From IMG/VR virus record IMGVR_UViG_2806310815_000005: a DNA stretch of 64,000 bases; one strand, written 5' to 3'. The translations under genes were made by a program, and so were the position numbers. The notes beneath the pieces are model-generated. The model was given only the letters and a program-made list of their open reading frames with translations. It was not told where the DNA came from and did no database searches. Of this stretch, positions 1 through 64,000 are shown in pieces. The stretch comes from an uncultured virus (IMG/VR IMGVR_UViG_2806310815_000005) (lineage: Duplodnaviria; Heunggongvirae; Uroviricota; Caudoviricetes). Positions within the stretch are counted from its first letter, which is position 1. The number at the start of each line of letters is the position of its first letter.

Positions 1-320
1 ACTTCATCCATAGTTTTACCCGTCTTTTGGCAAATATCTCTTACAAGTATTTTAAAAAAATTCAATTCATAGTTGCCATTCATAACAACTACATCAGGAT
101 TGTTAGACAGTATGTGCCTTTGTATCCTTTCTAGGTCATATGTTTTCCCAGAAAAACTACGAGCAGCTATACCAACGATCAAAGAAGGGGTTAGGCCGCC
201 TAAACAACTTTTATCCAAGTGATCTATGCCTGTGGAAATAGGTTTTATTTTACCTGACTGAAAATCTCCTATTAATTTTACTGTTTTATTTGTAAGGTCT
301 GTGCTTTTTTTTAGTGGCAT
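1..320 (-). CDS. dnaB: DnaB-like replicative helicase, N-terminal part (runs off window start)
   Basis: Manual translation from ATG at 320: MPLKKSTDLTNK...ISTGIDHLDKSCLGGLTPSLIVGIAARSFSGKT. This matches the DnaB/SF4 'TG...LD...GG....LxxxAARxxxGKT' Walker A context. Confidence 0.8.
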   Translation of the reverse strand, partial: MPLKKSTDLTNKTVKLIGDFQSGKIKPISTGIDHLDKSCLGGLTPSLIVGIAARSFSGKTYDLERIQRHILSNNPDVVVMNGNYELNFFKILVRDICQKTGKTMDE

Positions 321-324
321 ATAT

Positions 325-873
325 TTAATCTGTTATTTCTACTTCCCAATTATACATTGCTTTATATACTCTATCATCAATTTTATCTTTCCATTTATCG
401 GCCACTTCCTTAATATGTTTTTCTTTTGCTTTTTTATACGCTTGAAAAGCTTCTTCTGGTGTTTTAAAATAGCCTAAATGAGTCTGAGTATAACCTATAT
501 TTATTGTAGCTCTGTATTTTTTATTTACTTTCACTACGCCCTTAAAATATTTCGATTTCTTTTTATTTCCAAAAATTTTATTTATTTCTTGAGGAACAAA
601 ACAGCAAAATTTAGAATCATATACAGTATTACCTTTGGCTAAAATATCCTTATCCAAATGCCATCCTTCCATATATTCAGGTTTGTAATTTTCTTCAAAC
701 CATCTACTAAAATTACTAATACGCAACCAGTCGATGGACACAATACAATTTTTATAATTCTTGTGGCGATAACACCTCTGTAATATGTTCATCCACAAAT
801 CATATATAATAGGTGTAGTTTTTTCAACATCTATGATCCCTCCATATCTATTCCCTGTACTTTTTATTGACAT
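325..873 (-). CDS. HNH-type homing endonuclease-like protein with C-terminal AP2-like DNA-binding region
   Basis: Motifs W..ILQRCY, F.RWF, WHLDKDIL..GN..Y....CCFVP..IN and HLGYFKTPEEAFQAY. Paralogous to the N-terminal half of 11309-12784. Confidence 0.7.
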   Translation of the reverse strand: MSIKSTGNRYGGIIDVEKTTPIIYDLWMNILQRCYRHKNYKNCIVSIDWLRISNFSRWFEENYKPEYMEGWHLDKDILAKGNTVYDSKFCCFVPQEINKIFGNKKKSKYFKGVVKVNKKYRATINIGYTQTHLGYFKTPEEAFQAYKKAKEKHIKEVADKWKDKIDDRVYKAMYNWEVEITD

Positions 874-2328
874 ATATTTAAAAATTCTCTCTTATATTCA
901 TTATTAATCTCTTCTAAAATGATTTATCATAATATATCAGTTATATAATCTAGCTCTCTTATAGCATCATCATACTCATCCCTAAGCTCTTTTGGTACAC
1001 GTTTTACACCTAACAATTGTTCTAAAACTTTTGGTGCCTTATATGTAATATAACTATAATCAGTGGTCAAATCTCTAGCTTGCTGTAACAATTCTTCTAA
1101 GTCTTCTTTTTTACTCATTTTTAGTAATTTTTCTAGCTTTTTCACTTAATTCTCTTAATAATCTGTTTGTCTCTCTTTGATACATTTCAGCACACTCCGC
1201 AATAGTAGGTGCAGGATACTCCATATCCTCAAAACCACTACTACTATCGTTTGAATCAATTAATTCCCATTTATCCGTAGGACGATCTGAGTAGTAGTTT
1301 ACCCAAAGTTTGTTACATTTGTAGTCAGGAAAAGTTTTCTTAAAGTCTATTGCTTGTTTAGGTGTTATTCTTTTCATAACTTAAATATTTTAAGATACTG
1401 TATTATAACCACCGCCATAATTATACATACTCCTACAACTACCATCACAAAAACATACCCCACCACCTCTAAAACAAAACGGTTTAGTTTTTATATTTTC
1501 TTTAATTATTTTAGTTCCTTCTGTATTTAGAGCATTCTCTAACCTTTTATAGGATTCTTCTTTAGTTTCTACAGTTTCTATTATTTGCCAATTATTTTTA
1601 AAGTCTTCTATAATGTACCTACTACTTACGTCTGTATCTAAATTACGTATTACACAAGAAGTGCTTGTCATTTCTACAACCTTACCTTTAAAAGGAGTAC
1701 TGTGTGATGATTTTTTACCTTTAAAAATGTAAATATATTGATCTTTAATTTCCATAATTCTCTAATTGTTTTATTTGTTCTTCTGTCAAATGTTCTTTGT
1801 ATCGTTCTAATACTTCTGCGGCGGGAAGATACTCAACCAATTCTCCATTATTGACTCCTAAACTTCCACCACCCTTACTATCTTCACTATAAGGGTCAAT
1901 ACCAACAATGTATTTATCTATTAGCTCAGCTTCTCTATCCACCTGTTTTCTTATTTTAGTATCACCGTATTTATCTAACCAATCTGTTATTGGATTATTC
2001 TTGTTCTTTTTCATAACTTAAAACCATTCTTTATATTTTTTCATAAATTCTCCGCTCACTAGTAATGAGGGGTTGAAGTTCGGGTCTGTCATAAACAAAA
2101 CTTCAATAGGTATTTCTTTACCTAGTTTTTTACTTCTATCAACTAAATGTTTACTATTTTCGTTTTTTATATCTTCTTTTTGCTTTTTGTTTTTTACCTC
2201 CGCCTCTTGTAGATGCTCAAGCATTTCTTTTAAATCGCTAAGTTTAAACTCTTTACTAGGTTTAACTGTGTTAGGATTTCTAACTTGATGATAAATACCT
2301 TTATTTTCTTCCATACTGCAAATATAGG

Positions 2329-2991
2329 CTATTTTATTCGTTTATCAAACTGTTGTTCAATATATTTTTCGTTGTCTTGGTAATAAGCCCACAAAGGCGA
2401 ATTGTCTAAATTATAATATTTACTATACCTATCAGGTGCTACAAATAAAATATTTTCGGCTTTATTGCTTATTACAGCCCTCGGGTTATCATTTTTAAAG
2501 TCTCTAAAACGTTCCGAGAACGATCTTTTATCATTTGGGTCATCTACATAACTATCTTCTATAAAAAGCGTTAATAACACGGCTAAATGGTTCTCGTGAA
2601 TACCTGTTTCAAATCTAAACCAATGCAAACGTCTAAACAGCTCTTTTTTATTTGATTTTACATAATTAACTCTTTTTGAATAGACTTTCTCAACCCAATT
2701 ACCTAAGATTTCATCTTGCTCTTCGTATTCTTCGTCTTTCTGTAAATCTTGTAAAATTTTTACACCTTTTTTTGTAGTACGTAATTTAGATATTTCACTA
2801 TCTTTTTTAGTACCCTTAATTTGATTAACCCACTCGTTTTCTATGAACCTATCTAAGGCGGAGTCATCCATAAGCATAGCCACAAAATCCTCAATATCAC
2901 TCCCTTTTTGCTGATGAATAGCTTGGAGTAGCAATAGTTCTTGTGGTGTTAGCTTGTACTTGTTAAATATTTTTTCTAGTGATAAATACAT
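2329..2991 (-). CDS. Hypothetical protein, possibly DNA-binding/replication-associated
   Basis: 220-aa ORF with an N-terminal wHTH-like pattern (LTPQELLLLQAI...RTTKKGVKIL) in a replication gene neighbourhood. Confidence 0.35.
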   Translation of the reverse strand: MYLSLEKIFNKYKLTPQELLLLQAIHQQKGSDIEDFVAMLMDDSALDRFIENEWVNQIKGTKKDSEISKLRTTKKGVKILQDLQKDEEYEEQDEILGNWVEKVYSKRVNYVKSNKKELFRRLHWFRFETGIHENHLAVLLTLFIEDSYVDDPNDKRSFSERFRDFKNDNPRAVISNKAENILFVAPDRYSKYYNLDNSPLWAYYQDNEKYIEQQFDKRIK

Positions 2992-3354
2992 TATATTAGG
3001 TATTTAGTGATTATACTCCCCAAACATAGTAATATTCAGGGAATAGGTATGTTAATTTAATTTTAATCTTCTAATACTAAATCTTCAATTCTCTCTATCA
3101 TATCATCACTTAAAATAGAAGTAATATCTTCTCCTAAATGTAATATTTCAAATATTTCTAGTTCGTCGGGTTCGGGATATGTTTTATAACTTCCTACTAC
3201 TCCTTTATGTAGTTTGTAATCTACTGTTAGTTCTACTCCGTATAGGTTTATTGTTTTCATTTCTCAATTAATTTTAATGCGGCGATTAAACCTTGTTCTA
3301 GTGCTTCTTCGTAATTATCTTATTTTTATCTGCTACAAATATACGGACAAATAA

Positions 3355-3383
3355 AAACCCCACCAAATAAATGATAGGGTTTT
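3355..3383 (-). terminator. Probable intrinsic terminator after nrdA
   Basis: AAAACCC...GGGTTTT inverted repeat with a U-tract on the minus strand just downstream of the nrdA stop. Confidence 0.5.
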
Positions 3384-3405
3384 AAGAAAAGTTTATGATT
3401 TTGGT

Positions 3406-5121
3406 TTATCCTTCACAAGCGGAGCAAGTCAATAGTTCTTGAGAGAATTTTTGAGCGGCGTTAATACTATATTGATAGTACAACCCTTTTAAACCCTCTT
3501 CAAAAGCCATAAGATGTAATTTGTTAATATCTTTGGCTGATGTATCGGGATGTATCATAATATTTATAGATTGTCCTTGATCGATATGTTTAGCCCTTTG
3601 TCCACCTAATTTAATCACATCAACTTGAGATATTTCGCTAAAAGTCCTAAATATGGCTTTTTCTCTATCTGTTAGGAAATCTAAGTGTTGTACAGAACCA
3701 TTATTTTCAAGTATTGAAGTCCAAACTTTTTTAGTATTGTTACCTTTTTCTTCTAGTAATTTTTCCAACTCAATGTTTTTTACCTCAGACTGTATTTTAG
3801 CTAGTTTTTTAGAGGTATAGTTACTTTTGTGTGGCTCAATACCTTCTGATAGATTTAAACTTTTACCTCCCATAATATAGGCTGTTGATTTTGTTGGAGC
3901 TTGGGCTAAACGTGTTGAGTTTCTAAATCCATAACCTTTCATAATTTCAGGCTCTCCCCAATTCTCTGCCATCCATTTGGAGGATCTGTCAGACTCTCGT
4001 CTTAATAAAGAAAATATGCTGTTGTTTGTAAAATAGCTGTCTAGTTCTCCAAAAACAATACCTTTTTTCTGTAAGTAGGAGTGAAAAGCTAAAACACCAA
4101 GACCAACAGATCTATGCTCTTTTGCAAATTTAACTGCTTTTTCAAGACCACTTAGTTTTTCTGCTTTCTCAATGTACTCTTCAATGACACAATCAAGCAT
4201 TAAATTCATATCAAATATAAAGTTTTTGTCTTGACTCCACTCGTCGAAATAGTAAGCATTTACAGAAGATAAACAACACGCAAAGGTTTTTTCTTCATCA
4301 CAATACTCGTGGGTCTCCAAACATATGTTGCTAGTTTCCAGGTACATAGCTTTATCTTTGTACACTTGAGGTCTTGCATTGTTAGTATTTTCCAAATCTA
4401 GTATATAAGGAAATCCCACCTCTTTTCTAGTTTTTAAAACTTTAGCCCAAATTTTCCTTTTCTCTTTATCTCCCTCTTTAAGTGATTTTAGCCACCCTAT
4501 AGGTAAAGTAACCGCTGTTGTTATTGTTTGTAAAAACCTTTGCTTGTCTGTATGTAATCTATGTGTACCTATATCTAAAAAATCCATAATTTCAGGATGC
4601 TCTACAGATAAATAAGCAGTTAAAAAACCTCTTCTAGCTCTGTTTTGGTTAGTTTTACTCATCATATCTGCGTACAGTTCTATCCAGTCAATAACGGAAT
4701 TTGAAGTTCCACCAGAAGCTATGTCAGAACCAATAGGTCTAATCTTTGAGAAGTTTTGAGATGTGCCTGCTCCATATTTAGCTAACATACCTAACTCGTG
4801 AACACCTTTATATATATCATCCAAAGAATCCGATAGTATAGATTTATTACAACTAATTGGTAAGTTTTCTTTTTTACCAAAATTTATAAGTACGGGAGTG
4901 GCGAAAGAAACCCAACCGTTTGAGATGTATTGTCTAAACCTGTCACCTATACCTCTAGAGTACTCTATCGCTTCTACTGTATCTGACATTTTTAAGCAAT
5001 AATTCTCTATTGTGTTTGCTATCTCTTCATATCTTTGTTCGGGGGTTTGCCCTTCTTGTAAATAACCTTGAGATAAGAACTCTCTTTGGTCTTCTTTAAG
5101 CCAATCTAATTTAATCTTCAT
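3406..5121 (-). CDS. nrdA: Ribonucleotide reductase class I alpha subunit (no ATP cone)
   Basis: ATPVLINFG, PISC, SNICLE (catalytic NxCxE), APT, LYY and C-terminal CSACEG. Confidence 0.95.
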   Translation of the reverse strand: MKIKLDWLKEDQREFLSQGYLQEGQTPEQRYEEIANTIENYCLKMSDTVEAIEYSRGIGDRFRQYISNGWVSFATPVLINFGKKENLPISCNKSILSDSLDDIYKGVHELGMLAKYGAGTSQNFSKIRPIGSDIASGGTSNSVIDWIELYADMMSKTNQNRARRGFLTAYLSVEHPEIMDFLDIGTHRLHTDKQRFLQTITTAVTLPIGWLKSLKEGDKEKRKIWAKVLKTRKEVGFPYILDLENTNNARPQVYKDKAMYLETSNICLETHEYCDEEKTFACCLSSVNAYYFDEWSQDKNFIFDMNLMLDCVIEEYIEKAEKLSGLEKAVKFAKEHRSVGLGVLAFHSYLQKKGIVFGELDSYFTNNSIFSLLRRESDRSSKWMAENWGEPEIMKGYGFRNSTRLAQAPTKSTAYIMGGKSLNLSEGIEPHKSNYTSKKLAKIQSEVKNIELEKLLEEKGNNTKKVWTSILENNGSVQHLDFLTDREKAIFRTFSEISQVDVIKLGGQRAKHIDQGQSINIMIHPDTSAKDINKLHLMAFEEGLKGLYYQYSINAAQKFSQELLTCSACEG

Positions 5122-5140
5122 TTAGTATATTTATTTTTTT

Positions 5141-6115
5141 TTAATTCCACAAATCTTCTTCATCAAAAGCCGTATTCTGAGAGTATTCTGTTGACTTTTC
5201 ATTGAAAAAATCAAAAGAGGATGACGCTCTCATCTGAACCTCTAAAAATTCTGTAGGTTCTAGTAGTTTACTATCAACTTCAAATTCATTACTATAGCCA
5301 ATCTTATTTAAACTATTATTAAAACGCTCTTTTAAATACTCTTGTATACTTTCTTTCGGTAAAAAATTTAGTTCTTGTTTTTCAAAAATCCAGTTCAGTA
5401 TTTCGCACTCTGCTTTATAAGCTTTATTTATATTACCTCTTATCTTACGCTCCATTTCATCGTCAAACCATTCAGGGAATTCTCTTCTTATAATCCGTAT
5501 TAAATCTTCTCCAAATTTTGCATGTATGTCCTCTTCCCGGCTAGTTGCGCCAATAACCGCATTAAAATTAGATAGAAGATTTTTATACTTTTTAAAAGAG
5601 GATACAATTAATAGTTGTGAAAACAAACTGACATTTTCGACTAATAAAGTAAACAATATTAATGATTTAGTAAACTCTTTATCAGACCTAGAATTTACCC
5701 CTTTTAAGTATTTCCCTAAATAGTCAGCTCTACCTTGCATACAAGGAATACTGTCTAATTTTTCAAACTCTTCATCTAATCCTAGCAGCCCTAAAAGCTT
5801 TTCATAAGTCATTTGGTGTATAGCCTCGTTGGAAGCTATAGTATGCCCTACAATGGCTACTTCAGTCTTAGGCAGGCGCATATCTATCCTAGCATAGAAA
5901 GTTTTAACTTTATTTTCTATAAATCCTATTGCCAACATAGATTTTTTTACTATGTCTTGCTCCCCTTCTGTTAGTTTTGTTTTAAAATCGTTTACATCCC
6001 TATCATAAGTAAAATGCTCAGGAGTCCAAAAACTTTCGTGTATAGCATGTGCATATTTTATTAAGTGTGGGTAAGTATAAGGTTTTACTTTTTCAGCTTT
6101 ATCGAATATCGACAT
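5141..6115 (-). CDS. nrdB: Ribonucleotide reductase class I beta subunit
   Basis: SFWTPE, EAIHQMTY (radical Tyr), VENVSLFS, REEDIH, DFF....TEY; adjacent to nrdA. Confidence 0.95.
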   Translation of the reverse strand: MSIFDKAEKVKPYTYPHLIKYAHAIHESFWTPEHFTYDRDVNDFKTKLTEGEQDIVKKSMLAIGFIENKVKTFYARIDMRLPKTEVAIVGHTIASNEAIHQMTYEKLLGLLGLDEEFEKLDSIPCMQGRADYLGKYLKGVNSRSDKEFTKSLILFTLLVENVSLFSQLLIVSSFKKYKNLLSNFNAVIGATSREEDIHAKFGEDLIRIIRREFPEWFDDEMERKIRGNINKAYKAECEILNWIFEKQELNFLPKESIQEYLKERFNNSLNKIGYSNEFEVDSKLLEPTEFLEVQMRASSSFDFFNEKSTEYSQNTAFDEEDLWN

Positions 6116-6162
6116 TTTGTTAATAAGTTGTTTATAAAATTAGTAATTAATTTAGACAAGAA

Positions 6163-6192
6163 AACCGCCAACAGAAACCTATTGACGGCTTT
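6163..6192 (-). terminator. Probable terminator between thyA and nrdB
   Basis: aaccgccaa...ttgacggctt imperfect hairpin with an A/U tract. Confidence 0.4.
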
Positions 6193-6279
6193 AAAATTTA
6201 GGGGTTACAAATATACTTACTTAGTTTTGATTCTACAAGTATCTAAAATGGTTTTTAATTAAGAAAATTTATTTTAGTG

Positions 6280-7239
6280 TTACACTGCCAATTCCAACTT
6301 TTCAGGTAAATTTTTTATTCCTTTTGGTATATTAAATTCAAAATCATCTATTGTGTAATCGTAAAAGTTTTTATTTTCTTTTAGTCTTACTGTTGGCTGC
6401 TCATTTATAGACTCTCTTTTTAATAATTCCTTTGCGGCGGGTATGTGGCGATTATAGATATGACAGTTTTGCACTATATGTAAAAAATTACCTAACTTGT
6501 GTGTAATTCCTGTTGTGTGTGTTAAATGTCCACAAACCATCATTCCTAACATTATATATTGAGCGGGGTTAATTGAGGCTGTCATCATAAAATCTTGAGA
6601 TCTTTGATTTAAAGTAATATCTATATAATGAACAGGTTCGCTGTAAGGTATATGCTTATCTTCTTCATAAACTTCGTATTTTTCTCTTACGCTCCAAAGT
6701 GTTTGGTATGCACAAGGTACAAGAGCCTGTTTATCCTCCTCCATCTGTTTATTATCCCAAAGATTCATTATATGACGTCGGGAAAAAGGGCTGCTTTCTA
6801 ATCCATATAATAGATTATCAATTAGTTTATATCTTTTTACTGTATGTCCATAGGTTTGTCCTAAACTGTTAAGTGTTCGTCCTGTTAAGTAGTATTCCCA
6901 ATCAAATTTAGATGTGATTGAAATTTTTTCTTCTTCCCAACTTTCAACTACAAAATCCTCCCACCAACTATGTATACTTGAGTGCATTTCTTCAATAACA
7001 TTAGTTTGCTTCTGATAAATAGCTTCAATATCATAATATGCACCTTTCAGAGCTGTTTTACGTAGAGTTGTAATAGGGAATTCTTCTTTAGAAATATCGT
7101 ACTTAAAAACAGCCTGTGTAATGAATTTTGAATGCGCTGGTGCACCATCACTCCATCTCGGTCTAGGGTCTTTGTCCCAACTACCGTTTTCTAGAATATC
7201 TTCAATTGTTTCTAATATATATTTATCGGCTTTAATCAT
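6280..7239 (-). CDS. thyA: Thymidylate synthase
   Basis: FPITTLRK, LGQTYG, SRRHIMNLW, LVPC, QRSQD, N.AQY, HIYNRH. Confidence 0.92.
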   Translation of the reverse strand: MIKADKYILETIEDILENGSWDKDPRPRWSDGAPAHSKFITQAVFKYDISKEEFPITTLRKTALKGAYYDIEAIYQKQTNVIEEMHSSIHSWWEDFVVESWEEEKISITSKFDWEYYLTGRTLNSLGQTYGHTVKRYKLIDNLLYGLESSPFSRRHIMNLWDNKQMEEDKQALVPCAYQTLWSVREKYEVYEEDKHIPYSEPVHYIDITLNQRSQDFMMTASINPAQYIMLGMMVCGHLTHTTGITHKLGNFLHIVQNCHIYNRHIPAAKELLKRESINEQPTVRLKENKNFYDYTIDDFEFNIPKGIKNLPEKLELAV

Positions 7240-7704
7240 TATCTTAAAAATATTTCTATTGTGTCTAAAATCAGTTCTCTTCTTTGTTGTTTTGTTATTG
7301 TTCCTACTTTCTTAAACGACTTTCTAAACTCTTTTAAAACGTGTTGTTTGTATGTTTTTGTAACCGTTATGTTTATATTTTCGTCGGTTTCGTACACTTG
7401 TATATCTAGAGGGTGTTTCGAGTGCTCCCAATACACCCAGCCTAAAGCCGTTTCTTGAAGTAAGTCATCCATCACTTAGAAGTTTTCAATAAGTTTAAAA
7501 ATTCTGTAGCTTCTTTTAAGAGTTCTGTGGCCTCATTAGATAATTTTTCAAACTTGTCATTCTCACCTTTATAGGTATCTTTTAATATCTCACCTATTGT
7601 TTCAAAATCAGGTTTAATCAGTCCTTGATCTTTTAACCAGGGTACTAGTTCGGTCTTAACTAATCTTGTTAAGCCTTCTTTTCTGTAATCTATATTTTCC
7701 ATAA

Positions 7705-8091
7705 TTAAAACTTTTTACCGTTCTTTTTTACTCTGTTACCTACTTGATGATCAGGACGAGATTTATTAAAATTTCTTTTAGCTTCCATAATCTCTCCCGC
7801 ATTTTTACACCCAACAGCTCCTAACAAATCAAAAATTCTAATTAATGCATCTACAAGTTCAACATCTACCATACGATACTGTGGGAGCTTGTCATCCATT
7901 AAGTCTTTTCTATAACCTTCTGTTGCTTCAGATACTTCTGTGGTAATTAAATTTAGTTTTGTACCTATTACATAAGGTGTGAATTTGTGGTTTAACAGAC
8001 TTTCTCCTGTTTCAGGATCATTCCACCAACCTGCTTCTACATTCTTACTGTGTATATCTTTTACTAATTTATTTATTTGTTCTGCTGTCAT
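7705..8091 (-). CDS. MazG-like nucleotide pyrophosphohydrolase
   Basis: LITTEVSEATEGYRK...VELVDALIRIFDL...KRNFNKSR, the all-alpha NTP-PPase signature. Confidence 0.75.
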   Translation of the reverse strand: MTAEQINKLVKDIHSKNVEAGWWNDPETGESLLNHKFTPYVIGTKLNLITTEVSEATEGYRKDLMDDKLPQYRMVDVELVDALIRIFDLLGAVGCKNAGEIMEAKRNFNKSRPDHQVGNRVKKNGKKF

Positions 8092-10293
8092 CTATATAAT
8101 TTTCTAAAGCTGTTATTAATCCTTTATAATCTGTGTAATCTTCGTTTGGATTTACTTCGATATAAGTGTGGAGTATTTTATTTATTTCTTGTCGTCGATT
8201 CATTTCTGCCGCCAATCATTTAATCTGTTTATAATTTCTATTGTTCCTGAATCAAATATCTCAGCATCCTCTAGCATAATTTGCTCGGCAAAGTATAGAA
8301 ATAACTGTTCTGTAATACCCCAATCTTCTGAATCTTCATCTAACAATCTAATGAAATCAACTCTTTCATCAAAAGGGATGTTATTGATAACATCTGCATA
8401 AGTCTCCTCTTCTGTTCTACGGTAAACCGCATTTAAGAGTTTTTCTCCCTCTTTTGTATATCTAAACTGTGTCATAAATCTTTGTATTTTTAAACATTCC
8501 TATTCTAATTGCCTCGTCAAACATTTCCACGAGCTCTACTTTAATTTCTTCTGTTGTAAAAATTGAACTTAGTTCTTTATTGGCAACCTCATTTTTTAAA
8601 AACGGGTACAATTCGTTTAATAAGTATTCACCGTTATCCCAAATATCTCCACATACACCTTCTTCGTAGAAAGCTAATCCTGGCATATAAAATTCCTCTT
8701 TTTCATTTATATTAGCTGATAAATGATACGTATCACAATCGGATACAATGTCTGTATATTTAAACATATTAATATTCGTATTTCATTAAAAATTCTTCTA
8801 TATCTTTTGGTTCTGCAAAGTACAAAATAGTTTTGAATCTTTCAAGTAAATCTGCTTGAATTATCGATAAATTCTCTTCCTCGCTTGGTTTATATCCAAA
8901 CTCTTCAATAGCGTCTTCTTCTGTATATAAGTTTAAATTTTCACGAGCATATTCTATAACATCTTCATCTCTAAACTCATCTAAGTCTACATCTACTTCT
9001 ACCGTTGTTCTATACATCACCTTAACTATTTAAAATTTTATCTCTTTCAATCTGTTTCTTTTCGAGTTCAATTAGATCTAATCTTACCCCTTCTAAATTA
9101 TTGTAAGCTACATCTATTATTTTTGGGGCAACTACATCTCCTTCTTTTAATCGTTCAATTACAAAGAATATAGCTTGCAGTTTGTTTCTTATTTTTTCAA
9201 ATTTTGACTCTCTCATATTTTAGGAGGTAGTATTTAGTTTAATTGAATTAAACCTTGTGAATTTACATAAATGTTCGGTGCTTTCTCAGCTATCTTTTCG
9301 TAATTATCTATTGTTTTAAACAATTCTTCTACTGTTTCACACTCTTTTAAACCCTCATCTAAAAATCTTTTTAAACATTGTTTTAATGTGGGGTGGTATG
9401 TAGAGTTTTCTGTTGTATACTCGTCTCCTTTTTTAAATTTTCCGTTTTTATCGTCTTTGTCGCGCACTTTTGTTGTAGTTATTTTTAACTCCCAACTATT
9501 TGTTGATGCGTCTACTGTTGCGTATTCGTTTAACTTTATCATAATTCAATTAGTTCTATTAATTCACTCTTCTGTTGATTAATCACTGTATGTTGGAATC
9601 TTTCGTAGAATTTAAAATCTTCTGTTTGGTACTTATGAATATAAAACCCGTGTTTTTGAAGCTCATAAATATCCTCTTTTGGAAACCAATTATATAAATC
9701 CTCTAAATTATCTACGGCAGAAATATACCCAACTAATTCAGGATCAAAATCCATTTTCAAATCTCTGTTTTTGCAGAAATTAAACTTATTATGTATAAGT
9801 CCTGTAAACTCACCTTTAAAATCATACCATAATCCTTGCTGCGTATCAATATTATTTACTCTATAAAAATCCATTATTTAATATAAATTTTTTGCGGTAA
9901 TTCTCCAAAAACAAACTTCGTTACAAAACAAAGCCAAACATCAAAACTAAAATGCTCGGAAGTTAAGAGATAATCACCACCATTGTTACTTTCTTTTTCA
10001 AATGTAAGAACAAAATCACAATCTTCAAAAGGCTTTAACGAGATTTTAACTCTTACTCTGTCTCTACCTTGCGCGATAATATCTAGCATAGTATCTGCTC
10101 CTGCGACCATTTCTAAGTCTTCTTTATCTCCTTCCCAATTAGGTAAGTCTATATACCACCTGTTCTCTAAATCTCTGTAAAATGTGAAATATTCTTGCAT
10201 TCTAGTCTTTTATCATATTAATTCTGAAATTGACCATCTTATCTTCAAAAATAATTTTCTCTAATTCATCCATAGTATTGTTTTTAAATTAAA

Positions 10294-10422
10294 AATAGGT
10301 GTTCTCGGTGTGGATGTTGCCACTAAGCCGTATTTGTATTTCTACTGGAACTCGCTTTCACTAACCCTTGGATACCTTCCCGATAACACACCCCCGTCGG
10401 GGCTTCACTACAAACACCTATT
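10294..10422 (-). ncRNA. Candidate structured non-coding RNA
   Basis: GC-enriched intergenic segment closed by a 10-bp inverted repeat (aataggtgtt 10294-10303 / aacacctatt 10413-10422) with an internal cccc-gtc-gggg hairpin. Strand assumed from the flanking genes. Confidence 0.4.
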
Positions 10423-10519
10423 ATAAATACCACTATCATTTTTTAGGTCATCATTTCACAGGTTTACGTACGTACTGCTATCCCCAAGTGCATTTGTGGT
10501 TCGCACTAATATTTTAAAG

Positions 10520-10596
10520 TTGCCTTGAAGAGAATCGAACTCTTATGTGACCAATTACGCTTTCTACTGGTTATGAGCCAGAGGCGATACAAGGCA
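10520..10596 (-). tRNA. tRNA-like RNA, anticodon CAU, non-canonical (no D-arm in the normal position)
   Basis: Minus strand: acceptor TGCCTTG/CAAGGCA, anticodon hairpin CTGG-CTCATAA-CCAG, T-arm AAGAG-TTCGATT-CTCTT. No encoded CCA. Confidence 0.65.
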
Positions 10597-11308
10597 TATT
10601 CCCTATTTGATTTGTATTTTTGCGGTAGGAAATAGGGGTAAACACACCTACCGACCAAGGCGCGACCTTGATATAAAATTTTTAATTGTTACTCAAACAC
10701 TGTTACGACTTTTTCTTTTGGCGTTACAACTTGATAACCCTCATCCCAATCTGTTCCGCTGTAAGAGGAGTAAAAACCTGTAATTTTAACATATGCATTG
10801 TGGTCGACAAAATGAAATACCTTCATAGAGTAATCTCCTCCGCCTTCACGATCTCCTTTACTGTTAACCTCTTTAATTTCACCTAGATTCAGTTTGTTTA
10901 AAACATACTTTTCTATTGCTTCCCAACCTTCAATATCATTTGGTATTTCAATATCTGCCTCTGTCCATTCTTGGTAAGCTAGTACACTTGGATAAATTCC
11001 TGAATCTTTTAATCTTTTAATAATTTCTTGTCCTGTCATTCTATTTTAATATTTAAATTTTTTGAAAATCAGTTATTGTTTTCTTTACTGGTTTAACAAA
11101 TTGTACAGATTTTACGTGTTCGTTATCTCCATAAGAATCTGTTGCATTTACTAACTTTAGGTAGTTATCTCCTTCTATTTTGAAGATATACACACTCTCA
11201 GACTCTTCGCCTTGGCCTTTTTCACTCCAATAATTTGAAGGCTCGTGTTCACTTACAAGATCGTACTTGCTTTTTAATCCGTAAACACTTAGGTTTTCTA
11301 ATACCTCA

Positions 11309-12784
11309 TTAATCTTTTTTAATTCCATTTTCTAATTTAATTTTAAAGTTATATTTCGGTTTTTCTAATTTTATATAGTTAACTACTGCAAATATAGCAA
11401 TATACTCTGGATAATGCTTTATAATATTATCTTTTAACTGTTTTTTATAACTTCTTCTATAATCCATTTTAGGATATCTTTCAAAAGCCATAACAGCAGC
11501 TTCTTCAAATACTACATCACACTTTTCTTCAAAAGATAGTTTATCCCATTTACTTTCATCTAATTCTACCTCTGCGCCATCTTTTAATAATTTTGTAAAT
11601 GCAGGGATTTCTTCTAAAATATAGTGGTACTTATCGTGTTGATCTACATCTTCATTTATATTATTAGTGAAAAAGTCATCCTTACCTTGAGCTAACTCGC
11701 TTCTTCTTATCTTAGGTAATACTTTAGTCCAATACTCTTTTAATTTATTTAAAAGATCTAAATCATAAGTACACCCTTTTTTTAATAAGAATTGAACATC
11801 ATACATTGTTTTTTCCCAATTAAAATCCCAAAACAAATGTGATATTTTTAAAGAAAGCATTTCATTAGGAGATAAAATTACATTTTTACTATGTTTAAAA
11901 AATAAGGGATTTTTAAGCAATTCTACACCTACTATAGGAGATTTACAACTCTTTTCAGTGAAATAATCAATGTCTTTGGGTATTCTAGGAAAATCTGGAT
12001 AATGGTAGCTTATAGCCATAGAACCGCACACTTTTAAAGTACTAGGTTTTTTCTCTATTGACCAACCATACATTGCTTCATAAACTTTTTCGTCAATTTG
12101 ATCTTTCCATTTATCAGCAACCTCTTTTATATGACCCTCTTTAACTTTTTTGTAGGCGTAAAAAGCCTCATTAGAGTCTTGAAAATAACCTAGTTCCACT
12201 ACTTCACCATTTATTTTTGGTCTGCTTCTATACTTTTTACTATGTTTACTTACCCCTACAGGAAGCTTAGATTTTTTAGTGTAATCCCTAAATAACTCAT
12301 TTACCTCTTTCGGTACAAAACAACAAGTCTCAGGGGCGTATATTTTATTACCTTTTAATAAGATGTCTTTATCTAAATGCCATCCCTCAACATAGTTTTT
12401 CTCAAACCACGCCGCAAAATTCTGAAAATTATGCCATTTAGGATGCACCATACAATCTTTATAAGTGGGATGTTTTTCTATAATATTGGTATTATAGCAC
12501 CTATCCATCATAGATTTCCATACTTTATACTCAGTTTTTTGCTTGTTTTTAAGGGAACTGCTATAGATACCTTCTCCAATATAACCTCTATTATGTACAG
12601 ACCTGTGTAATTTACATTTAATTTTACCTCTTACCACTTCTCTGTAGCACACTTTTGAAATAATAAGATTGTGTTCTTCTATTAAAACATCACAATCATA
12701 AAAACTTGTATATTTTATTATTCTTGCTGTGTACCCTTGATTAGTTATATGTATTTCTCCCTCCCTATTTTTAAATTTAGTCAT
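11309..12784 (-). CDS. Fusion of an HNH-like homing endonuclease (N-terminal ~245 aa) and a putative nucleotidyltransferase-fold domain
   Basis: The N-half repeats the motifs of 325-873 (WHLDKDILLKGNKIYAPETCCFVP; KEVADKWKDQID). The C-half begins VCGSMAISYHYPDFPRIPKDIDY (GS...DxD pattern). Confidence 0.6.
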   Translation of the reverse strand: MTKFKNREGEIHITNQGYTARIIKYTSFYDCDVLIEEHNLIISKVCYREVVRGKIKCKLHRSVHNRGYIGEGIYSSSLKNKQKTEYKVWKSMMDRCYNTNIIEKHPTYKDCMVHPKWHNFQNFAAWFEKNYVEGWHLDKDILLKGNKIYAPETCCFVPKEVNELFRDYTKKSKLPVGVSKHSKKYRSRPKINGEVVELGYFQDSNEAFYAYKKVKEGHIKEVADKWKDQIDEKVYEAMYGWSIEKKPSTLKVCGSMAISYHYPDFPRIPKDIDYFTEKSCKSPIVGVELLKNPLFFKHSKNVILSPNEMLSLKISHLFWDFNWEKTMYDVQFLLKKGCTYDLDLLNKLKEYWTKVLPKIRRSELAQGKDDFFTNNINEDVDQHDKYHYILEEIPAFTKLLKDGAEVELDESKWDKLSFEEKCDVVFEEAAVMAFERYPKMDYRRSYKKQLKDNIIKHYPEYIAIFAVVNYIKLEKPKYNFKIKLENGIKKD

Positions 12785-12924
12785 AATTCTTCAACCTGTT
12801 TATTTAATCTTTCTATCTCTTTTAACAGCCTGTTCTTTTTTTCTTTTTCTGTTTCTTCCACACCCTCTTTTCTAAGCACTTTTTGAAGCATTTTTTGCTC
12901 TTGCTTAGTAAAATCAAACCACAT

Positions 12925-13028
12925 TTGACAATTTTTAATAATCCCTGCACAACGCTTGAACTACTGTTCTACGTTAGCGTACATAAGCGATTGCCCTCGC
13001 TTTAATATTGTTATAGATGCTTCAAAAT
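12925..13028 (-). ncRNA. TnpB C-terminal remnant plus omegaRNA-like hairpin (putative IS200/IS605-family right end)
   Basis: Minus strand encodes FEASITILKRGQSLMYANVEQ*, in register with the TnpB tail ENAAKVVRKRG. It overlaps the hairpin TGTAC-GCT-AACGT-A-GAAC-AGTA-GTTC-AA-GCGTT-GTGCA, followed by GTCAA. Confidence 0.45.
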
Positions 13029-13988
13029 TTATTTTCCCGTCTCTTTAAACCTTTTTCTTCTTTTCTCCTTGCCTCCGCAAAACTCATAATAATGGTTTCT
13101 ACAATACCCTTTACTACTGTGTTTTTTATCACAACCTTCTACTGAACATTTTCTTTCTTGTCTTTCAAAAGGAGAGTAGGAATCAAATATTTCCTTTTTT
13201 CTTTTAAGAAATATTGTAGAATCTTCATATAACCAATCTCTGAATTTAATACATTGATTAATACCACAATATCTTAAACTTCTTATCTCATCTTCTTTAT
13301 TGTGTCTATCATCTAGTTTAGTTTTAGAAAAATTTAATTCTTCCATTAATATTTCTTGTAAAGGCAGTAAAAAATTTATCGTGCCTACTATAGAAAACTG
13401 TTTTTGTTTATTTCCTGACACACTCCCATCGCCATCAAAATACCCCCTAATAAAATGCCTTTGTAAGTGTTTTGGTACTTGGTCTTCTGTTGGGAACGTT
13501 AAGGTATGTGTTTTTGCCTTACCACAACCTAATTCAACTAATCTCTCACTTATATGTTTATTGGTTATATCTAAATGGCAAATGTCACTATTCCCATAAC
13601 TAGTTTCATTCTTATAAAGATATAACTTCTTAGAGGGTTGTATAAGATTTTTAATTCTATCCAAAATGTTTCTATCGCTATTTTTTAGTACTATTTTTAC
13701 TGAATTTCTGTCAGTGTTATTATAACCGTCTGCATAAAGTAATCCTAACACATAGGCTTTTTCTTCCGTATCTATTTCATCAAAAAACTCTTCATTTATT
13801 TTGTATTTTCTTTGTAATTCCGATTGAGACTTTGTTTTGTAACCATTTCTTTTTAACATTCTACCTATACTTGCTGAAGTTATAGGGAAAAATTTACACA
13901 ACTCTGTGTAATTATAATTACCTGTTTCATACATTTCAAATAGTTTGTTCTTTTCTTCGTGTGATAATCTTCTCTGTTTTGTTTTCAT
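13029..13988 (-). CDS. LAGLIDADG homing endonuclease (two motifs) with N-terminal HTH and C-terminal Cys/His zinc motif
   Basis: AYVLGLLYADG and HFIRGYFDGDG motifs; C-terminal CSVEGC...GYCRNHY. Confidence 0.85.
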   Translation of the reverse strand: MKTKQRRLSHEEKNKLFEMYETGNYNYTELCKFFPITSASIGRMLKRNGYKTKSQSELQRKYKINEEFFDEIDTEEKAYVLGLLYADGYNNTDRNSVKIVLKNSDRNILDRIKNLIQPSKKLYLYKNETSYGNSDICHLDITNKHISERLVELGCGKAKTHTLTFPTEDQVPKHLQRHFIRGYFDGDGSVSGNKQKQFSIVGTINFLLPLQEILMEELNFSKTKLDDRHNKEDEIRSLRYCGINQCIKFRDWLYEDSTIFLKRKKEIFDSYSPFERQERKCSVEGCDKKHSSKGYCRNHYYEFCGGKEKRRKRFKETGK

Positions 13989-14018
13989 TATATGTAGCTT
14001 TTACTATTATGTTTATAG

Positions 14019-15095
14019 CTACTTCAACAACCGTGCCACACCTCTTTTCCTAACTACTTTGGCAGCATTTTCATCTGCATTACCACTATGAGAGCATTTC
14101 ACACATTTAAACGTCTCTTGGTTTGGTCTGTTTTCTTTTGATATATGTCCACAATTGTTACATTCTTGTGAGCTGTACTTAGCATCTACTTTTGTTACAT
14201 TTGTTTTATATTCTAAATAGCTTGAAAATTTACTCCAACTAACATCTGATATTGATTTTGAATAGTTTTTATTTTGTATCATTTTAGAAACTTTCAAATC
14301 TTCTAAAAATATGTATTGATAATTACTAGCCAAATCATTTGAAATCTTGTGTAAATAGTCTTCTCTAACTCTTTGTATTTTCAAATATAGCTTTTTAATT
14401 CTCTCCACTTGTTTATACCAATTGTTAGAACCTTTCTTTTTACGTGATAAAGATCTTTGTGCAACTCTTAGTTTCTTTTTAAATTTCTTAGCTGTATTTA
14501 TGTTTTCAAAATATTGCCCATCAGATGTTACTAAAAAATGTTTTATACCTAAATCACAACCTATTTTTGCTTGATTCTCGCATTTTGGTCTTTCATAGTC
14601 TGTAACAATTTGTAAGTACCATCCATCTGCTTTTTTAACTACTCTCGTTAATTTTATGTTTCCATTTACTTCCCTGCTTTTAAATATTTTTATTAATCCT
14701 ATTTTAGGCAATTTAAACTTATTCTTTTCAAATCTTAATATATTACTATTTTGTTTAAATTCTATACTTTTCCATTTTCTTTTAGATGCCCAATGTGGTT
14801 TTGATACCTTAACTCCTCTTTTTAAATCTTTAAAAAACTTATCATAACCTTTGTAAAGCCTCTCTATAACTCCTTGAAGCGTTTGTGCATTTACATTTGA
14901 AATCCATTTACACTCTTTTTTAAGTTCAGGTAGCTGTTTTGACAAATCATACTTACTTAACTTTACACCTTTAGAATAAGCTATTTCTTTTACTTCTTTG
15001 GCTAGATTATATATACATCGAGTTGTATTCAGATGCTCTATGAATATATTTTCTAAAGTTTTAGTAGTCTTTATTTTAAAGGTGTATGTTATCAA
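14019..15095 (-). mobile_element. tnpB: TnpB RNA-guided endonuclease (IS200/IS605/IS607 family); no tnpA seen
   Basis: N-terminal RCIYN HTH; RuvC residues GCDLG, FLEDL and NADENAA; zinc finger SQECNNCGH...FKCVKC. Confidence 0.9.
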
Positions 15096-15110
15096 TTTTA
15101 ATTCTTAATA

Positions 15111-16400
15111 TTAAACATGTTTGACTAATTCATCATAATAAAGATTAAACAGATGATTTTGAAACTCTCTTGTCTTATCATCAAAACCACTTTTATTATG
15201 CTCGTTCTCTTCTATAATTATCTTAGCTATTTCATCTACTGAATACACATCTAGTTTTACACTTAAAAGTATTTGATTATCTTCTGCCATACCCAACGTA
15301 GTGTCTTTTGCAAACTTAACATACTTAATTTTTGGGCTTTCTAGTCTATAATTATAATCGGTATTTAGTAACCTACCCATAGCATCTATAACCTTGTCTT
15401 GAAGCATCTTTGAAGGATTCTCAACCTCTTTATAAACTTCTCCTTGATTAGATACGACCCCTAATATATCCATATTACTAAACTGAGATCTTAATTGTTT
15501 TAAAAACTCAAAAGGTAATTGTAAACGACCTTCTAGCTCATCTTTGTCGAATAAGTCAACTTGCTCTAATCCCGCAAATGATAACTCTTTTACAGCTTCA
15601 CCCCAACTAGCAGAAAATCTAGTATGAGAACCCCAAATTATAGTATGTTCATATAAACCTGTATTACCACCTTGTATAGTGTACAACAGTTCTTTTATTA
15701 CTTCAGGGTCATTACAACGTTTCCATAATTGTCCTATTGAATATTTAGCATCCCAAGTGTCAGATAAAACTCTAGATTCGTTAATTTTAAATTCGGGGCT
15801 GTTATAAGTGTACGCTGATTTATTTTTAGCATTGTGGTGACATAAAATACCCTTTCTAAATAATCTTTCTTCTCTATCTGAGTTAGGATAAACAGACCCG
15901 TGATTATTAGAAAATATCACGTCAGGTCTTTTAGCGCAGAAGTAATTAAAAATATTCTTATAGAATTTTTCAACATCACTATTATACTCTATGAAATAAG
16001 AAGTATAGCCCAACTCCCCCGTAGTTTTTTCTGTAACCTCTAGTACAGCATCTTCATCCTCATCCAAAGCATTTGAATAAATCTCACGTATATAAGAAAA
16101 ACTGTCATCCCAATCATTACCGCCCATTGAAGTGGTCAATGAAGTATCAACACCATTTACTTGTATAACTTTGAAGCTTTGATTTCTAAAGTTACTGTCT
16201 TTAGTGGTAAACTTAATCTCATCTTCCCCACTAAATACTTTAAAAGGTATATTATTTTTCATAAGTGCTGCTAAGGAGTATTTCGCTCCCGACCCAAAAA
16301 ATCCGATTTTACTTGAATCTCCTTTTTTTGTTGAAGCTCCTAATAAAGTGAAAGCTTCTACTTGAATGCAACCTTTTGATTTAATTTTTAAGTATCTCAT
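15111..16400 (-). CDS. GHKL-like ATPase domain protein
   Basis: LGASTK...IGFFGSGAKYS and REIYSNALD motifs; C-terminal EENEH...GFDDKTREFQ. Confidence 0.6.
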   Translation of the reverse strand: MRYLKIKSKGCIQVEAFTLLGASTKKGDSSKIGFFGSGAKYSLAALMKNNIPFKVFSGEDEIKFTTKDSNFRNQSFKVIQVNGVDTSLTTSMGGNDWDDSFSYIREIYSNALDEDEDAVLEVTEKTTGELGYTSYFIEYNSDVEKFYKNIFNYFCAKRPDVIFSNNHGSVYPNSDREERLFRKGILCHHNAKNKSAYTYNSPEFKINESRVLSDTWDAKYSIGQLWKRCNDPEVIKELLYTIQGGNTGLYEHTIIWGSHTRFSASWGEAVKELSFAGLEQVDLFDKDELEGRLQLPFEFLKQLRSQFSNMDILGVVSNQGEVYKEVENPSKMLQDKVIDAMGRLLNTDYNYRLESPKIKYVKFAKDTTLGMAEDNQILLSVKLDVYSVDEIAKIIIEENEHNKSGFDDKTREFQNHLFNLYYDELVKHV

Positions 16401-17210
16401 TTCTTATGTTTTTTGTTAATACAAATATACTGTGATTTAGTCTTCTGTGAAAGTATTTAACTTGTTTTTAACTTTTACTGTTTTAAAGACTCGTCAAAAA
16501 CTTTAAAAGCCCAATGAGACAATTGTGTGTTATCATTTTCTCCGAAATAGTTTCTTAGGATTTTTATTTGCCAATCTTGTAACTCAACATTATATTTTTC
16601 TTTAGTGGTTTTTATATTAACCGTGTTATCGGGATTTACTTTTAATTGTTTTTTAAAATAGCCACGATTAGAATGTATCCCTACAGGTTCAATGTACTCT
16701 TCTTCGTATTCGACTAATACATCTTCAATTATATTACCTTTATTATACTCTTCTACATAGTATTCTATCCATTCTTCTGTTGGTTTTGGTTTATATTTTA
16801 TCCAAGGCGATTTATCAACAGTAAATTCAGGGTAATACCTTTCTACTTCCAATTCATCTGTTGTTGCGACTATTTTCTTACTACCTAAAGATGTTTCTTT
16901 TATGACAGCCTCTTCACTTGTTATCTTAAAAGGTCTTTTAGTATCTTTAGTTAAAACCCAATTTCCCTCCTTAATCTTTTCATCTGTTATTAGGTAAATA
17001 TCGTATCTAACTTCGTCTTCAGGGTCATTGAAATTAGCTTGATTATAATACAGCTTTCTTCCTTTGTGTGACCATAACTGACCGTCTTTACTTTCTAGTA
17101 GTATTACTTTTGCTTTTGTGTTCATTGTCATAATTTTCTTTTAACTCTGTCAATTTCATTTGTAAAGTATTGGTTTTACTGGTTTTTTGAGGTATTGTGT
17201 ATAAGTATAG

Positions 17211-17594
17211 TTATGTGGCATTAAAAGTCACCACTTCTATCACGTTCTGAAACTGCTTGAACTTCTGCAATCATATCAGTCCATCTTTTTTCAGCTTTAT
17301 CACATATACAGCAAATCACATATTTTCTACCGCAATATTCACAATTAGATAAATCACCAGATAAATTCTTTTTTACCTTGTCTGTTTTCCATTGTAATTC
17401 CATAACTTTATTGTATGTTTCAATATCTAATTGTAAACATTCTTCCTTTGTCAAAATTCTGCTCATAATAATTAACGCCACATAACACTGTATATAAGGC
17501 ATTGCCTCTGTGGTCTTTTTTAAAGTTTATACTAATTTTAATCTTTCATTCATTCTATTAAGGTTCGTGAGGGCAACGCCTCATATACTAAACG
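17211..17594 (+). mobile_element. Solitary integron-like gene cassette
   Basis: Starts at G|TTATGTGGC (17210-17219) and ends in an attC-like site whose left core GCCACATAAC (17477-17486) is the exact reverse complement. It contains one antisense ORF. Confidence 0.8.
17221..17502 (-). CDS. Cassette ORF, small Cys-rich (CxxC...CCxC) protein; probable start ATG 17466
   Basis: ORF track. The upstream extension lies inside the attC arm, so MSRILTKEE... is the more plausible start. Confidence 0.55.
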   Translation of the reverse strand: MPYIQCYVALIIMSRILTKEECLQLDIETYNKVMELQWKTDKVKKNLSGDLSNCEYCGRKYVICCICDKAEKRWTDMIAEVQAVSERDRSGDF

Positions 17595-17600
17595 TTACAC
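17477..17600 (+). repeat. attC-like recombination site
   Basis: ACATAAC-act-GTATATAAGGCATTGCC ... GGCAACGCCTCATATAC-taaac-GTTACAC. Confidence 0.8.
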
Positions 17601-17810
17601 TGCAAATATACGTACTATTAGTTTGTTTGTAAAGTAGTTTAAGAAATGTTTAACGTTTAGGTTTATATTTGTGGTGATTTAATATATTTATATGCGGATT
17701 TTCCTCTAACCATTTAATAAAGTCAAAGTTTAAGTATATTGGTTTTTTATGTTTTAATTTTCTCTTTTTCATTTTTCGTTACCAACTATAAGGCTTAGAG
17801 CTAGGCTCAG

Positions 17811-18719
17811 TTAAAGCCTTAACCTCCCTTCCATCTGTTTACTATTCCACGGCAATACTACCTCCCCCTCATCATAATAGAAGTCTCTATCTAACCAAAT
17901 TACTTCTGGCGCGATTTCTTCACAAATTCTACCGTTGTGATAAGTTAGATTGTTATAGTCATCTATTATCTTGGCTTTTATTTGTAAGTATTGTTTGTAG
18001 GTGTAGTATTGATTGTGTATTGGTCTAAATCTGCGGCGAGTTTTTATTTTCCCCATTTCCTCTAATTTATCCTTTAATCTCTTCCCGCGTTGTTTTCTTG
18101 CTGTTTGATTTTCGCAGCCGTCATCATATACATATTTTGCAAATGCTTTATTTGATAAAATAGTGTTTTTACACCATTGTGGGTTGTTAGGATATAACTT
18201 ACCCTCTTCGATAGCTCGGTCTATTTGTCTTCTTAATTTTTTAGACACCTTACCATCTTCCCTTGCGAGAAGCCTTATTCCTTTGAGCAGTGTTCCTTTT
18301 TTATCAATTGCTCTTTGCTGATCTTGTATTTGGGAGCATATAATAACAGACATCGCCATATATTTTGTGTCTGTTATCTTAGTACATAATTCAATAGGTA
18401 CTTTTTTATTGTTTTTATTGTTAAATCTAAACGCTAATGTTTTTGAACCGACCAAGAAAAAACCGCCATCAGAAGTAAATCTACCTAAATCTAAATATAT
18501 TAGATCAGATATATACTTTCTAAGGGCGGTCTGCGATATTCCCGTCTTTTCTTGTAGTAATTTGTAGCCTTTTAAGCCGTTTTTAGGCGCAATGTAGTGA
18601 TTACCCTCTCTAGCTTTTAAAAGGTGCGCATAAACAGCAATAGACCCATAGCAATCCACTTCACTATTCTGATGAATGTGAAAGAAAACTTTTGAGTCTA
18701 TCCAAGATATATTACGCAT
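17811..18719 (-). CDS. Hypothetical basic protein with winged-HTH-like segment
   Basis: GYKLLQEKTGISQTALRKYISDLIYLDL HTH pattern; preceded by a structured leader. Confidence 0.45.
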   Translation of the reverse strand: MRNISWIDSKVFFHIHQNSEVDCYGSIAVYAHLLKAREGNHYIAPKNGLKGYKLLQEKTGISQTALRKYISDLIYLDLGRFTSDGGFFLVGSKTLAFRFNNKNNKKVPIELCTKITDTKYMAMSVIICSQIQDQQRAIDKKGTLLKGIRLLAREDGKVSKKLRRQIDRAIEEGKLYPNNPQWCKNTILSNKAFAKYVYDDGCENQTARKQRGKRLKDKLEEMGKIKTRRRFRPIHNQYYTYKQYLQIKAKIIDDYNNLTYHNGRICEEIAPEVIWLDRDFYYDEGEVVLPWNSKQMEGRLRL

Positions 18720-18731
18720 TTCTACAAATAA

Positions 18732-18848
18732 GAAACGCCCCCTTTAATAATAGCTGTCAGGCTTATCACACAGAAGGAGGCAGTTTCGTTATTTGCTTAT
18801 ATTTATTTTACTGTTATGATAAACGGTAGCCTGACAAGTGCAAATATA
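18732..18848 (-). promoter_or_regulatory. Promoter plus attenuator-like structured 5' leader (copy 1)
   Basis: TATATTTGC box (18840-18848). Helices tgtcaggct 18755-18763 / agcctgaca 18828-18836 and gaaacgcccccttt 18732-18745 / aaggaggcagtttc 18774-18787. Confidence 0.5.
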
Positions 18849-19930
18849 TAACAAACTTTCCAAACTACCAAACACCTTAAATATTTTTTAATGAAAATAC
18901 ACTAAACTCCATATCTTACAATACAAATAATAACAGGTGCTAATATTAATAGTGCTGTTAAAGTTTGTAGTACCTTTTTTACTACTTTATACCTCATACC
19001 TTACTGATTATTATACTCTACCCACTCTTTATTTATATCTATTTTATATTTTTCCACTAAGTACTCAAATAGTCCTTCTTTGTTTACCTCTTTCCCTGAA
19101 CAATACGGGCAATATTTAGGTTGAATATTAGTATCATCTATAATTTCACCATCTTTCCAATAAGGATTCCCTTCACTATCGTAAAAATCTTCTTTTTGCA
19201 TATAAAGTTCTTCACACAACTGATCTATTTTACTCTCGTCAAATTTAGTTCCGTAATCGTATGCAAATTTACTATTTACGTCATCATTAACCAAACAGTC
19301 TGTACATAAACTAGTACCACATCTAAAACAGCTATCTACATACTCTGAATATTTTGATTCGCCGCAAGAATTACAACTATAAAAATCTACTCCCATTATC
19401 TCTTAATTTTATAAGTTACTGTCTTTACCTCTTCCATTTCAAAAAACTTTAAGTAGTGATCTGCATCCTCCCACATCATAGTCTCAGAAAATAAATCGCC
19501 AACAAAACGGACTCCAATAATCTTATCAAAACCTTTTAATTGAAATACATCTATTGCTGTTTCGTACCACCTACGTTTATCAACATCTAAATAGGATGCT
19601 AAGTCTTTTTTATCTACAAAAAACAATTTGATAAAATTTTTCATTCTTTTTTATTTTTTAATTATTTCTCTTCTACAAATATACAACTTTCTCTAATTAT
19701 TACCAAAGACTTTAACAGTTTTTAACTATTTAAAAGTTTATATTGGATGTCTTCTAATCTGTTTATTAAATCTCTCTGTTCTCTTGATAAAGATTTTATT
19801 TTATCTTTTTGCCCGCTTCTTTCAGCGTCAGATGCTCTCATCATAACTTCTCCTGTTTCTATTATACCTAATCTACAAGCGATACAAATATATAGATCTT
19901 TTTTCTCTTGTTGTGTTAATTCGAATGTCA

Positions 19931-20680
19931 TTATTTAAATATTTTTAAGTAAGTTTTGTACAAACTACTAATTTCTTTGATTGTATTTTTTACTAACTTT
20001 TCTGTTTCTTTTAGTCTTTTTTCGTCCCAACTATAAGGTTCATACCATATCTTTTTGCCTACTGTTAGAGCTTCTCTCCCGCCGCCTTGCATACACTGAT
20101 AACCACCTAATCTTTCAATAATACAATACTCGGCTTCTTTTACAATCAAACCTTTCTGTTTTAATCCCCAAATATAGATTTCAATTTGATGTTTTTCAGG
20201 TTTATGTAAATCTTTCTTACTGCTTTCAGATTTGGTTTTATAATCTCTTAGCAGAAGAACGGTTTTATCAATTGGCGGCGTAGAATCATCCAAATAACCT
20301 AAAACAACTACGTCTAAATCTTCTAAGTAAATTAAAATTTCTTCTTGATAAACTCCTAACGGTTTTACTTTATCTAAAGTTTCTAATTCTTCTTTAGTGA
20401 AATTTTCTTTACCTTTCTTTTCAGTTACATAATCCTCGACCTCTGTACCAAAGGTCGCCCATCCTAAATCAGGGTACTTTTCACCTAAAAAGTATTTTCT
20501 CATATACTCAAACTTACCTAACAGACCTGTGTTAAATCCACTTTTACTGTTAAAGGTTTCTATTTGAGACCAAGAGACACAATATTTACCTATGTATTTT
20601 TTATGTTCTGGATTTTCTCCTCCTTTTCTCCAAAGGAAGTCTGTATATTTTTTAGGTAATTCTATTTTTAGTTTTGGCAT
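19931..20680 (-). CDS. PD-(D/E)XK nuclease superfamily exonuclease
   Basis: VSWSQIETF...FGTEVE...GYLD...RDYKT...QIEIY motifs. Confidence 0.7.
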   Translation of the reverse strand: MPKLKIELPKKYTDFLWRKGGENPEHKKYIGKYCVSWSQIETFNSKSGFNTGLLGKFEYMRKYFLGEKYPDLGWATFGTEVEDYVTEKKGKENFTKEELETLDKVKPLGVYQEEILIYLEDLDVVVLGYLDDSTPPIDKTVLLLRDYKTKSESSKKDLHKPEKHQIEIYIWGLKQKGLIVKEAEYCIIERLGGYQCMQGGGREALTVGKKIWYEPYSWDEKRLKETEKLVKNTIKEISSLYKTYLKIFK

Positions 20681-21576
20681 TATAACTCTTTTACAAAATT
20701 AGTAATTTCTTCTTCCTTTTTCTGTTTAACAGCTTTTTTATCTCCTTTTTGTTGATAAACTGACAACAGTAAACTTTCTATGTTATTCTTATCGTTTTTC
20801 GATAATTTTTTCTTGCCTATTAACTCTTTAATTTCTTCTTGAATCTCAGTTGTAAAATTACCTAAAGACATAAGTTTTTGTAATAAAGGCTTTTCTTCTA
20901 CTTCAACATCTTCATCTAAAACTTTAACAGTGACTTCCGATGCAAATATCTTATCTTCTCCTGTAAAGCTATAATAAACGTTTACAAGGGTTTTTATATA
21001 ATCTACCTCGCTGTCATCTAACTCTTGTGTTTTACCTGCTAAAAACGCTTTATATACGTCTTCTCCTTCTATAATGTTGTGATCGATACCTAAGTTGTAA
21101 GCGTGTTCCAATAACGTGGATTTAAACCATCCAATTCCTTGAACATACTCAGAAACACTAATGGTTTGTTTTAAATTCCAGGGGCGCATACCAAGATGAT
21201 TGAGCGATGGTGGTAATATACTCATACTTAGATTATTTGCTGCCATTCGAGTAGTAACAAAAGGTAAAGTAAAGGCTGCATTCCAAGTAGCAACAGAATA
21301 AGAACTACTGTTGTTTAAAATGTTCAATAGTTCCGTTAAAACCGATTCTTCTGTTCCTTTTAAAATTTGTACTCTTAACATACCGTTATTTACAAAACCT
21401 AAAGTTACTGAGTGTATTTTCCCAAACAAAGGATTTGCCGCCGACTCAGATAAAAAAACAGATTCTAAATCTTGAAGGTCTTTGTAATCTTCATACTTAT
21501 TCTTATACATTTCTAACAACTCTTCTGTTGGTTGCTTTGGTAATGTAAGTAATTTTAAAAATATTGTCTCTTTCAT
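20680..21576 (-). CDS. PolB-type 3'-5' exonuclease-like protein, possibly inactive
   Basis: NPLFGKIHSVTLG, EESVL..L, WNAAFTLPFV..R, RPW. The canonical acidic catalytic residues are not evident. Confidence 0.5.
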   Translation of the reverse strand: MKETIFLKLLTLPKQPTEELLEMYKNKYEDYKDLQDLESVFLSESAANPLFGKIHSVTLGFVNNGMLRVQILKGTEESVLTELLNILNNSSSYSVATWNAAFTLPFVTTRMAANNLSMSILPPSLNHLGMRPWNLKQTISVSEYVQGIGWFKSTLLEHAYNLGIDHNIIEGEDVYKAFLAGKTQELDDSEVDYIKTLVNVYYSFTGEDKIFASEVTVKVLDEDVEVEEKPLLQKLMSLGNFTTEIQEEIKELIGKKKLSKNDKNNIESLLLSVYQQKGDKKAVKQKKEEEITNFVKEL

Positions 21577-21751
21577 AATTTAATTTTTAATTGTTGTTTT
21601 ACTTCTCTTAAATCTTTAACTAAAGAACCGTCTAAATCTTCTAATGCAAATATAGACAATTCAATTATATCTAACATTTGAACTCTCGTTAAAGTATTGT
21701 TAAACTTCTGTTTTATGTTATTGTTATCGTCTGTATAACAATTTTGATCAC

Positions 21752-22543
21752 TCATATTGGTGAATTTACTTCATTTAATATATCTTTTGAAACGTGTGTA
21801 TAGATTTCCGTAGTTTTTGAATTCTTATGCCCTAATACTAACTGTATTGTTCTTAAATTTTCTTTTGACTCAACAAGACTCGTCGCATAGCTGTGACGGA
21901 TAATATGTGGATTAATGTCTAAATACTTGTGAGATATGTTTCTTAAACTACTATAAGTGTACTTACCGCCAGTGCCTTCAAATAAAAATTGTTTTGGTTT
22001 GTACTCTTTAAAATACTCTCTTAATAAAATTAAATTATTTTTTGAAAAAGGTACATATCTATCTTTGTTAAATTTAGAATTTCTAACTAATAACAACATT
22101 CTACTTGAGTCTATATCTTCTATTTTTAAATTTAACACTTCAGATGCTCTTAAACCTGTACCAAACATCAAAGATAAGATAGCTTTATGTTTTAAATTAA
22201 CTATCTTGTTAATTTTCAGTATTAATTTTTGTTTCTCTATTACCCTTGGCAACTTTCGTTGTTTTCTAGGTCGATTAAAATCTACCTTGTTGTACTTCTT
22301 TCCTAAAACTTTAGAGTATAAGAATTTTAAACTACTTAAAACTTGATTTTGCTGAGAAACAGAAGAAAATCTATAATTCTTAATATAATTTTCAAAATCA
22401 GAAGAATTTAAATGGATGTACTGCTTCTCTATTTGACAAACAAATTCAGATATATAGTTTAAATATATACGTTGTGTATTTTCGGCGTAATTTAAAAATA
22501 TAAGTTTTTCACTACAAATCTTTATAATTTTTCTATTTTTCAT
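21752..22543 (-). CDS. Tyrosine recombinase (integron-integrase-like / XerD family), putative cassette integrase
   Basis: N-terminal SAM-like region (YAENTQRIY...SQQNQVLSSLKFLY). Catalytic R (GLRASE), K (KFNKDR), HxxR (HIIRHSYAT), LGH and Y (TTEIYTHV). Lies directly beside the cassette array. Confidence 0.9.
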   Translation of the reverse strand: MKNRKIIKICSEKLIFLNYAENTQRIYLNYISEFVCQIEKQYIHLNSSDFENYIKNYRFSSVSQQNQVLSSLKFLYSKVLGKKYNKVDFNRPRKQRKLPRVIEKQKLILKINKIVNLKHKAILSLMFGTGLRASEVLNLKIEDIDSSRMLLLVRNSKFNKDRYVPFSKNNLILLREYFKEYKPKQFLFEGTGGKYTYSSLRNISHKYLDINPHIIRHSYATSLVESKENLRTIQLVLGHKNSKTTEIYTHVSKDILNEVNSPI

Positions 22544-22574
22544 ACTCTAAAGTCTTTGTTTATAGGTGTTTAGA

Positions 22575-22604
22575 TATTAGTTATCGATATATAGTAGTTA
22601 TGCA
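22575..22604 (+). promoter_or_regulatory. Putative attI-like primary integration site
   Basis: ...tatcgatatatagtaG|TTATGCA. This G|TT core has no palindromic arm, lies 54 bp from the integrase start, and begins the first cassette. Confidence 0.6.
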
Positions 22605-22918
22605 CAAGCAAAAGAGCCTGTGCCTTCAACGTCATATCCTACCCATCTACTCACAAGAATAAATTTTACACCTTTAGGGGCTTTTTTCAACTTTCTTCTA
22701 AACGCTTTTACACTTCTACAACTTTGGTGCGAGCTATAACCTTTCTCACCTGCTTTGGGGTTTTGTTCCCATCTATTAGTATTATAATTAAACCACCATC
22801 CATTTTCAAAGGTCGTAAAGCCCATAAATCGGTAATTTATTCTTGTTCTCTTTTGTGCTTTATATTTAAGTTTCATCTTGTCTAATTTTTGCCAGATGCA
22901 TAACAAAGTGTATAGCAA
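22598..22918 (-). CDS. Cassette 1 ORF, hypothetical (probable start ATG 22876)
   Basis: ORF track; its stop codon is the reverse complement of the TTA in the G|TTA core. Confidence 0.6.
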   Translation of the reverse strand: MLYTLLCIWQKLDKMKLKYKAQKRTRINYRFMGFTTFENGWWFNYNTNRWEQNPKAGEKGYSSHQSCRSVKAFRRKLKKAPKGVKFILVSRWVGYDVEGTGSFACA

Positions 22919-22991
22919 ATAGCCTATTAATATTCAGTTCTTAATTCGTTGGTTCGTGCTTCGGCTACTTGCCATACACAAACCGTTCTAA
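22897..22991 (+). repeat. attC-like site 1
   Basis: TGCATAAC-aaa-GTGTATAGCAAATAGCC ... GGCTACTTGCCATACAC-aaacc-GTT. The left core is complementary to the cassette start GTTATGCA. Confidence 0.85.
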
Positions 22992-23027
22992 CAAATAGCA
23001 AAAATGCCTGCGCTAAGTTTGATCTAC

Positions 23028-23252
23028 TTATTTGTCTAAAGTTCCTATATGGTAAGAATCGATGTTATCAAACCAATAGTTTATCCCTTTTTCACTTAAA
23101 GTACGATCGATGTCTATTTGGCAAAGACAAGCATCGGGATTCACATCTTTATAAGCTTCGTCTCTTACCGGCTCGAACTTAAAGTGTTCTTTAAACTGTC
23201 TTGGTGTTTCAATTTCTTTTTCTCCTTCTTTTATTACTATCTTCTGGCATAT
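23028..23252 (-). CDS. Cassette 2 ORF (74 aa, ATA start or start-loss pseudogene)
   Basis: Manual translation: (ATA)CQKIVIKEGEKEIETPRQFKEHFKFEPVRDEAYKDVNPDACLCQIDIDRTLSEKGINYWFDNIDSYHIGTLDK*. There is an in-frame TAA two codons upstream of the ATA. Confidence 0.45.
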   Translation of the reverse strand: MCQKIVIKEGEKEIETPRQFKEHFKFEPVRDEAYKDVNPDACLCQIDIDRTLSEKGINYWFDNIDSYHIGTLDK

Positions 23253-23343
23253 AGTTTATCATTTTAAGTTATTACTGTTTCAGATTTTCCATACTTCCTT
23301 TTTGCGTTACACGCTTAGCCTTCGCTTATATTTTTACTACTTG

Positions 23344-23700
23344 CAAGAACTGTGTATAACAACCATACGTCTAAGGTATAAATCACTTTAATAGTCTTTT
23401 TTTGGCTGTCTCCATCTAATACCTTCCCATTCCCCGAAAACTAAATATCGTTCATTATCGTTACAAACCTTTTCAGCACTATCTCTTCTTACGTTCTTTC
23501 TTTCTCCATTAGGGTAAACTAACCAGCATTTATAATTTTCTCCTTCTGTAGATTTTAATCTTGCTCCTATTTGTAAAGCTTCTAGTATCATATTTTGATA
23601 ATCACTCATAATTCTGTTTTTAAAAGCCAAAAAAATTAATGGCTTGGTTATTAATTAATCGTTATTGTTGTAGTACGGTTGTTATACAATTCCGTTAGCA
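23344..23700 (+). repeat. attC-like site 2, expanded (about 355 bp) with an ORF in its loop
   Basis: CAAGAAC-tg-TGTATAACAACCATAC (from 23344) pairs with GTACGGTTGTTATACA-attcc-GTT (to 23696). Confidence 0.7.
23388..23630 (-). CDS. Hypothetical ORF located between the arms of attC site 2
   Basis: ORF track, 80 aa; probable start MSDYQNMILEAL. Confidence 0.55.
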   Translation of the reverse strand: MAFKNRIMSDYQNMILEALQIGARLKSTEGENYKCWLVYPNGERKNVRRDSAEKVCNDNERYLVFGEWEGIRWRQPKKDY

Positions 23701-23701
23701 A

Positions 23702-23959
23702 CTATTTGCCAATACGAATAGTATCGCCAATTTTAAAAGTCTTGTCACTATAAAATTTAAACCCTACATTATTTTCACCATCAGTAATTCTATATTCGTA
23801 TTTGCACTTTTCTTCTTCAAGTTCATATACATAGTACACTATCATTTTATCAGAGTCGGTTACTTTATCATTTGGTACTCTTGTGTCATCACAAGAAAAG
23901 AAAACAGTTGCTAACAAAGTATATAGTGTATAGCTAATAAGTGTTTTAAATCGTTTCAT
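23702..23959 (-). CDS. Cassette 3 ORF, probable lipoprotein
   Basis: Signal peptide ending VFFS-C (lipobox-like). The signal peptide is encoded by the attC3 left arm. Confidence 0.55.
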   Translation of the reverse strand: MKRFKTLISYTLYTLLATVFFSCDDTRVPNDKVTDSDKMIVYYVYELEEEKCKYEYRITDGENNVGFKFYSDKTFKIGDTIRIGK

Positions 23960-24039
23960 TTGTTTATCTATTTAAGTTATTAATAATTCAAAGTTCAAGC
24001 GTTTTTGGTCGCTACACACCATATACAACCACGTTGGCA
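23906..24039 (+). repeat. attC-like site 3
   Basis: AGTTGCTAAC-aaa-GTATATAGTGTATAGC ... GCTACACACCATATAC-aaccac-GTT. The left core is the exact complement of the cassette start GTTAGCAACT. Confidence 0.85.
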
Positions 24040-24045
24040 GTAATA

Positions 24046-24270
24046 TTAACGTCTAAACTTACCACCAACAACTTGTTCTAGTTTTCTTAAATCTTCTGGC
24101 TCTAAAACTATGGTCTGTCCGTTTTTGCTAACCGCTATTATTTGGTCGGTAAAACCAGCATATTCCTTGTTAGTTGTATTTCCGCACAGCTTCACCATAC
24201 TACTTCCAACATCACCTATAAATAATGCTTTGTTTTGTTCCGTTTCTAAGTCTATTTTATCCCAATTCAT
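24046..24270 (-). CDS. Cassette 4 ORF, hypothetical
   Basis: ORF track, 74 aa, ending 12 bp from the G|TT core. Confidence 0.6.
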   Translation of the reverse strand: MNWDKIDLETEQNKALFIGDVGSSMVKLCGNTTNKEYAGFTDQIIAVSKNGQTIVLEPEDLRKLEQVVGGKFRR

Positions 24271-24307
24271 TGTTTTATAATTTAAAAGTTTATTAATATT
24301 TACACAG

Positions 24308-24335
24308 CACTATTCATAGCTGCATCCCGTTAGTC
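24308..24335 (+). repeat. Right half of a degenerate attC-like site 4
   Basis: cactattcatagc-tgcatccc-GTTAGTC; no matching left arm or AAC core found. Confidence 0.45.
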
Positions 24336-24509
24336 GTAATAACGCCATTCAGTAATTGTATCTTTTTCTTGAGTTATTACTTCAACTGGGTATTTTATAG
24401 CCCACGTAGCACCCCACCCTTTTTGCCACTCTAATTTATATATTTTGCCATCTTCGTCAGGTAACAATGCATATAGCCCATTTCGTCCCTCAACGTACCA
24501 TATGCTCAC
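24330..24509 (-). CDS. Cassette 5 ORF (59 aa, GTG start)
   Basis: Manual translation MSIWYVEGRNGLYALLPDEDGKIYKLEWQKGWGATWAIKYPVEVITQEKDTITEWRYYD*. The stop overlaps the G|TTA core. Confidence 0.45.
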   Translation of the reverse strand: MSIWYVEGRNGLYALLPDEDGKIYKLEWQKGWGATWAIKYPVEVITQEKDTITEWRYYD

Positions 24510-24517
24510 CGTTAGGG
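24459..24517 (+). repeat. Short attC-like site 5
   Basis: AGGTAAC-aat-GCATATAG ... CCATATGC-tcacc-GTTAGGG. Confidence 0.6.
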
Positions 24518-24521
24518 TGCA

Positions 24522-24785
24522 TTAGGATATTTCAAATTGGGTTTGTGCAATCCCAAGCTCTTTAACTATCCCTAACTTTTCTTTTCTGTTTACTAAGTTT
24601 GTTGCGCTTTCCCCACTTCCGTAGGTGCAATTACTTTTCAAATCAGTTGCAGTCCATACAAAAGCACCACTACTTTTTTGATGCTTGCCTGCATTAGTTC
24701 TACGGAAGTTACTTAGTTCTAATCCTAAATCTTTTTTTATTCTTTGTTTAAGTCTTTCAAACATAATAATAACGCCACATAACAA
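24522..24785 (-). CDS. Cassette 6 ORF, hypothetical (probable start ATG 24764)
   Basis: ORF track; the upstream extension lies inside attC6. Confidence 0.6.
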   Translation of the reverse strand: MLCGVIIMFERLKQRIKKDLGLELSNFRRTNAGKHQKSSGAFVWTATDLKSNCTYGSGESATNLVNRKEKLGIVKELGIAQTQFEIS

Positions 24786-24898
24786 CGTATATAAAACATT
24801 GCTTTAGTGGTCTTTTGTTTAGTTAATTTATAATTCAATTCCTTGTGTTTATCTATTAAGTTTCGGCATACAACGTTTCATATACAAATACGTTGTAA
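24774..24898 (+). repeat. attC-like site 6
   Basis: GCCACATAAC-aac-GTATATAAAACATTG ... CAACGTTTCATATAC-aaatac-GTTGTAA; closely related to the site at 17477. Confidence 0.85.
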
Positions 24899-24907
24899 AC
24901 AATAAAA

Positions 24908-25078
24908 TTATTCAGTGCTTACAACAAAGAAGAAATGTTCATCTTCATCTCTACTTCTTACAGCTATACTATGGCTAATTATTTTATATCCTAATTTTTC
25001 TATTCTCTCTATTTCTTCTTTTAAAATGTAATGGGAGCAGTTGGGGTGTGCTTTAAATCTTATTATTCTGTCAGTCAT
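24908..25078 (-). CDS. Cassette 7 ORF (56 aa)
   Basis: Manual translation MTDRIIRFKAHPNCSHYILKEEIERIEKLGYKIISHSIAVRSRDEDEHFFFVVSTE*. Confidence 0.55.
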   Translation of the reverse strand: MTDRIIRFKAHPNCSHYILKEEIERIEKLGYKIISHSIAVRSRDEDEHFFFVVSTE

Positions 25079-25087
25079 AATTTTACA

Positions 25088-25224
25088 GTTTATAACAAGG
25101 GCTATAATTCATACCCTTGTTAGGTTTATGCTTAATTCAATATTTTTCTTTCTATTCACTTATGTACAGTTTGATAGGTTCGTGCATCTAATACGCTACG
25201 ACACCATACCACCATACGTTCAGA
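25088..25224 (+). repeat. attC-like site 7 (array end, arms poorly paired)
   Basis: ATAATTTTAcaGTTTAtAAC matches the complement of the cassette start GTTGTAAACAATAAAATTAT at 17 of 20 positions. The loop has the GGTTCGTG motif and the site ends catac-GTT. Confidence 0.65.
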
Positions 25225-25437
25225 AGAATTGACCTGCGGAAGTATCAAACAAATATACATTATCTTCTTCTACAACTATATTATCATTTGATTTTCCTAT
25301 TTCAAAAGCTCCGTGCCTATCTTCGTGACTAATCGAGTAGCCGTATTTTTTACAAACATTTTTTATATCCTCAAAAACTGTTTTAAACCTTCGCTTGTAT
25401 ATGCAAACTGTCTTTTATTATAGTCCCGATTCTTCAT
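25220..25437 (-). pseudogene. Frameshifted small ORF flanking the array
   Basis: MKNRDYNKRQFAYTSEGLKQF.. stops early. The shifted frame continues EDIKNVCKKYGYSISHEDRHGAFEIG...AGQFF*. Confidence 0.4.
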
Positions 25438-28400
25438 ACTTCTAAAAATAAGGTAATCCTTGTACCGTTTCTCCTGTTAATTTGTTTTTAATTTTAAATC
25501 CTAAGCTTTTTCCTGTTCCTCTTATTGCTGATATCCTTTCTTTTGCTGTTTTTAAAGCTTCTGTGGTGCTTTTAAAGTTTTCTTTACTGTGAGGATAACC
25601 TCTGTCATATTTGTCTCTGTCTGTGTATCTCTCTAGTATTACTTTCACCTCTCTTTAAATTTAATTATTTTCTCTTTTCTTTCTCCGCGCCAATTCCAAT
25701 TTAAAACAACGCCATCTTTAATGTCGTAGACGCTTGGTCTAGTGTAAAGATACAAAACAGCTAATAAAATTAATGTTAACATAGTGTTATTTATTAAAAT
25801 TTCTTAGGTCACTCAATGCTTGTTGGTGGCATTTCTTATACGTGTTTGTTAACTCTTCTAAATACTCCATCACTTCAGAATGCTTTAAGTTCTCAAACAA
25901 ATACATACCGTCTTGTTTTGCGGATTCGATGTGATCCTCTTTTACTAGTTCTAATAACTTATTAAACATTACTTTTTAGCTGTATTATAAATAGTTTGTA
26001 AATCTTCTCCGTAAACTGTAAACTCTTCACTGCCGTGTTGTAAAACAATAGAAACAATACCAACTCTCTCCATCTGTTTTAAAGTTTTTTTAGATAGGTT
26101 TTTATCACCATATTTAATATGTCTTTCTGTTTCTTCTCCTTTACGGCATCCTATTTTAGGTAGTTTAGGTTCTTCTTCATAAACCTTTTCAAACCATAAA
26201 TCTAAAACTCCTGCTTTTTTTAGCTTCTCTTCTCCGCTTCTACCTACTCCTAGTATTTGACCATTTTTAATAGCCGTACCAATACTATAACCCCCTTCTA
26301 TCTCTAAGACTGCATCTGCATAATCTAAACAGCTCTCTTTTAATTTATAACCTATTAGTTTTTTATCTTTTTCCATATTATCTTGTTTTAGAACATATTT
26401 CTTCATTTGTCCAAAATGGTTGGTGTTTCCAAATAACTCCGCTAAAAACAGACTCGTTATTTACATCAAATAAATTTCCACAATGTACTTTATCATCCCA
26501 TAAATATAACTGATGATAAATTTTACCGTTTATCTTTATAAATTCCATAATTCATTTGTTTTAACTTTAAACGGTTTGTCTCCGTAGCTAATTTGACACT
26601 CTTCAAATATTGTATTCAATTTATAACCAAACATCAAACCCGCGTCGAAAATATCTCCTTTGCTCTGACTGTTTAAGTTTTTCTCTTTTACTTTCCTGTT
26701 TATATATTCTACAACTTTACTTGGTGTGTATGTATGGTACCAAGTACCTTATGAATCTCTAGTTATAACAACGATATCCCGCCAATTATAATAGTAGACT
26801 GTTTTAACCATTTCTCAAATAATTTAAGTGGTTTTCAATATCCTGATCACAATTAATTACTGTATTTACCTTCCAATGCCCAAATTTGTGTTTTGCAACT
26901 GCCTCATTTCCCGCGAAATTACAGTATAAAAAACGTCTACCTTTACTGTCTCTTAATGAAATAAAAGCTGTTCCTATTGGTGTGTTAATGTAATGTGTGT
27001 GTCCAAAGTGTAATCCTTTTGTTGCTCCGAATCTGGTTAAGTCTGTTGTTTTCATCTTATTGAATGTTTAAAAAGTCTTTTAATGTGGTCTTCTATAATC
27101 TTGTTCCAATCTAGTTCATTGTAATCTTCTGAATAAGTTGTCATAATTGTTTGATTTTAAATACGTTGTAAATATAAGAATAAAAACAACAAGTAAATAC
27201 TAAAACAATGTTAATATTTAAAACTTACCTAATTACCTCAATTTAAACTGACTCTAAGGTTAGTTTTCCGTGTTTTTGAAGTAAGTGTTGTAAATTATCT
27301 AAACGTTCTTCTAACTCGCTTAAAATATACTCTACGTTACTACTATGTATGTTCCACTTTCTACTATGTTTATTTATTGTTTGATGTGCGCCAAAAAACT
27401 CGAAAAACCTATTTAAATCAAACTGTTCTTTAAATCGCATAAACAAACTGTAAAACTCTTCATAAGGTGTTTTTTCTACTTTTACATACAATTTACCAAA
27501 TACTGTATCTACTTCATCATTTTTAACGTTAAACTTTTTATAAATATTTTCTACTTCTTTATTGAATTGTTTTGCTGTCAAAACTACTTGTTTTAAATTA
27601 GTTCAATATCCCTTTGTACTCTTTCTGATGCAACACCTTCAAATACATCCATAATCCAATCTAAAGATTCTTCAATTTCGTATTCGATATCTGCATCATT
27701 GTAACCCTCTTCTCCTTCCTCAAGATTTTCTTTTTCAGTGTATTCCCCTAAATAACCTCGATCACCCATATTCCAAGTCTCCAAAGAATAAACCTCTAGT
27801 GCGTCGGGTTGCCAACTTCCTTGTGATAACCAACCACCAGAACCTAACGTGCCATCTTCTTCTACATAAATTGGTATTCTCCAACCTGTCCAAGAAAAAT
27901 CTAAGGCGTTATACAATTCTTTTTTGAGAAGTTCTCTTAAACTTTCTGTATCTATTTGTATTTTTTCTAGTGTAGTATCCATAATTCTAATCATTTATTA
28001 ACCCAATTACATAATGTTTTGTATCGTGATAGAAACTCATTGAGGTCTGTTTAATAGTGTCGTAATATTCTCCGTAAAGGCTTATCACTAATTCATTTTC
28101 TTCGGCTTCTTCAACAGCTTTTAAAATTTCCATTTGATCCTCTAAAAAAGCTATTTTACTTTCAATGTTTTCAAATTCATCTTCTAACCTGCTTATGATA
28201 TTCTCCGTTACAGTATCTTCGTTTTCTTCTGAGTAATCACATCCATAAGCTTCTGCGCTATTTTCAAATGCTGAATACATTGTTACACCTGTTCTGTACC
28301 ACAGTTGCCATCCGTCTCTTTTTTCAAAGCTTTGAATTGATAAATTGTATTTGTCTGCTAATTCCTGCGCTTGTTCAAAGGTATAAAAACCTGTTATAGC

Positions 28401-30466
28401 AAATTTTAAGTTTCTAAGATAGCCATTACTTTCTGATGTGGTTTCGATATATTCTAAACCCTCGTTTTCTGCTATCTCTCTTACTGTTAGTGTTTCTTCT
28501 GTGTACATAATATTTTAAATATAAAAGTTATCGTCAATGTTTTCTACAATATACTTGATTATGGTCTCATCGTCCTGCTCAAATATTTCTTGAGGTACGC
28601 CATAAGAAAAGCTATTATCAAATTCTTCTATTTCTTTTTGACCTTGTAAATCCTCGTTTTGAGCACTTAATAGGAAATTAAAAATAAGATCATCGACGGT
28701 CTCTGTTGATACTCCAAAAATATGCTCAACACCCTCTTTGTCTGTTGCTGTTATTGTTTTTAGTGGTAATCCTTTATATAATTTCATAATTATTTTTCTA
28801 TTTGGTATATGGATTTTATAAACAAATCTTCTACGTTGTTAAGGTTAATGCTTTCTACAGTTTTTGATTCTGCTATTTCGGAGTTGTACTTGAAAAACAA
28901 ATCTGCTTTTCTTCTTGTAGGTAGTTCTTTCCACCACTTTATTTCTTTCTCTTCCGCCTCTTTAAAAAACTCTATGTAAGGATATTCGTTTTGTTCGTAA
29001 CCTAACGCATAGTGAGTTGCTCCTATCCTTTCTAAATCGTCTAAAAGCTCTCTTAAATTTTCTAATGGTCTTATTTCAAAGTCTGCGTGAGTTGTCTCTA
29101 TTAGTTTATATTCCATTGTGTTTTTGTTTATACAAATATAAGGTTTATTGTTGGTTTGTGGTGTTAAATTATTGGTGTAAAGCTATATAAATACATTGTG
29201 GTACAATACATACAAGCCATAAATCTAACTGTTCTGCTATTTCTCTTTCATCCTCAATAGCTTCTAAAACATCCGTATCATTTAAAGAAATATAAAAATA
29301 TCTATGTTCTGTTCTATCTAAACTTTCATAAACTTCTGTAAAAGTCATATCTTCATTAAGCTCTGTATCAATAATGCTGTTTAACTCATCTACTGTTACC
29401 TCTTCAAAAGTGTTTAAAGGTTGTTTTTGTTCTGAAACCATATCTTGAATAATACCAAAATACCTGTTGCTTAAATCATCCATTTTTTATGTTTTTGGCG
29501 GGTAAAAGAAAATCTTAATTTTCTAAAAAATACCCTAAATTAACACTTTTTTCTTATTGTAAAGATACAACTTTATTTCTATAATTTTGTTAATTAAATG
29601 TTAAAACTTTTCATTTCTTCCGCTGTAAATACTACAAGCTCTAGTCTATCTTCATCATAATCCCCTAAAATATCTTCAATATGTGTATCTATTTCAGCTT
29701 GTGTAGCAAACTTTCCTGTACCTAACCATTGGTTATCATCACTCATAATAAGATAGTCCATTCTCGGCTCTATATTCAAGTCATAACAGAATAAAAGTAC
29801 TTCGTTCAGTTCTAATTGTTCTAAAGCATATTGAGTTCCGTGTTCATTTTCAACTTCCAACCCTCTTTTAGTCTTGACTAATTTAGCCATATCTAAATTA
29901 TTTAGTTGAAAACTTGCTGTTTCTGTTATAGGACTCTTTCTAATTAATTCTATATATTTTTGTTTTGTAGTCATAATATTGTTTTTATAAAGATAAGGAT
30001 TATTATTGGTTTAAGTTGTTAAGATAGTGTTAAAATATAAGGTTGTTGGGTACTAATATTCTGCCTTTTTCATACTCAACATCGTGTACTAAACTGCCAT
30101 CTCTAAAAGTCTTTGATTCTACTATTTTACCTCTATATAATTTCAAATTGTCTTTATCTCTTACTTTTTTTGGGTTATCTGCCCAAATTTGACTTTTTAA
30201 ATAAGAAATTCCATAAAAATTGATATACATAACCTTAAATATTTAAAAATTCTTCTAATGTTTTTGCTTTTAAACTTTTTTCATAACGTTTAATACCGTT
30301 TAAAACTGCTTCTAATACTTCGGTATCTTTTACGCCTTGTTTCTCGTGAAAACCAAACTTTAAATCGTTCTCTGAATAAACAGAAATACCTACATTGTAA
30401 TTGCTATCTGTTTCAACATCGTATTTATGTACTTCGTAATTGTCTATTGTAAATGCTAACATAATA

Positions 30467-30940
30467 TTATCTAATATAATAAGTTTCTCCGTTGTATTCT
30501 ACTTCTGCATAATCTATTTTCATATCTTCGGCAATACCTGCCCAATCAATATTGTTTTCAATTATTGCGGGTGTGTTGTCTGCAATATAGCCACAATCTC
30601 TACAAAAATCTTCGCAATACTCTTCAAAATAAGATTCGTGTATAATTGATTCTCCATACTTAAAATCGCTTGAATTGTTTTCTAATTCTTCGCAAAAGTC
30701 TTCAATATCTTCGTACTCTTCAATAAGATCCGAACAAGTTACTATAAAAGACTCTTCATTTAAAAACTCAATTTCATCAAAACTATCTGGTATTTCAAGT
30801 TCTTCCGTTTCTTCCTCTTTATACTCGTTATGATTTTCCGCCCAATCAATATAAGCGTCTAAAATATCATTTTCAAGTTCTTCTTTGTATTCAATTAAAT
30901 CTCTGCTATCAAATACTGTGTTGTTAATTGGATTGCTCAT
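30467..30940 (-). CDS. Acidic protein with ArdA-like C-terminus (putative antirestriction DNA mimic)
   Basis: Very Asp/Glu rich; C-terminal IENNIDWAGIAEDMKIDY...GETYYIR resembles the ArdA 'YIDYEA.ARD' region. Confidence 0.5.
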   Translation of the reverse strand: MSNPINNTVFDSRDLIEYKEELENDILDAYIDWAENHNEYKEEETEELEIPDSFDEIEFLNEESFIVTCSDLIEEYEDIEDFCEELENNSSDFKYGESIIHESYFEEYCEDFCRDCGYIADNTPAIIENNIDWAGIAEDMKIDYAEVEYNGETYYIR

Positions 30941-33900
30941 AATTGTACAATGTTTTTTGTTATTACTTAATGTAAATATATGTGTTTTAGTTGTAGTATT
31001 GTGTTGGAGTTTTGTTAAACTTGTAAAAGTTGTTCTCTTTTATTTAGTGGTACATTGTTCTTTACAAGCGTTTTTAACTTGTTTTCCTTCTGTTTCTTTT
31101 TGTCCTCCAGGTAACAGTCAATACTATCCTCAGCGTATTCTAATAAACCGCTTTTTCTGTGATTATCTCCGTAAAAGCCTCCACAAGAGTCTCCTGTCTC
31201 TTCTATTGTGTAGTAGTAAACATCTCCCCACGCCCACGCTTCAAACAATTCAAAATTACATTCAAAAGTTTCATCGTTCATACTTTCATAAGTCCTACCT
31301 GTTATTTTACCAAATTCGGGTGTCCAACACATAAAAACTTCAGCATAATCTCCTTGACTATAACCTCTTGATGCTCCACTATAATGTTTGATATTAAATT
31401 CTTCGCAAAAAGCTGTTTTATTATCAATACTTTCATCCAACCAACTATAAAGGATATCATCTTTTATCATTTCTGTTCTATCATAATCTTCTAGCGGATA
31501 ATCTTCTTTAAATTCTTCAACATCTTCGCCCATTAAATCTAAAAGTCTTGATTGATGTCTTTTAACTTGATTATAGGATAGGTAATTTCTAAGATAATCT
31601 ATAATATCCCCTTTTGAAAAATCACCTTCCCAATTTCTACCTCCTTCATACATTAAAGGTACGCAACCATCCCATTCTTCAAAAGGGTTTTCTGAATACT
31701 CTTCTCTTTTAACTTCAATTTCAATTCCTTTGTAAATAATAGTTTCCATAATCTCTTAGTGTTTTAATTTGTTATAGTAAATATACAACTGTTGTTTTTA
31801 TTTCTGTGTTAAGGTTGTATTAATATTTTAACTGTTTTTGTTTTTCTTCGCCGCATAATGCGCATTCATCACTATCAACGGTAATTATAGTAGGTGTTTC
31901 TGTTTCACAACAACTGCAACTAGAGTAAGCCATTTTTGTAACATCTGCATAATCATATACGCTTTGGTGGTCTTGACTGTAAAGTATCTTGCAAACCTCT
32001 CTTTGTGCTTTACCTAAACTACTTTTAACGATAAATTTGTTTCTTGATTTCATAACTCTTAGTGTTTTTTGTTTTACATTATAAATATACGCCGCATAAA
32101 ACAAACGGCAAAAAATAAAATCTTAATCTTCTGTTAAATACTCTCCACACCATCTACAATAAGGTTTCCCTTGTTCATCTTCAAAAGGTTCTGATTGATA
32201 CCTTAAACTATCTAAACAACAATTATTTTCCATTTGCCGCTTCTAAAATCTGTTTCTTATTCATCTTATCAAAACCATAAAAATCTAAAAAAGCGTTGAT
32301 ATGTCGGGCTGTAGTTGCGGAATACCAACCGTTAATTGTCATTTTATTGTTTAAGTGATCGTAACTTGCAACCTCTGTGTTATAAGAGAATAGTTTTGAT
32401 TCTCCGCTTTCTGTTACTACTGTTGCTTTATTGTTTGTCCCTACTAGTGCAAATACTTTCATAATTTCGTTTTTAAACGTGTTTTATTTATTAAGTGGTA
32501 TCAATATACCAAAATTATATTAAAGTGCCTTAGAAGTTTTTAAATTGACTTCTTTTAGCAAGTAATCGTGCCAATCTCCGTTACCATTCCAATTTTTCCT
32601 TACCTCTCGACGTTCCTCAAAAGAGATTTTATCCATTACATAGTCTGTAAAAACATCATAAGCCTTGTTAGGATTTTCTTTTGTGTATGGGTAGTCTTTT
32701 TTAATCTGTTCGTAAGTTGCATATACCTTCATTATACCGCCTCTTTTACATTAATATAACTTGTTTCCTCATTATCATCAAACATATCATCTGATGAATA
32801 ACCCTCATTTTTAAGGTAAAACTCTAAAATTCCTGCAAAAGCTTTTTCAAACTTACTGTCATCTTCATCTAAGTACTCGTTAAACCACTTATTAGCGTCT
32901 GTACTAAAGAAACTAATAAATCCGCTATGACTACTATACTTATCTTCTAAAAACGTCTTAAAATCGCTTATATGAGTTTTACAGTATTCTATTAAAGTGT
33001 TAAAATCTTCATCTGAAACTTTGTAAGTGCAATAAATCGCATCATTTTCAAAGTTATATTCTCTAGGATTGTAAACCTCTTCAAAATCAATATCGATACT
33101 AAAGCCGTCTAATTTAAGATAGTTCCAAATAGAATTGATACAACTTTCAGCAACTCTAGTTTCATAATCTTTATAATCAAACTCAACGTTATCTGAATAT
33201 AAATCTTCATCTTCTAAATACTGCTCTTCGGCAATATAGCTTTCAAAGATAGTAGAATAAAATCCTGGAAAAATAGGTAAGTAACTTGCAATAATTTTCA
33301 TAATAGTGTTTGTTTTAATTTGCTACTCAAATATACGGCTTAAAAGATCACCGCAAAAACATTTAATGCTAAAATTCTGTTAAGATTCATTTGCTAGTTT
33401 AACACCAATAACTTTAACTTCATCGTTTGGCATATCGTTTAGCTGTCTCCAATACTTTGTTTGCTTAGGTCTAATATATTTACCCTCGTGTAGTACTGTC
33501 TCATTTCCGTAGTGATCTCTAAAATAGAAAATCCAATTTTGCTTAGTGTATCTCATAACTCTTATTTAACATTTACTGAAGTGTGCCAATTTCCGTTAAA
33601 ATCTTCCTCCTCTTCTACAAAGTTCATAACAAAGGATTCAACTTTTTTGTTTAAAGTTTTATATTCGTGCTCTACTTCTGACAATCTTTTTGAATAGTAG
33701 TCTAAAGCTTCTACAAAAGCCTCTTGCTCGGTTTTGGTTTTCATAGCTAGATTCATACCTCTCGATTCATCATATAACCAAAAACCGTCTTTACCTTTTG
33801 ATAGAGTAATATTGTCGTCTTTAAAAATTAATTCGTGTTTCATAATATAAATATAGTGTTTGTGTTTTTTAATTACAATATAAAGATAAGCATAAAAACC

Positions 33901-36588
33901 TACCGTAAGGAATAATTAGTGTTAATGTTCTGTTAAATTAAAGTACCGTCATCTAAAATTGCTTCAAGCCCTTTTGCGTACTTAATAGCTTCTTTTATAT
34001 CTGTAAAACTTTCAATATTACAATCATTAGTGCTGTTATCAAAAGCGTTCCATTTCTTGTTTTCAAACCAACACCCACCTTTAATTTCTTTATCTTCAGG
34101 GTGTTCGTAAAATTCGCAAGTGTGGTTATTCAAAATTTCTTGTAAATGTTGTTTTGCTTTTTCTCCGATAAGTATCATAACTCTATTCTTTTTAAATTAC
34201 ATAGTAAATATACAAAACATTTACCGCCGCATAAAATATAAATTGTTAAAAATATCATAAAATAAAACCCCATACAACAAAAAATCCCCTATCAAAACAC
34301 TACTAAAGATAGAGGATTAAAAACACAATTATGAAACACCTTTATTTAGTGCCTACTGTAAGACTGTATATAGTTTCAATACAGCTATCTAAATTTCGTC
34401 ACAAGGTTAAAGGCTTTACCTCAACTATCAAAAGATATTAAAATTCATCTCCTTTCTCTCCAAAGAATATTATAAAATCATTTGGGTTACTATTATTCCA
34501 TACTTTAAATACATCCCCGTAGTCTACATCTTTACCTATGTGCAGTACATTTTCCCACTCTTCGGGTCTTTCGGATGTTTTTTCAACTATAAAGTCAGTC
34601 ATAAGTATCTTTTTAAATACTGTTTTCTTTTTGTCTTTTCTTTGCTGTTCTATTGTGGTGTATTTTGTCATTGTTTCTTATTGTTTTTTGTACTTCTTAA
34701 CGGCTTTTTTTAGCTCGTCGAATTTATCGTAGGTTATTAATTGGCAACCTACTTTAATCCCCTTCTCTGTTAGTTCCGCTTCATAACTGTCTGTTATTTG
34801 TACTTTTACTGTTTCTTTGTATACATCTATTGCGGCGATAAATTCGGGAAATGATAATACTTTAAATAAATATTTATCTACATCATTTTTATTACCCCCT
34901 ATAAATTCTTTACCGTTGTATATAATGTACGTGTTTCTTTCGTCTGTTGAATAGCCTTGTAATATTCTGTATTTTGTGCTTTCATATACTTTTAACCCTT
35001 TACCCTCAGCCATTTGTAGTATTACCTCAGCTTGTAGTTGTGTCGGTTTGTAAATTGCTATTTTTTTCCATTTGTGTTTTATTTTTTGTAAATGTATAAA
35101 TTGTTTTCTTTTGCGGCAAGTTTTTAACATAAAATTATAGGCTAGGTAAAACTTTATAACCTCCATCCACATAATTAATACCTTGTACTAATTACATACC
35201 CTCCCTAACCTATACTTTAAAAACTACTACTCAAACAATTCTACTATTATTGTGATTCCTGTTCCGCATTTACTCTGTAAATATACTATTATTTTTTCAT
35301 TGTTGATTTACTTTTAACTTTTGTTTAACTGTTTGTTTTAGCGGCATTTTTAATACCCTCTTTAACTGCTTCAAAAGCTTGCACCGTCCTATCATTATTG
35401 AAAATAGGTGTCATTCTATAAGATTGCATTAACTCATAAAATTCCTGGCTGTTTAGATATTCTTCCATAGCTTAACAATTCTTTAGATCACTATACAACT
35501 GTTCTAAATTGTAGTTTGCAATTAATTCTTTTCTTGTGTCGGTCTTACTTTGTGCCGATTGTTTTAAAGCTTCCTGTTTGCTTATTTGTGCTTTTAGGTA
35601 GTCTTTGTACTGTTGTTTGTCTTGTTGATTGTACGTCATTTTATTTGCTGTTTTGATTGTTTTAAAAATAGATAATACTAAGTAGTAACGCCATCACTAT
35701 CGGGCTTCTATCGGGTATATTTAAACCTTTAGCCTTTAGTAGTTATCTATATTGTAAAGTTATGGTGCATTTAGAAACAACCATACCAAGGTTCAATTTC
35801 TTCGCCATCAGCTACTATTTCTGCGTAAGTCCAATACTTACTTTCAAGGTCGTTTACACTTTCGATGAATTTTTCAGCTTCTTCTCTTGTATCGAAAAGT
35901 TTAGGTTTAATCCAGTCAGCACCTTCACGACCTTTACCTCTTGCTACTATTACTATAAATGATTTCATAAAATAAAAACTCACCATAACACTGTATAAAA
36001 TCAAGTGGGGTTATGTGCTAATTTTAACCACTTCGGCTGTTTAATTTAGTTTTTGCAAGTCGGAATGTGTTAGCCGTTCAATCCCCCACCTGCTTTTATA
36101 CTTTAACGTTAATTCTTTTTTGTTTTCTGCTGTGTTAAAGGTATGCTAATTCTTAGCAAAGATTAGTATCGATACTTGTACCTCTGCTTCATACTTTGTT
36201 AATCCTCCGTAATGATTAGAAGTGCCATTAATTCCTACCCCATAATTATTTTTTGCCTCCTTCCATACGTAAACATCATTTAAACCGTATAAATTTTTAA
36301 AGTACTGTTGTTTTCTTCTTCCGTCGATTGTCATAACTATTAATTTAAGCGTTTTCTAATTTATTATTTTTAGGATTGAAGTATCTTACCGTCTGACCTA
36401 TAACTTTATTGTTACGGTGTGTATTTTTCATTGGTGCAGTTATCATATACCGCCCATCGCTTTGCTTATACACCTTAAAATCTTTCATTGTTTGTCCGAA
36501 AAACTTTAAAGATTTACGTGTGAAAAAATGCGGTGATGTCTCGCTTGATAGTCTTTTAATGTCGTAGATTGTCATTTTAGTAGTGTTT

Positions 36589-36735
36589 TTAGTTAAATTT
36601 ATTTAGTTCTAAGGTACATTCTAAACATAGTAAATCCCCGTAAACTTCATTATTTACATCAATTTTACTGTTATCAAAATTACTCTTACAACAAGGGCAC
36701 TTTAGTATATTTTTGTTTAGGTCTTGTGCTTTCAT
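36589..36735 (-). CDS. 48-aa Cys-rich (CPCC...CxxC) protein, copy 1
   Basis: MKAQDLNKNILKCPCCKSNFDNSKIDVNNEVYGDLLCLECTLELNKFN; start refined using the paralog. Confidence 0.6.
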   Translation of the reverse strand: MKAQDLNKNILKCPCCKSNFDNSKIDVNNEVYGDLLCLECTLELNKFN

Positions 36736-38200
36736 AGTGTTTTTATTTACTGTAAATATAAGGCTTTTTGAGACTATCACCAAGCCTTTTAACATTGTTT
36801 TAATAGTCTTGAAATGCTTCACTTGCCTCTTCGATGTTTAAAAACTGTCTTACTTTGACTGCGTTTTTTTGGCACGCTTGATAAATATCAAAGGCTTTGC
36901 GGCTGTCGCTATCATACCCAAAGTTATCGCAAAAATCCTCAAACATTTCCTGTCCTGCCTGTGCATCCATAACTAAAGAATATAACACATTATCAATATT
37001 TAACGGTTTAACTTGTGTCATAGCTTCTAACTTACTATTAACTACCTCTAGGCTTTCTTTATCCTGCTTAAACCGTCCGTTTAGGTAGTAGGTAGCCTCA
37101 TCTTTAAAACCTCGATAGTTTTCCATACCTCTTTGCCATTTAACTTTTGCAGGCTGTCTATGTCCTATGCCTGTACTATACTCAAAGTCCTGCCCGTTAA
37201 TAGTAACTATCCATTTATCGTGTTGCCATAGGTTATCATCTAACCTCAACCCTAAATGATTAGCTTTAAAATCAAATTCTTGCTTTAAAATTTCGCTTGT
37301 AGTTTTCATAACTTGTAGTGTTTTAAATTATATTGTAAATATACAATTTTGTTTTGGTTTATTTTGTTAACTAACTCTTAAAGTTTTAAAATATGTTTTG
37401 TAGTATCTTTTACCCTCTGATAACTTTAAGTTGTTTAGGTGCAAACTATAACATCCTATTTTTACAAAAAAATCACAGTAACCATTTTCCCATCTGTTCA
37501 CTTGACAACATCTTTTTATAGGATGTGTATATCTACCCTCCTTAGCTGTTTTGCTTAGTCTTACTTTAAAGAATAGTAAGTTAATCATTAAGCTTTTACC
37601 GTTTGTGTGTTTTCTGTACTGTATCATCTTAGTAGTGTTTTTTATTTGAGTAAAGATAAGATATTTTATCCTTACTAATTGTTAATGAAATGTTAAATTA
37701 TTCTTTTTAGTTCTTCACAGTTGTTGAGGTAGTTTATACCTAGCAATTTAACAACTGTTTGTTTATTTTGCTTTCTTACGCTGCAAATATAGTTTTCGTC
37801 CGTCTTACCTGTTATTTTTATCCTTGCATTACCTAGAGAATAGAAACCGCCTGTTAAGTCCTTCATTACAATTTAATTTTAAAAGGTTTATCTTTTGGGA
37901 TGTTTTTCCCTCTCACTATTATAATAGTATGAAAACCTTTACGTGTTTTGACGTATCTTAAGCCTTCCTTTTTTAATTCTTTAGTGAGTGTTGCAGGACT
38001 GCCAATATAAGTATTGACTATTACATTGGCTTTTGCTTGTGCCTCTTGTTGTGGTGTGATAAATTTTAAATTTTGCATTGTTGTAGTGTTTTAATGTTTG
38101 TATGATATTATTTCGCTGCCTTCTATTTTTACGTGTGTTGCTCCTTGTGATTCTTGAAGCTGTAAAAGTCTAATTAGTTTGTCAATTTCCATAATATTTT

Positions 38201-38347
38201 CTAGTTATAGCTATTTAATTCTAAAGTACATTCTAAACATAGTAGGTCGCCATAAATTTCGTTATTTATATCAACTTTACTATTATCAAAATCACTCTTA
38301 CAACAAGGGCAATTTTTTATATCTTTGTTTAGGTTTTGTGCCTTCAT
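38201..38347 (-). CDS. 48-aa Cys-rich protein, copy 2
   Basis: Manual translation MKAQNLNKDIKNCPCCKSDFDNSKVDINNEIYGDLLCLECTLELNSYN*. Confidence 0.6.
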   Translation of the reverse strand: MKAQNLNKDIKNCPCCKSDFDNSKVDINNEIYGDLLCLECTLELNSYN

Positions 38348-39506
38348 AATGTTTTTATTTTGGACTAAGATACAAATAAATACCTTAGCCCGTTGTTAAG
38401 TTTCTATTAATACCCTTGTGCTTTTTTTATCAAAGCTTTAGCCGGAGCTTTTTTAACCTTTGCTTTGGCAGTTATTTCAATGTCCTGATAAGCATAAGGC
38501 AAACTGTCTTTTATATGCTGCTCAATGTTTTCTAGTCGGTTGGTGTCTGATAGATCAAACCCATCTTCTACCCAATTTCTTGATACTTCAACGTCAATTT
38601 CAATAGTCCATTTAAATGATTCCATAGTGTTTTATTTTAGTTTGTTATTGTTAAATTATTTACCGCCCAAAGGATGATTAAACCCCATCCAATAAGCCAA
38701 ATTAAACCTAGTAAAATTTGATAACTGTATAATTTAAGTACGTTTTTCATAGGTGTAAATTTAAAACAGTTTAACCTAAACCACTGTTAAAGGTGTGTTA
38801 AAACTAAAGACTATTATAAATAAAAGGTAGTTTTTCAGTCCCTCCACCATCTTTGAGCCTTACAAGATTATATTTAAAGTTATCTATTGGCTCCAAAGTC
38901 TTTAAAGCGTTATTTCTTATAGAATAGAATATTTCAAACCAATTACACCCCATAGCCACTGAATTAGCTGCATTTGTAGCAACATAAAACCAATAACTTT
39001 CACCTGTAGCTTCATAAACTACACGTCCTATTGTTTTTAAATTGTCAAAAGTAGGTTTTAATGCTCTTAATTTAGATACTTTCATCTTAGTAGTGTTTTA
39101 AATTAATATTAAGTAAAGATAAGGTTTTACCGTCTAACCTTAAAGGACTTTAACAAAGTTTTAACTAAAATTCATCGTTCCTGTACCATAGCGTACACCT
39201 TCTACTTTTTCTAATCTATCTAGCATACTTTGAGGTAAAAACATATTTGTATATTTTAACTCTTCAAAAAAGTATTTAAATTCACTGTAAACTTTTTTAA
39301 TAGTCTTTTTCTTATAGTTAAAATCCATAGAAAAGTAAATTTTATTTGTCTCCACGTGTACCAATAAAGACAATACTCCTATTTTAGTATTTATATGATC
39401 TACTCTTAATTCACTCATTTTTGGGATACTCATAACATTATATTTAAATTAATAACAAAGTAAAAATAGCTAGTTTATACGATACTAGCAAACGTTTAAC
39501 AAAATT

Positions 39507-40001
39507 TTAGGCTTTTATGCGTGCCGTCTGTTTTGTTTTATATTCTTGGCTACCGTATGTAGCCTTAATTTGATCTAAGGTTTTGCCCTTTGAATACTTT
39601 TGTTTGTAGTCTTTAGGGCTAAAATACCAACTAATTTTCTTACGTGCAAACCTTGCGTTATTATAGCCATCTAAATTTATTGCTTTAATAGCATCTTTTT
39701 GCTCATACATTGCTCCACGTTTAATATCCTCAAGCCAAATAAACGAACCGACAAACGAAATATTAATATCACTTAAACCGTCAAACTTTCTGACTAAATC
39801 ATAAAACTTTGAAGCGTTGAAGTCTTTGTCAGTCTCGTAGCCTGTATTAAATTTTAACTTATTTGATACGGTTTTAAATTCCGCTTGCATCTTAATAAAC
39901 TCTTGAGCATTCCCACCTTTGTCAGGGTGTAATGTGTGACAAAGTTTGCGAAATAAAGTTTTAGCGTCGTTTAAATCTTTGCAATTAGAGAAATAGTACA
40001 T
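39507..40001 (-). CDS. J-domain (DnaJ-like) protein
   Basis: KTLFRKLCHTLHPDKGG...FIKMQAEF, with the HPD motif. Confidence 0.75.
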   Translation of the reverse strand: MYYFSNCKDLNDAKTLFRKLCHTLHPDKGGNAQEFIKMQAEFKTVSNKLKFNTGYETDKDFNASKFYDLVRKFDGLSDINISFVGSFIWLEDIKRGAMYEQKDAIKAINLDGYNNARFARKKISWYFSPKDYKQKYSKGKTLDQIKATYGSQEYKTKQTARIKA

Positions 40002-40275
40002 TTTTGTAGTGTTTTATAATTTATATAAGTAAAGATAGTAGATAAAGGATAGTAAAGTGTTAAAGATATTCTAAATAAATGTTAAAAAATCGCCACATAA
40101 AAACAACAGTAAAACAAACAGACTTAATATAAAGACTTATAACAAACAATAATAGAATAAACCATATAAGACTACCAAACAAAACAAAAACAAGATTAAA
40201 ACCTATTTAAAATAAGAAACAAGGCTATAAATAGAATATGTATAGAATCAAGGATAGTAATATAAGAGTGATAAA

Positions 40276-40302
40276 ACCACTTTTTACCACTTTTTACCAC
40301 TT
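40276..40302. repeat. Short tandem repeat (ACCACTTTTT x2.7)
   Basis: accacttttt accacttttt accactt in non-coding DNA. Confidence 0.8.
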
Positions 40303-43300
40303 ATTAACGGGTTGGATTGGGTTATCCATACCCTACCAATCACGTGTTAACCCCCATAAACACTAGGAAAAACGAAAAAACCCCGCTAAAAATTAATTTA
40401 ACAGGGTGCTTGCTTTTACTACTTATGTATTTATAGGGTTATTACTACCTTTTAATACCTTTTGAGTTATTTTTGTGTCGTGTTATTATTAAATAGTGGC
40501 TATTCTAACGACATTTAGTGTATTTCTTCGCTTTTTATGGTGTAAAAGATGTACTTTTCTGTTTCGTATGTAGTATTTCTATCTAATGTACGTACTGAGA
40601 CACCCATTTTTTCCGCTGCTTTGGTTTTAAAGCGGTAAATTATTGCTTTTTGGTCTGTTTTATCTATTAAAACGTAGTTTAGCCATTCCCTTTTTAGCTT
40701 TTTATGTCGCATTTCTTTTGATTATTGTATATTCTAACGACAAAAGTACTATTTTACTCTCAATAAACCAACTATCTAAAATAAAAAAAGCCCAGCATAA
40801 GTTAATATACTAGGCTTTTGGGTTATTGTTGCTTTGTTGTTTTACAGTTGTTTTAAGGCTTTATTTATTGCGGTCTCTATATTACTATCGTTAGTATTAT
40901 TTGGATATAATTCAAAATTAAATTCTGGTACTTCAAAATCTTTGCCCTCATTACGTACTAAATCACCGTTAACTAAACTATACTTTTTATATAATTTACC
41001 GTTGTTTGTTATTAGTCTGTTATGTTTTTGCCCGTCGCTAAACTGCTGAAAAACTAAAAAATGCAAATTATTAGGGTTTAAATCTTTTAGGCTGATAAAG
41101 TTATTAAGGTTTTTTAGTACCTCAACTAATACGTTAAACTGCTTTATAGGATATTTCATAACTATATAAAAATTTTAATAAGTGAATAAATAACGGTTTT
41201 ATAGGCTGACCGTAAACCTTTGTTAATGTTATAGATTAGCCCTATATGATTTATAAGACTCAACCCATTCAGAATGTACGATGCAATCATTGTTTAAAGT
41301 GTCGTGATACCATCCGTTTTTGTAATGTATTAAATTAGTAGCCATAAGTGTTTTAAATGATTAATTAATTTCTTTGATAACAAAGATCGCCTAAATAACA
41401 CAGTAAAATCATAAAATATTGTTAAAATTTAAAAGGCCGCAATTAAAACAGAAAATAATAAAATTAATAAATATAGATATAAAATAGATTAACAAATAAA
41501 TAACAAATATAAACTCCTCTAAAAACGATCTTATAAGCTAAGCATAAATACAAGCTAACAAGAGAATAAATAACCTCAGCTAAAAGCATTTTAAGCGTTT
41601 CTAAGCGTGTCAAATTAACTTTTGGTATGTTGATGTGGGGGTATGAAAGAAAGTGTCTTAGGATTGGGGTTTTGTTTAGAATGACCCCCTTAAATAAAAT
41701 ACGCACAATAAAAATTGAAAACACGTATAATGATTTTTTTAAATAGCCTGTCAAACACACACGATTATTTTTTAAAATAACTACCTCATAAAAATATTTT
41801 TAAAGAATCAAGTAGGGGGGTATCTTATTTATGTAGGGGTACGTTTATGGTAGCACCCCTGTTATTTGTAAGAATCTATTTTTTATAAATCGCCGTGGGA
41901 CTCAAGCATCTTTTCTAATCTTTTCTGTTCTTGCTCAGTTGCTACCTTGACCCATTCTTTTACTTCTCTGACGTTTAATTCTTCTTGGTTCTCGCTTGAA
42001 TCATTTGGGCACAGATCATTATAATCAAAGATATGTCCACAATCATTGCATCTGTAATATGTTCCTGTAAAATCCATTATTTTTATTTTTTGCAAATATA
42101 CGCTTATTTTTATATCTGTCTGTTAATAATATGTTATATTCGGATATGGGATATTAAATAAAAAACCCTCCTGGTTTAAGGGGGGTAAAAAATCTATGGA
42201 GACCTATTCCTGATTTTATTTATGTAGATTATTCATATCCTAATTCCTTTAATAATTTTTCTGTTGTGGTCTCTTCTGTATAGTTATCTAAGCGTTTTTT
42301 AATCTCTAACTCGATTAATTCTATAGTTTCTATTATCATACTGTCTTCTACTAGAGTATCTGATTCTAACTTTCCGTTTATAAATGTTTTTACTTTATGT
42401 TTTCTTTTGCCGCCCACATGCTTTCTACTCTAACGTTTAGCTCTAACTGTATCTCTACTTTATTTCCTTTATAGTCTACCTCTTTTTTCATCATCCTATC
42501 TTATGTACTGTATTTTCTAGTTCTTGGTCTATGCAACCTAAATTGTTGTATATGTTTTCTACTACTTCTAATAGTTGTTCTATTAATGTTTTATGCGTCG
42601 ATTCTACTTCGTTAATCGTACCTGGTAGTTTTGTTCCGACAGGGTCTTGTGTATTATCTAGTTTGTCATTTATTAAACGTGATTTTCTCTTAACATCGTG
42701 AGAATATTCCCCTACTTCTTGTAATCTGTGTAGGCATTCTGTTAGAGTTCTAGTTTTTTCGTAAGATGATGCTTTTTCTATCTTGTGCTCGTAATTTTCC
42801 ATTTTTATTTATAATTTACCTATTAATTTTATTATCTAATTTTATCAAATGTTTTTCCTGATTCTGTCATTATGTAGTTGTATTGGTTCTTATATATTGG
42901 TATAAGCTTTCCTTCTTCTGTTGATATAAATGCTAAACAGTTTTTTGTAAATTTTGTTGCGTTTTCATCTAGGTCGGCGACGTGATTAGCGTTAAAATGT
43001 GCCTCATAATGTAATTTAAACTCGTCATAACTGACTTCCCTATGGATAACATTATAACTGTTTCCTAAGCTAGTGTTCGATTCTAAATTGTCTGTGGTAA
43101 TCTTTCTTAATGTATACATATCTCTCTGTTTTTATATTTTATTTAGGTTATATTTTGTTTTATTACTTGTTTGGGTTATAATTTACTGTATAATTCACTT
43201 ATTTCTTGATGTTTTAATTTTATTTGTGCTTCTATGTCTTGTTTTCTTTTTTGTTCTTTTTTATAGGCGGCGATTTCCTCGTTTGTAGAATATCTGTAAG

Positions 43301-45445
43301 CTGTCATATCATCTTCGCTAACACCATCATAAGCTGAGGGTGTTTCAAACTGAAAATACTCATACTTCTCTTTATACTTCCCCAACTGAATAACAGAATC
43401 TTCTTTATGGTTGTACCCTATCATATTTGTATAGTATTCAAAGAACTTTTCACCTTTAACAGGAGCTTCTACTCTAAACTTGGTTAAATACACCCCCTCT
43501 TTTAAATCTGAGAAATCTTGTATCGCAAGAGGCATTTGAAAATAATCTTTATAAAGTTTTTCTGATTCGCTCCAACCTTGGATTTGGTATTTAAACTTTT
43601 CTCTTAGTTTTTTAATTACAGCCGCCATTAAATTTCTTTCACCACTCCCTTTCTTAAAATCTTTGTAGTAGGAAATGCCTATTTTAATAATTCTGCTGCA
43701 ATGTCCTCTATTTACAACTTCTGCTTTATCAGCTAAAATCTTTTTTAGGCCTAAAAAGTTTTTTATTCTCCAATACAACCTTCTCATAGTTCTTCTCCGT
43801 ATAAATCTACCTCAACTAATCTACCTGCTACAGTAAAGTCATAATGTTTTGATAGTGTAATTAAATCTTTTTCAAAATCTTCTATTTCTTCTTGCGTTGC
43901 TTTTGTCGGGCAACTTATTACGTGCTTTAATTTAAAATATCTCATTTTATTTCCATTTTATTCTTAACTTCGGGGTATAGCCTTCCTCACCCTTGTAATC
44001 TTCTTTGCTTATAAAATAAGGCTTATTTTCATCAGACCAATAACCGTAGACTTCCCTGTCTTCCCAAATAATTAAGTTTTGACTCTTCATCTTGTATATA
44101 TCATCCCTTATACTATAAATATTAGGGTTATAAACACCGCTCTTTAGTTCTTCTCCATATAACGTAGAGAAATTTGCAACTTCATAAATAGGCTCTTTGT
44201 AAGTAATACCTCCATTCCACCAATAAGCATCCTGTATTAGGTTACTACCTATTCTCACTCTTTCCTCTAACTCTATACGCTTGGTAACACCACTTATATC
44301 TGCTAACCATTTTATAAAATTTCTCATTTTAGTAACTGTTCTAACACTTCTTTTCTCTTTTTATTATACTCTTCCTTAGTTATTTTCTCACCCTTCTCAC
44401 CTATCATATAATTCTCAACATCCCATAACAAATCTAAGCTAGTATCCTCATATTTTCTAGATATAATACCCCATTTTTCATCCTCAGTAAATAAAGTTTC
44501 TGCTTCAATGCTATACCAATCTAAATTATGACTCTCTTTTAATTTTATAATGACTTTTTGATATCTAATGTCTTCATCATAATCTATTAAATTGAAGTAA
44601 TATTCTCCATCTTCAATCTTGTGTTCTACAACTTTATTTATTGTCTCTGTTCTTTCTATTATCATTCTAATATTTTTAGGCTGTTTATAATATTCTCTAA
44701 TTCATATTCATACTGTATACAAGTAACATAACCACCGTTAATAAAAACTTCCATAGCAACTTCATCCCAATTATTATCTTCTAACTTTAACAAAAGAGGT
44801 TTAAGATAAAACTCATTAGAAAACATATGTTTAAATCCTAAATTCTTAAGTGTATTTTTAGTTATCTGAGGTAAGTCTAGTATTACCTCATCTACTTCAA
44901 AATCGTCGCTCAATAATTGAAAAAATTCATAATCAACTGCATATTGTTTGTTATCGTAACCTATATATTTAGTACCTAGTCTTAAATCTTTTAACTCTAC
45001 TTTCATTCTAAAATTAAATTTATTGTTTTTCCACTACTCACTTTAACCGAGCATTTTGTTTTACCTCGCTCTCTCATCTTATTTACTGCGTCAAATACCA
45101 CTTTCTGATCTTCTTTTGGTAAATCCAAAAACTCATACGCTATTATCGGGTCGGGATATATAACATTTCTTTGGTAAGATTGTAACACCCACTCAAAACA
45201 GTTGTTAAACATATCTATTGTGTCAAAAAATCCTTGTATTAGTCTCTTTTTCAATTTCCCTGCCCTGTATATCCGTTATAAAGGTCATTATACTCCCAAC
45301 ATTCTACTTCTACATCTAAAAAAGTACCTGTTCTACTGTCTCTCCAACGCAAATTACAATTTTCATCGTCATCTCTAAATAAAAACCGTTGTGAACCATC
45401 TTCTAATGTGGCGATTATATCTTTTCTGTTTTGTGGTAATTCCAT

Positions 45446-46459
45446 TTACTTTAAATGTTTATAAAATTCTACTATTACATCTACTGTCCAACCATTTCCG
45501 ATCATTTTAAACCTCTGTGTGTAACTTACTCCCTCTGTGTAATTGTCAGATAGGGTTTGTAGCCTTTCGCATTCAATGGGTGATAGTCTTCTACAATACT
45601 CTTCTATCACTCCATAAGGGACTCCTTTATACATATTTGCCGTAAGACAAGATGCTTTACCTTCTATCGGGTTAGAGTGATAAGTCCAACGAGGTTTACC
45701 GTTCCTCTCTCTGTTCATATAGTCAATAGCCTTATCTGATAATATAAGAGAGTCTTTCTGTACAGTTGTAAGTGCATTTGATTTTTCTGTGCCATTTAAC
45801 TCTAACCTTTGATAAGTACCCCCCTCTTTCTTATATCTACCTCTTTTAGCTGCTCCCCAATAAACTGTCTTATCTTCTACTATATCTTTTAAAAGTAATC
45901 CTTTATCTTCGGGTTCTACTACCCCTTCTATGTTTGTCCAATAAAATCTAGCCCTATTTTGTGCAGATACTAAATTACTGTTTATAAGATGCTTATTGAC
46001 TTTACCTAGTGCCTTTTCAGTATGAAATGTAATATACTCTTCAAATTCTCTCTTCATTCTTACGTTCTCCATAAGAAATTTAGCTTTTGGGTTGTGTTTT
46101 ATAACATTACTGATAATATCTAACATTGTCCAAAATAACATACCTCTTGGATCTCTATCTCCAAGCTGTTTTCCCGCTAAACTCCAACTTTGGCAAGGAA
46201 ATCCTCCTGATACTAGATCAATAGAACTCCAATCTATATCCCAATCCCTCCAATTAGTAACATCCCCTAATTGAATTGTGTTTGGATAATTTTTTTGAGC
46301 TATTTTTATTGCATATTTATCTATTTCGCTTGCAAAATAGTTGTCTACTTTTACTCCTGCTCTTTCTAAAGCTACTTGACCGCAACTCATCCCATCAAAG
46401 AGAGACAATACATTCATAATTATTAGTTTATACCTGCAAATATAAAACAAAAAACCCAA
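45446..46459 (-). CDS. dcm: C5 cytosine DNA methyltransferase (probable start MNVLSLFDG)
   Basis: Motif I SLFDGMSCG, motif IV GGFPCQ, motif VI ENV, motif VIII QNRAR, motif IX ECERLQT, motif X IGNGW. Confidence 0.9.
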   Translation of the reverse strand: MGFLFYICRYKLIIMNVLSLFDGMSCGQVALERAGVKVDNYFASEIDKYAIKIAQKNYPNTIQLGDVTNWRDWDIDWSSIDLVSGGFPCQSWSLAGKQLGDRDPRGMLFWTMLDIISNVIKHNPKAKFLMENVRMKREFEEYITFHTEKALGKVNKHLINSNLVSAQNRARFYWTNIEGVVEPEDKGLLLKDIVEDKTVYWGAAKRGRYKKEGGTYQRLELNGTEKSNALTTVQKDSLILSDKAIDYMNRERNGKPRWTYHSNPIEGKASCLTANMYKGVPYGVIEEYCRRLSPIECERLQTLSDNYTEGVSYTQRFKMIGNGWTVDVIVEFYKHLK

Positions 46460-46883
46460 CTAAACTAATAATTGGGGTAATTTTAGCAGTTATTTTAGTA
46501 TTCTGTTTCTAAATAGCCATTTACTGCTTGATAAACTACATCTTCATCTAATAGCTGTAATAAACCATCTTCTCCGTAGTAAACTGTATCTCCTTCCATC
46601 CACTCTTCCGCTAAATCTTCAAGTGTTAAGTTTACAAAATCTCTATTTGTTATGTGATAAAATCTTCTCATACTACTGTTTTTTCTGTTGTTAGTTCATC
46701 TTCGTCGCAAAATACCTCTCTATCAAATCCTAACCCTATCATATAACCCCATTTTTCATCACTAGCAGAATAAGTAGCTCTTAAAACTATCCCCACTTCA
46801 GACTCAGGGGTTATATGAAACACTTTTTGATATTTGGTGAATTTTGGGTCTTTGATTACCATTTTTGTACGTTTTTAAGCATA

Positions 46884-47207
46884 TTATTTTACTTGTGACC
46901 ACTGCTCAGGTGTAAAATATGCGTAAATTTGATGACTTTGAGCAATAACGTGATAATCTTCTCCTAACAAATCCTCTTCTGCGTGTCCATTAACGCTGTA
47001 CACTAAAATATCACCTACTTCTAGGTTTGGGACTTTCTCTTTTATGTTTTCTCCTATAATAAATACCTCTCCCGACACTAAATTACCTGTCGAAACTTGA
47101 TTTTCAGATTTTGCATCCTTTGGTATATAAATACCTGAGTCGGTTTTCTCTTTTCTTTTATGAGGCTTAACCCAAATTCTGTCTACACTATTAAATTTAC
47201 TCTTCAT
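46884..47207 (-). CDS. groES: GroES-like co-chaperonin
   Basis: DRIWVK...KTDSGIYIP...GEVFIIG...VGDILVY. Confidence 0.8.
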   Translation of the reverse strand: MKSKFNSVDRIWVKPHKRKEKTDSGIYIPKDAKSENQVSTGNLVSGEVFIIGENIKEKVPNLEVGDILVYSVNGHAEEDLLGEDYHVIAQSHQIYAYFTPEQWSQVK

Positions 47208-48110
47208 TTTTATAATCTTCTTTTGCGGCTTTTTGTGCCTCTAAATATTGTCTATTAAATTCTACTATGTCTTTTTCAAAATCCCCTGTCATATTATCAT
47301 ATTGTTGATTAAGCATACTCCAATCATTTAACATTTGATAAAGTTCAACGGCTTGTTTACTTATGTTATTTTTCTTTGACATACTCTAAAAGTTGTTCTT
47401 TTAAACTACTATATGATTCATTATCAACATCATCAGGAGTTCCACCTAAAGCAACAGTAATATTTTTATTATTAATGATAGCTTTTACACCGTAATTACC
47501 ATTAGAATAACTTACATAAGATAAGTAGGAGCAAGTTTTACCAAGCTCCCCTTTTAATTTATTTATATTCTGTTTGTGATACAGGGCTTTTATTTGCCAA
47601 GGTTGTTGTTGAGGTACATCTAAACCTGCTTTTCTTAAATCTACTATCTCTTGCTCCCCCATTAGTCTTCTACTTTTTGTAATTGCGGTTGTTGAAATTC
47701 TTTATACTTCTCAGCAAGTTCATCTAACTTAATACCATTGCCTTTATCTACATTTTTTATATGCCAGTCGTTTAAAATGCTTAGCATTTGCATAATTCTT
47801 TGACCTGTAGGAGAAACATATTCATCAGGTGTTGCAGACATAGTAGCATCTACATCAAAAACTCTTTGAGCTACATCTCTATTTTTGTCCGTGACTTTTT
47901 TAATCTCTTTTCCTGTTTTAGCATTTACATACTTAAATCTCAGTCTAGAACTTTGCTTAATATCATCATCTAGTACTTGTGACAGTAAAGATCTTAACAT
48001 ATCTAATGTTTGCCCATTAATTTCAAACTTAGCGTTGTTCTCAAATCCGTATTCTGCGTAATCTAATTCTTCTTTTTTATTTTCGCTCATTTATTCTGTG
48101 GTTTTTAATA

Positions 48111-48206
48111 AACTCTGTGTGTTGCAAGGCGACTCTATTCGAAGGGCATAAAAGGACTCTTTATTTTTACCTTTACTAGCTTAGGTGTTCCTACCGACAC
48201 AGAGTT
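48111..48206 (-). ncRNA. Candidate structured intergenic RNA
   Basis: Perfect 10-bp closing inverted repeat aactctgtgt / acacagagtt around a relatively GC-rich 76-nt core. Strand assumed from the flanking genes. Confidence 0.35.
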
Positions 48207-48579
48207 ATATTCTTATTAATTTTTCAAATTGTTTTTCTGCTATTAACCCTACTCTGCTTGGATGCGGATCGTGGTATAACTTACCCTTTTTATATATTAC
48301 AATATGATAAGTGCCTCTCACTGTATTACCTGAAACCAAATAATAGTCATCATTACTTAAATGACCATCGATAGATTTCAACTCATAACCTTCTTTTTCA
48401 AGGTAATCTATAAGCAGGTGATACCAACCCCCTTCATCTTCATAGTACTCCTGTATTTGTAAAACATCTTCTGGACTATCTTTATCCAGAAGACAAGCTA
48501 GTACTGTTGGTAAACAATTCCCTAGAGATTTCGGAGGATTGTGTAATCTTGTTTGGGTTAATTTTTTCATTATCAACTA

Positions 48580-49302
48580 TTAGCCAAAAGGTAAATCCGA
48601 CATATCATCGTCGTCATAATTACCCGCAGGTTCAAATGCTTCTTTTGGACTAGCTTTTGGAACTGATGTACTTGGTTTAGAAGTAGTATTTGTCTGAGAT
48701 TGTTCTTGACTGCCTTCCCACTTCAATCTTTCTGTCTGTTGCTCTAGTACGCCTAGTAAGTAATCGTCTTTCTTTTCTAAAGAGGAGGCAGAAGGTTTGT
48801 TTTTACTTAATTTTTTTACCCATTCGATAGCAGGAATATCTCCTTCTACTAACTTACCATTTTTATAATAAGCATTTGTCATTTCAGGTTTAATTTTTAC
48901 GCCGTCAACTTTAATCGAGATTCCAATTTTAGCATATTTCTCTCCGTCAGGGGTAAAATTATATCCTCGAACAGTGGTTAATTTACCTTTTTCTAGATGA
49001 GGTAAGATTTTAATTAGGCTTTCTGCGTAAGTAGCTACATTTCCACGCTGATCATATAAATCAACAGGTACATAATAAACCTCTTCTCCGTTTTTAATAT
49101 TCATAGAAATCTGCTGCCCAAAAGACCCATCATAAACTGAAACAGACTCTAGAATACCTTCTACTTCTTCATAATACTTTCTGTAAGAGGTGTTCCCCTT
49201 AGATGAGGTATGCTCTACATAATCCTCCTTTTTCTCTTTACTGTAATCAAAGAACTTACCGCTCCCAAATTCCAATTGCAAATAATTTTTGTTAATCGCC
49301 AT
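48580..49302 (-). CDS. Putative single-stranded DNA-binding protein
   Basis: Aromatic-rich core, low-complexity linker and acidic tail DDDDMSDLPFG. Confidence 0.55.
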   Translation of the reverse strand: MAINKNYLQLEFGSGKFFDYSKEKKEDYVEHTSSKGNTSYRKYYEEVEGILESVSVYDGSFGQQISMNIKNGEEVYYVPVDLYDQRGNVATYAESLIKILPHLEKGKLTTVRGYNFTPDGEKYAKIGISIKVDGVKIKPEMTNAYYKNGKLVEGDIPAIEWVKKLSKNKPSASSLEKKDDYLLGVLEQQTERLKWEGSQEQSQTNTTSKPSTSVPKASPKEAFEPAGNYDDDDMSDLPFG

Positions 49303-49837
49303 TTTTTATTTTATTGTTTAATTTTATTAATGCAAATATACTATTTATTTATCCACTATCCAACTAAAAAACCTAAAAAGAATGAAAAAATTAATAAAAA
49401 TCCTAAGATAACTAACCCTACCTTCAATTCTTTACTAATACCTTCTTCTTTTTTAGGGTTAAGCAGGTCTTCTATCTCTTCTATCGACTCTTCTACCATA
49501 ATAATTTTGCCATTTAGAAATTCAATCTCTGTGAAATCCTCTTCTTGTGTCATAGTAAAATATTCAGTAGAGTTAATAAGTATATCAACGTTATAACTAT
49601 AATAATCCTCCTCGCCAAATTTAACTTCTACACTCTCAGGTATATTTTCTTTAGTTTCAAGGTAATTACTGGGGTCTATCCCCATATCCTCATACCATTG
49701 TGCTGTTCTACCTTGCTCATCCCTTGGCTCATCTTTAATATCTAATTCTCTAAGTCTCTCTGCCTCTTTATATGCATTCTCTAGTCTTTGAGTAGCTTCG
49801 TCTGTTAAATCAGATCTGATTTCTGTTAGTTTTATAT

Positions 49838-50272
49838 TCATTTAACTGTTTTATTTCTTAAATACATTTCTAATCTTGCTATTGCGTTCCAAGCCTCTGC
49901 TACGTGATGATCTTCGTCTTTATCTTCACCTATACCTAAAGCGTGTCTAAATTGTGCATTCCCATACTCTTCTTCTGCGTTTTCTACTCTTGAAAAATTC
50001 TGCCAATCTTCATCATACTCTTTATACTTTTCGTGGCCATATAAAGACCGTAAAGATAAAGCTTCGATAGCATTTTTCATTTGTTTACAGAAAGTAAATA
50101 TAGGCGCTTTTGGTTTGTCTTGTGATTCTTTTTTACCTATAAGGTAATTTCTAAAACCACTATTAACTTCGTTTACAAGTGTCTTTCTAGATTGCACTTC
50201 TTCAGGACTAAATACCTCTATGTTTTTAATATTCCCTTGCTCCCAAAAAGTATGCGTTACATTATCTTCCAT
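49838..50272 (-). CDS. dATP/dGTP diphosphohydrolase-like protein
   Basis: YGHEKY....W.N...Y.NA..RH...HHVAEAWNAIARLE pattern. Confidence 0.5.
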   Translation of the reverse strand: MEDNVTHTFWEQGNIKNIEVFSPEEVQSRKTLVNEVNSGFRNYLIGKKESQDKPKAPIFTFCKQMKNAIEALSLRSLYGHEKYKEYDEDWQNFSRVENAEEEYGNAQFRHALGIGEDKDEDHHVAEAWNAIARLEMYLRNKTVK

Positions 50273-50273
50273 A

Positions 50274-50927
50274 TTACTTTAAATACTCTATAATTTTATT
50301 TATACAATCGTTTCTATGGTTTTCTGTAAGTTCTACCCATCCTACAAGCCCTGAATCTCTTAATTTTTCAATAGTGTAATAACAAGAACTACTATTTATA
50401 GATTTATGTATTTGCTCTTTACTAAGAGTAAAAATCATTTTACTATCTTTTCCTAAACGAGTCAACACCTCTACAAATTCTTTGTATGTAAGATCTTCTG
50501 CCTCATCAATAAGCATAATATCACTATTTATAGTATTCCCTTTAATCTTCCCTATATACTGAATCTTTAAGGTATCTTCCTTCAACATTTTCTCTGTTGT
50601 ACTTTTTGCTTGGCAAACATTAAAATTATCTAATATTGGCTGCATTTCTAAAGCTAGCTTCTCATTTACCGAACCAGGGAGAGCCCCCAGACCTTTATCT
50701 GGTATATAAGGTCTAGAAATTATTATACTGTTAAACTCTTTCTTTCTAAACTCTTTTATTGCAGCCCCTACAGCACCTGCGGTTTTACCTGTGCCCCATA
50801 AACCTTCTACAAAAACTACATCATATTCATAAAGTAACTCTGTTACTTTTTTTTGTTCGGGGGTAAGGTTGATATTCAACCTAGGTTCTGTTTTTAATTT
50901 TCTCTTTTCTTTGTTTGTTTTTGGCAT
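50274..50927 (-). CDS. phoH: PhoH-like ATPase
   Basis: GLWGTGKT, ISRP, LGALPG, KGNT, IDEAEDL, LTRLG, ENHR. Confidence 0.88.
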   Translation of the reverse strand: MPKTNKEKRKLKTEPRLNINLTPEQKKVTELLYEYDVVFVEGLWGTGKTAGAVGAAIKEFRKKEFNSIIISRPYIPDKGLGALPGSVNEKLALEMQPILDNFNVCQAKSTTEKMLKEDTLKIQYIGKIKGNTINSDIMLIDEAEDLTYKEFVEVLTRLGKDSKMIFTLSKEQIHKSINSSSCYYTIEKLRDSGLVGWVELTENHRNDCINKIIEYLK

Positions 50928-51044
50928 ATTTTAGTCTATAAATTTAAATCGTTTACCTCCTGTTTGATTTCTTTCTCCTCTACAAACTCTTCCTATATTT
51001 ACTTTCTCCATACAAAGGTAATAAGTTTCTATATTTTTTATGCA

Positions 51045-51353
51045 CTATAGCGTATACTCTTCTTCAGTTAGTAGTTCTTTATCTTTTAGTTCCTTTAATA
51101 ATTTTATTCTATCGTCAAAACTGTTTGCTTCTTTAATCACTTGTTTTTCTTTTAAAACTTCGGGCGAGTTTTGTATTCTATAATTATTTATACCCAACAG
51201 AATTAATATTGAAATCCATTGTAAGGGTGGGAAAATAATACAGATTAGTAAAAATGCTTTTTGAGCTTTAGTAAATTTATCCGACTGATAAACATATAAT
51301 GAAGAAGCTATGACTCCGCCAACTATTAATCCAACTCCAATACTTTTATCCAT
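51045..51353 (-). CDS. Membrane protein with a C-terminal SHOCT-like segment (appears truncated)
   Basis: Two hydrophobic helices, then IKLLKELKDKELLTEEEY. Confidence 0.5.
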   Translation of the reverse strand: MDKSIGVGLIVGGVIASSLYVYQSDKFTKAQKAFLLICIIFPPLQWISILILLGINNYRIQNSPEVLKEKQVIKEANSFDDRIKLLKELKDKELLTEEEYTL

Positions 51354-51408
51354 TAATCTTAATTTTCTCTAAAAATAGTTATATTTAACAAATTCTAAAA
51401 TTTATATT

Positions 51409-51639
51409 ATGGCATTAGAAGTAATCACAAAACCTGCTCAAATTACCGAAGATATGAGTCTCTATCTAAAAATAAGTATAGAGACCTCTAATAAACATAT
51501 CGAACAAATGGCGGCAGATTTAAGAAAATCTCCTATCAATAATTTAGACCCAAAAGACGGTAGAAAAGCTATAATTACATTATCCGTAAACGAAAAAACT
51601 GGGTCAATTGAACAAAATAGGGAGTTTATACTTCCATAG
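51409..51639 (+). CDS. Hypothetical protein, counter-oriented in the cassette locus
   Basis: ORF track, 76 aa; leader tttatattATG shared with the ORF at 52049. Confidence 0.55.
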   Translation: MALEVITKPAQITEDMSLYLKISIETSNKHIEQMAADLRKSPINNLDPKDGRKAIITLSVNEKTGSIEQNREFILP

Positions 51640-51847
51640 GTTGTTTAATAAACGTATCTATCATTCCGTGAGCCATTTTCTCATATGTTCTTATTTCATA
51701 TCCATTTTGTTGACACATTTTAATTGCGGAAAGTAGCTTCCCTATTTCCTGCGTTGTTGGTTTTGAAATTTCTAAATAATTTTTATTAGGTTTAATCCAA
51801 TAATCTAATTGTTTTTCTACACTCATTGTTGTTTTTGCATTTCTCAC
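51626..51847 (-). CDS. Hypothetical cassette ORF (probable start MSVEKQ)
   Basis: ORF track; begins just after the G|TT core on the minus strand. Confidence 0.5.
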   Translation of the reverse strand: MRNAKTTMSVEKQLDYWIKPNKNYLEISKPTTQEIGKLLSAIKMCQQNGYEIRTYEKMAHGMIDTFIKQPMEV

Positions 51848-51981
51848 AACGTGTTTGTATATGAAAAGTAACGTGTTGATTTGCGTTATTTTTCAGCCGT
51901 TGTTGTTTGTTGCGTGATAAACTTTTCTCTCGGGTTATCACTTGCCGAAGTTATTTTTTATATACGGTGTTGTACGTAGGC
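51843..51981 (-). repeat. attC-like site, reverse polarity
   Basis: Plus strand: CTCACAAC-gtgttt-GTATATGAAAAGTAAC ... GTTATTTTTTATATAC-ggt-GTTGTACGTAGGC. Confidence 0.75.
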
Positions 51982-52048
51982 TTTTTATTTTCAGATTGTT
52001 GTTTATCAGTCCAAATATTTTTCTAAATTAGTCAAAAACTTTTATATT

Positions 52049-52264
52049 ATGTCAAACATAAAATTACACTCGATAGTAAAACTGAAAGCTGAACCTAATT
52101 CGGGTGAAATGGTTGTCGAAGATATCAAATCATCTTATCGTAACTTTCCACACGCTACATCTGAAAATCCTGTTGTATTCGTTAAATTTTGGAATCCTAA
52201 AACGCACAATTACGAGTTTGCTCAATTCTACTCACAAGTCCTTATAGTTGTTGATAAAGAGTAA
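52049..52264 (+). CDS. Small YodC/DUF2158-like protein inside a cassette
   Basis: IVKLK....EMVVE...V.V.FW......F....L pattern. Confidence 0.5.
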   Translation: MSNIKLHSIVKLKAEPNSGEMVVEDIKSSYRNFPHATSENPVVFVKFWNPKTHNYEFAQFYSQVLIVVDKE

Positions 52265-52408
52265 ACTTTTTCTCTTTCCATTAAGTCAGTTACGTAATCA
52301 TACATCATTTTAAAACTTGTTACGTTGTCAGTTTTATTCAGTATTGTTTTTATTATGTAACTGATTGTTTCTTTTTCTAATTTTTGTTCTGTGTTCATAC
52401 GTTTTTTA

Positions 52409-52467
52409 GCTTACGTACAACGTGTTTGTATATGGCGCGTTTTAATGCGTTATATACTCTGTTGTGC
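52409..52467 (-). repeat. Short attC-like site, reverse polarity
   Basis: Plus strand: GCTTACGTACAAC-gtgttt-GTATATGGCGCGT-ttta-ATGCGTTATATAC-tct-GTTGTGC. The core is complementary at 12 of 13 positions to GTTGTACGTAGGC at 51969. Confidence 0.8.
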
Positions 52468-52705
52468 TGATTAATATTATACAAATATAAAACAAATATT
52501 TTTATAATCCAAATTTTTTATCTAAAAACTGAAAAATAATTTGCTCGGCATATCCTGAAGGTACTCCTCTATACATCATACACCATTTAGAAAATAATTG
52601 TTCAAATTGATCTATATCTTTGACTTTACCGCCCATTTCTAAGTAATACATAAACAGAGGATTTTCTTTTGTTTTTAGTATTCTATATTCACCTCTTGTC
52701 AAAAT

Positions 52706-53083
52706 TTATTTTTTAAGGGATTTTTTATAAACATCTGTTTTTACTTTATGACAGGGTTTACATAACACTTGAAATCCGTCTACCTCACAAAAAAGTCTTT
52801 CAACAAAATCAGGTAAATCCTCTTTACATTTTAAAGATCCTGCTTCTACAATATGATCCACCTGTATATTTTTATCAGGAAACCATTTTTTACAGTGGTT
52901 ACATTGGTATTCCCATTTTTGTCTTTTATTTTTTCCTTTATAAACTCTTCTTGCTAATTTTTTTGCTTCTGCAACAGGTTTCCACCATCTTGACTTTTGT
53001 CTTAATGCTGATCTTATCATACCCCAAAATCCTGCCGAGGTCATAGTTCCGTTATTATAAGGTTTTGGTTTTTTTACTCCCAT
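52706..53083 (-). CDS. HNH endonuclease
   Basis: CNHC...VDHI...QVLCKPCHKVKT. Confidence 0.8.
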   Translation of the reverse strand: MGVKKPKPYNNGTMTSAGFWGMIRSALRQKSRWWKPVAEAKKLARRVYKGKNKRQKWEYQCNHCKKWFPDKNIQVDHIVEAGSLKCKEDLPDFVERLFCEVDGFQVLCKPCHKVKTDVYKKSLKK

Positions 53084-53257
53084 TTATTGTTTAATTTTAA
53101 CCACTCTACTAGGTTATTTTTATTTTTTCTATAATAATCTTTTTTGTATTGTTTTGCGCAGTCTTTGCAGTAATATCATAATCCGTCTGGTTCTTTACTA
53201 CTCTTGTGAAATAAATCTATACTTTTATATTTACCGCATTTAGTACATTCCTTTTTT

Positions 53258-54277
53258 CTAGGCATCTAAATGTACTTTTAGGATTATATCTGCTAAAGAT
53301 TCTGCAAGATCTATATTTTCAGATAAAAACTGTTTTGCATCATCTTTACCTTTTCCAATTAAAACGTGGTATTTACTTTTTTCAGGGTCATTTTCAAAAG
53401 ACTCGTCATAATAATAAGCGTGACCTTTTTTATATAATACTCCACAAGCTAATCCGTAATCTCTAACTTCCTGCGCTAAAGAAATACCTGAACCGTGCTC
53501 CATATCATAATGACCCTCTTTATATGGAGGGTATGTTTTGTTTTTCTCAACCCTAATCCAACCTTGATTTGTAAAAGTACCGTCTTTGTTATCTACTTTA
53601 GAACCTCGCATTACTTTAATCATTATGGAAGCATAGAATTTAGGTGCGTGTCCTGCGGGAGTTGTAACTCCACCTCCGTACCCTCCAATCTTATCTCTAA
53701 TTTGATTAATCCAAATACCTGTAACTTTATTTTTACCTGTAAGACCATTAGTTTGTTTAAACATATTCCCAATAGCCTGCGCGTGTTTTCCAATATTTGA
53801 TGCATCAGATTCGTTCTCAATTACACTTAAAGGCATAAGTGCGGCAATACTATCTACTATATAAGCTCCTATTGCATTTTTCTCTAATAAGTATTTTAAT
53901 ACAGGGGCTGCTTGTGCAATATGATCGGGCTGAATAATAATCATTCTGTCCTCGTCTGCTCCTAATTTAACCGCATACTGCTTATCAAAGGCATATTCCG
54001 CATCGATAATTAGTATAGCTCTTGTGTCATCAGTCTTAAAAAACTGAGCAACAGCCATTAGAGCAATAGTAGTCTTACCTGAACTCTCTGCTCCGTAAAT
54101 CACTGTGTTCCTTCCAATAGGAAAGCCTCCTCCTGTGCATATATCATAAGTCAAGCTGCCTGTTCTAAGTCTAGGTATTTCCAACCCTTCAGAAGAGCTT
54201 GCAATTTGTACAGGGGATTCTGTTTTTAACTCTTTATTTAAGCCTTTTACTAATTCTAATAATTCTTTATCTTTCAT
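53258..54277 (-). CDS. recA: RecA/UvsX recombinase
   Basis: TGSLTYDICTGGGFPIGR, GAESSGKTT, IDAEYA, VDSIAAL, INQIR, KFYAS, KNKT.PP. Confidence 0.93.
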   Translation of the reverse strand: MKDKELLELVKGLNKELKTESPVQIASSSEGLEIPRLRTGSLTYDICTGGGFPIGRNTVIYGAESSGKTTIALMAVAQFFKTDDTRAILIIDAEYAFDKQYAVKLGADEDRMIIIQPDHIAQAAPVLKYLLEKNAIGAYIVDSIAALMPLSVIENESDASNIGKHAQAIGNMFKQTNGLTGKNKVTGIWINQIRDKIGGYGGGVTTPAGHAPKFYASIMIKVMRGSKVDNKDGTFTNQGWIRVEKNKTYPPYKEGHYDMEHGSGISLAQEVRDYGLACGVLYKKGHAYYYDESFENDPEKSKYHVLIGKGKDDAKQFLSENIDLAESLADIILKVHLDA

Positions 54278-54760
54278 TTATTTCTGTGAATTTTCATACT
54301 CCTTTTTAGCTGTGGATAGGCTTTGTACTATTGATTGAAAAGTTGTATCATATCTATCGTACATAAGTTCCACTTTAATCATAAACTCTTTGATATCTTC
54401 CATAAGAGCGATTCTATCTGTATAGTACTTTGATTTATAGACTAAATCACCTGCGGCAGTTACTTTTACACCTTCATCTAATAAAGCCTCTAATGCTTCT
54501 GCCTTTACTCTTTTTCTTACTTCATCTAAGTATACGTGTTGAGAGCCTTTGAATTTTTTCAGTGCAGCATAACTTACAGACAACATTTGCATTTGTGAGT
54601 CAAATGCTCTTTTTATACGTTCTAACTCATAAGGGTCATATATATCAGTCATATTGTGATACTCTGCTGCAAGTTTTTTTAACTTACCTAAACATTCATA
54701 TGCATTCTTATATGTACTTTCCGATAAAGGTACTAAATCACTTACTTTTAATTCGCTCAT
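54278..54760 (-). CDS. Helical protein next to recA, possible UvsY-like mediator
   Basis: Coiled-coil character and position only. Confidence 0.3.
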   Translation of the reverse strand: MSELKVSDLVPLSESTYKNAYECLGKLKKLAAEYHNMTDIYDPYELERIKRAFDSQMQMLSVSYAALKKFKGSQHVYLDEVRKRVKAEALEALLDEGVKVTAAGDLVYKSKYYTDRIALMEDIKEFMIKVELMYDRYDTTFQSIVQSLSTAKKEYENSQK

Positions 54761-55262
54761 TTAAGTATATATTTAAAGCTCTTGTTAAAACCGTATTTTC
54801 TTGTGACAAATTTAGTAATTTTTCAAATCTTTTGCAACAAATATCCCAACTATTTTTGAATATTTTTTCTAAAGAGTCAAAATCGTGCTTAAAAAGTAAA
54901 CTATCAAACACCTCATGTTCTTTAAAAGTGAGGTAAATATAGTTATCTAAGTTATCTTCTAAACTAGGATGTCTTCCTTTATCAAACAAATGACATATGT
55001 TTGATCTTGTAGGATTGCTTATAGGCACTCCTGACTCTTCCGATTTAAAACATTTTTTAATATGATGATCAAAATAAGCATTTCTCCTTTCGGTTCTTGC
55101 TTTCCTGTATTTTTTGTTTTTAACTGTTTGTTGCTTAATTTTACCTGATGACTTCAATATGGAATTGCTTTTTATCTGCTTACCTCCTAAGCAAACTTTA
55201 CAAAGACCTTTTGAGAACCTTGGGTTCTTTCCACATTCTTTACACTTTCTAGTTTTAATCAT
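54738..55262 (-). CDS. Zn-finger/HNH-like protein
   Basis: CKEC...LCKVC; NICHLF.K..HPS......N...L...EH. Confidence 0.45.
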   Translation of the reverse strand: MIKTRKCKECGKNPRFSKGLCKVCLGGKQIKSNSILKSSGKIKQQTVKNKKYRKARTERRNAYFDHHIKKCFKSEESGVPISNPTRSNICHLFDKGRHPSLEDNLDNYIYLTFKEHEVFDSLLFKHDFDSLEKIFKNSWDICCKRFEKLLNLSQENTVLTRALNIYLNERIKSK

Positions 55263-57187
55263 CCATCAATATATTCTAAATCTCCATTATCGTCTAGAAA
55301 TAATTCTCCATTATAAATTAACTGTGCTGTAATTTGTACAATATCCTCAATCGAATCTAAAGCATTATAATTTGGACTACTCTCTAGTTTATGATTTACA
55401 TAAGTTACACACTCTTGTTGTATTGACGGTAATATTTTTTCTTTATTTCTCATTTTATTTAATTATTTCCAATTTAATTTTTCACCACAATTAGAACAAT
55501 AGTTATCTAAATAACCTATATCTGATTCTTTACATTTTTTACATATAAACATAGGTGCTCCATTATCCCAAGTCTCTTCTTTTTTCTTTTCAGGTTTCAT
55601 TTTATTTTTATTTTTCCTATACCTTTTAAGTATATGTAGTTAATGTTATTTTCTAGTATTTTAAACTCTTCTGTTTTTATATCCGACAAAAAACTGTAAT
55701 ATTCTTCGGGCAGTAAACTTAATTCTATTTCAAGTTCTATGCTTGGTGTTCCAAAAGATAATCTGTCTGATAATATCTCTAAGTAAGCTAAATCCTCGTA
55801 ATCTGAGTGGTGTTCTATGCCGTTAATTGTTGCTATCATACTACTCTCTCAATTAACCATTCTTTAGCACATTTTAAATCTGTATCTTCACTATCTCTAC
55901 ATCTGTTACAGTAAAATGTTTCTGCATATTTCCAGGCTTCTACGCTCGATTTAAAACCACCTTTACTTATTTGTTCATCATCTGTTTGGTGTAAATAAAT
56001 TGCTCTCCAAGTATTACACTGACAGCTTTTGTTTTTACCACACGCACAAGTTTCTTCAAATTCTCTCATACCAAATTTTATCTGTTTTGTATTTTTCTGC
56101 CATTTCTTTTACAAACTGTTTTACTTCTTTTTCTGTTACACTCCAAAGTATTTCAAAGAATTGCTCAGATAAGTTCCAATATTTAACTTCTACCTCATAG
56201 TCCCAATCGTATACCCACTCTTTTTTGTAGTAATATCCTCCTCCTATAAACCAATGTATAAGATAATTACCCATAAATGTCTTCTTTTACATCGTTTATC
56301 CACTCTTGTCCAAAATCTAAAAAATCTTTCCATAACTTATCCTTTTGTGCCAAAGGATTACAACTATTGCAATCTAATACTTGAGAAGTAAAAGTACACC
56401 ACATCTCGTAACAGACAGGTAAAGATAAATCAAAACCTTTATGGTGTTCCCAATACTCCATAAGTTCGATATACTCTTTAACAGTACTTATGCCTAAATC
56501 GTATGTAGCATCTGATATTTCAAAATGCTCACATATACCTACTTTAATAAAATTATCTAATTTTTCCATTTCTTTTTACTTCTATTTCAAAATGCTTATC
56601 ATACATTTCTAGTATATCTTCCCCTGTTTTAAGGTGCTCAGAAACGCTCGATGAAAAATTCCTACATATGATAAAATCTTTTAATTCTGTTCTAAAACTA
56701 AGTATTAATCCCTCATAGAAATTTTCTACTGCTTTAATATCACTATCTTTCATATTAACTTTTTTCGCTTAAAATATTTTTGCACATAATTTAACTCTTC
56801 CTCTACTAACTTTCCACCCGCCACTAAAATAACTTCTCCGTTTATAACTTGATAATGTTTTCTGATGTACCAAACACTTTTTTCATCTGTTTTAAACGGT
56901 TTTATTCTTTCTGTTGTCTTTTTATCCTTCTTTTTTGGCGGCATTTAATCTTTTATTTCTTCCCATACAAAAATTGGTGTTTCAAAAGGATTAGACTTAT
57001 TTGGTATGTAATCAGGATTTTTAACCATACGCCAATTTCTATTACAATTTGTACAAGTACATCTTATTGGTTGTGTTGGGTGGTCATATAAATACTTATG
57101 ATAACCTAACCTGCATAATATCTTTCTAATCCAATTTTTCATTCTACAAATATAATTACTATTTCCCTGTTATGCAAGTTATTAGTG

Positions 57188-57757
57188 TTAAAGTTTTAGT
57201 AAATATCTTAGAATCAACTTCCTTTTATCAGAGCTCCAATCTATATCAGGGTTATCTCTAATTCTCTTGCAATATTCAATGCCTCCTTCCATTCTTAAAA
57301 CTTTACTTACAGACAATCCTGCATATTTTCCAAAATCAAAAACTGCTAAATTAGGTCTTGGTTTTGACTTCTTTTTCTTCTTATTGTACTCTTTTTGTCT
57401 TTTAACTCTTCTTTCTAATAATTTTTTATCTCGCTTCTTTCTTCTTGTTTCGATACCTTTACTATAGTTCTCTTGTTTTTCTATAAAGTACTTATCGAAA
57501 TTAGATTTTATAAACCTTATAGCTTTTTCAGGTTTATGCTCCTTTTCGTGGCAGGGTCTACATAATATTTCTAGGTCTTCTTCCTTCTCATTAAAAACGT
57601 TTTCATAGGTCTTGTGGTGTAGATCAGCTTTTTCATTCGATAAGTCTTTACTACACCTTTCGCATACTCTGCCCCTCTTACCGAGTATAAGGTTTCTTAA
57701 GTTTTTCCACTTACTACTTTTTAAGTAGTCGTAATATTTTTTCTTGTAATCTGTCAC
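57188..57757 (-). CDS. HNH endonuclease
   Basis: YL.S.KW..LR, CERC, LHHKTY, LCRPCHEKEH. Confidence 0.8.
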   Translation of the reverse strand: MTDYKKKYYDYLKSSKWKNLRNLILGKRGRVCERCSKDLSNEKADLHHKTYENVFNEKEEDLEILCRPCHEKEHKPEKAIRFIKSNFDKYFIEKQENYSKGIETRRKKRDKKLLERRVKRQKEYNKKKKKSKPRPNLAVFDFGKYAGLSVSKVLRMEGGIEYCKRIRDNPDIDWSSDKRKLILRYLLKL

Positions 57758-58146
57758 TTCTTTTTTAAGGTCTTTTTATAATCTGTAAAAGATAATTTAC
57801 TTTTACTGTTACACCACCTTCTAAACAACATATCTTCCGCAGATATCTCTATGTGCGTAAATAACCCTGATTGTTTATAATCTTGTAAATGCTCTGCACT
57901 TGCGTTTACAAATGCTAATGCTTGTGTTAGTCTACTCATATCTATTTATTATTGATAGTACTTTTTTCCAAAATTCTTTATCTCCTTCTGCTCCTGCAAA
58001 CTCATAAGGATATAACTCATCATCCATACTAGCGGCAGTATATGCTAACAAATAAGCCATTTTTTTACCTGAGTGATCTACTATTTTTTGAGCAGTCTCT
58101 AATTCTGTCATAGTTTTTTTATTTAATCTTCAAATATACAAAATCT

Positions 58147-59364
58147 TTAAGAAGCTTGCAAGTATGTTTTGATTTGTTTAGAATATTTTGTAAGGGTGTT
58201 TTGGTGCTTACCTATTTTCTTAGCAATATTTTTATTTGTTATTTTACCATCTTTTTCGTAATCCCAACTATCGATAGCAGTTATTATCTCTTTAAATGTC
58301 TCTTCCCTTCTCTTTCTGTTACTGACTTCGGCAGCTATAGACCTTCTTTCACTTCCATTTAAATCATAGTCAGGATTATATAGTATTTTTCTAGTTCTGT
58401 TGTTGAAAATAACAGGTTCTTTACTGAAAACATTATCGACTATGATATTTACTTCTTTTTGAGGTAGAGGCGGGTTACAACACTGATTATTTAATCCATT
58501 TATAAAGCCTTTTATTTTAGACTTAGTTGCATTAGGGTTTAAACCTCTGCAATTAGAAGTAGCTGAAAAAATAGACGTGTTTCTTTTACCTTCTTTTATA
58601 TTAGGAGGCAGGAATATTTCAGTATATCCTTGCTCCTCTTCTAAAACTATATATCTCTCCCCATCGAAGTTTACACCTTCATACAAATCTTTTTCATTTG
58701 AAGTACGTAAATCACCTTCTTTAAAAAAATCACTGTCCGCCTCCAACATTATAGTTTTATATATGTTATGAGATGAAGTAGTATTAGTATTGTGTTTTTT
58801 ATCAGTATATTTGTACTCAGAGTATAGAGTATTGATATAAGGATTAGAATCCTGAGATATGATATTAAGTCTATCTACAGATACAGCATTAGTGTCTAAT
58901 TCAATACCTAAGTCTTCTGCTATTTCCTGTGCTGCGTATTTTAAGTTAGACTCATTTACCCCAGATACAGACACTATCATACCACAACCTCTTCGAGACA
59001 GAGAATCCCAACAAGCCACAACGTAATCCTTTTTTAAGTTATGCTTATCCATAGATGAGTCTACATCAAGGTAAAGATACCCTGTTTGTTTAATAATATT
59101 CTCTGTATTTATATAAGAATCGTAACTAAAGTTAAACGCAATGCAAGGCATACCGTCTTTTATCTTTTTATAAGTAATTATATCTCCGTTATCATAAGCC
59201 TCTCTAGCGGCATTTATAGACAAGGTATTTAATCTACTTGGGTTTTGTAACTCTTCTAAAAACTCTTGAAGATTTAGTTCCCCCACGATATCCCGTTTTT
59301 TGTAATTTTGTATTATACTAAACATATGAAAGTATTTCGCTGTTAAACATAAAAACCCACTCAA
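58147..59364 (-). CDS. Primase-related protein (BT4734/VirE-N-like domain plus PriCT-like domain); probable start ATG 59325
   Basis: YKKIKDGMPC, TGYLYLDVD, SLSRRG, D......RL...S.D, then EGKRNTSIF...N...CNPPL..KEV..IV. Confidence 0.65.
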   Translation of the reverse strand: MSGFLCLTAKYFHMFSIIQNYKKRDIVGELNLQEFLEELQNPSRLNTLSINAAREAYDNGDIITYKKIKDGMPCIAFNFSYDSYINTENIIKQTGYLYLDVDSSMDKHNLKKDYVVACWDSLSRRGCGMIVSVSGVNESNLKYAAQEIAEDLGIELDTNAVSVDRLNIISQDSNPYINTLYSEYKYTDKKHNTNTTSSHNIYKTIMLEADSDFFKEGDLRTSNEKDLYEGVNFDGERYIVLEEEQGYTEIFLPPNIKEGKRNTSIFSATSNCRGLNPNATKSKIKGFINGLNNQCCNPPLPQKEVNIIVDNVFSKEPVIFNNRTRKILYNPDYDLNGSERRSIAAEVSNRKRREETFKEIITAIDSWDYEKDGKITNKNIAKKIGKHQNTLTKYSKQIKTYLQAS

Positions 59365-59475
59365 TTATGAAAAGCTGTCTAGGCTAGTTCAAGTCCTGAG
59401 TGGGTTAGAGGGAAAACCCCTTTTATAAAATATTTTTGCAAACTTAAACTAACACCTAGACAAGCCGCAAATATA
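59354..59475 (-). promoter_or_regulatory. Promoter plus attenuator-like structured 5' leader (copy 2)
   Basis: TATATTTGC box (59467-59475). Helices tgtctagg 59376-59383 / cctagaca 59455-59462 and aacccactca 59354-59363 / tgagtgggtt 59397-59406. Confidence 0.5.
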
Positions 59476-60515
59476 TAACAAAGTTTTTAATTTACCAAAT
59501 ATATAAATTATTTTTTAATGTTAAATTTTTCCGTTTAATTCTAAATACACTAATCCCGCAATAAAACCGCAGAATAAAGCATACAATAATATTAATTTAA
59601 ATATATTCTTCATCAATATCTATTTTCCCTTCCCCTAAAACACCACAAATCCAAGAAGAAAAAGAGTCATAAGTCACTTGCTCAAGTTCAGTTTCGTAAG
59701 TAATGTTGCAGTTTTTACAGTAAACATTATCACCAAAACTACCTTGCATTTCTTCACCACATTCAGGACAATCATATTCAAACATAATAAATAATTTATA
59801 GTAAAAACCAATAGTCGGTATGTCAATTCATCTCTTTAATAACCGTTGCAATTAATACCCACTAGGTTTGCAACTTGGTGACTATCGGCTTATTTTACCA
59901 CCACAGATTAACTGGTTCTGCGAGACCTTGCTCTTAACTCTTACGTTACAGGTGATGTGCAAATATATAATATAAGTATTTAATATACAAGCTTTTTGTT
60001 CATTATTTTAAGATGTTCACGTAAAATGAACACATTATTTTTATGAATAAAAAATCCCCGCAAAATTAATTGCAGGGATAAAGTTTAACATAAAAATAAA
60101 CAATCAATCTAAAATATTCCGTTCTTATCAGTTAACGGTCTAATTATTTCAATATCTGGCTTAAACATTGATAAATTACTAAATAGTATCTCTACCATTT
60201 TTTTAATAGCTCTTGCTGACATATCATTACTTAAATCATACTGTCGCCAAAGCTCCAATGTAAAATTCCTAATAAAATCTTGCTCTTCATCTATAAACCT
60301 ATCTGATATAATTACAGAAAGATTTTCATCCTCCCATAAATATAGATAGAAGTCGTGGTAATTTAACTTATTCACTTGTTTTGGTTTTATAGTACAAACT
60401 TAGAAAAATAATCTCAATAACTAAAATTCCTAAATTTAAACTTGACCCCTACAATAAAAAATCAACATAAACAAACTTTAATACAAAAAAATTTGCATAA
60501 TTCAAAAATTTATCT

Positions 60516-60523
60516 TAAGTTTG
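60516..60523 (+). promoter_or_regulatory. Bacteroidota-type -7 promoter box for the rightward operon
   Basis: TAAGTTTG (TAnnTTTG) 24 bp before ATG 60547, with TTTG about 24 bp further upstream, at the strand switch. Confidence 0.55.
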
Positions 60524-60546
60524 CAAAAGTTTAACATATATTTACA

Positions 60547-60918
60547 ATGTCAATACCATTATATAAGAGTAAAACAAAGTATAAACACGAGGTAGAGCTC
60601 GTTGATAGGATTATATCTATTTACTCGACTATTAAAAAAGATAAGAAAAACCAAATACTACCTTTTGAGAAAGAAATCCTCATATATTATATTTTAAACG
60701 GATTCTCTAAAGAAACAAAAGAGATTATAAAAACCGAAAAAAAGAAAAATAACAGTCAGATAGATACAGCAAATTGTAACTTAAGGCGCAAAGGATTTTT
60801 AATAAAAGGTAATAAAAACCAAAAGATTTCTTATGTAAAAGAAGAAATACAAGAAATGGTAGACAGTTTTTTAAATAATAAAAACCAGTTCTACGTAATA
60901 CAATTTGAAAAGAAGTAG
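60547..60918 (+). CDS. Hypothetical protein (first gene of the rightward operon)
   Basis: ORF track, 123 aa. Confidence 0.6.
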   Translation: MSIPLYKSKTKYKHEVELVDRIISIYSTIKKDKKNQILPFEKEILIYYILNGFSKETKEIIKTEKKKNNSQIDTANCNLRRKGFLIKGNKNQKISYVKEEIQEMVDSFLNNKNQFYVIQFEKK

Positions 60919-61422
60919 ATGGAAGAGAGTGAAATAGCCTTTGAGAACGATATCTACCGAGAGATTGCAGAAGAAAAAGGTTGGGACTACAAGGAGGTAG
61001 AAGAGCTAATAAGTATGCATTTACAGTATTTTAGAGAAGTACGAGTAAAAGATCCAAATATAACCGCCTTTAAATTAGGCAAAAATTTGGGAAGCTTAAT
61101 GTGTAATATGTACTTAGTAAATAGAGATAAAATAAAATTTGAAGGGTGGGTGAACGGAAAAAGTGAGTATAAGCAAGATTGGAAAAAAAGTAGCCTAGAT
61201 GTAATAAATAAACGGAAGGAAAAAATGGAAGCTCATTGCAGATTAGCAGAAGAGCAAGGTAAAGTATCAAAGTATCTAAAAAAACCGTTTATATGGCTTC
61301 TTAAAAAGCCCATAGAGAAGATTAGAGGCAGTTACATACCTTTAGGGGTAGTAGAGAACAGAGCAGAATTATTTCGAGTTCTAGGAGAGTTTCAGAACAA
61401 AATAGCAAACGAGGATGAGTAA
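60919..61422 (+). CDS. Hypothetical protein with an HU/IHF-like N-terminus
   Basis: IYREIAEEKG...EVEELI...F.L...LGSL pattern; weak. Confidence 0.35.
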   Translation: MEESEIAFENDIYREIAEEKGWDYKEVEELISMHLQYFREVRVKDPNITAFKLGKNLGSLMCNMYLVNRDKIKFEGWVNGKSEYKQDWKKSSLDVINKRKEKMEAHCRLAEEQGKVSKYLKKPFIWLLKKPIEKIRGSYIPLGVVENRAELFRVLGEFQNKIANEDE

Positions 61423-62035
61423 ATTTAAAAACATAGTTAAATCTAGATTTATAAAAGGGGAAAGTTTACCTGATTGGTACGAAAAAAGATTATCTATATG
61501 TGCCTCTTGTGAGTTAAACTCTAAAAACATAGAGGATAAGTCGGGAAAAAGAATGGCTTGGGAGTTTATTGCAGGAGCTCATTGTACAGCCCCCACCTGC
61601 GGTTGCAGTATATCCCAAAAAGCAAAGATAGAAGAAGAGTCGTGTCCAATAGGTAAATGGGGCAAAGAAGCTGAACCACAAGTATTAGATCAAGGTTTTG
61701 TAAAAATAACAAATAATTCCGCAAATAAAGTAACAATACAAAAACAAGGTATAGCCTACTACTTAGATTACGGAACTATAATGTATAATGCAGATAGCAG
61801 TGTTAACTTAGAGTTGGAGTTTGACAGACCAATATATGATACGAATCTAACAACTACTTGTGGATGTACAAAATCGCAAGTAAAAGAAAAAGAAAAAAAT
61901 AAGTATTCTCTAACAATACAGTATGATACAACAAGGGTAGGAAGATTTGAAAAACCAATTATATTTAAGTTCAAACATAATAATGTAAATACCCAATTAA
62001 GATTTGTAATAAAAGGAAATGTAATAAAAAACTAA
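61415..62035 (+). CDS. Cys-rich domain plus DUF1573-like Ig domain protein
   Basis: RLSICASC...CGC...KAK...SCPIGKW followed by DYGTI...TTCGCT...YDT..VG.F.K.I. Confidence 0.5.
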   Translation: MSKFKNIVKSRFIKGESLPDWYEKRLSICASCELNSKNIEDKSGKRMAWEFIAGAHCTAPTCGCSISQKAKIEEESCPIGKWGKEAEPQVLDQGFVKITNNSANKVTIQKQGIAYYLDYGTIMYNADSSVNLELEFDRPIYDTNLTTTCGCTKSQVKEKEKNKYSLTIQYDTTRVGRFEKPIIFKFKHNNVNTQLRFVIKGNVIKN

Positions 62036-62451
62036 AAAAAAACGATGAGTGTAATAAAACAAGTTAAGATTATCACACAAAACACACAAGCGGTGATAAT
62101 AGAAAAAGACCAAGAATCTAATAACATCCATTTAACAACAGGAGAAGAGGTCTTTGAAGATTATAAAAGTTTTTTAACATATCTTACTTTGGAAGAAGCT
62201 GAAGTATTAGGTAGTGAACTTATTAAATTAGCAAACGAAATAAAAAACCAAAATGTTTAGACAATACGCAAAAAACGCAATCCCAAAAATGATAGAACAG
62301 TTTCCTGAATATACAGTAGGGGAATGTATTCTATCTATTATTAACCACAGAGAAAACAAAACAGTAAGTAAATCACAGTGGTTATCAGTAGCAACAGACG
62401 AAGATATATATACAGCAACTGAAAAAGCAATAGAAATAGAATCTCAAAAAG

Positions 62452-62910
62452 ATGAATAGCAACAACCTCCACGAAAGGGTGATACAACTCCACAGAGAAA
62501 TAAAAGAATATATTGATTTATTTTTAAAACAAAGTAAGGAGTTAAAAGAAAAAACCGCCGAAAAAGCAAAAGAGTATAAAGACCAAGAGAAAGCAAAAGA
62601 ATTAGCATTTGAAATCTTTATGAAAGGGCAAGTGCATCAAAGAGATATTGCTATATTAAAAAGTAAATTTGTAGATTTTTTCGATGCGTTTACATTATTA
62701 GAAAGCGACTTAGATTTTGATGAGGAGTTAAAACAAACCTACAATGCAATAAAAACGGAAGAACAAAAACGAGTGTACTTGGTTACAAAAGGACAATTTG
62801 AAGAAATTGAGAAAGGAGTAGAAAATAAAATCCGAGATAGTTATATAAAAAACAACACTTTTGAGCTTTTAAAAACACAATTTAACCAATATATAAAAGA
62901 TGTCGGATAG
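62452..62910 (+). CDS. Hypothetical helical protein upstream of terminase
   Basis: ORF track, 152 aa. Confidence 0.55.
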   Translation: MNSNNLHERVIQLHREIKEYIDLFLKQSKELKEKTAEKAKEYKDQEKAKELAFEIFMKGQVHQRDIAILKSKFVDFFDAFTLLESDLDFDEELKQTYNAIKTEEQKRVYLVTKGQFEEIEKGVENKIRDSYIKNNTFELLKTQFNQYIKDVG

Positions 62911-64000
62911 AACAGATAACTTTATAAAAAACCATAAACCTTACTTTGATAGGAATGCAGTAGTTATAAAAGCTAATGGATGGAATGACTCCGAATCGTA
63001 TAAAGATGAAACTGATAGCTTATTACAACAACTTAGTGAATTACTTAAGAACGATGGTGACACTAAAGAAATTTCTAAAATAAAGCAACAGATAAGTGAT
63101 ATAGGTACAGAGCATCACAAAAATAAAGCAGAACTTTTTAAGCAGGAAAATACTTTAGCGTCTTCTATAACAGGAAGACTCTCTGCTTTTATAAAGGAGT
63201 CTGAATCAAATGGAGAAAGACAGTTACCTAAAGTACAAAAATTTATAGATTATACGGTAGAAATAATAAAAATCCATATAGATAAATGTGAGGAATACTT
63301 AGCCTACAATATTGATGTAATTAAAGATAGTAATACCAAACCAGAAGAAGATAAAGAGTATAAAAGTCAAGAGATACTTTTTCAAGATTCAGTTTTTCAA
63401 AAGAAAATAGGTATTTTAGACACACTACAAAAATTAAATATAAAATCATCCACAGAAGACCTAGAAAAAAGATTTTATAAAGACGCTAAGGCATCTCTAA
63501 TATTAAAAGAGCCTTTAGAGATACTAGATACAGATGTAAAACTAAAAGTCGATAGTCTAAGTGTAGAGTGGAATTTATCGACATCAAATGAGATGTTTAT
63601 AAATATGAATCCAAAAGATATACCTCAATGGAATACTAAAAAACATTTTTTTGATCAAGACCAAGTAGTATTACAATTTTGGACAGAGGAGTATAATAAG
63701 ATTAAAAATGGTATCACTATAGGGGGTTATTTCATACACCCTTGGTTGTACTTCCATCTCAATTTTTTTAAAACACCAATACCTCAAGAAGATGGTTCAG
63801 AACCAACAGTACAACCTGGGCTTAGAGATAACGAGTGGTTTTTTGCTGAAAATCTAAAGAATTGTATCAGTAAAGAATATCCAGGGTATTATTCTAAGGC
63901 TATGTTAGTATACGGAACTCGTCGTTTTGCAAAATCTGTAATTTTAGCATCTTTAGCACAATGGAGAACTTTAACCAAACATAACTCATTTGGAAGTATA
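62900..64000 (+). CDS. Probable terminase large subunit (partial, runs off window end)
   Basis: Open frame from ATG 62900 to the end of the window. Contains FWTEE..KI.NG......I...LYFHLNF...P.LRDNEW...LVYGTRRFAKS (Walker A-like) after a long helical N-terminal extension. Confidence 0.7.
   Translation, partial: MSDRTDNFIKNHKPYFDRNAVVIKANGWNDSESYKDETDSLLQQLSELLKNDGDTKEISKIKQQISDIGTEHHKNKAELFKQENTLASSITGRLSAFIKESESNGERQLPKVQKFIDYTVEIIKIHIDKCEEYLAYNIDVIKDSNTKPEEDKEYKSQEILFQDSVFQKKIGILDTLQKLNIKSSTEDLEKRFYKDAKASLILKEPLEILDTDVKLKVDSLSVEWNLSTSNEMFINMNPKDIPQWNTKKHFFDQDQVVLQFWTEEYNKIKNGITIGGYFIHPWLYFHLNFFKTPIPQEDGSEPTVQPGLRDNEWFFAENLKNCISKEYPGYYSKAMLVYGTRRFAKSVILASLAQWRTLTKHNSFGSI

Follow-up and report, generated by a model that had tools for sequence, protein, structure and literature searches.

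The window analysed here, a stretch of 64,000 nucleotides, comes from a 141-kb marine phage that probably carries an integron-like, site-specific platform for gene cassettes. A gene for a short tyrosine recombinase adjoins an attI-like junction, at which an array of approximately seven small-ORF units begins; the units are split by imperfect hairpins with AAC and GTT cores. The initial annotation had proposed an integron-like system with these components. Our analysis supports that reading, and all features it named are present in the sequence where it had placed them. The system falls outside the canonical integrons: its enzyme has no IntI insertion and stays below all curated cut-offs, and the cassette genes run antisense relative to the classical polarity. 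Judged from sequence comparisons, the platform may be active in the window phage.

21752..22543, minus strand: short tyrosine recombinase, Xer/IntI-like, 263 aa, with Pfam and NCBIfam matches
22544..22599, minus strand: attI-like junction, AAC core 22599-22597, then TACTATATAT; the recombinase ATG lies 56 nt further

The recombinase has the full catalytic set RKHRHY (R132, K157, H213, R216, H239 and Y248), which is invariant across eight relatives. Pfam identifies a Phage_integrase (6.9e-29) and a Phage_int_SAM_4 domain (2.3e-10); an arm-binding domain is missing from the protein. All curated NCBIfam cut-offs were missed: the top model, XerA_Arch/integron integrase, reached 162 bits (cut-off 220), and the second-best, integron integrase TIGR02249, reached 148.5 bits in two stretches (cut-off 265), with the XerA, XerC and XerD models at 126-162 bits. 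The best solved relative is the XerA-like protein 4a8e, and IntI1 is reached by tblastn with 34% identity. The IntI-specific insertion is absent; residues 200-210 of the recombinase lie opposite residues 206-264 of the VchIntIA chain (2a3v). One report credits this insertion in integron integrases with single-strand recombination (PMC7790495), and its absence here counts against the cassette-platform reading. The recombinase family was found in at least 172 viral stretches. Viral relatives are up to 56% identical and bacterial ones at most 45%; the collections searched contained none above 56%.

On the plus strand the junction AAC reads G|TT (22597|22598). The AAC-TA..TATA motif of the junction recurs beside the recombinase gene in 56 of 69 family loci examined, which bears out the annotated attI-like site at the 5′ end of the integrase gene. 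The distance from motif to recombinase match is 35-109 nt in 55 of the 56 motif-bearing loci, the exception being L058 with 14 nt. This conserved motif is not a hairpin, and the hairpin sites share its AAC core and have a TATAT-containing arm at similar spacing. Within four groups of related loci (L001/L002/L003/L007, L009/L065, L012/L017 and L061/L062) homology begins at the junction AAC.

Two covariance models of the hairpin sites, R1 and R2, were made from relatives; R2 is built from 101 sites, 100 of them on other contigs. On the recombinase strand a site opens with the AAC core and a bulge of 4-6 nt, continues with a stem of about 20 bp and its variable loop, and closes with a spacer of 1-3 nt before the GTT core. 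In the alignment of the 101 sites (A4), 95.1% of cells are paired, compared with 69.2% after shuffling, and none of 500 shuffles reached this value. The covariation score is 0.655 (0.170 shuffled, 0.06-0.13 in slid controls), with compensatory changes at 18 of 20 stem pairs. The alignment also contains conserved G.T pairs, one position having it in 99 of 101 sites, and the hairpin is more stable on the recombinase strand for 193 of 213 sites. Among cassette ORFs from relatives, 35 of 146 start within the hairpin. Since the hairpins lie on the coding strand, often contain gene starts and have G.U pairs, which RNA tolerates well, the strand bias could be explained by a role at the RNA level. A covariance model had been suggested as a check of the annotated sites, and R2 recovers four hairpins of the window array with E values of 8e-11 to 1e-4.

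22598..22987, minus strand: cassette 1, hairpin 22898-22991 (R'' AAC 22987-22985, R' GTT 22904-22902; R2 58.9 bits, E 7.8e-11) and ORF 22598-22876, 92 aa from ATG
22988..23696, minus strand: cassette 2, a wide site; R'' AAC at 23696-23694 and R' GTT at 23350-23348, arms at about 23688-23670 (left) and 23372-23354 (right)
23697..24035, minus strand: cassette 3, hairpin 23909-24039 (R2 35.6 bits, E 2.3e-5) and ORF 23702-23959 (85 aa)
24036..24331, minus strand: cassette 4, hairpin 24204-24335 (R2 32.8 bits, E 1.1e-4), containing the start of ORF 24046-24270 (74 aa)
24332..24894, minus strand: cassettes 5-6, hairpin 24777-24898 (R2 37.9 bits, E 6.5e-6) and ORF 24522-24764 (80 aa from ATG), then the doubtful short site 24459-24517 (weak, R2 24.1 bits, E 0.011)
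24895..25121, minus strand: cassette 7, small hairpin 25090-25125 and ORF 24908-25078 (56 aa)
25122..25220, minus strand: outermost core, AAC 25220-25218, where just the left arm is present; this arm resembles the family consensus

The arms of cassette 2 are 349 nt apart with ORF 23388-23609 between them; their alignment score of 27 is the highest in the window (next-best GTT: 12). After its R' an open frame of 72 codons extends to 23028 and lacks a standard start. The hairpin of cassette 3 holds the ATG and the signal-peptide-like start of its ORF, the doubtful site overlaps ORF 24330-24509 (59 aa), and the cassette 7 hairpin has a DNA folding energy of −7.7 kcal/mol and just 13.2 bits with R1. 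For the outermost core a search over 460 nt yielded no right arm (best score 10), and R2 detected no further site between it and 35.9 kb; it probably represents a site that has decayed at the array's distal end. The annotated set of about seven cassettes bounded at G|TT holds overall, with the unit at 24459-24517 doubtful and the outermost core reduced to one arm. All array ORFs are on the minus strand, which places a hairpin on the 5′ side of each ORF. The cassette genes point to the recombinase, in the same direction as the surrounding phage genes, and the array does not differ from the remainder of the phage in GC content (0.30-0.33).

Read on the recombinase strand, a cassette runs from the hairpin site through a small ORF and its stop codon to a final 12 nt complementary to the sequence after its own GTT. 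Self-complementary cassette ends had been annotated for single cassettes, and these pairs are confirmed: in cassette 1 GTTATGCA (22597-22604) pairs with TGCATAAC (22897-22904), in cassette 3 GTTAGCAACT (23694-23703) pairs with AGTTGCTAAC (23908-23917), and in cassette 2 the 20-mer 22985-23004 matches the reverse complement of 23331-23350 imperfectly (16/20). Taken alone, inverted repeats of 8-10 bp within 300 nt are expected by chance several times per 5 kb at 30% GC (an estimate); three independent checks, namely the R2 matches, a blind partner search and the flank rule across the family, exceed chance. Across the family the R' flank matches the R'' flank of the next site at 5.60 of 8 positions (at least 7 in 47.7% of 149 pairs), whereas its own site gives 3.24 of 8 (at least 7 in 0% of 213). 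Controls gave 3.49 for the previous site, 3.33 for the next but one and 3.17 for random pairs (1.0% with at least 7). Complementarity reaches as far as position −12 and systematically includes a G.T at −8 (148-149 site pairs).

In the window we searched blindly for the partners of the eight sites with a defined next core: the 12 nt after each GTT were reverse-complemented and compared with the 12 nt ahead of all AAC triplets in the following 1.6 kb (about 41 candidates per site). The predicted next core was the unique best in six of eight cases, with one tie (hairpin 24777-24898) and one failure (24459-24517; binomial tail approximately 6e-9). The cassette 1 flank pairs with the flank preceding the attI AAC at 9/14 positions plus one wobble and with its own R'' flank at 3/14 (unique best among 40). 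For cassette 2 the values are 10/14 plus three wobbles with the next R'' flank (22987) and 1/14 with its own (among 37), for cassette 3 11/14 plus two wobbles and 6/14 (among 37). Cassette 4 has 9/14 plus two wobbles (unique best among 43), and cassette 7 has 9/12 plus the −8 wobble with the next core at 24894 (unique best among 47). At the sequence level, flanks complementary to the next site and not to their own are the signature of integron cassettes. Three further cassettes lie outside the array.

17212..17600, minus strand: solitary cassette, hairpin 17480-17600 and an ORF within 17221-17502, ending at AAC 17212 (R2 51.7 bits, E 3.7e-9)
35761..36114, minus strand: solitary cassette, hairpin 35983-36114 and an ORF within 35771-36004, ending at AAC 35761 (R2 32.9 bits, E 9.8e-5)
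51844..52467, plus strand: inverted cassette among minus-strand genes, hairpin 51844-51975 (R2 38.1 bits, E 5.9e-6), ORF 52049-52264 (71 aa) and a second short site 52415-52467 (31 bits, E 2.8e-4)

The flanks of the first pair at 11/12 plus a wobble (R' with the flank before AAC 17212) and those of the second at 9/12 plus a wobble. In the inverted cassette the R' flank (GTT 51969) pairs with the flank before AAC 52419 at 10/12 plus a wobble, the unique best among 26. Sites distant from the recombinase are found at 17.5, 36, 38 and 52 kb of the window.

We surveyed 80 viral contigs or loci with a 43-56% identical recombinase, counting sites at E ≤ 1e-3. Of 239 sites, 238 are on the recombinase strand, 228 upstream of the gene (493 kb searched) and 11 downstream (678 kb). 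At least one site was present in 50 of the 60 loci with at least 1 kb of upstream DNA, and none at this threshold in the other 10. In related phages the recombinase and the DNA downstream of it share 84-92% nucleotide identity, while the arrays are unrelated, starting exactly at the junction; L009 and L065 have both flanks in common around arrays of 7.9 and 2.5 kb. The positions of identical cassettes vary from array to array, and their ends lie exactly at AACG, as for a 315-nt block (L011:6583-6897 and L067:2131-2445) that is 100% identical and has TAACG at both sides. The initial annotation had proposed comparing relatives for cassette changes at G|TT; AACG is C|GTT on the plus strand of the window. 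Among 23 ends of blocks common to arrays, 11 coincide with AACG in both loci, against a background of 6.6% per locus; another is the attI AAC, and none lies at GTTA inside an array. Hairpin modules are also common to different ORF bodies, with breaks just past GTT or within ORFs (L011:6891-7030 with L067:8145-8284, L061:8790 with L062:2863, and X6 at 22900), which a single crossover point at AAC leaves unexplained. In run X6 of another study, window-identical contigs stop at three core positions, 22604 (one), 22900 (one) and 22987 (two), which is weak evidence at a depth of 2-7x. The runs that contain this phage, available as contigs at low depth, showed no recombination product, circle, empty site or contig joined across a cassette.

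Taken together, the recombinase would excise a cassette as a circle, in which the two flanks would reunite into one complete hairpin. Re-insertion of the circle would involve a crossover within or next to the AAC triplet, with the attI-like site or another hairpin as target and, on occasion, a secondary AAC site in some other part of the genome. The substrate may be a folded single strand, as in integrons. Cassettes would be expressed from the phage's own transcription and not from a cassette promoter, because their genes face the recombinase and follow the direction of the phage genes around them. The cargo may comprise phage accessory and counter-defence functions; Pfam matches (E ≤ 1e-4) were obtained for 13 of 146 cassette ORFs from relatives and include three DNA methylases, an RNA ligase and an exoribonuclease.

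Alternatively, the hairpins could be transcript-level elements (terminators, processing or stabilising stem-loops, leaders) that are shuffled by homologous recombination, the recombinase being unrelated; we regard this as unlikely. Shuffling by homologous recombination between repeats has been proposed for the promoter-stem-loop modules of T4-type phages. The coding-strand location with G.U-compatible pairs favouring that strand, the ORFs beginning inside hairpins, the window sites distant from the recombinase and the common hairpin modules on unrelated ORF bodies would all fit. However, exchange between repeats would keep a site's own flanks complementary, and it is the next site that pairs. 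In addition, nearly half of the block ends fall at a single tetranucleotide, the sites concentrate upstream of one recombinase family, and arrays always start at the conserved motif. In bacterial relatives the model strand is the non-coding strand, so the fold is not tied to mRNA.

In another explanation, the enzyme would be a resolvase of the Xer type or an integrase for lysogeny that acts on a single double-stranded AAC-TAYTATATAT site, with the array as a hitch-hiking hypervariable region. The Xer model scores, 4a8e and a conserved motif by the gene that is not a hairpin would agree with this. We consider it quite improbable, as the variable array starts exactly at the AAC of the motif and ends with a cassette flank, the hairpins contain the same core and arm, and recombinase and sites co-occur in 50 of 60 loci; the enzyme has no arm-binding domain, and Cellulophaga phage Ingeline has a separate long integrase besides the short one. 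It is very improbable that a canonical integron or attC cluster was taken from a bacterial host, although 21 phages, a Polaribacter phage among them, were reported to carry such pieces (Qi et al., 2023, PMC9892861), and although IntI1 and TIGR02249 match the enzyme. Against this stand the missing insertion, the unmet cut-offs, the many viral stretches with the recombinase family, the uniform GC content, genes that are antisense to integron polarity and run along phage transcription, and the greater distance of the bacterial enzymes. The cassette platform remains our preferred reading.

The platform resembles integrons, especially sedentary chromosomal ones, in its recombinase gene beside the attI-like site where the array begins; on the window plus strand, this gene and the array diverge. 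Further similarities are imperfect hairpins that combine AAC/GTT cores and two paired boxes with an unpaired spacer and a variable loop; hybrid boxes within the array and cassette ends that reconstitute one site; and families of similar sites on unrelated small ORFs of mostly unknown function. In contrast to integrons, the enzyme is short and lacks the insertion, and strand asymmetry lies in the bulge and conserved G.T pairs rather than in extrahelical bases. The antisense orientation of the genes means that the hairpin precedes the gene and often holds its start. There is no cassette promoter logic, some cassettes are at secondary sites, and the carrier is a lytic-looking large phage.

In CTX-phi type integration, Xer recombinases act on folded single-stranded phage DNA. 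Acinetobacter plasmids carry resistance modules bounded by Xer sites (PMC7399989). These systems likewise have Xer-type enzymes without the IntI insertion and a hairpin-borne core or gene modules bounded by short sites, but they use the host XerC/XerD pair and 28-bp dif-like sites, whereas here a single phage-encoded enzyme is accompanied by 54-131 nt sites in direct arrays.

The literature searched contained phage-borne integron fragments but not the present recombinase family. Qi et al. (2023, PMC9892861) report integron fragments, CALINs (attC clusters without integrase) and a single complete integron, which lies in a Shewanella prophage and has a true IntI. This qualifies the initial annotation's view that a phage-borne integron would be unusual. 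Shared with our system are attC-type sites in virulent phages, including that of the Bacteroidota host Polaribacter, and methylase cargo. Their cases are bacterial-integron fragments, the complete integron or clusters of at least two attC sites, and the available text of that report describes no dedicated short recombinase family, attI-like junction or family-wide arrays.

Further close counterparts are chromosomal arrays in Bacteroidota and Ignavibacteria genomes (e.g., L207 and L189), which share the recombinase family (38-45% identity), the hairpin model and complementary cassette ends, the latter read directly in L207. Unlike in the phages, the array there is downstream of the recombinase gene and the model strand is opposite to the gene (25 of 26 matches), which gives the classical orientation with the gene first and then the site.

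The inverted core pairs that the initial annotation had named at the cassette ends are indeed present at those positions, and short pairs of this kind are by themselves not beyond chance. The region was therefore judged by three tests: covariance models from related loci, a blind search for pairing partners in the window, and the same comparisons across the wider recombinase family. Judged from the sequence comparisons below, a real integron-like cassette platform in a phage is well supported; its activity and a single-strand mechanism are candidate properties.

The window comes from a 141-kb contig (L088) of a marine metagenome, and its source is a large phage. About 60 kb of its genes are encoded on the minus strand, including those for ribonucleotide reductase, thymidylate synthase, a UvsX-like recombinase, PhoH, a DNA methyltransferase and HNH endonucleases, and a terminase gene is located on the plus strand at the right end. 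The GC content is 0.28-0.34 across the whole window, cassette region included. A 358-aa ORF (14019-15095, minus strand) matches PHROG transposase families (phrog_506, 1.7e-91) and represents a further type of mobile element in this phage. The small ORFs (56-92 aa) located upstream of the recombinase gene have the same direction as this gene. Viewed on the minus strand, an AAC core and a conserved left arm open each intergenic region directly after the stop codon.

Relatives of the recombinase were first found in 8 and later in 172 stretches of viral contigs, from which 80 loci were retained (recombinase identity 43-56%). Apart from the contig itself, the metagenome scan for closer relatives gave none closer than 55% to the window recombinase; comparison with relatives is thus feasible just inside the wider family. 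A tblastn search of cultured phages gave no relative above 34% identity, and a blastn comparison of the region with 50,697 phage records gave just three short matches of 69-102 nt. In three viral loci (L001, L003 and L004) long rows of small ORFs, none of which resembles the window ORFs, precede the recombinase gene. These ORFs are separated by imperfect hairpins consisting of an AAC core, a bulge of 4-6 nt, a stem of about 20 bp, a loop, a short spacer and a GTT core.

Since the initial motif, AACGKNNKKGTRTAT, matched just 6 places, covariance models were used instead; R1 was built from 15 sites and R2 from 101, 100 of them outside the window. With R1 (E<=1e-3) we identified 239 distinct sites in 80 loci, all but one of them (238/239) on the recombinase strand. 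Upstream of the recombinase gene 228 sites were found in 493 kb, versus 11 in 678 kb downstream, and one or more sites occur in 50 of the 60 loci whose upstream DNA reaches 1 kb or more. Among the 101 aligned sites 95.1% of the stem cells are paired, compared with 69.2% after shuffling (0/500 shuffles as high), and covariation is 0.655 compared with 0.170, a value that none of 500 shuffles reached; the alignment was fitted to the model and is biased towards structure, and slid controls carrying the same bias give 0.06-0.13. Compensatory changes occur in 18 of 20 stem pairs. Three stem positions have conserved G.T pairs, one of them in 99/101 sites, and in 193 of 213 sites folding of the recombinase strand gives the more stable hairpin. 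In the outer box, the outermost two pairs are formed in just about 58-60% of the sites, as hybrid boxes would give. The sites fall into size classes of approximately 54, 93 and 131 nt and have the parts of an attC-type site, namely AAC and GTT boxes, inner boxes, a spacer, a loop and strand asymmetry. A search of the window with Rfam at gathering thresholds returned no matches. The conserved left arm was also considered as a promoter; this reading was dropped, as the arm occurs in both orientations relative to the genes and is one half of the covarying stem. Two loci contain a second co-oriented site cluster 7-10 kb downstream of the recombinase gene (L041, 18262-20370; L071, 8944-11611), which suggests more than one array per genome.

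The arrays start at a conserved duplex motif beside the recombinase gene. This motif, AAC-TA..TATA, was found in 56 of the 69 loci examined and lies 35-109 nt ahead of the recombinase match in 55 of these 56 (the exception, L058, has 14 nt); the copy in the window is located 56 nt before the recombinase ATG. The attI-like site proposed in the initial annotation corresponds to a junction at which arrays of related phages begin. Four loci (L001, L002, L003 and L007) share the recombinase and the downstream DNA with 84-92% nucleotide identity and lose all similarity upstream of one AAC. Similarity likewise ends at the AAC in the pairs L009/L065, L012/L017 and L061/L062, and L009 and L065 also have the far flank in common, around arrays of 7.9 and 2.5 kb, respectively. 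The TATAT-rich right side of the junction, with a similar spacing from the AAC, seems to resemble the inner arm of the hairpins, and the junction could be the duplex counterpart of the folded site.

If the hairpins were static structures, the stretch following each GTT would be expected to pair with the stretch preceding the AAC of the same site. Insertion of a circle with one complete site yields instead segments with complementary ends, the classical hallmark of integron cassettes. The stretch after GTT matches that of its own site at 3.24 of 8 positions, similar to random pairs (3.17), and that before the AAC of the next downstream site at 5.60 of 8 (149 pairs); at least 7 of 8 positions match in 47.7% of the next-site pairs versus 1.0% of random pairs. 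Pairing reaches position -12 and includes a near-invariant G.T at -8. Each segment between two sites therefore has the circular-cassette signature, a start complementary to the inverse core of its own site, and its ends bear one half each of a single extended box. When approximately 41 candidate AAC triplets per site were searched blindly in the window, the predicted partner was the unique best in 6/8 cases (p about 6e-9), the attI-like junction included, and the partner pairs show the -8 wobble. The self-complementary ends first noticed in the window recur across the family.

The complementarity test is blind to whether exchange occurs on the AAC or the GTT side; breakpoints discriminate between the two. 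We compared blocks of at least 150 nt and at least 90% identity shared by different arrays and scored their ends by local sequence, since many sites are under the model threshold. AACG marks 11 of the 23 block ends in both loci, against a background of 6.6% per locus. Of the other ends, one is at the attI AAC, one at a GTTA in a backbone block and ten elsewhere. One whole cassette of 315 nt is 100% identical in two loci (L011:6583-6897 and L067:2131-2445) and has AACG at both ends, as does another whole cassette common to L065:7533-7951 and L066:8002-8420. The unit is accordingly hairpin, ORF, stop, flank and AAC. Crossover would take place in or beside the AAC of the recombinase strand, corresponding to G|TT on the plus strand of the window and to the boundary that the initial annotation had drawn. 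Within the wider family, array swaps and the AACG block ends agree with cassette changes at G|TT, for which it had proposed a comparison of relatives. Hairpin modules are also found next to unrelated ORF bodies, the breaks lying inside ORFs or directly behind GTT, and a second kind of exchange might exist beside the AAC crossover. In classical integrons similar site families are likewise found on differing cassettes.

Contigs of public metagenome runs were searched for the window sequence. In one run from another study (X6), contigs identical to the window stop at 22604, 22900 and 22987, three core positions of cassette 1; each break is seen in one or two contigs at a depth of 2-7x and is a hint of population-level variation. 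X6 and a second run (X7) contain short low-depth pieces and a third (X5) three tiny ones; the fourth (X1) is probably the source. X6 does not cover 23204-23737 and 24539-25072, which carries no weight, and a contig joint from 26095 to 22870 (depth 2) and a 36-nt skip (22924-22961) are not interpretable. A joined form across a cassette was not found in the contigs of the four low-depth runs.

Within 21752..25224, where about seven cassettes had been counted, R2 gives five sites; direct arm alignment adds a wide site, a small hairpin and a left arm without partner. Another five R2 sites are located outside this interval.

Features of the window found by arm alignment, by pairing of cassette ends or with the covariance model
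23696 and 23350 (cores), minus strand: wide site, arms 349 nt apart with an ORF between them (direct arm alignment)
25090-25125, minus strand: small hairpin, 36 nt (direct arm alignment)
25220, minus strand: left arm without partner (direct arm alignment)
17212-17600, minus strand: solitary cassette; far-end AAC at 17212 pairs with the GTT flank of the site, 11/12
35761-36114, minus strand: solitary cassette; far-end AAC at 35761 pairs with the GTT flank of the site, 9/12
38298-38398, minus strand: hairpin site far from the recombinase (covariance model)
51844-52467, plus strand: inverted cassette; 132-nt site at the head, ORF 52049-52264 (71 aa), then a 53-nt site

The wide site may be a loaded loop or a nested insertion, and a site at 24459-24517 may be spurious. 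Two open frames on the minus strand, 23028-23243 (72 codons) and 25221-25420 (66 codons), have no ATG, GTG or TTG start; the sole ATG at the former lies in a different frame and directly precedes an A-rich run, and the terminal TGA of the latter overlaps the AAC core at 25220. Both may be cassette genes that have decayed or undergone a frameshift. The two solitary cassettes look like insertions at secondary AAC sites. The flank following AAC 17212 starts with TATAC, as in the attI-like motif. The ORF of the inverted cassette is the only plus-strand ORF among the surrounding minus-strand genes, and its 53-nt site has the loop of the 54-nt class found on other contigs.

None of the window cassette ORFs could be assigned to a family (8 ORFs searched in Pfam, 10 in PHROGs; 10/10 without family), nor could 133 of 146 cassette ORFs of the relatives. 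The remaining 13 have Pfam matches (E<=1e-4), 11 of them over the curated cut-offs: two N6/N4 DNA methylases, one C5 DNA methylase, an RNA ligase, an Rv2179c-like exoribonuclease, YopX, a GNAT, DUF7446, DUF7448 (twice), a short EF-Tu-like stretch and two weak ones.

The recombinase gene (21752-22543, minus strand) codes for a protein of 263 aa with Phage_integrase and SAM_4 domains, in which all six catalytic residues are conserved. All of the best family models scored under their cut-offs: XerA_Arch/integron integrase with 162 bits (cut-off 220), TIGR02249 integron integrase with 148.5 (265; match split in two stretches), XerC with 129 (335) and XerD with 126 (330); PRK15417 gave 112 (435). 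Membership in the Xer families is thus not indicated by the curated cut-offs. In comparison with VchIntIA (2a3v), chain residues 206-264 have no counterpart in the window recombinase. This region holds the I2 helix, the gain of which is said to have shifted IntI towards single-strand recombination (PMC7790495). Because the insertion is missing and the scores are under the cut-offs, the protein falls outside the IntI family as defined. As to a lysogeny integrase, the 263 aa hold only the SAM_4 and catalytic domains, and the bacterial relatives (at most 45% identical) adjoin arrays, not prophage ends. The cultured Cellulophaga phage Ingeline_1 (L248, MT732435.1) encodes one long integrase and, in the middle of the genome, a short one of 263 aa that is 34% identical to that of the window. 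R2 gives one site there, downstream of the short-integrase gene (29.5 bits); at 7500-9800 the small ORFs that precede the short integrase are followed by left-arm-like motifs only, and R2 gives no complete site in this stretch. Ingeline_1 was therefore dropped as a cultured model of this subfamily.

The bacterial relatives belong to Bacteroidota, Ignavibacteria and others. Their recombinase genes are followed downstream by the same sites, here on the strand opposite to the gene (25/26 matches). Gene order is classical there. Ignavibacteria and Bacteroidota chromosomes (L207, 10800-12800, and L189) carry the same short recombinase followed by gene-then-site arrays, and complementary ends are directly visible in L207, whose first cassette contains two ORFs (299 and 196 aa) and starts with a perfect 10-nt complement of the inverse core of its own site. 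Site polarity towards the recombinase end is thus conserved and gene orientation is flipped in the phages, which would fit expression by the unidirectional transcription of the phage. In the relatives of the window system, the ORF start is located inside the hairpin in 35/146 cassettes, and in 26/146 the next TAAC core supplies the stop codon with its TAA. Hairpins of the roughly 131-nt class encode the start region and about 20 codons in the loop and right arm, where GTT is a valine codon. Such hairpins, including the 20-25 codons at the beginning of the ORF, are 91-94% identical between cassettes with unrelated ORF bodies (L011:6891-7030 and L067:8145-8284; L034:106-239 and L069:8564-8698), and different proteins therefore open with one common leader peptide.

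The integron is viewed as a bacterial system, and a single clade of enzymes defines it. Detection tools require the special domain of IntI, so that they miss arrays like those described here or show them just as orphan attC clusters. We lean towards the view that a widespread family of short Xer-like recombinases without the IntI insertion carries out integron-type cassette capture both in large Bacteroidota phages and in chromosomes of Bacteroidota and Ignavibacteria, where the genes are oriented the other way. The phage hairpin would then double as the 5′ leader of the cassette gene and sometimes supply its first codons, phages would trade ready-to-express accessory and counter-defence genes, and the origin of integron-style recombination would predate the IntI insertion or be independent of it. 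Should a short Xer-like enzyme do the same job, capture via folded sites would be broader and older than thought, and the presumed need of the insertion for hairpin recombination could be directly tested on a natural counter-example. Phages would also have a dedicated mechanism for the exchange of small accessory genes (methylases, RNA ligase and nucleases among the few named), which bears on keeping pace with host defences, and the unnamed cassette ORFs are a defined pool of mobile phage genes to screen. Integron pieces in phages are reported by Qi et al. (2023; PMC9892861), and the IntegronFinder 2.0 paper describes integrons as rare in Bacteroidetes. Within the scope of one library, the literature contained nothing describing this recombinase family or layout.

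By every sequence test applied, the system works like an integron. The strand asymmetry of classical attC sites is of a different kind from that of the phage hairpins. Viewed on the plus strand the layout is that of an integron: a leftward integrase and the attI-like site are followed on the right by cassettes, each closed by a site and G|TT. Unlike the promoterless genes of an integron, which point away from attI, are each followed by their attC and depend on a promoter at the integrase end for expression, the cassette ORFs all point towards the attI-like site and the recombinase, and shared cassettes read hairpin-ORF-AACG. Every cassette gene is antisense, and the hairpin therefore precedes its gene.

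Follow-up and report, generated by a model that had tools for sequence, protein, structure and literature searches.

An Xer/IntI-type tyrosine recombinase without the IntI-specific segment lies beside integron-like cassette arrays in large phages

A gene of an uncultured marine virus of the Caudoviricetes (IMG/VR record IMGVR_UViG_2806310815_000005; the whole stretch of 64,000 nt that was analysed is referred to here as the window) encodes a tyrosine recombinase which, from the comparison with related loci, is probably the site-specific recombinase of a phage-borne, integron-like gene-cassette platform. An earlier note on this DNA had proposed a separate lineage of cassette integrases that searches with IntI profiles would miss, and this proposal is supported by comparative genomics, that is, by the profiles, the arrays, the docking junction, the exchange of cassettes between phages and the tree. 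Both the definition of an integron and the search for one rest on an integrase with a specific extra segment, and the software discards the recombinases that do not have it. With an insertion-less lineage tied to arrays across hundreds of viral contigs, the integron would have to be defined more widely, some of the 'orphan' cassette clusters would be explained, and the choice of a folded strand by a simple Xer-type enzyme could be put to a direct test. The lineage also points to a way for large marine phages to trade accessory and counter-defence genes, and the compact pair of recombinase and site could be tried as a tool. We found no description in the literature of an insertion-less integrase with phage cassette arrays; the supplements of the Cury and Qi papers could list such recombinases.

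The recombinase ORF is intact and its translation has 263 residues, as had been noted before; its stop codon overlaps the start of the next gene (ATGA), and the operon also holds a 3'-5' exonuclease and further genes of DNA metabolism. The only domains recognized by Pfam are the SAM-like (Phage_int_SAM_4, 2.3e-10) and the catalytic one (Phage_integrase, PF00589, 6.9e-29), and the PHROGs category of the protein is integrases. Residues R132, K157/K160, H213, R216, H239 and Y248, which we take to be the catalytic R-K-H-R-H/W-Y set, are invariant in an alignment across 26 relatives. The coordinates of the gene and of the elements discussed below are given in Table 1.

Table 1. Features of the recombinase locus, its array and the outlying elements in the window (E, covariance-model E-value)
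Feature	Positions	Strand	Hairpin	ORF	Remarks
Tyrosine recombinase, Xer/IntI type without IntI-specific segment	21752..22543	-		21752-22543	assigned by Pfam, NCBIfam, structures and tree
Candidate docking site (attI-like), TAAC↓TACTATATATCG	22585..22600	-			53 nt before recombinase start
Cassette 1, beside docking site	22598..22985	-	22901-22988	ATG 22877 to TAA 22598	score 12
Decayed stretch, 5'-half-like sites only (~23375; core 23694-23697)	22986..23694	-		23388-23630, plus a frame without canonical start	weak match 23608-23698, E 7.5
Cassette	23695..24033	-	23912-24036	23702-23959	score 11
Cassette	24034..24329	-	24207-24332	24046-24270	score 10; weak, E 5.5
Short cassette	24330..24511	-	24461-24514, compact		E 0.0014
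Cassette	24512..24892	-	24783-24895	24522-24785	score 10; E 0.006
Short cassette	24893..25123	-	25092-25123, compact (CTAAC-AAGGG...CCCTT-GTTAT)	24908-25078	weak, E 2.1
Solitary complete cassette outside the array	17209..17597	-	17483-17597	17221-17502	score 12; E 8e-5
Isolated hairpin of the same family, early-gene region	35986..36111	-	35986-36111		score 13; weak match 35985-36040, E 6.2
Cassette in opposite orientation among minus-strand genes	51847..52465	+	51847-51972 and 52417-52465	52049-52264	E 0.0027 and 0.1

In IntI the additional segment comprises about 35 residues near patch III, includes helix I2, and is said to be necessary for the activity of the enzyme, a point that counts against a cassette-moving role for a protein that does not have it. 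In the phage protein, 22 residues separate FLFEG from HIIRH when counted in the translation (about 21 had been given), and the C-terminal tail, which had been described as IntI-like, is read as LGHKNSKTTEIYTHV. Residues 18-200 align to 17-206 of IntI4 (2a3v) and residues 210-254 to 264-308; since the alignment falls in two stretches, 57 residues of IntI4 (207-263) stand against nine of the query, and about 48 residues of the IntI-specific segment are absent from a protein that aligns to IntI4 on both sides. The XerA protein of P. abyssi (4a8e) aligns in one stretch. The AlphaFold model (pLDDT 85.9) has only short strands between helices 168-181 and 197-208 and no extra helix, and its top fold matches are XerA 5hxy, IntI4 2a3v and XerA 4a8e; the earlier claim that the protein has no I2-helix region is borne out by this model and by the IntI4 alignment. 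The profiles agree in that no IntI-specific model matches above its threshold. For the window protein, the one among the 26 clade members that was scored against curated cut-offs, the NCBIfam integron-integrase model TIGR02249 matches in two stretches with 148.5 bits (cut-off 265), NF011946 gives 112 (cut-off 435), the best-scoring model is the XerA-type NF040815 with 162 (cut-off 220), and the XerC and XerD models give 129 (cut-off 335) and 126 (cut-off 330), so that the protein stays under every curated IntI and Xer cut-off. All 26 clade members match the XerA, XerC and XerD models at E 1e-10 or better.

The phylogeny with IntI and XerC/D that had been suggested in the earlier note places the insertion-less family as sister to IntI and not to XerC/D of E. 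coli. With a small sampling, the three IntI sequences form a clade of their own (100/94), the phage clade lies inside the sister group of IntI, which contains 54 insertion-less rows (88/91), and XerC/D of E. coli are separate with 100/100 support; the phage clade is not monophyletic with known IntI in this tree with three IntI. The cellular relatives align to the 263-residue query without room for the IntI-specific segment.

In the viral relatives the gene is accompanied by an array. Of the 49 viral loci whose upstream flank extends for 4 kb or more, 46 have at least three hairpins there, with a median of six, so homologs do lie beside attC-like arrays, as the earlier reading implies; in these loci the recombinase gene is placed at the end of a row of small ORFs of the same strand, and covarying xTAAC...GTTAx hairpins are found between the ORFs. 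A relative is encoded in 531 of the 570 candidate stretches of the viral collection, and homologs number roughly 7,000 in total. A strict hairpin search returned 434 elements in the 403,221 nt upstream of the recombinase (59 loci), versus 32 over the 559,358 nt downstream and 14 once the upstream sequence had been shuffled, and the density of TAACG is 1.65 per kb upstream versus 0.51 per kb downstream or antisense. In an alignment of 92 elements, 19 of the 20 predicted pairs keep pairing despite changes on both sides.

The cassettes of the relatives have a median length of 392 nt and carry one ORF on the recombinase strand. Each starts with an imperfect hairpin, formed by xTAAC, an unpaired spacer of the GGTTG type, a stem of the GTATATG type, a loop of 40-120 nt, the return stem and GTTAx, and ends with an arm complementary to the arm located just past its own hairpin. 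Of 292 pairs, 62% show complementarity (score of at least 10) between the arm that follows GTTA and the arm that precedes the next TAAC, whereas the controls, the hairpin's own left arm and random arms, gave 1% each; judged from the sequences, this pairing across the ORF is the trace that cassettes leave when they are cut within a folded site. The orientation of the ORFs is uniform (319 vs 31) and their starts are often inside the hairpin loops. The coding strand folds more stably in 299 of 330 elements (-14.6 vs -12.4 kcal/mol), and conserved G.T pairs stabilise its fold. The annotated cassettes encode mostly DNA methyltransferases, and an anti-Thoeris gene is also present. Two candidate features were dropped: the spacers as 'half sites', given that the pair search put the 3' halves inside the supposed next ORF, and an ORF stop always located in the TAAC core, given that 76 of 389 cores end an ORF of at least 40 residues (16 of 396 for random TAA). 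The longest ORF ends in the TAAC core in 53 of 352 cassettes.

Between the array and the gene there is a conserved docking motif. Among 79 related loci, a regular expression finds TAAC↓TAyTATATAT upstream of the gene in 71, and the other eight have near-variants; the motif is about 45-60 nt from the gene in nearly all loci, over protein identities of 43-76% and G+C contents of 23-47%. Four loci (L001, L002, L003 and L007) are 84-92% identical downstream and their homology stops at xTAAC↓. The differences between related phages consist of whole cassettes, and the breaks fall precisely on the TAAC core. In a set of near-identical phages, a block that is 99.9% identical (583-1542 of L098) adjoins the docking site in L110 and L111 and is 2.4 kb away from it in L098, and the order of blocks is permuted between L098 and L110. 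In L098 a hairpin comes after the cassette end ...TGTGTATAAC, whereas in L110 and L111 the same end runs into the docking site, and the cassette end ...GAATATAAC continues into two unrelated sequences. Six of the 10 distinct right-hand ends of matches with at least 95% identity sit on YAAC, a count that is drawn from few cases (8 left, 10 right), the left ends being blurred by hairpin similarity. Matches between arrays begin 3-5 nt before TAAC, which indicates that the hairpin travels with the downstream ORF. A conserved motif, a break of homology and cassettes in alternative contexts are thus found together, as expected of an attI-type site at which cassettes would be inserted, and an adjacent array of folded sites with AAC/GTT cores is present in the clade as well as in the window. 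The compared records are metagenome assemblies, in which misjoins at repeats are possible; the docking-site junctions share no repeat, and therefore this caveat does not apply to them.

It is unlikely that the gene encodes an ordinary phage enzyme, either a lysogeny integrase or an Xer-like resolvase of dimers or concatemers, and that the hairpins act in expression (as terminators, or as signals for RNA processing or translation) and also allow homologous shuffling of small genes. Such an enzyme would fit the operon with the exonuclease and the DNA-metabolism genes, the PHROGs label, and Polaribacter phage P12002L, in which the covariance model finds four elements of the hairpin family and there is no recombinase homolog. 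In the window, however, genes of phage type flank the locus on both sides, so the site is not a prophage end, and neither a prophage-end position with attP/attL nor an arm-binding domain was found for the recombinase. Moreover, array and gene co-occur in the 46 of 49 loci mentioned above, and more distant homologs have no array upstream: of 38 cellular loci whose homologs are at no more than 45% identity, none has at least three upstream hairpins. As to the hairpins, the G.T pairs favour the transcribed strand and ORF starts lie in the loops, an asymmetry equally expected of RNA structure in the transcript, so that the hairpins may serve expression too or instead; but a role in expression does not account for the arm past a hairpin being complementary to the arm ahead of the following hairpin instead of the other arm of its own. 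The near-identical 48-nt hairpins present in some phages could support exchange, and part of the reshuffling could therefore be homologous recombination, but this process cannot yield junctions that share only TAAC, whether from a cassette end to the docking site or to unrelated hairpins.

If the gene serves a cassette platform, an excised cassette would be a circle whose left arm, TAAC, hairpin, GTTA and right arm fold together into a single long site, equivalent to attC. The recombinase would bind the outer arm (nnnnnTAA/TTAnnnnn) and the inner arm (GTATAT/ATATAC) around a central region of 6-7 nt, and would cut at or beside TAA↓C. The folded single strand would then recombine with the double-stranded docking site, which has the same TAAC-N5-7-TATAT layout, and excision would be the recombination of two folded sites. 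The folding strand would be the coding strand, stabilised by G.T pairs, and by its geometry it would correspond to the 'bottom strand' 5'-AA↓C of classical integrons. Strand choice without an I2 segment may depend on the asymmetric spacer and the G.T pairs, and not on extrahelical bases read by the I2 helix. The cassettes would be oriented towards the recombinase, and each would bring its own leader and start codon within the loop of the hairpin. What is known of the cargo (orphan DNA methyltransferases, Tad6 and ADP-ribosyltransferases) suggests that the platform stores counter-defence genes.

This organization resembles that of classical integrons (IntI1, IntI4/IntIA of Vibrio, 2a3v), where a tyrosine recombinase gene also adjoins the docking site of a one-sided array of mostly single-ORF cassettes, and the sites are likewise imperfect hairpins with AAC/GTT cores, an unpaired spacer, covarying stems and one strand that folds better. 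In both cases the crossover lies in the AAC/GTT core, and every cassette accordingly opens with the partner of its own end. Read on the strand with the G↓TTA junction, the phage gene points away from the array, as intI does. Accounts of classical integrons describe the sequence G↓TTRRRY and the use of the bottom strand. In contrast to these integrons, the phage enzyme is without the segment of about 48 residues and fails the IntI models, the phage ORFs are on the opposite strand relative to the polarity of the site, with the hairpin ahead of the ORF and the start codon often within its loop, the arm pairing reaches 10-20 nt past the core, the cassettes are shorter, and the hosts are large phages.

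We consider it quite improbable that the cassettes are mobile but moved in trans, by a host recombinase of the same family or by a classical IntI, while the phage gene has another task. Qi et al. 2023 (PMC9892861) describe DNA methyltransferase genes bordered by attC-like sites in Polaribacter phage P12002L, which is virulent, and report that one predicted attC of this phage was recombined by IntI1 in E. coli, which is in line with movement in trans. In that study, IntI was sought with IntegronFinder, no integrase is reported in phages with CALINs (attC clusters without integrase), and Xer-like recombinases are not mentioned. The four P12002L elements liken the arrays studied here to the phage CALINs as that text presents them; unlike these, our arrays have a cognate-looking recombinase and a docking site. 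The P12002L arrays without a recombinase, and the Bacteroidota relatives that are found beside arrays of their own, would also agree with movement in trans. However, the docking motif at a fixed distance from the phage gene is what would be expected for an enzyme and a site linked in cis. It is hardly plausible that the units represent inverted-end miniature transposons, or that they make up a shufflon inverting segments between inverted sites: inverted repeats flank each ORF, the orientation of the sites alternates and a TnpB gene is present at 14019-15095, but the unit ends vary in sequence and keep only complementarity, unlike transposase-bound ends, no transposase accompanies the arrays, and the uniform ORF orientation speaks against frequent inversion.

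The integron-like platform can also be compared with other Xer-based and phage systems. Archaeal XerA and bacterial XerC/XerD are like the phage enzyme in length, two-domain fold and catalytic set, and XerA gives the top structural and HMM matches; unlike the XerA/XerC/XerD-dif systems, the phage sites are variable in sequence and conserved in folding, and no dif-type 11-6-11 site was seen. Beside the gene no dif-like palindrome was seen, and the TAAC-N5-7-TATAT layout resembles a simple site, but its arms are short. The pdif modules of Acinetobacter plasmids are genes bounded by Xer sites in alternating orientation, and sites of alternating orientation bound the genes here as well. In the PeSL (promoter stem-loop cassettes) of T4-type phages, shuffling is ascribed to homologous recombination. 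As in the arrays described here, the small accessory genes of large phages have repeated stem-loops between them and are reshuffled among related phages; in contrast, PeSL have no dedicated recombinase, docking site or split-hairpin complementarity across ORFs.

Relatives adjoining arrays of their own are also encoded in Bacteroidota genomes. At least two hairpins are present downstream of the gene in 13 of 35 cellular loci; in nine of these, the gene is followed at 96-177 nt by a ...TATA..A↓GTTA junction with a match to the end of the first cassette. In L018, L023, L024 and others, the gene points towards the array and is followed by the junction and then by cassettes with the hairpin after the ORF. 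In this orientation they are like the 'inverted integrase' integrons, a group named by Cury et al. 2016, whose published integrases are identified by an IntI-specific profile. The same paper argues that recombinases without the IntI segment near attC sites are not integron integrases, a position that counts against the present reading. The cellular relatives are unlike this group in that they align to the query without room for that segment. We propose tentatively that the whole insertion-less sister family of IntI may be a second class of integron integrases, older or parallel, that serves the arrays of large phages and also, with the gene pointing at the array, those of Bacteroidota, Spirochaetota and Bacillota. 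If this is true, many 'integrase-less' attC clusters would find in this family the enzyme they lack, and the I2 segment would be a later addition in one branch and not something that the recombination of folded DNA demands. Phages would keep counter-defence genes on the platform and reshuffle them there, much as chromosomal integrons of bacteria store defence genes. At the border of the phage clade, the integrases of Cellulophaga phage Ingeline and Polaribacter phage Freya (34% identity) form a sister clade; the covariance model found no element in their fetched stretches at E 0.01, and by eye only vague TAAC-like sites were seen.

The array of the window itself is a weak example of the family. 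The recombinase had been described as array-associated, and hairpins of the same family do occur directly upstream on the same strand, in an array that spans 22598-25123 and is short and partly decayed; only two elements are above the strict threshold, and several matches of the covariance model have E > 1. Cassette 1 is a row of alignment A2, and its covariance-model score of 68 bits is so by construction; its arm after GTTA (TGCATCTGGCAAAAA) is complementary to the cassette end (TTTTGCTTGTGCA-TAAC), and the TAA of the docking site doubles as the stop codon of its ORF, the last one of the array. In the cassette at 23695-24033, whose ORF resembles a lipoprotein signal peptide, the arm GTTA-GCAACT is complementary to the end AGTTGC-TAAC at 23694. 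The hairpin and right arm of the cassette at 24512-24892 are common to the solitary cassette at 17.5 kb; the end of the latter (TTAATGCCACA-TAAC) is complementary to GTTA-TGTGGCGTTAA, and it is followed by the docking-site-like TAAC↓TATACTTATA. In the plus-strand cassette the arm GTTG-TACGTAGGC is complementary to GCTTACGTA-CAAC. A 69-nt stretch of the cassette at 24893-25123 has 90% identity to Cellulophaga phage phi13:2. In the window, Rfam gave no match at gathering thresholds and no tRNA was found. Fifteen small ORFs of the window, taken from the array cassettes, the small ORFs nearby and the outlying cassettes, gave no tblastn match in the fetched loci at E 1e-5; hence, the evidence for exchange does not come from the cassettes of this phage. 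Parts of the array are without cover in the contigs assembled from run X6, and no contig joins across the gaps. One contig of this run is identical to 22354-22604 and continues with 22 further letters that are absent from the window, which is only a hint of another cassette at the docking site there.

In Pfam, the recombinase of the window matches two domains, a SAM-like one at the N terminus and the catalytic one. Among the NCBIfam models, the XerA-type model ranks first (162 bits, cut-off 220), followed by the integron-integrase model TIGR02249 (148.5 bits, cut-off 265, split in two stretches) and then by the XerC and XerD models; none of these XerA, IntI, XerC and XerD models reaches its cut-off. 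The same models match all 26 aligned clade members, the comparison with the cut-offs being that of the window protein. Against solved structures, the recombinase aligns end-to-end with P. abyssi XerA, and with IntI4 (PDB 2a3v) in two blocks, residues 18-200 with 17-206 and residues 210-254 with 264-308, which leaves ~48 IntI4 residues without a counterpart. In the AlphaFold model (pLDDT 85.9) the extra helix is absent at the position of the I2 segment, the IntI-specific insertion; the closest folds are XerA 5hxy, IntI4 2a3v and XerA 4a8e. The alignment gap, the scores below cut-off and the model confirm the earlier note, which had described a 263-aa recombinase lacking this insertion. Six residues, which we take to be catalytic from what is known of the family, are invariant across the alignment of relatives.

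The protein database yields 7,013 relatives at a threshold of E 1e-10, of which the five closest are 65-76% identical, and below them lies a very large set of proteins of 266-268 aa at ~55% identity. Among the cultured phages in the collection, no homolog exceeds 34% identity. Of 570 candidate stretches in the viral collection, 531 code for a relative. We retrieved 83 loci together with as much as 10 kb of either flank, many of them on contigs of 100-360 kb. In the annotated loci the neighbours are phage genes (e.g. RNA ligases, thymidylate synthase, helicase, primase), and a run of small ORFs on the same strand precedes the recombinase. A maximum-likelihood tree (LG+C20+F+G4, careful search) was built with 59 rows, leaving out the protein of locus L065 as too short; its midpoint root serves drawing purposes only, and IntI and Xer are sparsely sampled. 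This phylogeny, a check proposed in the earlier note, splits E. coli XerC and XerD from all the others (two rows, support 100/100) and places 54 insertion-less proteins (88/91) as sister to an IntI clade of three rows (100/94). Within the insertion-less group, 30 array-linked phage proteins form a clade (97/91), which grows to 32 rows with the Ingeline and Freya integrases (98/98); the sub-clade with the window recombinase has seven rows (100/100).

The spacers in the runs of small ORFs are imperfect inverted repeats of the form xTAAC-G-GTTGnGTATATGAG..., loop, ...CTTATATACnnT-GTTAx. A search for pairs of AAC and GTT with complementary inner flanks returned 434 elements in 403 kb upstream of the gene, 32 in 559 kb downstream, and 14 in shuffled upstream sequence of the same length as the upstream set. 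Homologs do neighbour similar repeats, a point that had been left to be checked: at least three elements are found upstream in 46 of the 49 loci having at least 4 kb there (median six), the exceptions being L147 (none), L135 (two) and the window (two). The core reads TAACG in 330 and TGTTA in 338 of 396 elements, and the lengths cluster near 48, 88 and 125 nt. All 91 elements of 85-92 nt were aligned with the window element 22900-22989; in these 92 sequences, 19 of the 20 pairs predicted by RNAalifold are maintained via changes on both sides, several paired columns show three or four pair types at comparable frequency, and G.T pairs prevail at three positions, at one of them in 87 sequences. 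Computed with DNA parameters, folding favours the coding strand over its complement in 299 of 330 elements and the complement in 27 (mean folding energies of -14.6 and -12.4 kcal/mol, against -6.8 for shuffles).

The recombinase start is preceded, at a distance of 33-103 nt (mostly 43-61 nt), by a candidate attI-like docking motif, TAAC|TAyTATATAT. A regular expression detects it in 71 of 79 loci and near-variants occupy the other eight; a few of the former have as their last match a second AAC some bases further, and the junction is seen immediately ahead of it. Four loci (L001, L002, L003 and L007) are 84-92% identical from the docking site into and beyond the gene, and carry unrelated sequence directly left of TAAC. 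Matches between arrays begin 3-5 nt ahead of TAAC and extend through the hairpin into the next ORF, hence the hairpin belongs with the downstream ORF, and the two together are here called a cassette. We collected 352 distinct cassettes with a median of 392 nt; their longest ORF is on the recombinase strand in 319 and on the opposite strand in 31, often starts within the hairpin loop, and ends within ~20 nt of the core. In integrons, one folded site is cut in the AAC/GTT core, and the linear cassette starts with the partner of its own end; integron cassettes display this split-site complementarity on a smaller scale than the phage cassettes. Here the 22 nt from the hairpin's GTTA pair, across the ORF, with the 22 nt ending at the next TAAC in 62% of 292 pairs (score at least 10), against 1% when the hairpin's own left flank is used instead, and likewise 1% with random flanks.

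The clearest case of exchange comes from loci L098, L110 and L111, whose shared parts are 97-100% identical. A cassette block of 960 nt adjoins the docking site in L110 and L111 and lies 2.4 kb off in L098, and this block and a second one (100% identical) stand in reversed order in L098 and L110. The sequence ...TGTGTATAAC is followed by a hairpin in L098 and by TATTTTATATAAAC in L110 and L111; likewise, in near-identical phage records, ...GAATATAAC continues as GGTCGCAG... in one and as GTCCGATG... in the other. Since TAAC alone is common at these joints, neither homologous recombination nor assembly misjoins at repeats can account for them. Among the ends of matches at least 95% identical, six of ten on the right side, a small count, fall on YAAC, and the left side is blurred. 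Foremost among the rival explanations is that the enzyme is an ordinary integrase or resolvase and that the hairpins are expression elements shuffled by homology. This would account for the position in an operon, the bias to G.T pairs and the ORF starts within loops, but not for joints that share TAAC only, for arms that pair across the ORF or for a gene, site and array so tightly linked. The cassettes may instead be moved in trans by another enzyme, and transposon or shufflon readings fit poorly.

What the comparison of sequences establishes is the architecture gene-docking site-cassettes, the covariation of the stems, the split-site complementarity across ORFs, a fixed breakpoint and the asymmetry in strand folding. 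The arrays, the docking site, the exchange and the tree support the proposal of the earlier note that these proteins constitute a separate lineage of cassette integrases; the system would work like an integron, with an enzyme outside IntI as currently defined. The recombinase would bind the outer arm and the inner GTATAT arm, which enclose a central region of ~6-7 nt, and its cut in the folded coding strand would fall at TAA|C or next to it. This strand would recombine with the double-stranded docking site, which presents TAAC-N5-7-TATAT, and excision of a cassette would be the recombination of two folded sites. Strand choice without the I2 segment may rely on the conserved G.T pairs or on the spacer asymmetry (~6 nt vs 3 nt). 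Read on the G|TTA strand, gene, docking site and sites are arranged as in a classical integron; in contrast, the ORFs of the phage cassettes are on the other strand, with their own start signals.

The 100 longest of the 315 cassette ORFs of at least 45 aa were scanned with Pfam, and 18 gave a match. Nine are DNA methyltransferases (six N6_N4, two D12, one MT-A70), one is the Thoeris inhibitor Tad6 and two have ADP-ribosyltransferase-type domains; the remainder are an RNA ligase, SmpB, a dual-specificity phosphatase, YopX and two domains of unknown function. The Tad6, ART-PolyVal and Arr-ms domains are found in L119 (8226-8861), L137 (6627-7139) and L130 (7848-8279), respectively; judged by these domains, this cargo looks like counter-defence.

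Upstream of the homologs of 29-45% identity in 38 cellular loci, three or more hairpins never occur (27 loci have none, seven one, four two), and the docking motif is missing from its place in all of them. Downstream, where 35 loci offer 3 kb of flank or more, 13 have at least two hairpins, and in nine of these 13 a junction ...TATA..A|GTTA-arm, 96-177 nt past the gene, matches the end of the first cassette. In a Sphingobacteriaceae bin (L018), three hairpins ~1.2 kb apart show correct arm pairing and the recombinase is oriented towards them. From these hairpins and junctions it appears that the wider family is also array-linked in some bacteria, in an 'inverted' layout. The L018 homolog (5662-6786) has 374 aa and an N-terminal extension of ~110 residues, absent from the phage proteins. 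A Spirochaetota bin (L061, 7312-10119) carries seven near-identical hairpins of ~56 nt with AAAC...GTTT cores, spaced by 260-1150 nt, downstream of a 36%-identical homolog and preceded by a junction (96 nt past the gene) and a single TAAC...GTTA hairpin; these may represent a divergent site family. In the Prolixibacteraceae genome of another relative (G002, locus L012), 70 stretches match the integron-integrase profile, none above cut-off, and the several identical copies among them suggest an expanded family of mobile tyrosine recombinases.

In the main texts of the full-text literature, we found no description of a system joining an insertion-less integrase to a phage cassette array. In the part considered here, Cury et al. 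2016 (PMC4889954) report that complete genomes have just 50 recombinases outside IntI in the vicinity of attC sites, of which four stand between IntI and Xer and have fewer than three sites apiece, and conclude that such recombinases are not IntI. Polaribacter phage P12002L has four covariance-model matches and lacks a recombinase homolog. In this cultured phage, the elements (38034-39246 and 14501-14626) border small genes and a gene for a DNA methyltransferase; they could serve as a test substrate. According to the sections of Qi et al. 2023 (PMC9892861) considered here, in which Xer-like recombinases are unmentioned, phages carry classical integrons and integrase-less attC clusters, including those of P12002L, and IntI1-dependent recombination was shown for one predicted P12002L site.

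Features of the window related to the recombinase and its cassettes
Feature	Position	Strand	Remarks
Tyrosine recombinase	21752-22543	minus	263 aa
Docking motif	22600-22585	minus	GCATAAC|TACTATATATCG; 53 nt before start codon
Cassette-bounding cores	22985, 23694, 24033, 24329, 24511, 24892, 25119	minus	upstream of docking motif
Complete cassette	17209-17597	minus	end TTAATGCCACATAAC pairs with own GTTATGTGGCGTTAA; then TAAC|TATACTTATA
Cassette, opposite orientation	51847-52465	plus	hairpin search and covariance model

The window's own array is a weak case for the integron-like reading, and its phage is a modest, partly decayed example compared with the relatives. Arm pairing was recognized by eye in three cassettes, with ends at 22598, 23695 and 24034, and 22986-23694 holds half-site remnants only. 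The ORFs of the array cassettes have no match in Pfam (E 1e-4) or PHROGs (E 1e-5). Around the inverted cassette, two plus- and two minus-strand small ORFs are interleaved (51409-52398), with overlapping 3' ends.

The window (64 kb, ~30% G+C) is a portion of a large phage genome, and the public runs containing it are marine metagenomes. Nearly all its genes up to ~59.4 kb are on the minus strand; Pfam and PHROGs identify ribonucleotide reductase, thymidylate synthase, RecA, a 3'-5' exonuclease, LAGLIDADG and HNH endonucleases, TnpB, a C5 DNA methyltransferase, Cpn10, PhoH and the large terminase subunit. The only DNA match to a cultured phage is to Cellulophaga phage phi13:2, over 69 nt (25076-25144, 90% identical); it spans a compact hairpin and in phi13:2 lies under a 'hypothetical protein'. 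The TnpB-type gene (14019-15095, minus), with OrfB_IS605 and Cas12f-like TNB domains, adjoins the LAGLIDADG endonuclease gene (13029-13988, minus), and a strong inverted repeat (14958-15091) overlaps its 5' end. In the early region (29000-39500, minus), a uniform spacer precedes almost every small ORF: ..TTAACA.., ~20 nt, GTATATTTAC/G, then AAAACACTA and the start. Its layout differs from that of the cassette hairpins and resembles a repeated Bacteroidota-type promoter (TAnnTTTG) with a leader. The early region also contains a direct repeat of 163 nt, 86% identical, at 36586-36748 and 38198-38360, 1.6 kb apart.

Follow-up and report, generated by a model that had tools for sequence, protein, structure and literature searches.

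The 64,000-nt stretch of viral DNA analysed here (the window) contains at 22.6-25.2 kb an integron-like cassette array adjoining a recombinase. With a probability of nearly 0.8, we read it as an integron-like platform, active now or until recently, that is native to a Cellulophaga-like marine phage, with its ORFs inverted. The data show how the array is built and polarised, how host arrays contrast with it, and that a related phage family has natural insertion and deletion variants at attI; from these we infer folding of single-stranded DNA, catalysis by the window integrase, the transcription route and possibly a link to replication. The features concerned are:

21752..22543, minus strand: Xer/IntI-like tyrosine recombinase, 263 aa (Pfam Phage_integrase and Phage_int_SAM_4)
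22544..22604, minus: attI-like armless site, with a homology break in relatives
22598..22985, minus: cassette 1, ORF 22598-22876 (coding score 0.35) and hairpin A (22902-22987)
22986..23369, minus: cassette 2, intact ORF absent, 38-aa remnant 23028-23144 and mini site B (about 23343-23372)
23370..23694, minus: cassette 3, ORF 23388-23609 (coding score 0.58) and degenerate site C (about 23673-23697, inverted repeat I9)
23695..24033, minus: cassette 4, ORF 23702-23959 and hairpin D (23913-24035)
24034..24329, minus: cassette 5, ORF 24046-24270 and hairpin E (24208-24331), flank match 5/7
24330..24511, minus: cassette 6, ORF 24330-24509 (GTG start) and, within it, short site F (24462-24513)
24512..24892, minus: cassette 7, ORF 24522-24764 and hairpin G (24784-24894)
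24893..25119, minus: cassette 8, ORF 24908-25078 and 29-nt mini hairpin H (25093-25121), flank match 8/9
25120..25441, minus: distal end, an ORF-less unit with site I (G of its GTT at 25218) and a frame-broken ORF 25220-25435; weak, assigned by eye
17211..17596, minus: solitary cassette, ORF 17221-17502 (coding score 0.44) and hairpin 17484-17596
35762..36110, minus: second solitary cassette, hairpin 35987-36110 and an ORF ending at 35771
51848..52463, folding strand plus: two hairpins of opposite polarity (51848-51971 and 52419-52463)

Each unit of the array combines an attC-like hairpin with a small minus-strand ORF. Hairpins A, D, E and G are full, and weak or degenerate sites make up five of the nine (B, C, F, H and I), the core of B being GTC instead of GTT. 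The reading frame of cassette 2 appears broken in an A-run, cassette 6 may alternatively start at a TTG at 24467, and the ORF of cassette 4 carries a possible lipoprotein signal (..FFSC). Cassette 1 opens with TTATGCA, the exact complement of the TGCATAA ahead of its hairpin's TAAC (8/8), and the start of cassette 4, TTAGCAAC, is complementary to GTTGCTAA ahead of its hairpin at 9/9 positions. Such complementarity is poor for cassettes 3, 5 and 6: a search of the flanks of cassette 3 found none, and it is absent from cassette 6, whose site F is weak. The hairpin and 5' leader of cassette 7 resemble their counterparts in the solitary cassette at 17.5 kb, and the segment 25076-25144, around hairpin H of cassette 8, shares 90% identity with an intergenic region of Cellulophaga phage phi13:2.

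On the minus strand, the hairpins run x'-TAACG, a 4-nt bulge, a stem of about 19 bp, loop, stem and TGTTA-x. Alignment of 13 sites gave 24 pairs, 16 of them with compensatory changes; a G.U closes TAACG/TGTTA in 12 of the 13 and a second G.U is fixed in all. Unpaired spacers measure 4-6 nt on one side versus 1-3 nt on the other. The sites thus have what defines an attC: an imperfect hairpin with AAC/GTT R boxes, an unpaired spacer, an L stem, a variable loop and a single folding strand. Xer/dif-type modules (IMEX, pdif) have a duplex core with two arms of about 11 bp and a spacer of 6-8 bp; the sites here differ from this type, the arms being about 19 bp and the boxes 46-186 nt apart.

The wobble pairs identify the folding strand. 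Across 53 sites scoring at least 11 in the window and six phage sequences, the stems carry 83 G:T against 16 A:C on the integrase-sense strand, where base composition predicts near parity; in the window's strong hairpins of minus polarity, six in number (A, D, E, G, 17484-17596 and 35987-36110), the minus strand has 11 G:T and 0 A:C. Together with the 5' AAC box and the armless attI-like box before the integrase, with its homology break, this excess makes the minus strand the classical bottom strand. G.T wobbles on the coding strand would equally suit an RNA-level function.

Consecutive sites are linked by their flanks: the 7 nt after a GTT pair with the 7 nt before the next site's AAC at a mean of 5.5 of 7 positions, perfectly in 25 of 42 links, against only 3.05 for the same site's own flank and a mean of 3.06 (maximum 3.71) in 2000 partner shuffles. 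One compensatory flank change was seen between homologous cassettes. This rule alone is silent on which hairpin end gets cut; the polarity rests on the array ends and the Freya phages described below.

Within 22598-25218, all coding-scoring ORFs of at least 56 aa are on the minus strand. Using a codon-usage score trained on 29 long minus-strand genes of the window, we scored six array ORFs and the solitary ORF at 0.31-0.58 (mean 0.43, sd 0.10, for genuine small minus ORFs), and the four longest plus-strand ORFs of the array at -0.18 to -0.41, like spurious plus ORFs (-0.18, sd 0.18). Over all phage loci, the folding strand carries the longest ORF of the interval between sites in 38 of 39 cassette intervals, and coding scores agree. 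The arrangement usual for integrons, with ORFs on the top strand and read from a Pc at the attI/intI side, is thus not the one found. The original prediction, that the array ORFs are antisense to a rightward cassette polarity (armless site by the integrase, full hairpins after it, G:T on the minus strand), is borne out by these intervals, the coding scores and the hairpin polarity. Its extension to all ORFs stands for the array and the solitary cassettes but fails for the opposite-polarity hairpin pair at 51.8-52.5 kb, which flanks a minus-strand ORF. Starts do lie in or beside hairpins, as it had stated, the ATGs of cassettes 4 (23959) and 5 (24270) falling within D and E. Stops were expected within about 15 bp of the G|TT box, or 42 bp for cassette 2; the distances to its G in cassettes 1-8 are 0, 42, 18, 7, 12, 0, 10 and 15 bp (10 bp in the solitary cassette at 17.5 kb), so that most conform and cassette 3, at 18 bp, does not.

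Because nearly all genes between 1 and 60.4 kb are on the minus strand, ORF strand by itself is a mere genome-wide rule. The inversion might then lack any expression logic and be a by-product of one-way phage genes, either cassette polarity being kept if the ORF is co-directional; strand composition, which flips with gene direction, and the 52-kb hairpins, whose opposite polarity surrounds a well-scoring minus-strand ORF, would fit this. Such a by-product explains the facing of the ORFs, but neither the polarity of the attI-integrase module in all phage loci examined nor the host loci of other polarity, and we regard it as highly improbable. The non-trivial part is the hairpin polarity, which was therefore tested against relatives and host arrays. 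In the integron-like reading, attI fixes polarity within the array, so that only cassettes with their ORF on the folding strand would be expressible there; this requirement would be a real constraint on the cassette pool.

The minus strand of the attI-like site reads ..GCATAAC-TAC-TATATATCG.., its G|TT crossover box lying at 22597/22598 on the plus strand. In five related loci (L001, L002, L003, L004 and L007) homology begins at a TAAC-TAT-YATATATAA box, with none upstream of it; conserved sequence thus gives way to variable sequence some 55 nt ahead of the integrase's ATG. A DNA contig from another sample (X8) matches the window up to 22604 and diverges beyond, and contigs from another sample break at the box edges 22604, 22900 and 22987. 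Arrays beside integrases 90-99% identical have almost no ORFs in common; the array thus varies among close relatives, as integron arrays do. These breaks suggest that attI, beside the integrase, is the cassette entry point.

Natural variants place the changes at the same end. Near-identical isolates of Polaribacter phage Freya differ by cassette-sized blocks at the integrase-proximal junction: Freya_10 is Freya_9 plus 307 nt, and Freya_6 is Freya_5 plus 472 nt. The insertions lie at ..YAAC|ACCCC.. just upstream of the integrase, and the distal part is common to both isolates; the Freya integrase is only 34% identical to that of the window, and the Freya sites look different. Insertion beside the integrase is hence at the transcription-distal end, in agreement with the earlier proposal that the newest cassette is promoter-distal. 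The arrays of G001 and G004 open backbone-TAAC-hairpin and close ORF-TAAC-attI; therefore, the unit is a hairpin plus its downstream ORF. Hairpins and ORF modules pair one to one and the integrase-proximal end is armless, and the polarity is the same in all phage loci examined (window, G001-G004 and L008). The G002 array opens with a 3' half-site that shares 86% identity with the corresponding half of a complete G004 hairpin; unless this half-site is what is left of a truncated hairpin, it agrees with the opposite polarity.

Array ends also bear on whether anything is inverted at all. A classical integron could be read on the minus strand, with a cassette made of an ORF and the hairpin after it, crossover in TGTTA and insertion at the 25-kb end. 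On the coding strand a hairpin does follow each ORF, yet the last ORF before the integrase has neither hairpin nor GTT box after it and its junction is nonetheless the conserved/variable break. The flank rule is compatible with this scheme to an equal degree, and the half-site opening of G002, followed by an ORF with complementary flanks, favours it, but G001 and G004 open with a hairpin directly after the backbone. Freya, likewise, has a closing inverted repeat at the 3' end of the inserted unit but its differences at the integrase-proximal end. Considering also the host arrays, we find the classical reading unlikely.

To compare host chromosomes, we surveyed 80 loci of Bacteroidota genomes that encode an integrase homologue of 37-48% identity; 36 of these loci, in Maribacter, Aequorivita, Arundinibacter, Seonamhaeicola and others, hold 69 sites. 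Integrase core (also without the large insertion), hairpin family, length classes and flank rule are common to host and phage, chain links being perfect in 13 of 26 host cases. The host integrases differ in an N-terminal extension of about 100 aa, and the host arrays in their orientation: sites are downstream of the integrase by 46 to 4 (17 multi-site loci checked for position), the gene-sense strand carries 121 A:C versus 21 G:T, and in 23 of 26 intervals the ORF occupies the non-folding strand (ORF, then attC). Host cassettes, at about 110-310 aa, are larger than those of the phages, with GNAT, HEPN, LprI and RDD families among them. Phage and host hairpins are 69-89% identical over 35-147 nt, and all 13 rows that match host-type loci do so on the reverse strand. 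A literature search found no description of Bacteroidota chromosome arrays of this kind. The phage-versus-host survey of orientation suggested with the original prediction thus separates the two groups, and since the host arrays are mirror-image, the inversion is real and phage-specific. For the classical reading, it counts against that hairpins align only in reverse, that the long-spacer/AACG side and wobble strand are as on the host non-coding strand, and that an armless G|TT site comes after the host integrase.

The host wobbles also weigh on a function in RNA. The hairpins might act at the RNA level or as regulatory elements between phage early genes (stem-loops serving as leaders or stabilisers, or PeSL-like modules shuffled by homologous recombination), with no integron-type polarity and an ordinary integrase. 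The phage wobbles are on the transcribed strand, and the hairpins lie in the 5' leader of each ORF, at times around the start codon; phi13:2 has single-arm copies of the motif in at least 8 intergenic gaps of a small-gene cluster beside a different, 429-aa recombinase, and hairpin-plus-leader frames are common to several phages with differing ORFs. In host hairpins of the same family, however, the wobbles are antisense to the ORFs, so RNA folding is not the common function. Moreover, neither an RNA nor a promoter function accounts for the ten-nt cassette-specific complementarity of flanks across an ORF, the AAC boxes beside the integrase are the exact positions of homology breaks and natural indels, T-tract terminators are absent, and the Bacteroidetes -7 promoter consensus, TAnnTTTG, is not conserved in the hairpin sites. 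We therefore consider an RNA element very unlikely.

The recombinase falls below both curated integron-integrase cut-offs, with 148.5 bits in two stretches for TIGR02249 (cut-off 265) and 112 for PRK15417 (435 needed). Its Phage_integrase Pfam score is 101 bits, and the best NCBIfam model is XerA_Arch (162 bits versus a cut-off of 220). R132, K157, H213, R216, H239 and Y248 are invariant among 6 relatives. Opposite residues 207-263 of VchIntIA (2a3v chain A) it has only nine residues (201-209); the IntI-specific insertion of the catalytic domain is absent. In the VchIntIA structure and work attributed to Escudero et al. in 2016, the insertion helix reportedly touches extrahelical bases and is required for attC recombination. 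Recombination of hairpins by the window integrase is thus putative, and the missing insertion weighs against the integron-like reading.

In the integron-like reading, the gene of a small Xer/IntI-related recombinase comes, in transcription order, immediately after an armless attI-like site and an array of about nine cassettes. Read 5' to 3' on the coding strand, a cassette runs from the C of the AAC box through a 4-6 nt bulge, a stem of about 19 bp with fixed G.T wobbles, loop (units of about 46, 86 or 124 nt) and stem to TGTTA with a specific flank of 6-7 nt, a short leader, the ORF and a complementary flank ending in TAA. In the circular cassette, the two flanks would close an R-box stem of about 10 bp beneath the hairpin. 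The classical bottom-strand geometry (folding strand, crossover-box side, attI position and integrase orientation) is kept and only the ORFs are flipped, the coding strand becoming the recombinogenic one. New cassettes would enter beside the integrase, at the downstream end of the transcription unit, and expression would therefore not come from a Pc at attI, but probably from read-through of upstream phage promoters or from signals within cassettes. Should genes and fork run the same way, the strand that folds would serve as the lagging-strand template and cassette turnover would be favoured. The promoter box proposed earlier, TATCTTTAC, is not supported: it falls within ORF 25645-25782, and its last letters are A-C against the final G of TAnnTTTG. 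The earlier suggestions that the integrase is co-transcribed after the array and that the arrangement bears on cassette creation are hypothetical. PeSL-like repeats would each carry a host-type promoter and a terminator stem-loop; sigma-70-like sites number 45 versus 47.5 expected, though phage-specific promoters are possible, and no minus-strand terminator-like sites were found at 21-31 kb. The RNA data are unstranded metatranscriptome contigs, possibly from carried-over DNA.

As in classical integrons (class 1; Vibrio, VchIntIA), a tyrosine recombinase with its sense on the folding (bottom) strand adjoins attI, insertion is beside the integrase, cassettes are promoter-poor small ORFs, and the imperfect hairpins have AAC/GTT R boxes, an unpaired spacer, a variable loop and one folding strand, a cassette's first bases complementing the far-end R box. 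Unlike in these, the array ORFs are on the bottom strand, so that attC precedes the ORF and the stop codon is in or at the R' box, and a Pc has no room at attI; the R-box stem, about 10 bp long, includes 6-7 bases specific to the cassette, the 263-aa integrase lacks the IntI insertion, and the carrier is a phage. In sedentary chromosomal integrons, a minority of cassettes, of toxin-antitoxin type with their own promoters, is inverted; their ORFs too are antisense to attC polarity, but here inversion extends to all array cassettes in all phage loci examined. The PeSL promoter-stem-loop modules of T4-type phages, reportedly described by Arbiol et al. in 2010, likewise place repeated stem-loops beside small, highly variable ORFs; they imply no recombinase or att site, unlike the box-precise junctions, flank complementarity and adjacent integrase seen here. 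The accessible text of Qi et al. 2023 (PMC9892861) reports that phages, both virulent and temperate and one of Polaribacter among them, carry attC clusters (CALINs) and integron fragments, found with IntegronFinder/HattCI and mostly integrase-less or pieces of bacterial integrons. According to that text, those phage cassettes share attC-type sites with ours and include orphan DNA methylases; its section 3.4 describes no phage-native insertion-less integrase, attI or systematic ORF inversion.

More tentatively, and with rather less than even confidence, the array might represent a "mirror-image" integron of marine flavobacterial phages, with an insertion-less Xer-like integrase, a coding strand that is the recombinogenic strand and a host pool of opposite handedness. 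If so, a cassette moved between the platforms would therefore be antisense and silent, and with forks moving with transcription, the folding strand on the lagging-strand template would allow very high cassette turnover. The array would then serve as a stock of small accessory genes that is shuffled rapidly, perhaps for counter-defence (the few recognisable cassettes include an RNA ligase and an orphan DNA methylase), and attC would double as the structured 5' leader of each mRNA.

Outside the array, the 52-kb hairpins have complementary flanks that enclose 435 nt, with a minus ORF at 52228-52398 (score 0.45) and an ambiguous plus ORF at 52049-52264 (score 0.17); a search for phage homologues of both found none. 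The flanks of the solitary cassette at 17211..17596 are complementary at 10/10 positions, and those of the second, which the original prediction did not include, match at 9/9 (GTTATGGTG and CACCATAAC). Both, at 17.2-17.6 and 35.8-36.1 kb, recall the attG-type secondary-site insertion of integron cassettes in the accessible text of Loot et al. (bioRxiv 10.1101/2022.09.11.507474). A short TAAC-TNT-A.. box follows each solitary cassette on the minus strand, the one after the 17.5-kb cassette being a secondary site that reads TAAC-TAT-ACTTATACAC.

Imperfect inverted repeats separate the small minus-strand ORFs of the array at 22.6-25.2 kb. On what we call the s-strand (the minus strand in the window), a full site opens with 6-7 variable bases and TAAC; next come G with a bulge of 4-5 nt, a stem of about 19 bp and a loop, and then the returning stem, T, GTTA and a further 6-7 bases of variable sequence. 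Most sites measure about 46, 86 or 124 nt and so form three size groups, a few others reach about 185 nt, and 5 of the 9 sites in the window are weak. For the 86-nt class, aligned from 13 sites of the window and four related loci, the consensus has 24 pairs, 16 of them with compensatory changes; the pairing of TAACG with TGTTA includes a G.U in 12 of the 13 sequences, and at another position every one of the 13 has a G.U. Across the 53 best sites of the window and six phage sequences, s-strand stems contain 83 G:T versus 16 A:C pairs, although both mismatches were tolerated alike when sites were scored and strand composition alone predicts near parity. The s-strand is therefore the strand that folds.

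The genes lie on the same strand. Of the 39 intervals that separate neighbouring sites in six phage sequences, 38 have their longest ORF on the s-strand, with a median of 87 aa versus 42 aa on the other strand, and codon-usage scores are 0.31-0.58 for the minus ORFs of the window versus -0.18 to -0.41 for the plus ORFs. The original prediction that cassette ORFs are antisense to cassette polarity is confirmed. The bottom strand of a classical integron matches the phage s-strand in its folding, its 5' AAC crossover box, its attI position and the sense of its integrase; the phage differs solely in having its ORFs on the "wrong" (bottom) strand. In integron theory, the polarity of attC goes together with insertion at attI and with expression from Pc, which makes the newest cassette the best expressed one. 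The phage system is a variant of the integron kind, and a structural interpretation, in which the scaffold was kept and the ORFs flipped, is supported, and is sharpened by mirror-image arrays in host genomes.

In extended arrays (G001 and G002, from related viral contigs, have 12 and 18 sites), the 7 nt after a site's GTT match, as reverse complement, the 7 nt that precede the next AAC. Such links are perfect in 25 of 42 cases, with a mean of 5.5 of 7 positions, versus 3.05 for the same site's own other flank and 3.06 for shuffled partners (maximum 3.71 over 2000 shuffles). Complementarity in the window is 8/8 for cassette 1, 9/9 for cassette 4, 8/9 for cassette 8 and 10/10 for a solitary cassette (17211-17596); cassettes 3, 5 and 6 follow the rule poorly. 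Between homologous cassettes of G001 and G002 we observed compensatory change in both flanks; these cassettes share their hairpin, a leader of about 45 nt and a trailer of about 30 nt, with unrelated ORFs between. A circularised unit would close an R-box stem of about 10 bp under its hairpin; integron cassettes form such a stem on circularising, and the phage units would do likewise. A further unit of this design was absent from the original list:

35762-36110, minus strand: second solitary cassette, with a 124-nt hairpin (35987-36110), an ORF ending at 35771 and flanks complementary at 9/9 positions

On the minus strand, TAAC-TTT-ACAATATAG then follows. A search with gene 17811-18719, which flanks the first solitary cassette, was aimed at the empty site of that cassette and found no close relative of the window's phage in viral contigs. 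In cassette 2 (22986-23369) and the unit at 25219-25441, ORF frames are broken by apparent frameshifts in A-runs, and these may be decaying cassettes or assembly errors. A DNA contig from another sample (X8) has a 1-nt deletion at 24285, elsewhere in the array than the broken-frame units.

Pfam families were found in only 3 of 57 cassette ORFs, a set that includes the ORF of the first solitary cassette: RNA ligase, DUF7448 and N6_N4 DNA methylase. The RNA ligase cassette (L001, 828-1892) has PHA02142 OB and RNA_ligase domains, and the methylase cassette (L008, 4331-5098) encodes an orphan N6/N4 DNA methylase; counter-defence roles are plausible for both. In Cellulophaga phage phi13:2 (record 11.5-16.4 kb), each intergenic gap of a small-gene cluster has a single-arm motif, CATAYAC..CGTTA, and a few gaps carry full hairpins; neighbours of the cluster are a DNA methylase and a tyrosine recombinase that is a different one, of 429 aa.

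Beside the array of the window lies the gene of its integrase:

21752-22543, minus strand: tyrosine recombinase of 263 aa, with Phage_integrase and SAM-like domains

The best curated model for this protein is archaeal XerA (162 bits, cut-off 220), whose own description reads "site-specific tyrosine recombinase/integron integrase". The integron integrase model TIGR02249 scores 148.5 bits versus a cut-off of 265, with the match split into two stretches, and XerC and XerD are close behind. In the alignment with the Vibrio integron integrase (2a3v), chain positions 17-206 and 264-308 stand opposite residues 18-200 and 210-254, and thus about 48 residues of the integron-specific insertion are absent. 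Six relatives all keep the catalytic residues R, K, H-x-x-R, H and Y. Judged by these matches, the enzyme is Xer/IntI-like and falls outside IntI as that family is defined. Smyshlyaev et al. describe the insertion as incompletely conserved within an "integron-like" subgroup. An integrase without the IntI insertion may be able to handle folded attC-like sites.

Since a cut at either box would satisfy the flank rule, we determined the side of the cut from the ends of the arrays. The last ORF before the integrase ends with x'-TAAC, followed by the conserved armless box, with no hairpin or GTT box after it, and at the far end of the G001 and G004 arrays the backbone runs straight into a TAAC-hairpin. 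Given these ends, the counts of hairpins and ORF modules agree only when a cassette is taken as a hairpin with the ORF downstream of it, cut at the AAC box. The G002 array starts with a 3' half-site, which we read as a truncated hairpin because its sequence shares 86% identity with the 3' half of a complete hairpin in G004. Deriving the distal junction from G001 versus G002 was ruled out, their distal backbones being unrelated; G004 and G001 have a common backbone, but their junctions are about 130 nt apart.

At the integrase end, comparisons were possible with eight viral contigs encoding integrases 43-56% identical to that of the window. Four of these loci (L001, L002, L003 and L007) have integrases 90-99% identical and several downstream genes in common; their upstream small ORFs share nearly nothing, with only two matches of 24-34 aa between arrays. 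In an alignment of five loci, conservation sets in at the box TAAC-TAT-YATATATAA, which lies about 55 nt ahead of the integrase start, and continues from there; the sequences preceding the box are unrelated. The equivalent box in the window, ..GCATAAC-TAC-TATATATCG.., is the "armless site" of the original prediction. The match of contig X8 to the window ends at 22604, seven bases beyond G|TT, where the sequences diverge; in other contigs hairpin A is identical over 22900-22987, with different flanks.

Polaribacter phage Freya, with an integrase 34% identical to that of the window, supplies independent support, as its isolates differ in the same place. Among the isolates compared (Freya_5, 6, 8, 9 and 10), the sequences of Freya_9 and Freya_10 agree at 100% over 3793 nt apart from a one-ORF unit of 307 nt, and 472 nt separate Freya_5 from Freya_6. 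Each insertion is located at ..YAAC|ACCCCTATAAC.., roughly 50 nt ahead of the integrase start. The isolates have their distal part in common, and larger blocks differ proximally. Taken together, array ends and Freya indels therefore indicate that insertion and excision take place beside the integrase, which bears out the polarity proposed earlier. Freya genomes range from 44.0 to 48.9 kb, for which we found no explanation in the available portions of the describing paper (PMC8776804); gain and loss of small-ORF blocks at the junction upstream of the integrase would largely explain this range. The Freya_1 record begins exactly at the indel junction upstream of the integrase.

Scanning one genome per prokaryote species, we found 80 loci with integrase homologues (37-48% identity), nearly all in Bacteroidota, and 69 hairpins of the same design in 36 of them. 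The host integrase, on Bacteroidota chromosomes, is an Xer-like, insertion-less protein of about 380 aa with an N-terminal extension. Sites lie downstream of it rather than elsewhere by 46 to 4 in the 17 multi-site loci checked for position, as in these examples:

L039, 7840-12210: host array downstream of the integrase
L065, 8250-14190: host array downstream of the integrase
L086, 8640-13360: host array downstream of the integrase

The gene-sense strand of host sites has 121 A:C versus 21 G:T pairs, and ORFs are on the non-folding strand in 23 of 26 intervals. The survey of ORF orientation in phages versus hosts that had been proposed from the sequence thus gave a clear contrast: in hosts the ORF precedes attC on the top strand, and in phages attC precedes the ORF on the bottom strand. 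Because the host wobbles are antisense to the ORFs, a role of the hairpin at the RNA level cannot be the common function. The flank rule holds in hosts, with 13 of 26 links perfect, and each of the three host loci read in detail has an armless G|TT site beyond the integrase stop, about 40 nt from it in L039. Phage and host hairpins are 69-89% identical; every one of the 13 alignment rows to host-type loci is on the reverse strand, and the two forward-strand rows are both to L027, a contig with the phage layout. Host cassettes are larger than phage ones, with families including GNAT, HEPN, LprI and RDD, and in L065 an SSB gene directly follows the integrase.

The window also contains a pair of sites that fold on the other strand, with complementary flanks:

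51848-51971, plus-strand fold: hairpin of opposite polarity
52419-52463, plus-strand fold: hairpin of opposite polarity

They enclose a minus ORF (52228-52398, score 0.45) and an overlapping plus ORF (52049-52264, ambiguous at 0.17), and no phage homologues were found for either. The unit looks like a classical-handed one retained in the orientation that permits transcription of its ORF; it may represent a cassette of host handedness or a pair of convergent genes.

With the recombination scaffold retained and the genes flipped, scaffold and expression appear separable, and the newest phage cassette is the farthest from any upstream promoter. Phages and hosts form a natural mirror-image pair, which allows a test of why cassette handedness is fixed; candidate reasons are the replication strand, expression and a barrier to exchange. 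The system also provides a way in which small-gene regions of marine phages could become hypervariable. Integron parts and attC clusters have been reported in 21 phages (Qi et al. 2023), and the IntegronFinder 2.0 paper mentions only In0 elements in Bacteroidetes from an earlier survey and now one complete Bacteroidetes integron, in Salinibacter. We found no prior description of the phage layout or of the Bacteroidota arrays in the main texts of open-access papers.

The simplest expression route, and a plausible one, would be read-through, with transcription of upstream phage genes continuing across the array and into the integrase. In that case attC would serve as a structured 5' leader, with the newest cassette promoter-distal and just before the integrase. 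There are no minus-strand terminator-like sites in 21-31 kb, and a sigma-70 scan gave promoter-like sites at chance level. The Bacteroidetes-type -7 promoter motif has the consensus TAnnTTTG. Scanning with this consensus yielded one intergenic candidate, at 29140, none at the distal edge of the array, and no conservation of the motif in the sites; the promoter box of the original prediction matches it incompletely. Eight contigs of a marine metatranscriptome (X5) cover all of 20000-27500 at at least 99% identity, as records from which strand, ends and transcription are unreadable and in which DNA carry-over is possible. From X7 and X9, only short pieces match the region. Contig joints include "go-back" joints from 26095 to 22870 (depth 2) and from 27309 to 24731, none at att boxes, and a 36-nt skip (22924-22961), likewise away from att boxes.

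In bacterial integrons, cassettes are excised more often when the bottom strand is part of the lagging-strand template; large stable arrays have their bottom strands on the leading-strand template (PMC5371416). If phage replication runs with transcription, the coding strand would be the lagging-strand template, and the layout would favor turnover.

We read the window as a large phage of a marine flavobacterium. Its DNA is AT-rich (31% GC), and a tRNA search found no tRNA genes in it. Compared with isolated phages, the DNA of 20001-28000 has only three short matches, all within hairpin or leader stretches, to Cellulophaga phage phi13:2 and one uncultured phage and to no others. The minus strand holds nearly every ORF of at least 70 aa across 1-60.4 kb, with a switch only in the last 3.5 kb, and strand composition tracks gene direction. 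Over 1-60400 the asymmetry is very strong, with a plus-strand GC skew of about -0.2 and an AT skew of about -0.17, and the sign of the skew flips exactly where gene direction flips (1-60400 versus 60401-64000).

Follow-up and report, generated by a model that had tools for sequence, protein, structure and literature searches.

What are the imperfect hairpins that recur in this phage genome, and why do their stems mismatch almost exclusively in one way? We analysed a 64,000-nucleotide stretch of DNA from an uncultured virus, hereafter the window, which is a portion of a large phage-like contig of marine origin. A search of cultured and GenBank phages did not find a close relative; three records gave short matches only (69-102 bp). 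The initial annotation compared six hairpins in the window with attC, the recombination site of integron cassettes, and proposed that the minus strand is recombined as a folded single strand. Classical integrons comprise IntI, attI and attC, and it is the folded bottom strand of attC that recombines, according to the available text of two studies (Bouvier et al. 2009, PMC2727003; Mukhortava et al. 2019, PMC6393395). We asked which parts of this anatomy exist in the window and in related loci, which strand would be the substrate, and what else the hairpins could be.

Hairpin sites and their mismatches

All six hairpins are present, no more than 5-7 nt from the positions originally given. On the plus strand each reads AAC, 2-3 nt, stem, then the second stem arm, 5-6 nt and GTT, which agrees with the spacer asymmetry described at the outset; the two arm pairs quoted then had been read correctly from the sequence. 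The assertion that every mismatch is A opposite C needs one exception. In the first 14 arm positions of each site (84 positions over the six), the plus strand has 12 A.C and 0 G.T mismatches, and a single mismatch of another kind lies in site 24463-24513. Four additional sites obey the same rule. Two of them (24208-24331 and 35987-36110) have plus polarity like the first six, and the inverted sites 51848-51971 and 52419-52463 are their mirror image, with 2 and 3 G.T pairs, respectively, on the plus strand. Throughout the ten sites the wobbles occupy fixed positions, either stem 7 and 12 or stem 8 and 13.

These sites have the features of attC: an imperfect inverted repeat, AAC...GTT cores, an unpaired central spacer and a variable loop. 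Direct reading also reveals a AACTTAATAGATAAACA-like motif common to the loops. The stems align without gaps and need no bulge, in agreement with the initial remark that a classical extrahelical base is missing. The L-box extrahelical bases that direct strand choice are absent, and the irregularities are position-fixed G.T wobbles. An exact-seed scan missed most sites because of their mismatches, and a permissive 14-nt scan was very noisy (304 matches in A.C mode) and was restricted to the named sites. Rfam at gathering thresholds returned no match in the entire window.

The bias extends to related loci. On the strand that reads AAC followed by the long spacer, 102 G.T pairs were counted against 19 A.C in 69 candidate sites from the window and nine loci, a set that includes some low-scoring false positives and in which G.T and A.C were scored equally and polarity was taken from spacer asymmetry only. 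We also folded both strands of each site with DNA parameters, a check suggested in the initial annotation. The strand that reads AAC and then the long spacer was favoured in 10/10 window sites, by 1.4-5.3 kcal/mol, and in 45 of 49 covariance-model matches (the opposite strand in 3, with 1 tie; mean ddG -2.47). Pairing is kept in 95.8% of the alignment cells of these 49 related sites, 19 of 20 stem pairs include a compensatory change, and covariation reaches 0.833 compared with 0.198 in shuffles (0 of 500 shuffles reach 0.833), in an alignment built on the model's own structure and biased in its favour. One stem pair is G.T in 48/49 sites. The wobbles are a conserved design and not a sign of lax pairing. 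Nor are they random decay, because they sit at fixed stem positions, one pair is nearly invariant as G.T, and almost every stem pair covaries.

Table 1. Recombinase, junction, hairpin sites and cassettes in the window. Paired positions are the two partners of a wobble; a slash in a motif marks the presumed point of exchange.
Feature	Coordinates	Strand	Details
Tyrosine recombinase, 263 aa, Xer/IntI-like	21752..22543	-	Pfam Phage_integrase and Phage_int_SAM_4
attI-like junction	22544..22606	-	last cassette end ..TGTGCATAA/C at 22597-22606
Conserved TACTATATAT.. after TGTGCATAA/C, upstream of recombinase ATG	within 22544..22606	-	
Hairpin site	22902..22987	-	minus-strand G.T at plus positions 22973/22914 and 22968/22919; dG -12.5 minus vs -8.9 plus; covariance-model score 68.6 bits
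Long hairpin site, 73-aa ORF in loop	23348..23696	-	wobble 23676/23365
Hairpin site	23913..24035	-	wobbles 24020/23925 and 24015/23930; ATG 23959 of 85-aa ORF in loop; flank GTTAGCAACT pairs 10/10 with 23694-23703
Hairpin site, absent from the initial list	24208..24331	-	wobbles 24315/24220 and 24310/24225; loop contains ATG (24270) of 74-aa ORF
Short, weaker hairpin site	24463..24513	-	8-bp clean stem, one wobble; dG -4.8 vs -1.5; fully overlapped by 59-aa ORF (24330-24509); no covariance-model match at E<=0.01
Hairpin site	24781..24894	-	wobbles 24879/24793 and 24874/24798; left half resembles a site in megaphage record LR756500.1
Hybrid or broken site	25094..25215	-	gene-side arm in common with Cellulophaga phage phi13:2; second arm not complementary to this shared arm
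Lone cassette, site 17484-17596 and gene	17210..17596	-	closed by GCCACATAAC (17210-17219), 10/10
Lone cassette, site 35987-36110 and gene	35759..36110	-	closure 9/10 at 35759-35768, weak by itself (122/789 random GTT sites reach at least 9/10 within 1.5 kb)
Inverted mini-array, sites 51848-51971 and 52419-52463	51848..52463	+	G.T on plus strand; brackets plus-strand 71-aa gene; flanks GTTGTACGTA / TACGTACAAC, 10/10

Cassette chain, junction and recombinase

The sites are linked into chains through their flanks. From one site to the next, the right flank of the first and the left flank of the second are reverse complements, and each gene in the arrays of related phage contigs, which reach about 19 sites, is flanked by complementary GTTA-N6 and N6'-TAAC. 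In one related array (L006), 18/18 consecutive pairs match at no fewer than 10 of 13 positions. Among 46 listed pairs, 17 match at 12/13, with G versus A at position 11 as the sole difference. Flank partners were counted as evidence only at predetermined positions; in the window, 23913/23696 match at 12/13, 51971/52412 at 10/10, and further pairs at 11/13 and 10/13. The start of a cassette is complementary to the inverse core of its own site, a hallmark of integrons. The window array is small and partly decayed: it holds one hybrid site and one frameshifted ORF, and the chain is broken at 24463 and 24781 (7/10 on the 10-position count, 6/13 on the 13-position count). Cassette ORFs had no matches in Pfam or PHROG. 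Judged by eye only, the N-terminus of the 85-aa ORF (ATG 23959) resembles a lipoprotein signal peptide.

Arrays end beside a recombinase gene: the terminal N6'-TAAC directly adjoins a conserved sequence whose TAAC start lies 45-60 nt upstream of that gene, in 7/7 loci examined. Every covariance-model match in the loci is upstream of the recombinase and on its strand, bar nine weaker reverse-strand matches to sites already hit.

Array content varies between relatives. Two loci with flanks 86-95% identical (L004 and L010) carry different contents, 7.9 kb versus 2.5 kb of cassettes, and homology between arrays breaks exactly at AAC-1..-2 and GTT+1..+4. At low depth, contigs from an independent marine metagenome run diverge from the window at 22604, 22900 and 22987, one of them matching up to 22604. 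Variable arrays and these contig breakpoints are indirect signs of recombination. Two further runs (X7 and X9) gave short, poorly matching pieces only, and a back-joint from 26095 to 22870 in run X8, at depth 2, is too weak to interpret; stretches that lack coverage in X7-X9 carry no information either way. Some site bodies are identical although the flanks to their left and right both differ, which fits either homogeneous sites or gene conversion; the repeats of chromosomal super-integrons are homogeneous sites. Global identities were ambiguous as to whether a site body belongs with its upstream or downstream gene (some pairs downstream, one upstream, a noisy baseline), and polarity was therefore set by ORF positions and the attI-like junction.

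The recombinase is not an IntI. Its best-scoring family is NCBIfam XerA (162 bits, cut-off 220), and it falls below all Xer cut-offs, with 129 bits against 335 for XerC and 126 against 330 for XerD. The IntI model TIGR02249 gave 148.5 bits in two stretches (cut-off 265), and a true IntI control 394 bits in one. Aligned with VchIntIA (2a3v), residues 18-200 and 210-254 match chain positions 17-206 and 264-308, and about 48 residues are missing. By this alignment, the window recombinase is without the IntI-specific additional domain (the I2 helix region). Homologues in cultured Polaribacter and Cellulophaga phages are 33-34% identical and annotated just as integrases. The cut-off of this best-scoring family (220; NF040815, 'site-specific tyrosine recombinase/integron integrase', XerA-like) is passed by the enzymes of two bacterial relatives with the same kind of array (L027, 228.9 bits; L021, 229.2 bits), whereas the window and phage enzymes, at 162-176 bits, stay below it.

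Altogether, the sites are probably attC-like recombination sites of a phage-borne, integron-like gene-cassette platform, to which adjacency and geometry link the recombinase.

The recombining strand and other explanations

Cassette ORFs have their start codons in hairpin loops and take their stop codon from the TAAC that follows, at its TAA. The crossover would therefore fall at AA/C on the gene-sense strand, the only crossover that leaves the ORFs intact, and the window minus strand would therefore correspond to the bottom strand of attC. The long spacer lies 5' of the stem on this minus strand, as the longer spacer does on the bottom strand of a classical attC, the aadA1 59-base element. ORF ends, the array-end junction (7/7 loci) and spacer side are all independent of the mismatches, and they favour the original proposal that the minus strand is the substrate. 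Its companion, that strand choice may be encoded differently here, fits the absence of an extrahelical base and of an IntI insert, together with the position-fixed wobbles.

A cassette, read on the minus (gene-sense) strand, consists of C, a spacer of 5-6 nt, the 5' arm, a loop in which the start codon often lies, the 3' arm, a 2-3 nt spacer, GTTA-N6, the gene and N6'-TAA. We propose that the 263-aa recombinase would bind the hairpin formed by the gene-sense single strand and cut it at TAA/C. A single strand would then be exchanged with a second site, or with the attI-like site next to the recombinase gene, in the manner of IntI on the bottom strand of attC. Two G.T wobbles in the stem, 5 bp apart and with G always on the 5' arm, and a third at extended R-box position 11, would let the gene-sense strand fold and burden the complementary strand with destabilising A.C mismatches. 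They are probably also recognition marks that replace the extrahelical bases read by the extra domain of IntI. Site anatomy, strand bias, covariation, the cassette chain, the attI-like junction and the variable arrays are observed; we infer that the window recombinase acts on the hairpin sites, that it uses single-stranded DNA, and that strand choice is directed by the wobbles.

The ORFs of the phage cassettes are encoded by the folding (bottom) strand and run in the direction of the recombinase gene, and many begin in the site loop; integron ORFs are promoterless, lie on the top strand and are expressed from Pc. In one other explanation the hairpins act in RNA, as elements of polycistronic phage transcripts for processing, stability or translation control, and mRNA selection produced the G.U-compatible mismatches. 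All window sites with a clear downstream gene have the wobble strand as that gene's sense strand, and in the phage itself the wobble strand is the mRNA strand everywhere, with 52419-52463 as a possible exception; a G.U-tolerant RNA hairpin would give the same bias there. Start codons lie within loops, and the region is present in an RNA-library run, although this is presence only and not proof of transcription. However, selection on mRNA leaves unexplained the complementary flanks that bracket genes, the TAAC/attI-like junction beside the recombinase, and the precise ends of homology at AAC and GTT. In bacterial relatives whose sites share this design, long ORFs lie opposite the wobble strand, so that their bias, like that of a classical integron, is antisense to the genes: 14 G.T to 0 A.C in L076 and 11 to 2 in L027. 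L021, with only 8 to 6, counts against a general bias. In the classical integron control, G.T leads 16 to 4 and the bottom strand is more stable in 9/9 sites. Moreover, site 52419-52463 lies between two minus-strand genes, yet its wobbles are on the plus strand. We consider a purely RNA-level role unlikely, though the transcript may contribute at the phage sites themselves.

PeSL elements of T4-type phages are regulatory promoter/stem-loop cassettes that recombine by homology. The repeats in the window could similarly be modules for homologous or illegitimate recombination, or PeSL-like cassettes, and the recombinase an unrelated lysogeny or dimer-resolution enzyme. For the hybrid site 25094-25215, a crossover within loops is the best explanation, the loops share a motif, and the integrase annotation of the Polaribacter and Cellulophaga homologues is compatible with such an enzyme. 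But the stems covary, which means that pairing and not sequence homology is conserved; duplex homology has no use for a wobble that is biased to one strand and fixed in position; the breakpoints lie at AAC and GTT and not inside the repeats; and in 7/7 loci a conserved junction connects array and recombinase. This makes homology modules distinctly unlikely. Highly unlikely are classical duplex sites of the Xer/dif type, in which both arms would bind the recombinase on double-stranded DNA and the A/G differences would just make the half-sites unequal. The enzyme is closest to XerA, XerC and XerD, and the flank ..ATAA/C resembles the inner end of Xer-binding arms; against this, the arms are 20 to about 300 nt apart, a misfit with an overlap region of 6-8 bp, and the sequence of the inner stem is free to vary as long as it pairs. 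Two other candidates were ruled out: intrinsic terminators on direct reading, as no T-run follows the stems on the sense strand, and IS200/IS605 ends, as the TnpB gene (14019-15095) is not flanked by hairpin sites.

The integron-like platform may belong to something wider. Our tentative reading, which we hold with slightly less than even confidence, is of an integron-like lineage of Bacteroidota phages and bacteria in which a plain Xer-type enzyme that never acquired I2 would recombine single-strand hairpins and would choose the strand by position-fixed G.T wobbles in place of flipped-out bases. Cassettes would run back to front: on the folding strand, the gene would be preceded by its site, its start codon and the signals for its expression.

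Relation to integrons, phage attC clusters and Xer-dependent phages

The I2 helix is held to be the innovation that moved integrases from double- to single-strand substrates, in the available text of Escudero et al. (2016, PMC4792948; 2020, PMC7790495). Here, a full integron anatomy is paired with an enzyme without the I2 domain and with a different strand mark that can be read from sequence. If our tentative reading is true, the I2 helix is no prerequisite for single-strand recombination, and large phages possess a dedicated gene-capture machine. The pairing turns the minimum needs of a tyrosine recombinase for folded single strands into a testable question. For the small accessory genes by which related marine phages differ, the system likewise suggests a dedicated source. 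Integron finders that require the IntI domain may score such arrays only as integrase-less clusters. Our literature search, which left subscription journals and supplements outside, found papers on phage CALINs and on integron strand selectivity, none of them with a recombinase-array system of this kind or with G.T wobble marks.

CALINs in phages are attC clusters without an integrase (Qi et al. 2023, PMC9892861). As the available text of that study describes them, attC-type sites lie among small genes of virulent phages, one of which infects the marine flavobacterium Polaribacter, and IntI1 recombined 5/6 of the sites tested, with higher efficiency on the bottom strand. CALINs have at least two attC sites, and the same text reports no phage-encoded partner enzyme and does not mention wobble marks; by contrast, the arrays described here reach about 19 sites and have a conserved end junction beside a dedicated I2-less recombinase.

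Compared with classical integrons, the platform has much in common. Beside a tyrosine recombinase gene lie an attI-like site and an array of cassettes; AAC and GTT bound the imperfect inverted repeats that form the sites, each with a variable loop and an asymmetric spacer that stays unpaired; the flank ahead of AAC complements the one behind the preceding GTT, which brackets genes with inverted repeats; the folding strand runs in the sense direction of the recombinase; and the wobble bias favours the bottom strand, as in the integron control. Unlike classical integrons, the phage recombinase lacks the IntI-specific domain, the sites have fixed G.T wobbles instead of extrahelical bases, the R box is extended to 10-13 bp, the bottom strand carries the genes, each preceded by its own site and with the start codon in the loop, and the carrier is a large phage.

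A second comparison is with CTX phage, whose folded single-stranded attP hairpin is integrated at the host dif site by the host enzymes XerCD. That hairpin imitates a site of two arms around an unpaired centre; a single strand is exchanged, and the product is later resolved by replication. As with CTX and XerCD, a Xer-type enzyme without the IntI domain would act on a hairpin in the system described here. Unlike CTX, which integrates a whole phage genome, this phage carries a multi-cassette array with an enzyme of its own.

Wobble bias and site polarity

All six plus-polarity sites named in the initial annotation exist, with starts 5-7 nt from those it gave. On the plus strand, each is laid out as AAC, 2-3 nt, an arm, a loop, the complementary arm, 5-6 nt and GTT. 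The claim that their mismatches are exclusively A opposite C holds almost throughout: over the first 14 arm positions, the plus strand of the six sites carries 12 A.C and no G.T, and a single mismatch of another kind breaks the rule. We found additional sites of both polarities (see table). The inverted sites carry G.T on the plus strand, and therefore the bias tracks site polarity and not the strand of the window. The window's own array is small and in part decayed. One site also has a natural short-loop variant: a contig joint in X8, an independent marine metagenome run, skips the 36-nt loop 22925-22960 of site 22902-22987 (depth 5.9).

Hairpin sites and recombinase gene in the window
Feature	Coordinates	Orientation	Remark
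Site	17484-17596	AAC..GTT on plus strand	named in initial annotation
Site	22902-22987	AAC..GTT on plus strand	named in initial annotation
Site	23348-23696	AAC..GTT on plus strand	named in initial annotation
Site	23913-24035	AAC..GTT on plus strand	named in initial annotation
Site	24463-24513	AAC..GTT on plus strand	named in initial annotation
Site	24781-24894	AAC..GTT on plus strand	named in initial annotation
Additional site	24208-24331	polarity as in the six named sites	found in this analysis
Additional site	35987-36110	polarity as in the six named sites	found in this analysis
Additional site, inverted	51848-51971	long spacer first on plus strand	2 G.T on plus strand
Additional site, inverted	52419-52463	long spacer first on plus strand	3 G.T on plus strand
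Tyrosine recombinase, 263 aa	21752-22543	minus	directly downstream of array in gene direction

We extended the count to 69 candidate sites from the window and nine loci, some of them low-scoring false positives, assigning polarity from spacer asymmetry alone and scoring G.T and A.C equally. The strand that reads AAC-long spacer carries 1030 Watson-Crick pairs, 102 G.T, 19 A.C and 20 other mismatches. With DNA energy parameters, it is the more stably folding strand in 10/10 window sites, by 1.4-5.3 kcal/mol; the minus strand is thus favoured at the plus-polarity sites in the folding comparison that the initial annotation proposed. Searching with a covariance model of 15 sites recovered 49 sites at E<=4e-4, and in 45 of these matches the same strand folds more stably (3 opposite, 1 tie; mean ddG -2.47 kcal/mol).

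The wobbles occupy fixed positions. Window sites have them at stem positions 7 and 12 where the spacers are 5-6/3, or at 8 and 13 where they are 5-6/2; in every case the G belongs to the folding strand's 5' arm. In the 49-site alignment, which was fitted to the model's own structure and leans towards it, 95.8% of cells are paired, 19/20 pairs show compensatory changes, and the covariation score is 0.833 vs 0.198 in shuffles (0/500 as high). One pair is G.T in 48/49 sequences and a second in 30/49. An independent MAFFT/RNAalifold run gave compensatory changes in 17/20 pairs, and the same pair was G.U in 14/14 ungapped rows. On these alignments, a wobble that stays invariant while the rest of the stem covaries freely has been kept by selection and is not decay that the site tolerates.

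The probable recombining strand and the origin of the bias

Many cassette ORFs begin in a site loop (ATGs at 23959 and 24270 are examples in the window), continue across the 3' arm and the GTTA-N6 flank, and terminate at the next TAAC, whose TAA is their stop codon. To leave such ORFs undivided in a single cassette, the crossover must fall at AA|C on the gene-sense strand, which puts each site upstream of its gene and gives every cassette a TAA end. The attI-like TAA|C junction next to the recombinase is consistent with this crossover. In integron terms, the plus strand would be the top strand and the minus strand, which folds and carries the wobbles, the predicted cleaved bottom strand. The ORFs and the junction thus support the earlier inference that the minus strand is the substrate.

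Does the bias originate in DNA or in RNA? An RNA hairpin would yield the same bias in the phage, where the wobble strand is the mRNA strand as well. The two part company in bacterial relatives, Bacteroidota genome bins with the same site design and long ORFs on the opposite strand, where G.T:A.C is 14:0 in L076 and 11:2 in L027; L021 has only 8 G.T vs 6 A.C. A second comparison that speaks against RNA as the cause is the classical integron in Shewanella phage M16-3: its genes are on the top strand, whereas the bottom strand is stabler in 9/9 sites, and MFE folds of its attC sites (5018-9487) have 16 G.T on bottom vs 4 on top strands. Since the bias in these relatives and in M16-3 is opposite to the genes, it tracks the recombination strand. 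The M16-3 control suggests that other systems share the G.T bias; a bottom-strand G.T excess may be common to attC sites in general and have drawn little notice.

Recombinase, arrays and cassettes

The recombinase scores below all NCBIfam cut-offs (XerA 162 vs 220; IntI 148.5 vs 265, in two stretches); a true IntI control gave 394 bits in a single stretch. Its alignment to VchIntIA (2a3v) omits chain residues 207-263, the IntI-specific insert region. Of the 120 nearest homologues listed, a single one falls outside 260-270 aa (full range 260-302 aa); many of the 120 sit on contigs >100 kb. From the geometry, we infer that the recombinase acts on the array sites. Just downstream, gene 20680-21576 matches phrog_25228 (PHROG; 3'-5' exonuclease annotation; E 3.8e-29).

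Homologues at 43-56% identity are encoded on eight viral contigs, and further loci were drawn from bacterial and metagenome collections. In relatives, sites of the same type are arrayed upstream of the recombinase and on its strand, up to about 19 of them. As read from sequence, four properties of these putative cassette arrays match integron cassettes: chain, junction, turnover and lone closed cassettes.

Across each gene, the flank that follows one site's GTT and the flank that precedes the next site's AAC are reverse complements. In the related locus L006, 18/18 consecutive pairs match at at least 10/13 positions; pairs in the window match at 12/13 (23913/23696), 11/13 (24208/24035), 10/13 (23348/22987) and 10/10 (51971/52412). 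Among 46 listed flank pairs, 17 are 12/13 with G against A at position 11 as the sole difference, a further sense-strand G.T. In 7/7 loci the final cassette ends in N6'-TAAC, and a conserved TAT.ATATAT sequence comes immediately after it, 45-60 nt ahead of the start of the recombinase gene; conservation starts at TAAC. Two related loci, L004 and L010, have flanks 86-95% identical around different cassettes (7.9 kb vs 2.5 kb), and homology between arrays begins at AAC-1..-2 and ends at GTT+1..+4. The lone cassette 17210-17596 is closed by its own flank (10/10), as is 35759-36110 (9/10, weak if taken alone).

X8 contigs are identical to the window up to 22604 and then diverge, and others match 22900-22987 only, diverging on both sides (depths 2-6 throughout); these points weakly support exchange both at the borders of sites and at the junction. 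The array region is also present in an RNA-library run, a presence that is not in itself a sign of transcription.

After the TAAC of the lone cassettes (17198-17219; 35737-35768) come TATACTTATACAC.. and TTTACAATATAGATAAC.., respectively, loosely like the attI-like sequence at 22585-22596; these may be secondary insertion sites. Cassette 22990-23267 (minus), flanked by sites 22902-22987 and 23348-23696, contains no complete ORF with an ATG start. Inspected by eye, it looks like a frameshifted gene: the frame that opens with ATG runs into a stop about 17 codons on, within an A-rich run, and the long open frame lacks a start.

The window has phage-like content, encoding ribonucleotide reductase, thymidylate synthase, RecA, PhoH, C5 methylase, a LAGLIDADG endonuclease and TnpB; G+C is 30%, and nearly all genes up to 59.4 kb are on the minus strand. 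The LAGLIDADG homing endonuclease gene (13029-13988) adjoins the TnpB/OrfB_IS605 gene (14019-15095), whose 5' region holds an unrelated 16-bp inverted repeat (14964-15086). Near 60 kb (59400-60550), gene orientation, GC skew and AT skew all switch sign, which may mark the edge of a module or an origin of replication. In the case of an origin, the array's folding strand would be the lagging-strand template.

Relation to bacterial, phage and classical integron systems

The bacterial loci L076, L077, L027 and L021 share the design (TAAC, asymmetric spacers, fixed wobbles, chained flanks) beside recombinases without the IntI-specific (I2) insert, and their genes lie on the opposite strand. L076 and L077 have near-identical 344-nt sites, and the L027 and L021 arrays are situated beyond the recombinase's 3' end. 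A small gene and the site arm next to it, at 25076-25144, are shared with the cultured Cellulophaga phage phi13:2 (L003, 14963-15031; 89.9% over 69 bp). In phi13:2, sites and half-sites of a similar kind are interspersed with the small genes gp023-gp037; they lie upstream of gp038, a 428-aa tyrosine recombinase of the phage's own.

We found no published description of this recombinase-array system in the literature searched. Integrase-less attC clusters that recombine with IntI1 are reported in virulent phages, one from Polaribacter, by Qi et al. 2023 (PMC9892861). The passages of PMC6393395 on attC strand choice ascribe it to extrahelical bases, the central spacer and the loop, and wobbles are not mentioned in those passages. 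The IntI-specific domain is described in PMC4792948 and PMC7790495 as the adaptation to single-strand substrates. What is unusual for the present system is the fixed wobble position together with the lack of bulged bases. The array has the same position relative to the recombinase as in classical integrons; unlike in those, the genes here are flipped onto the bottom strand.
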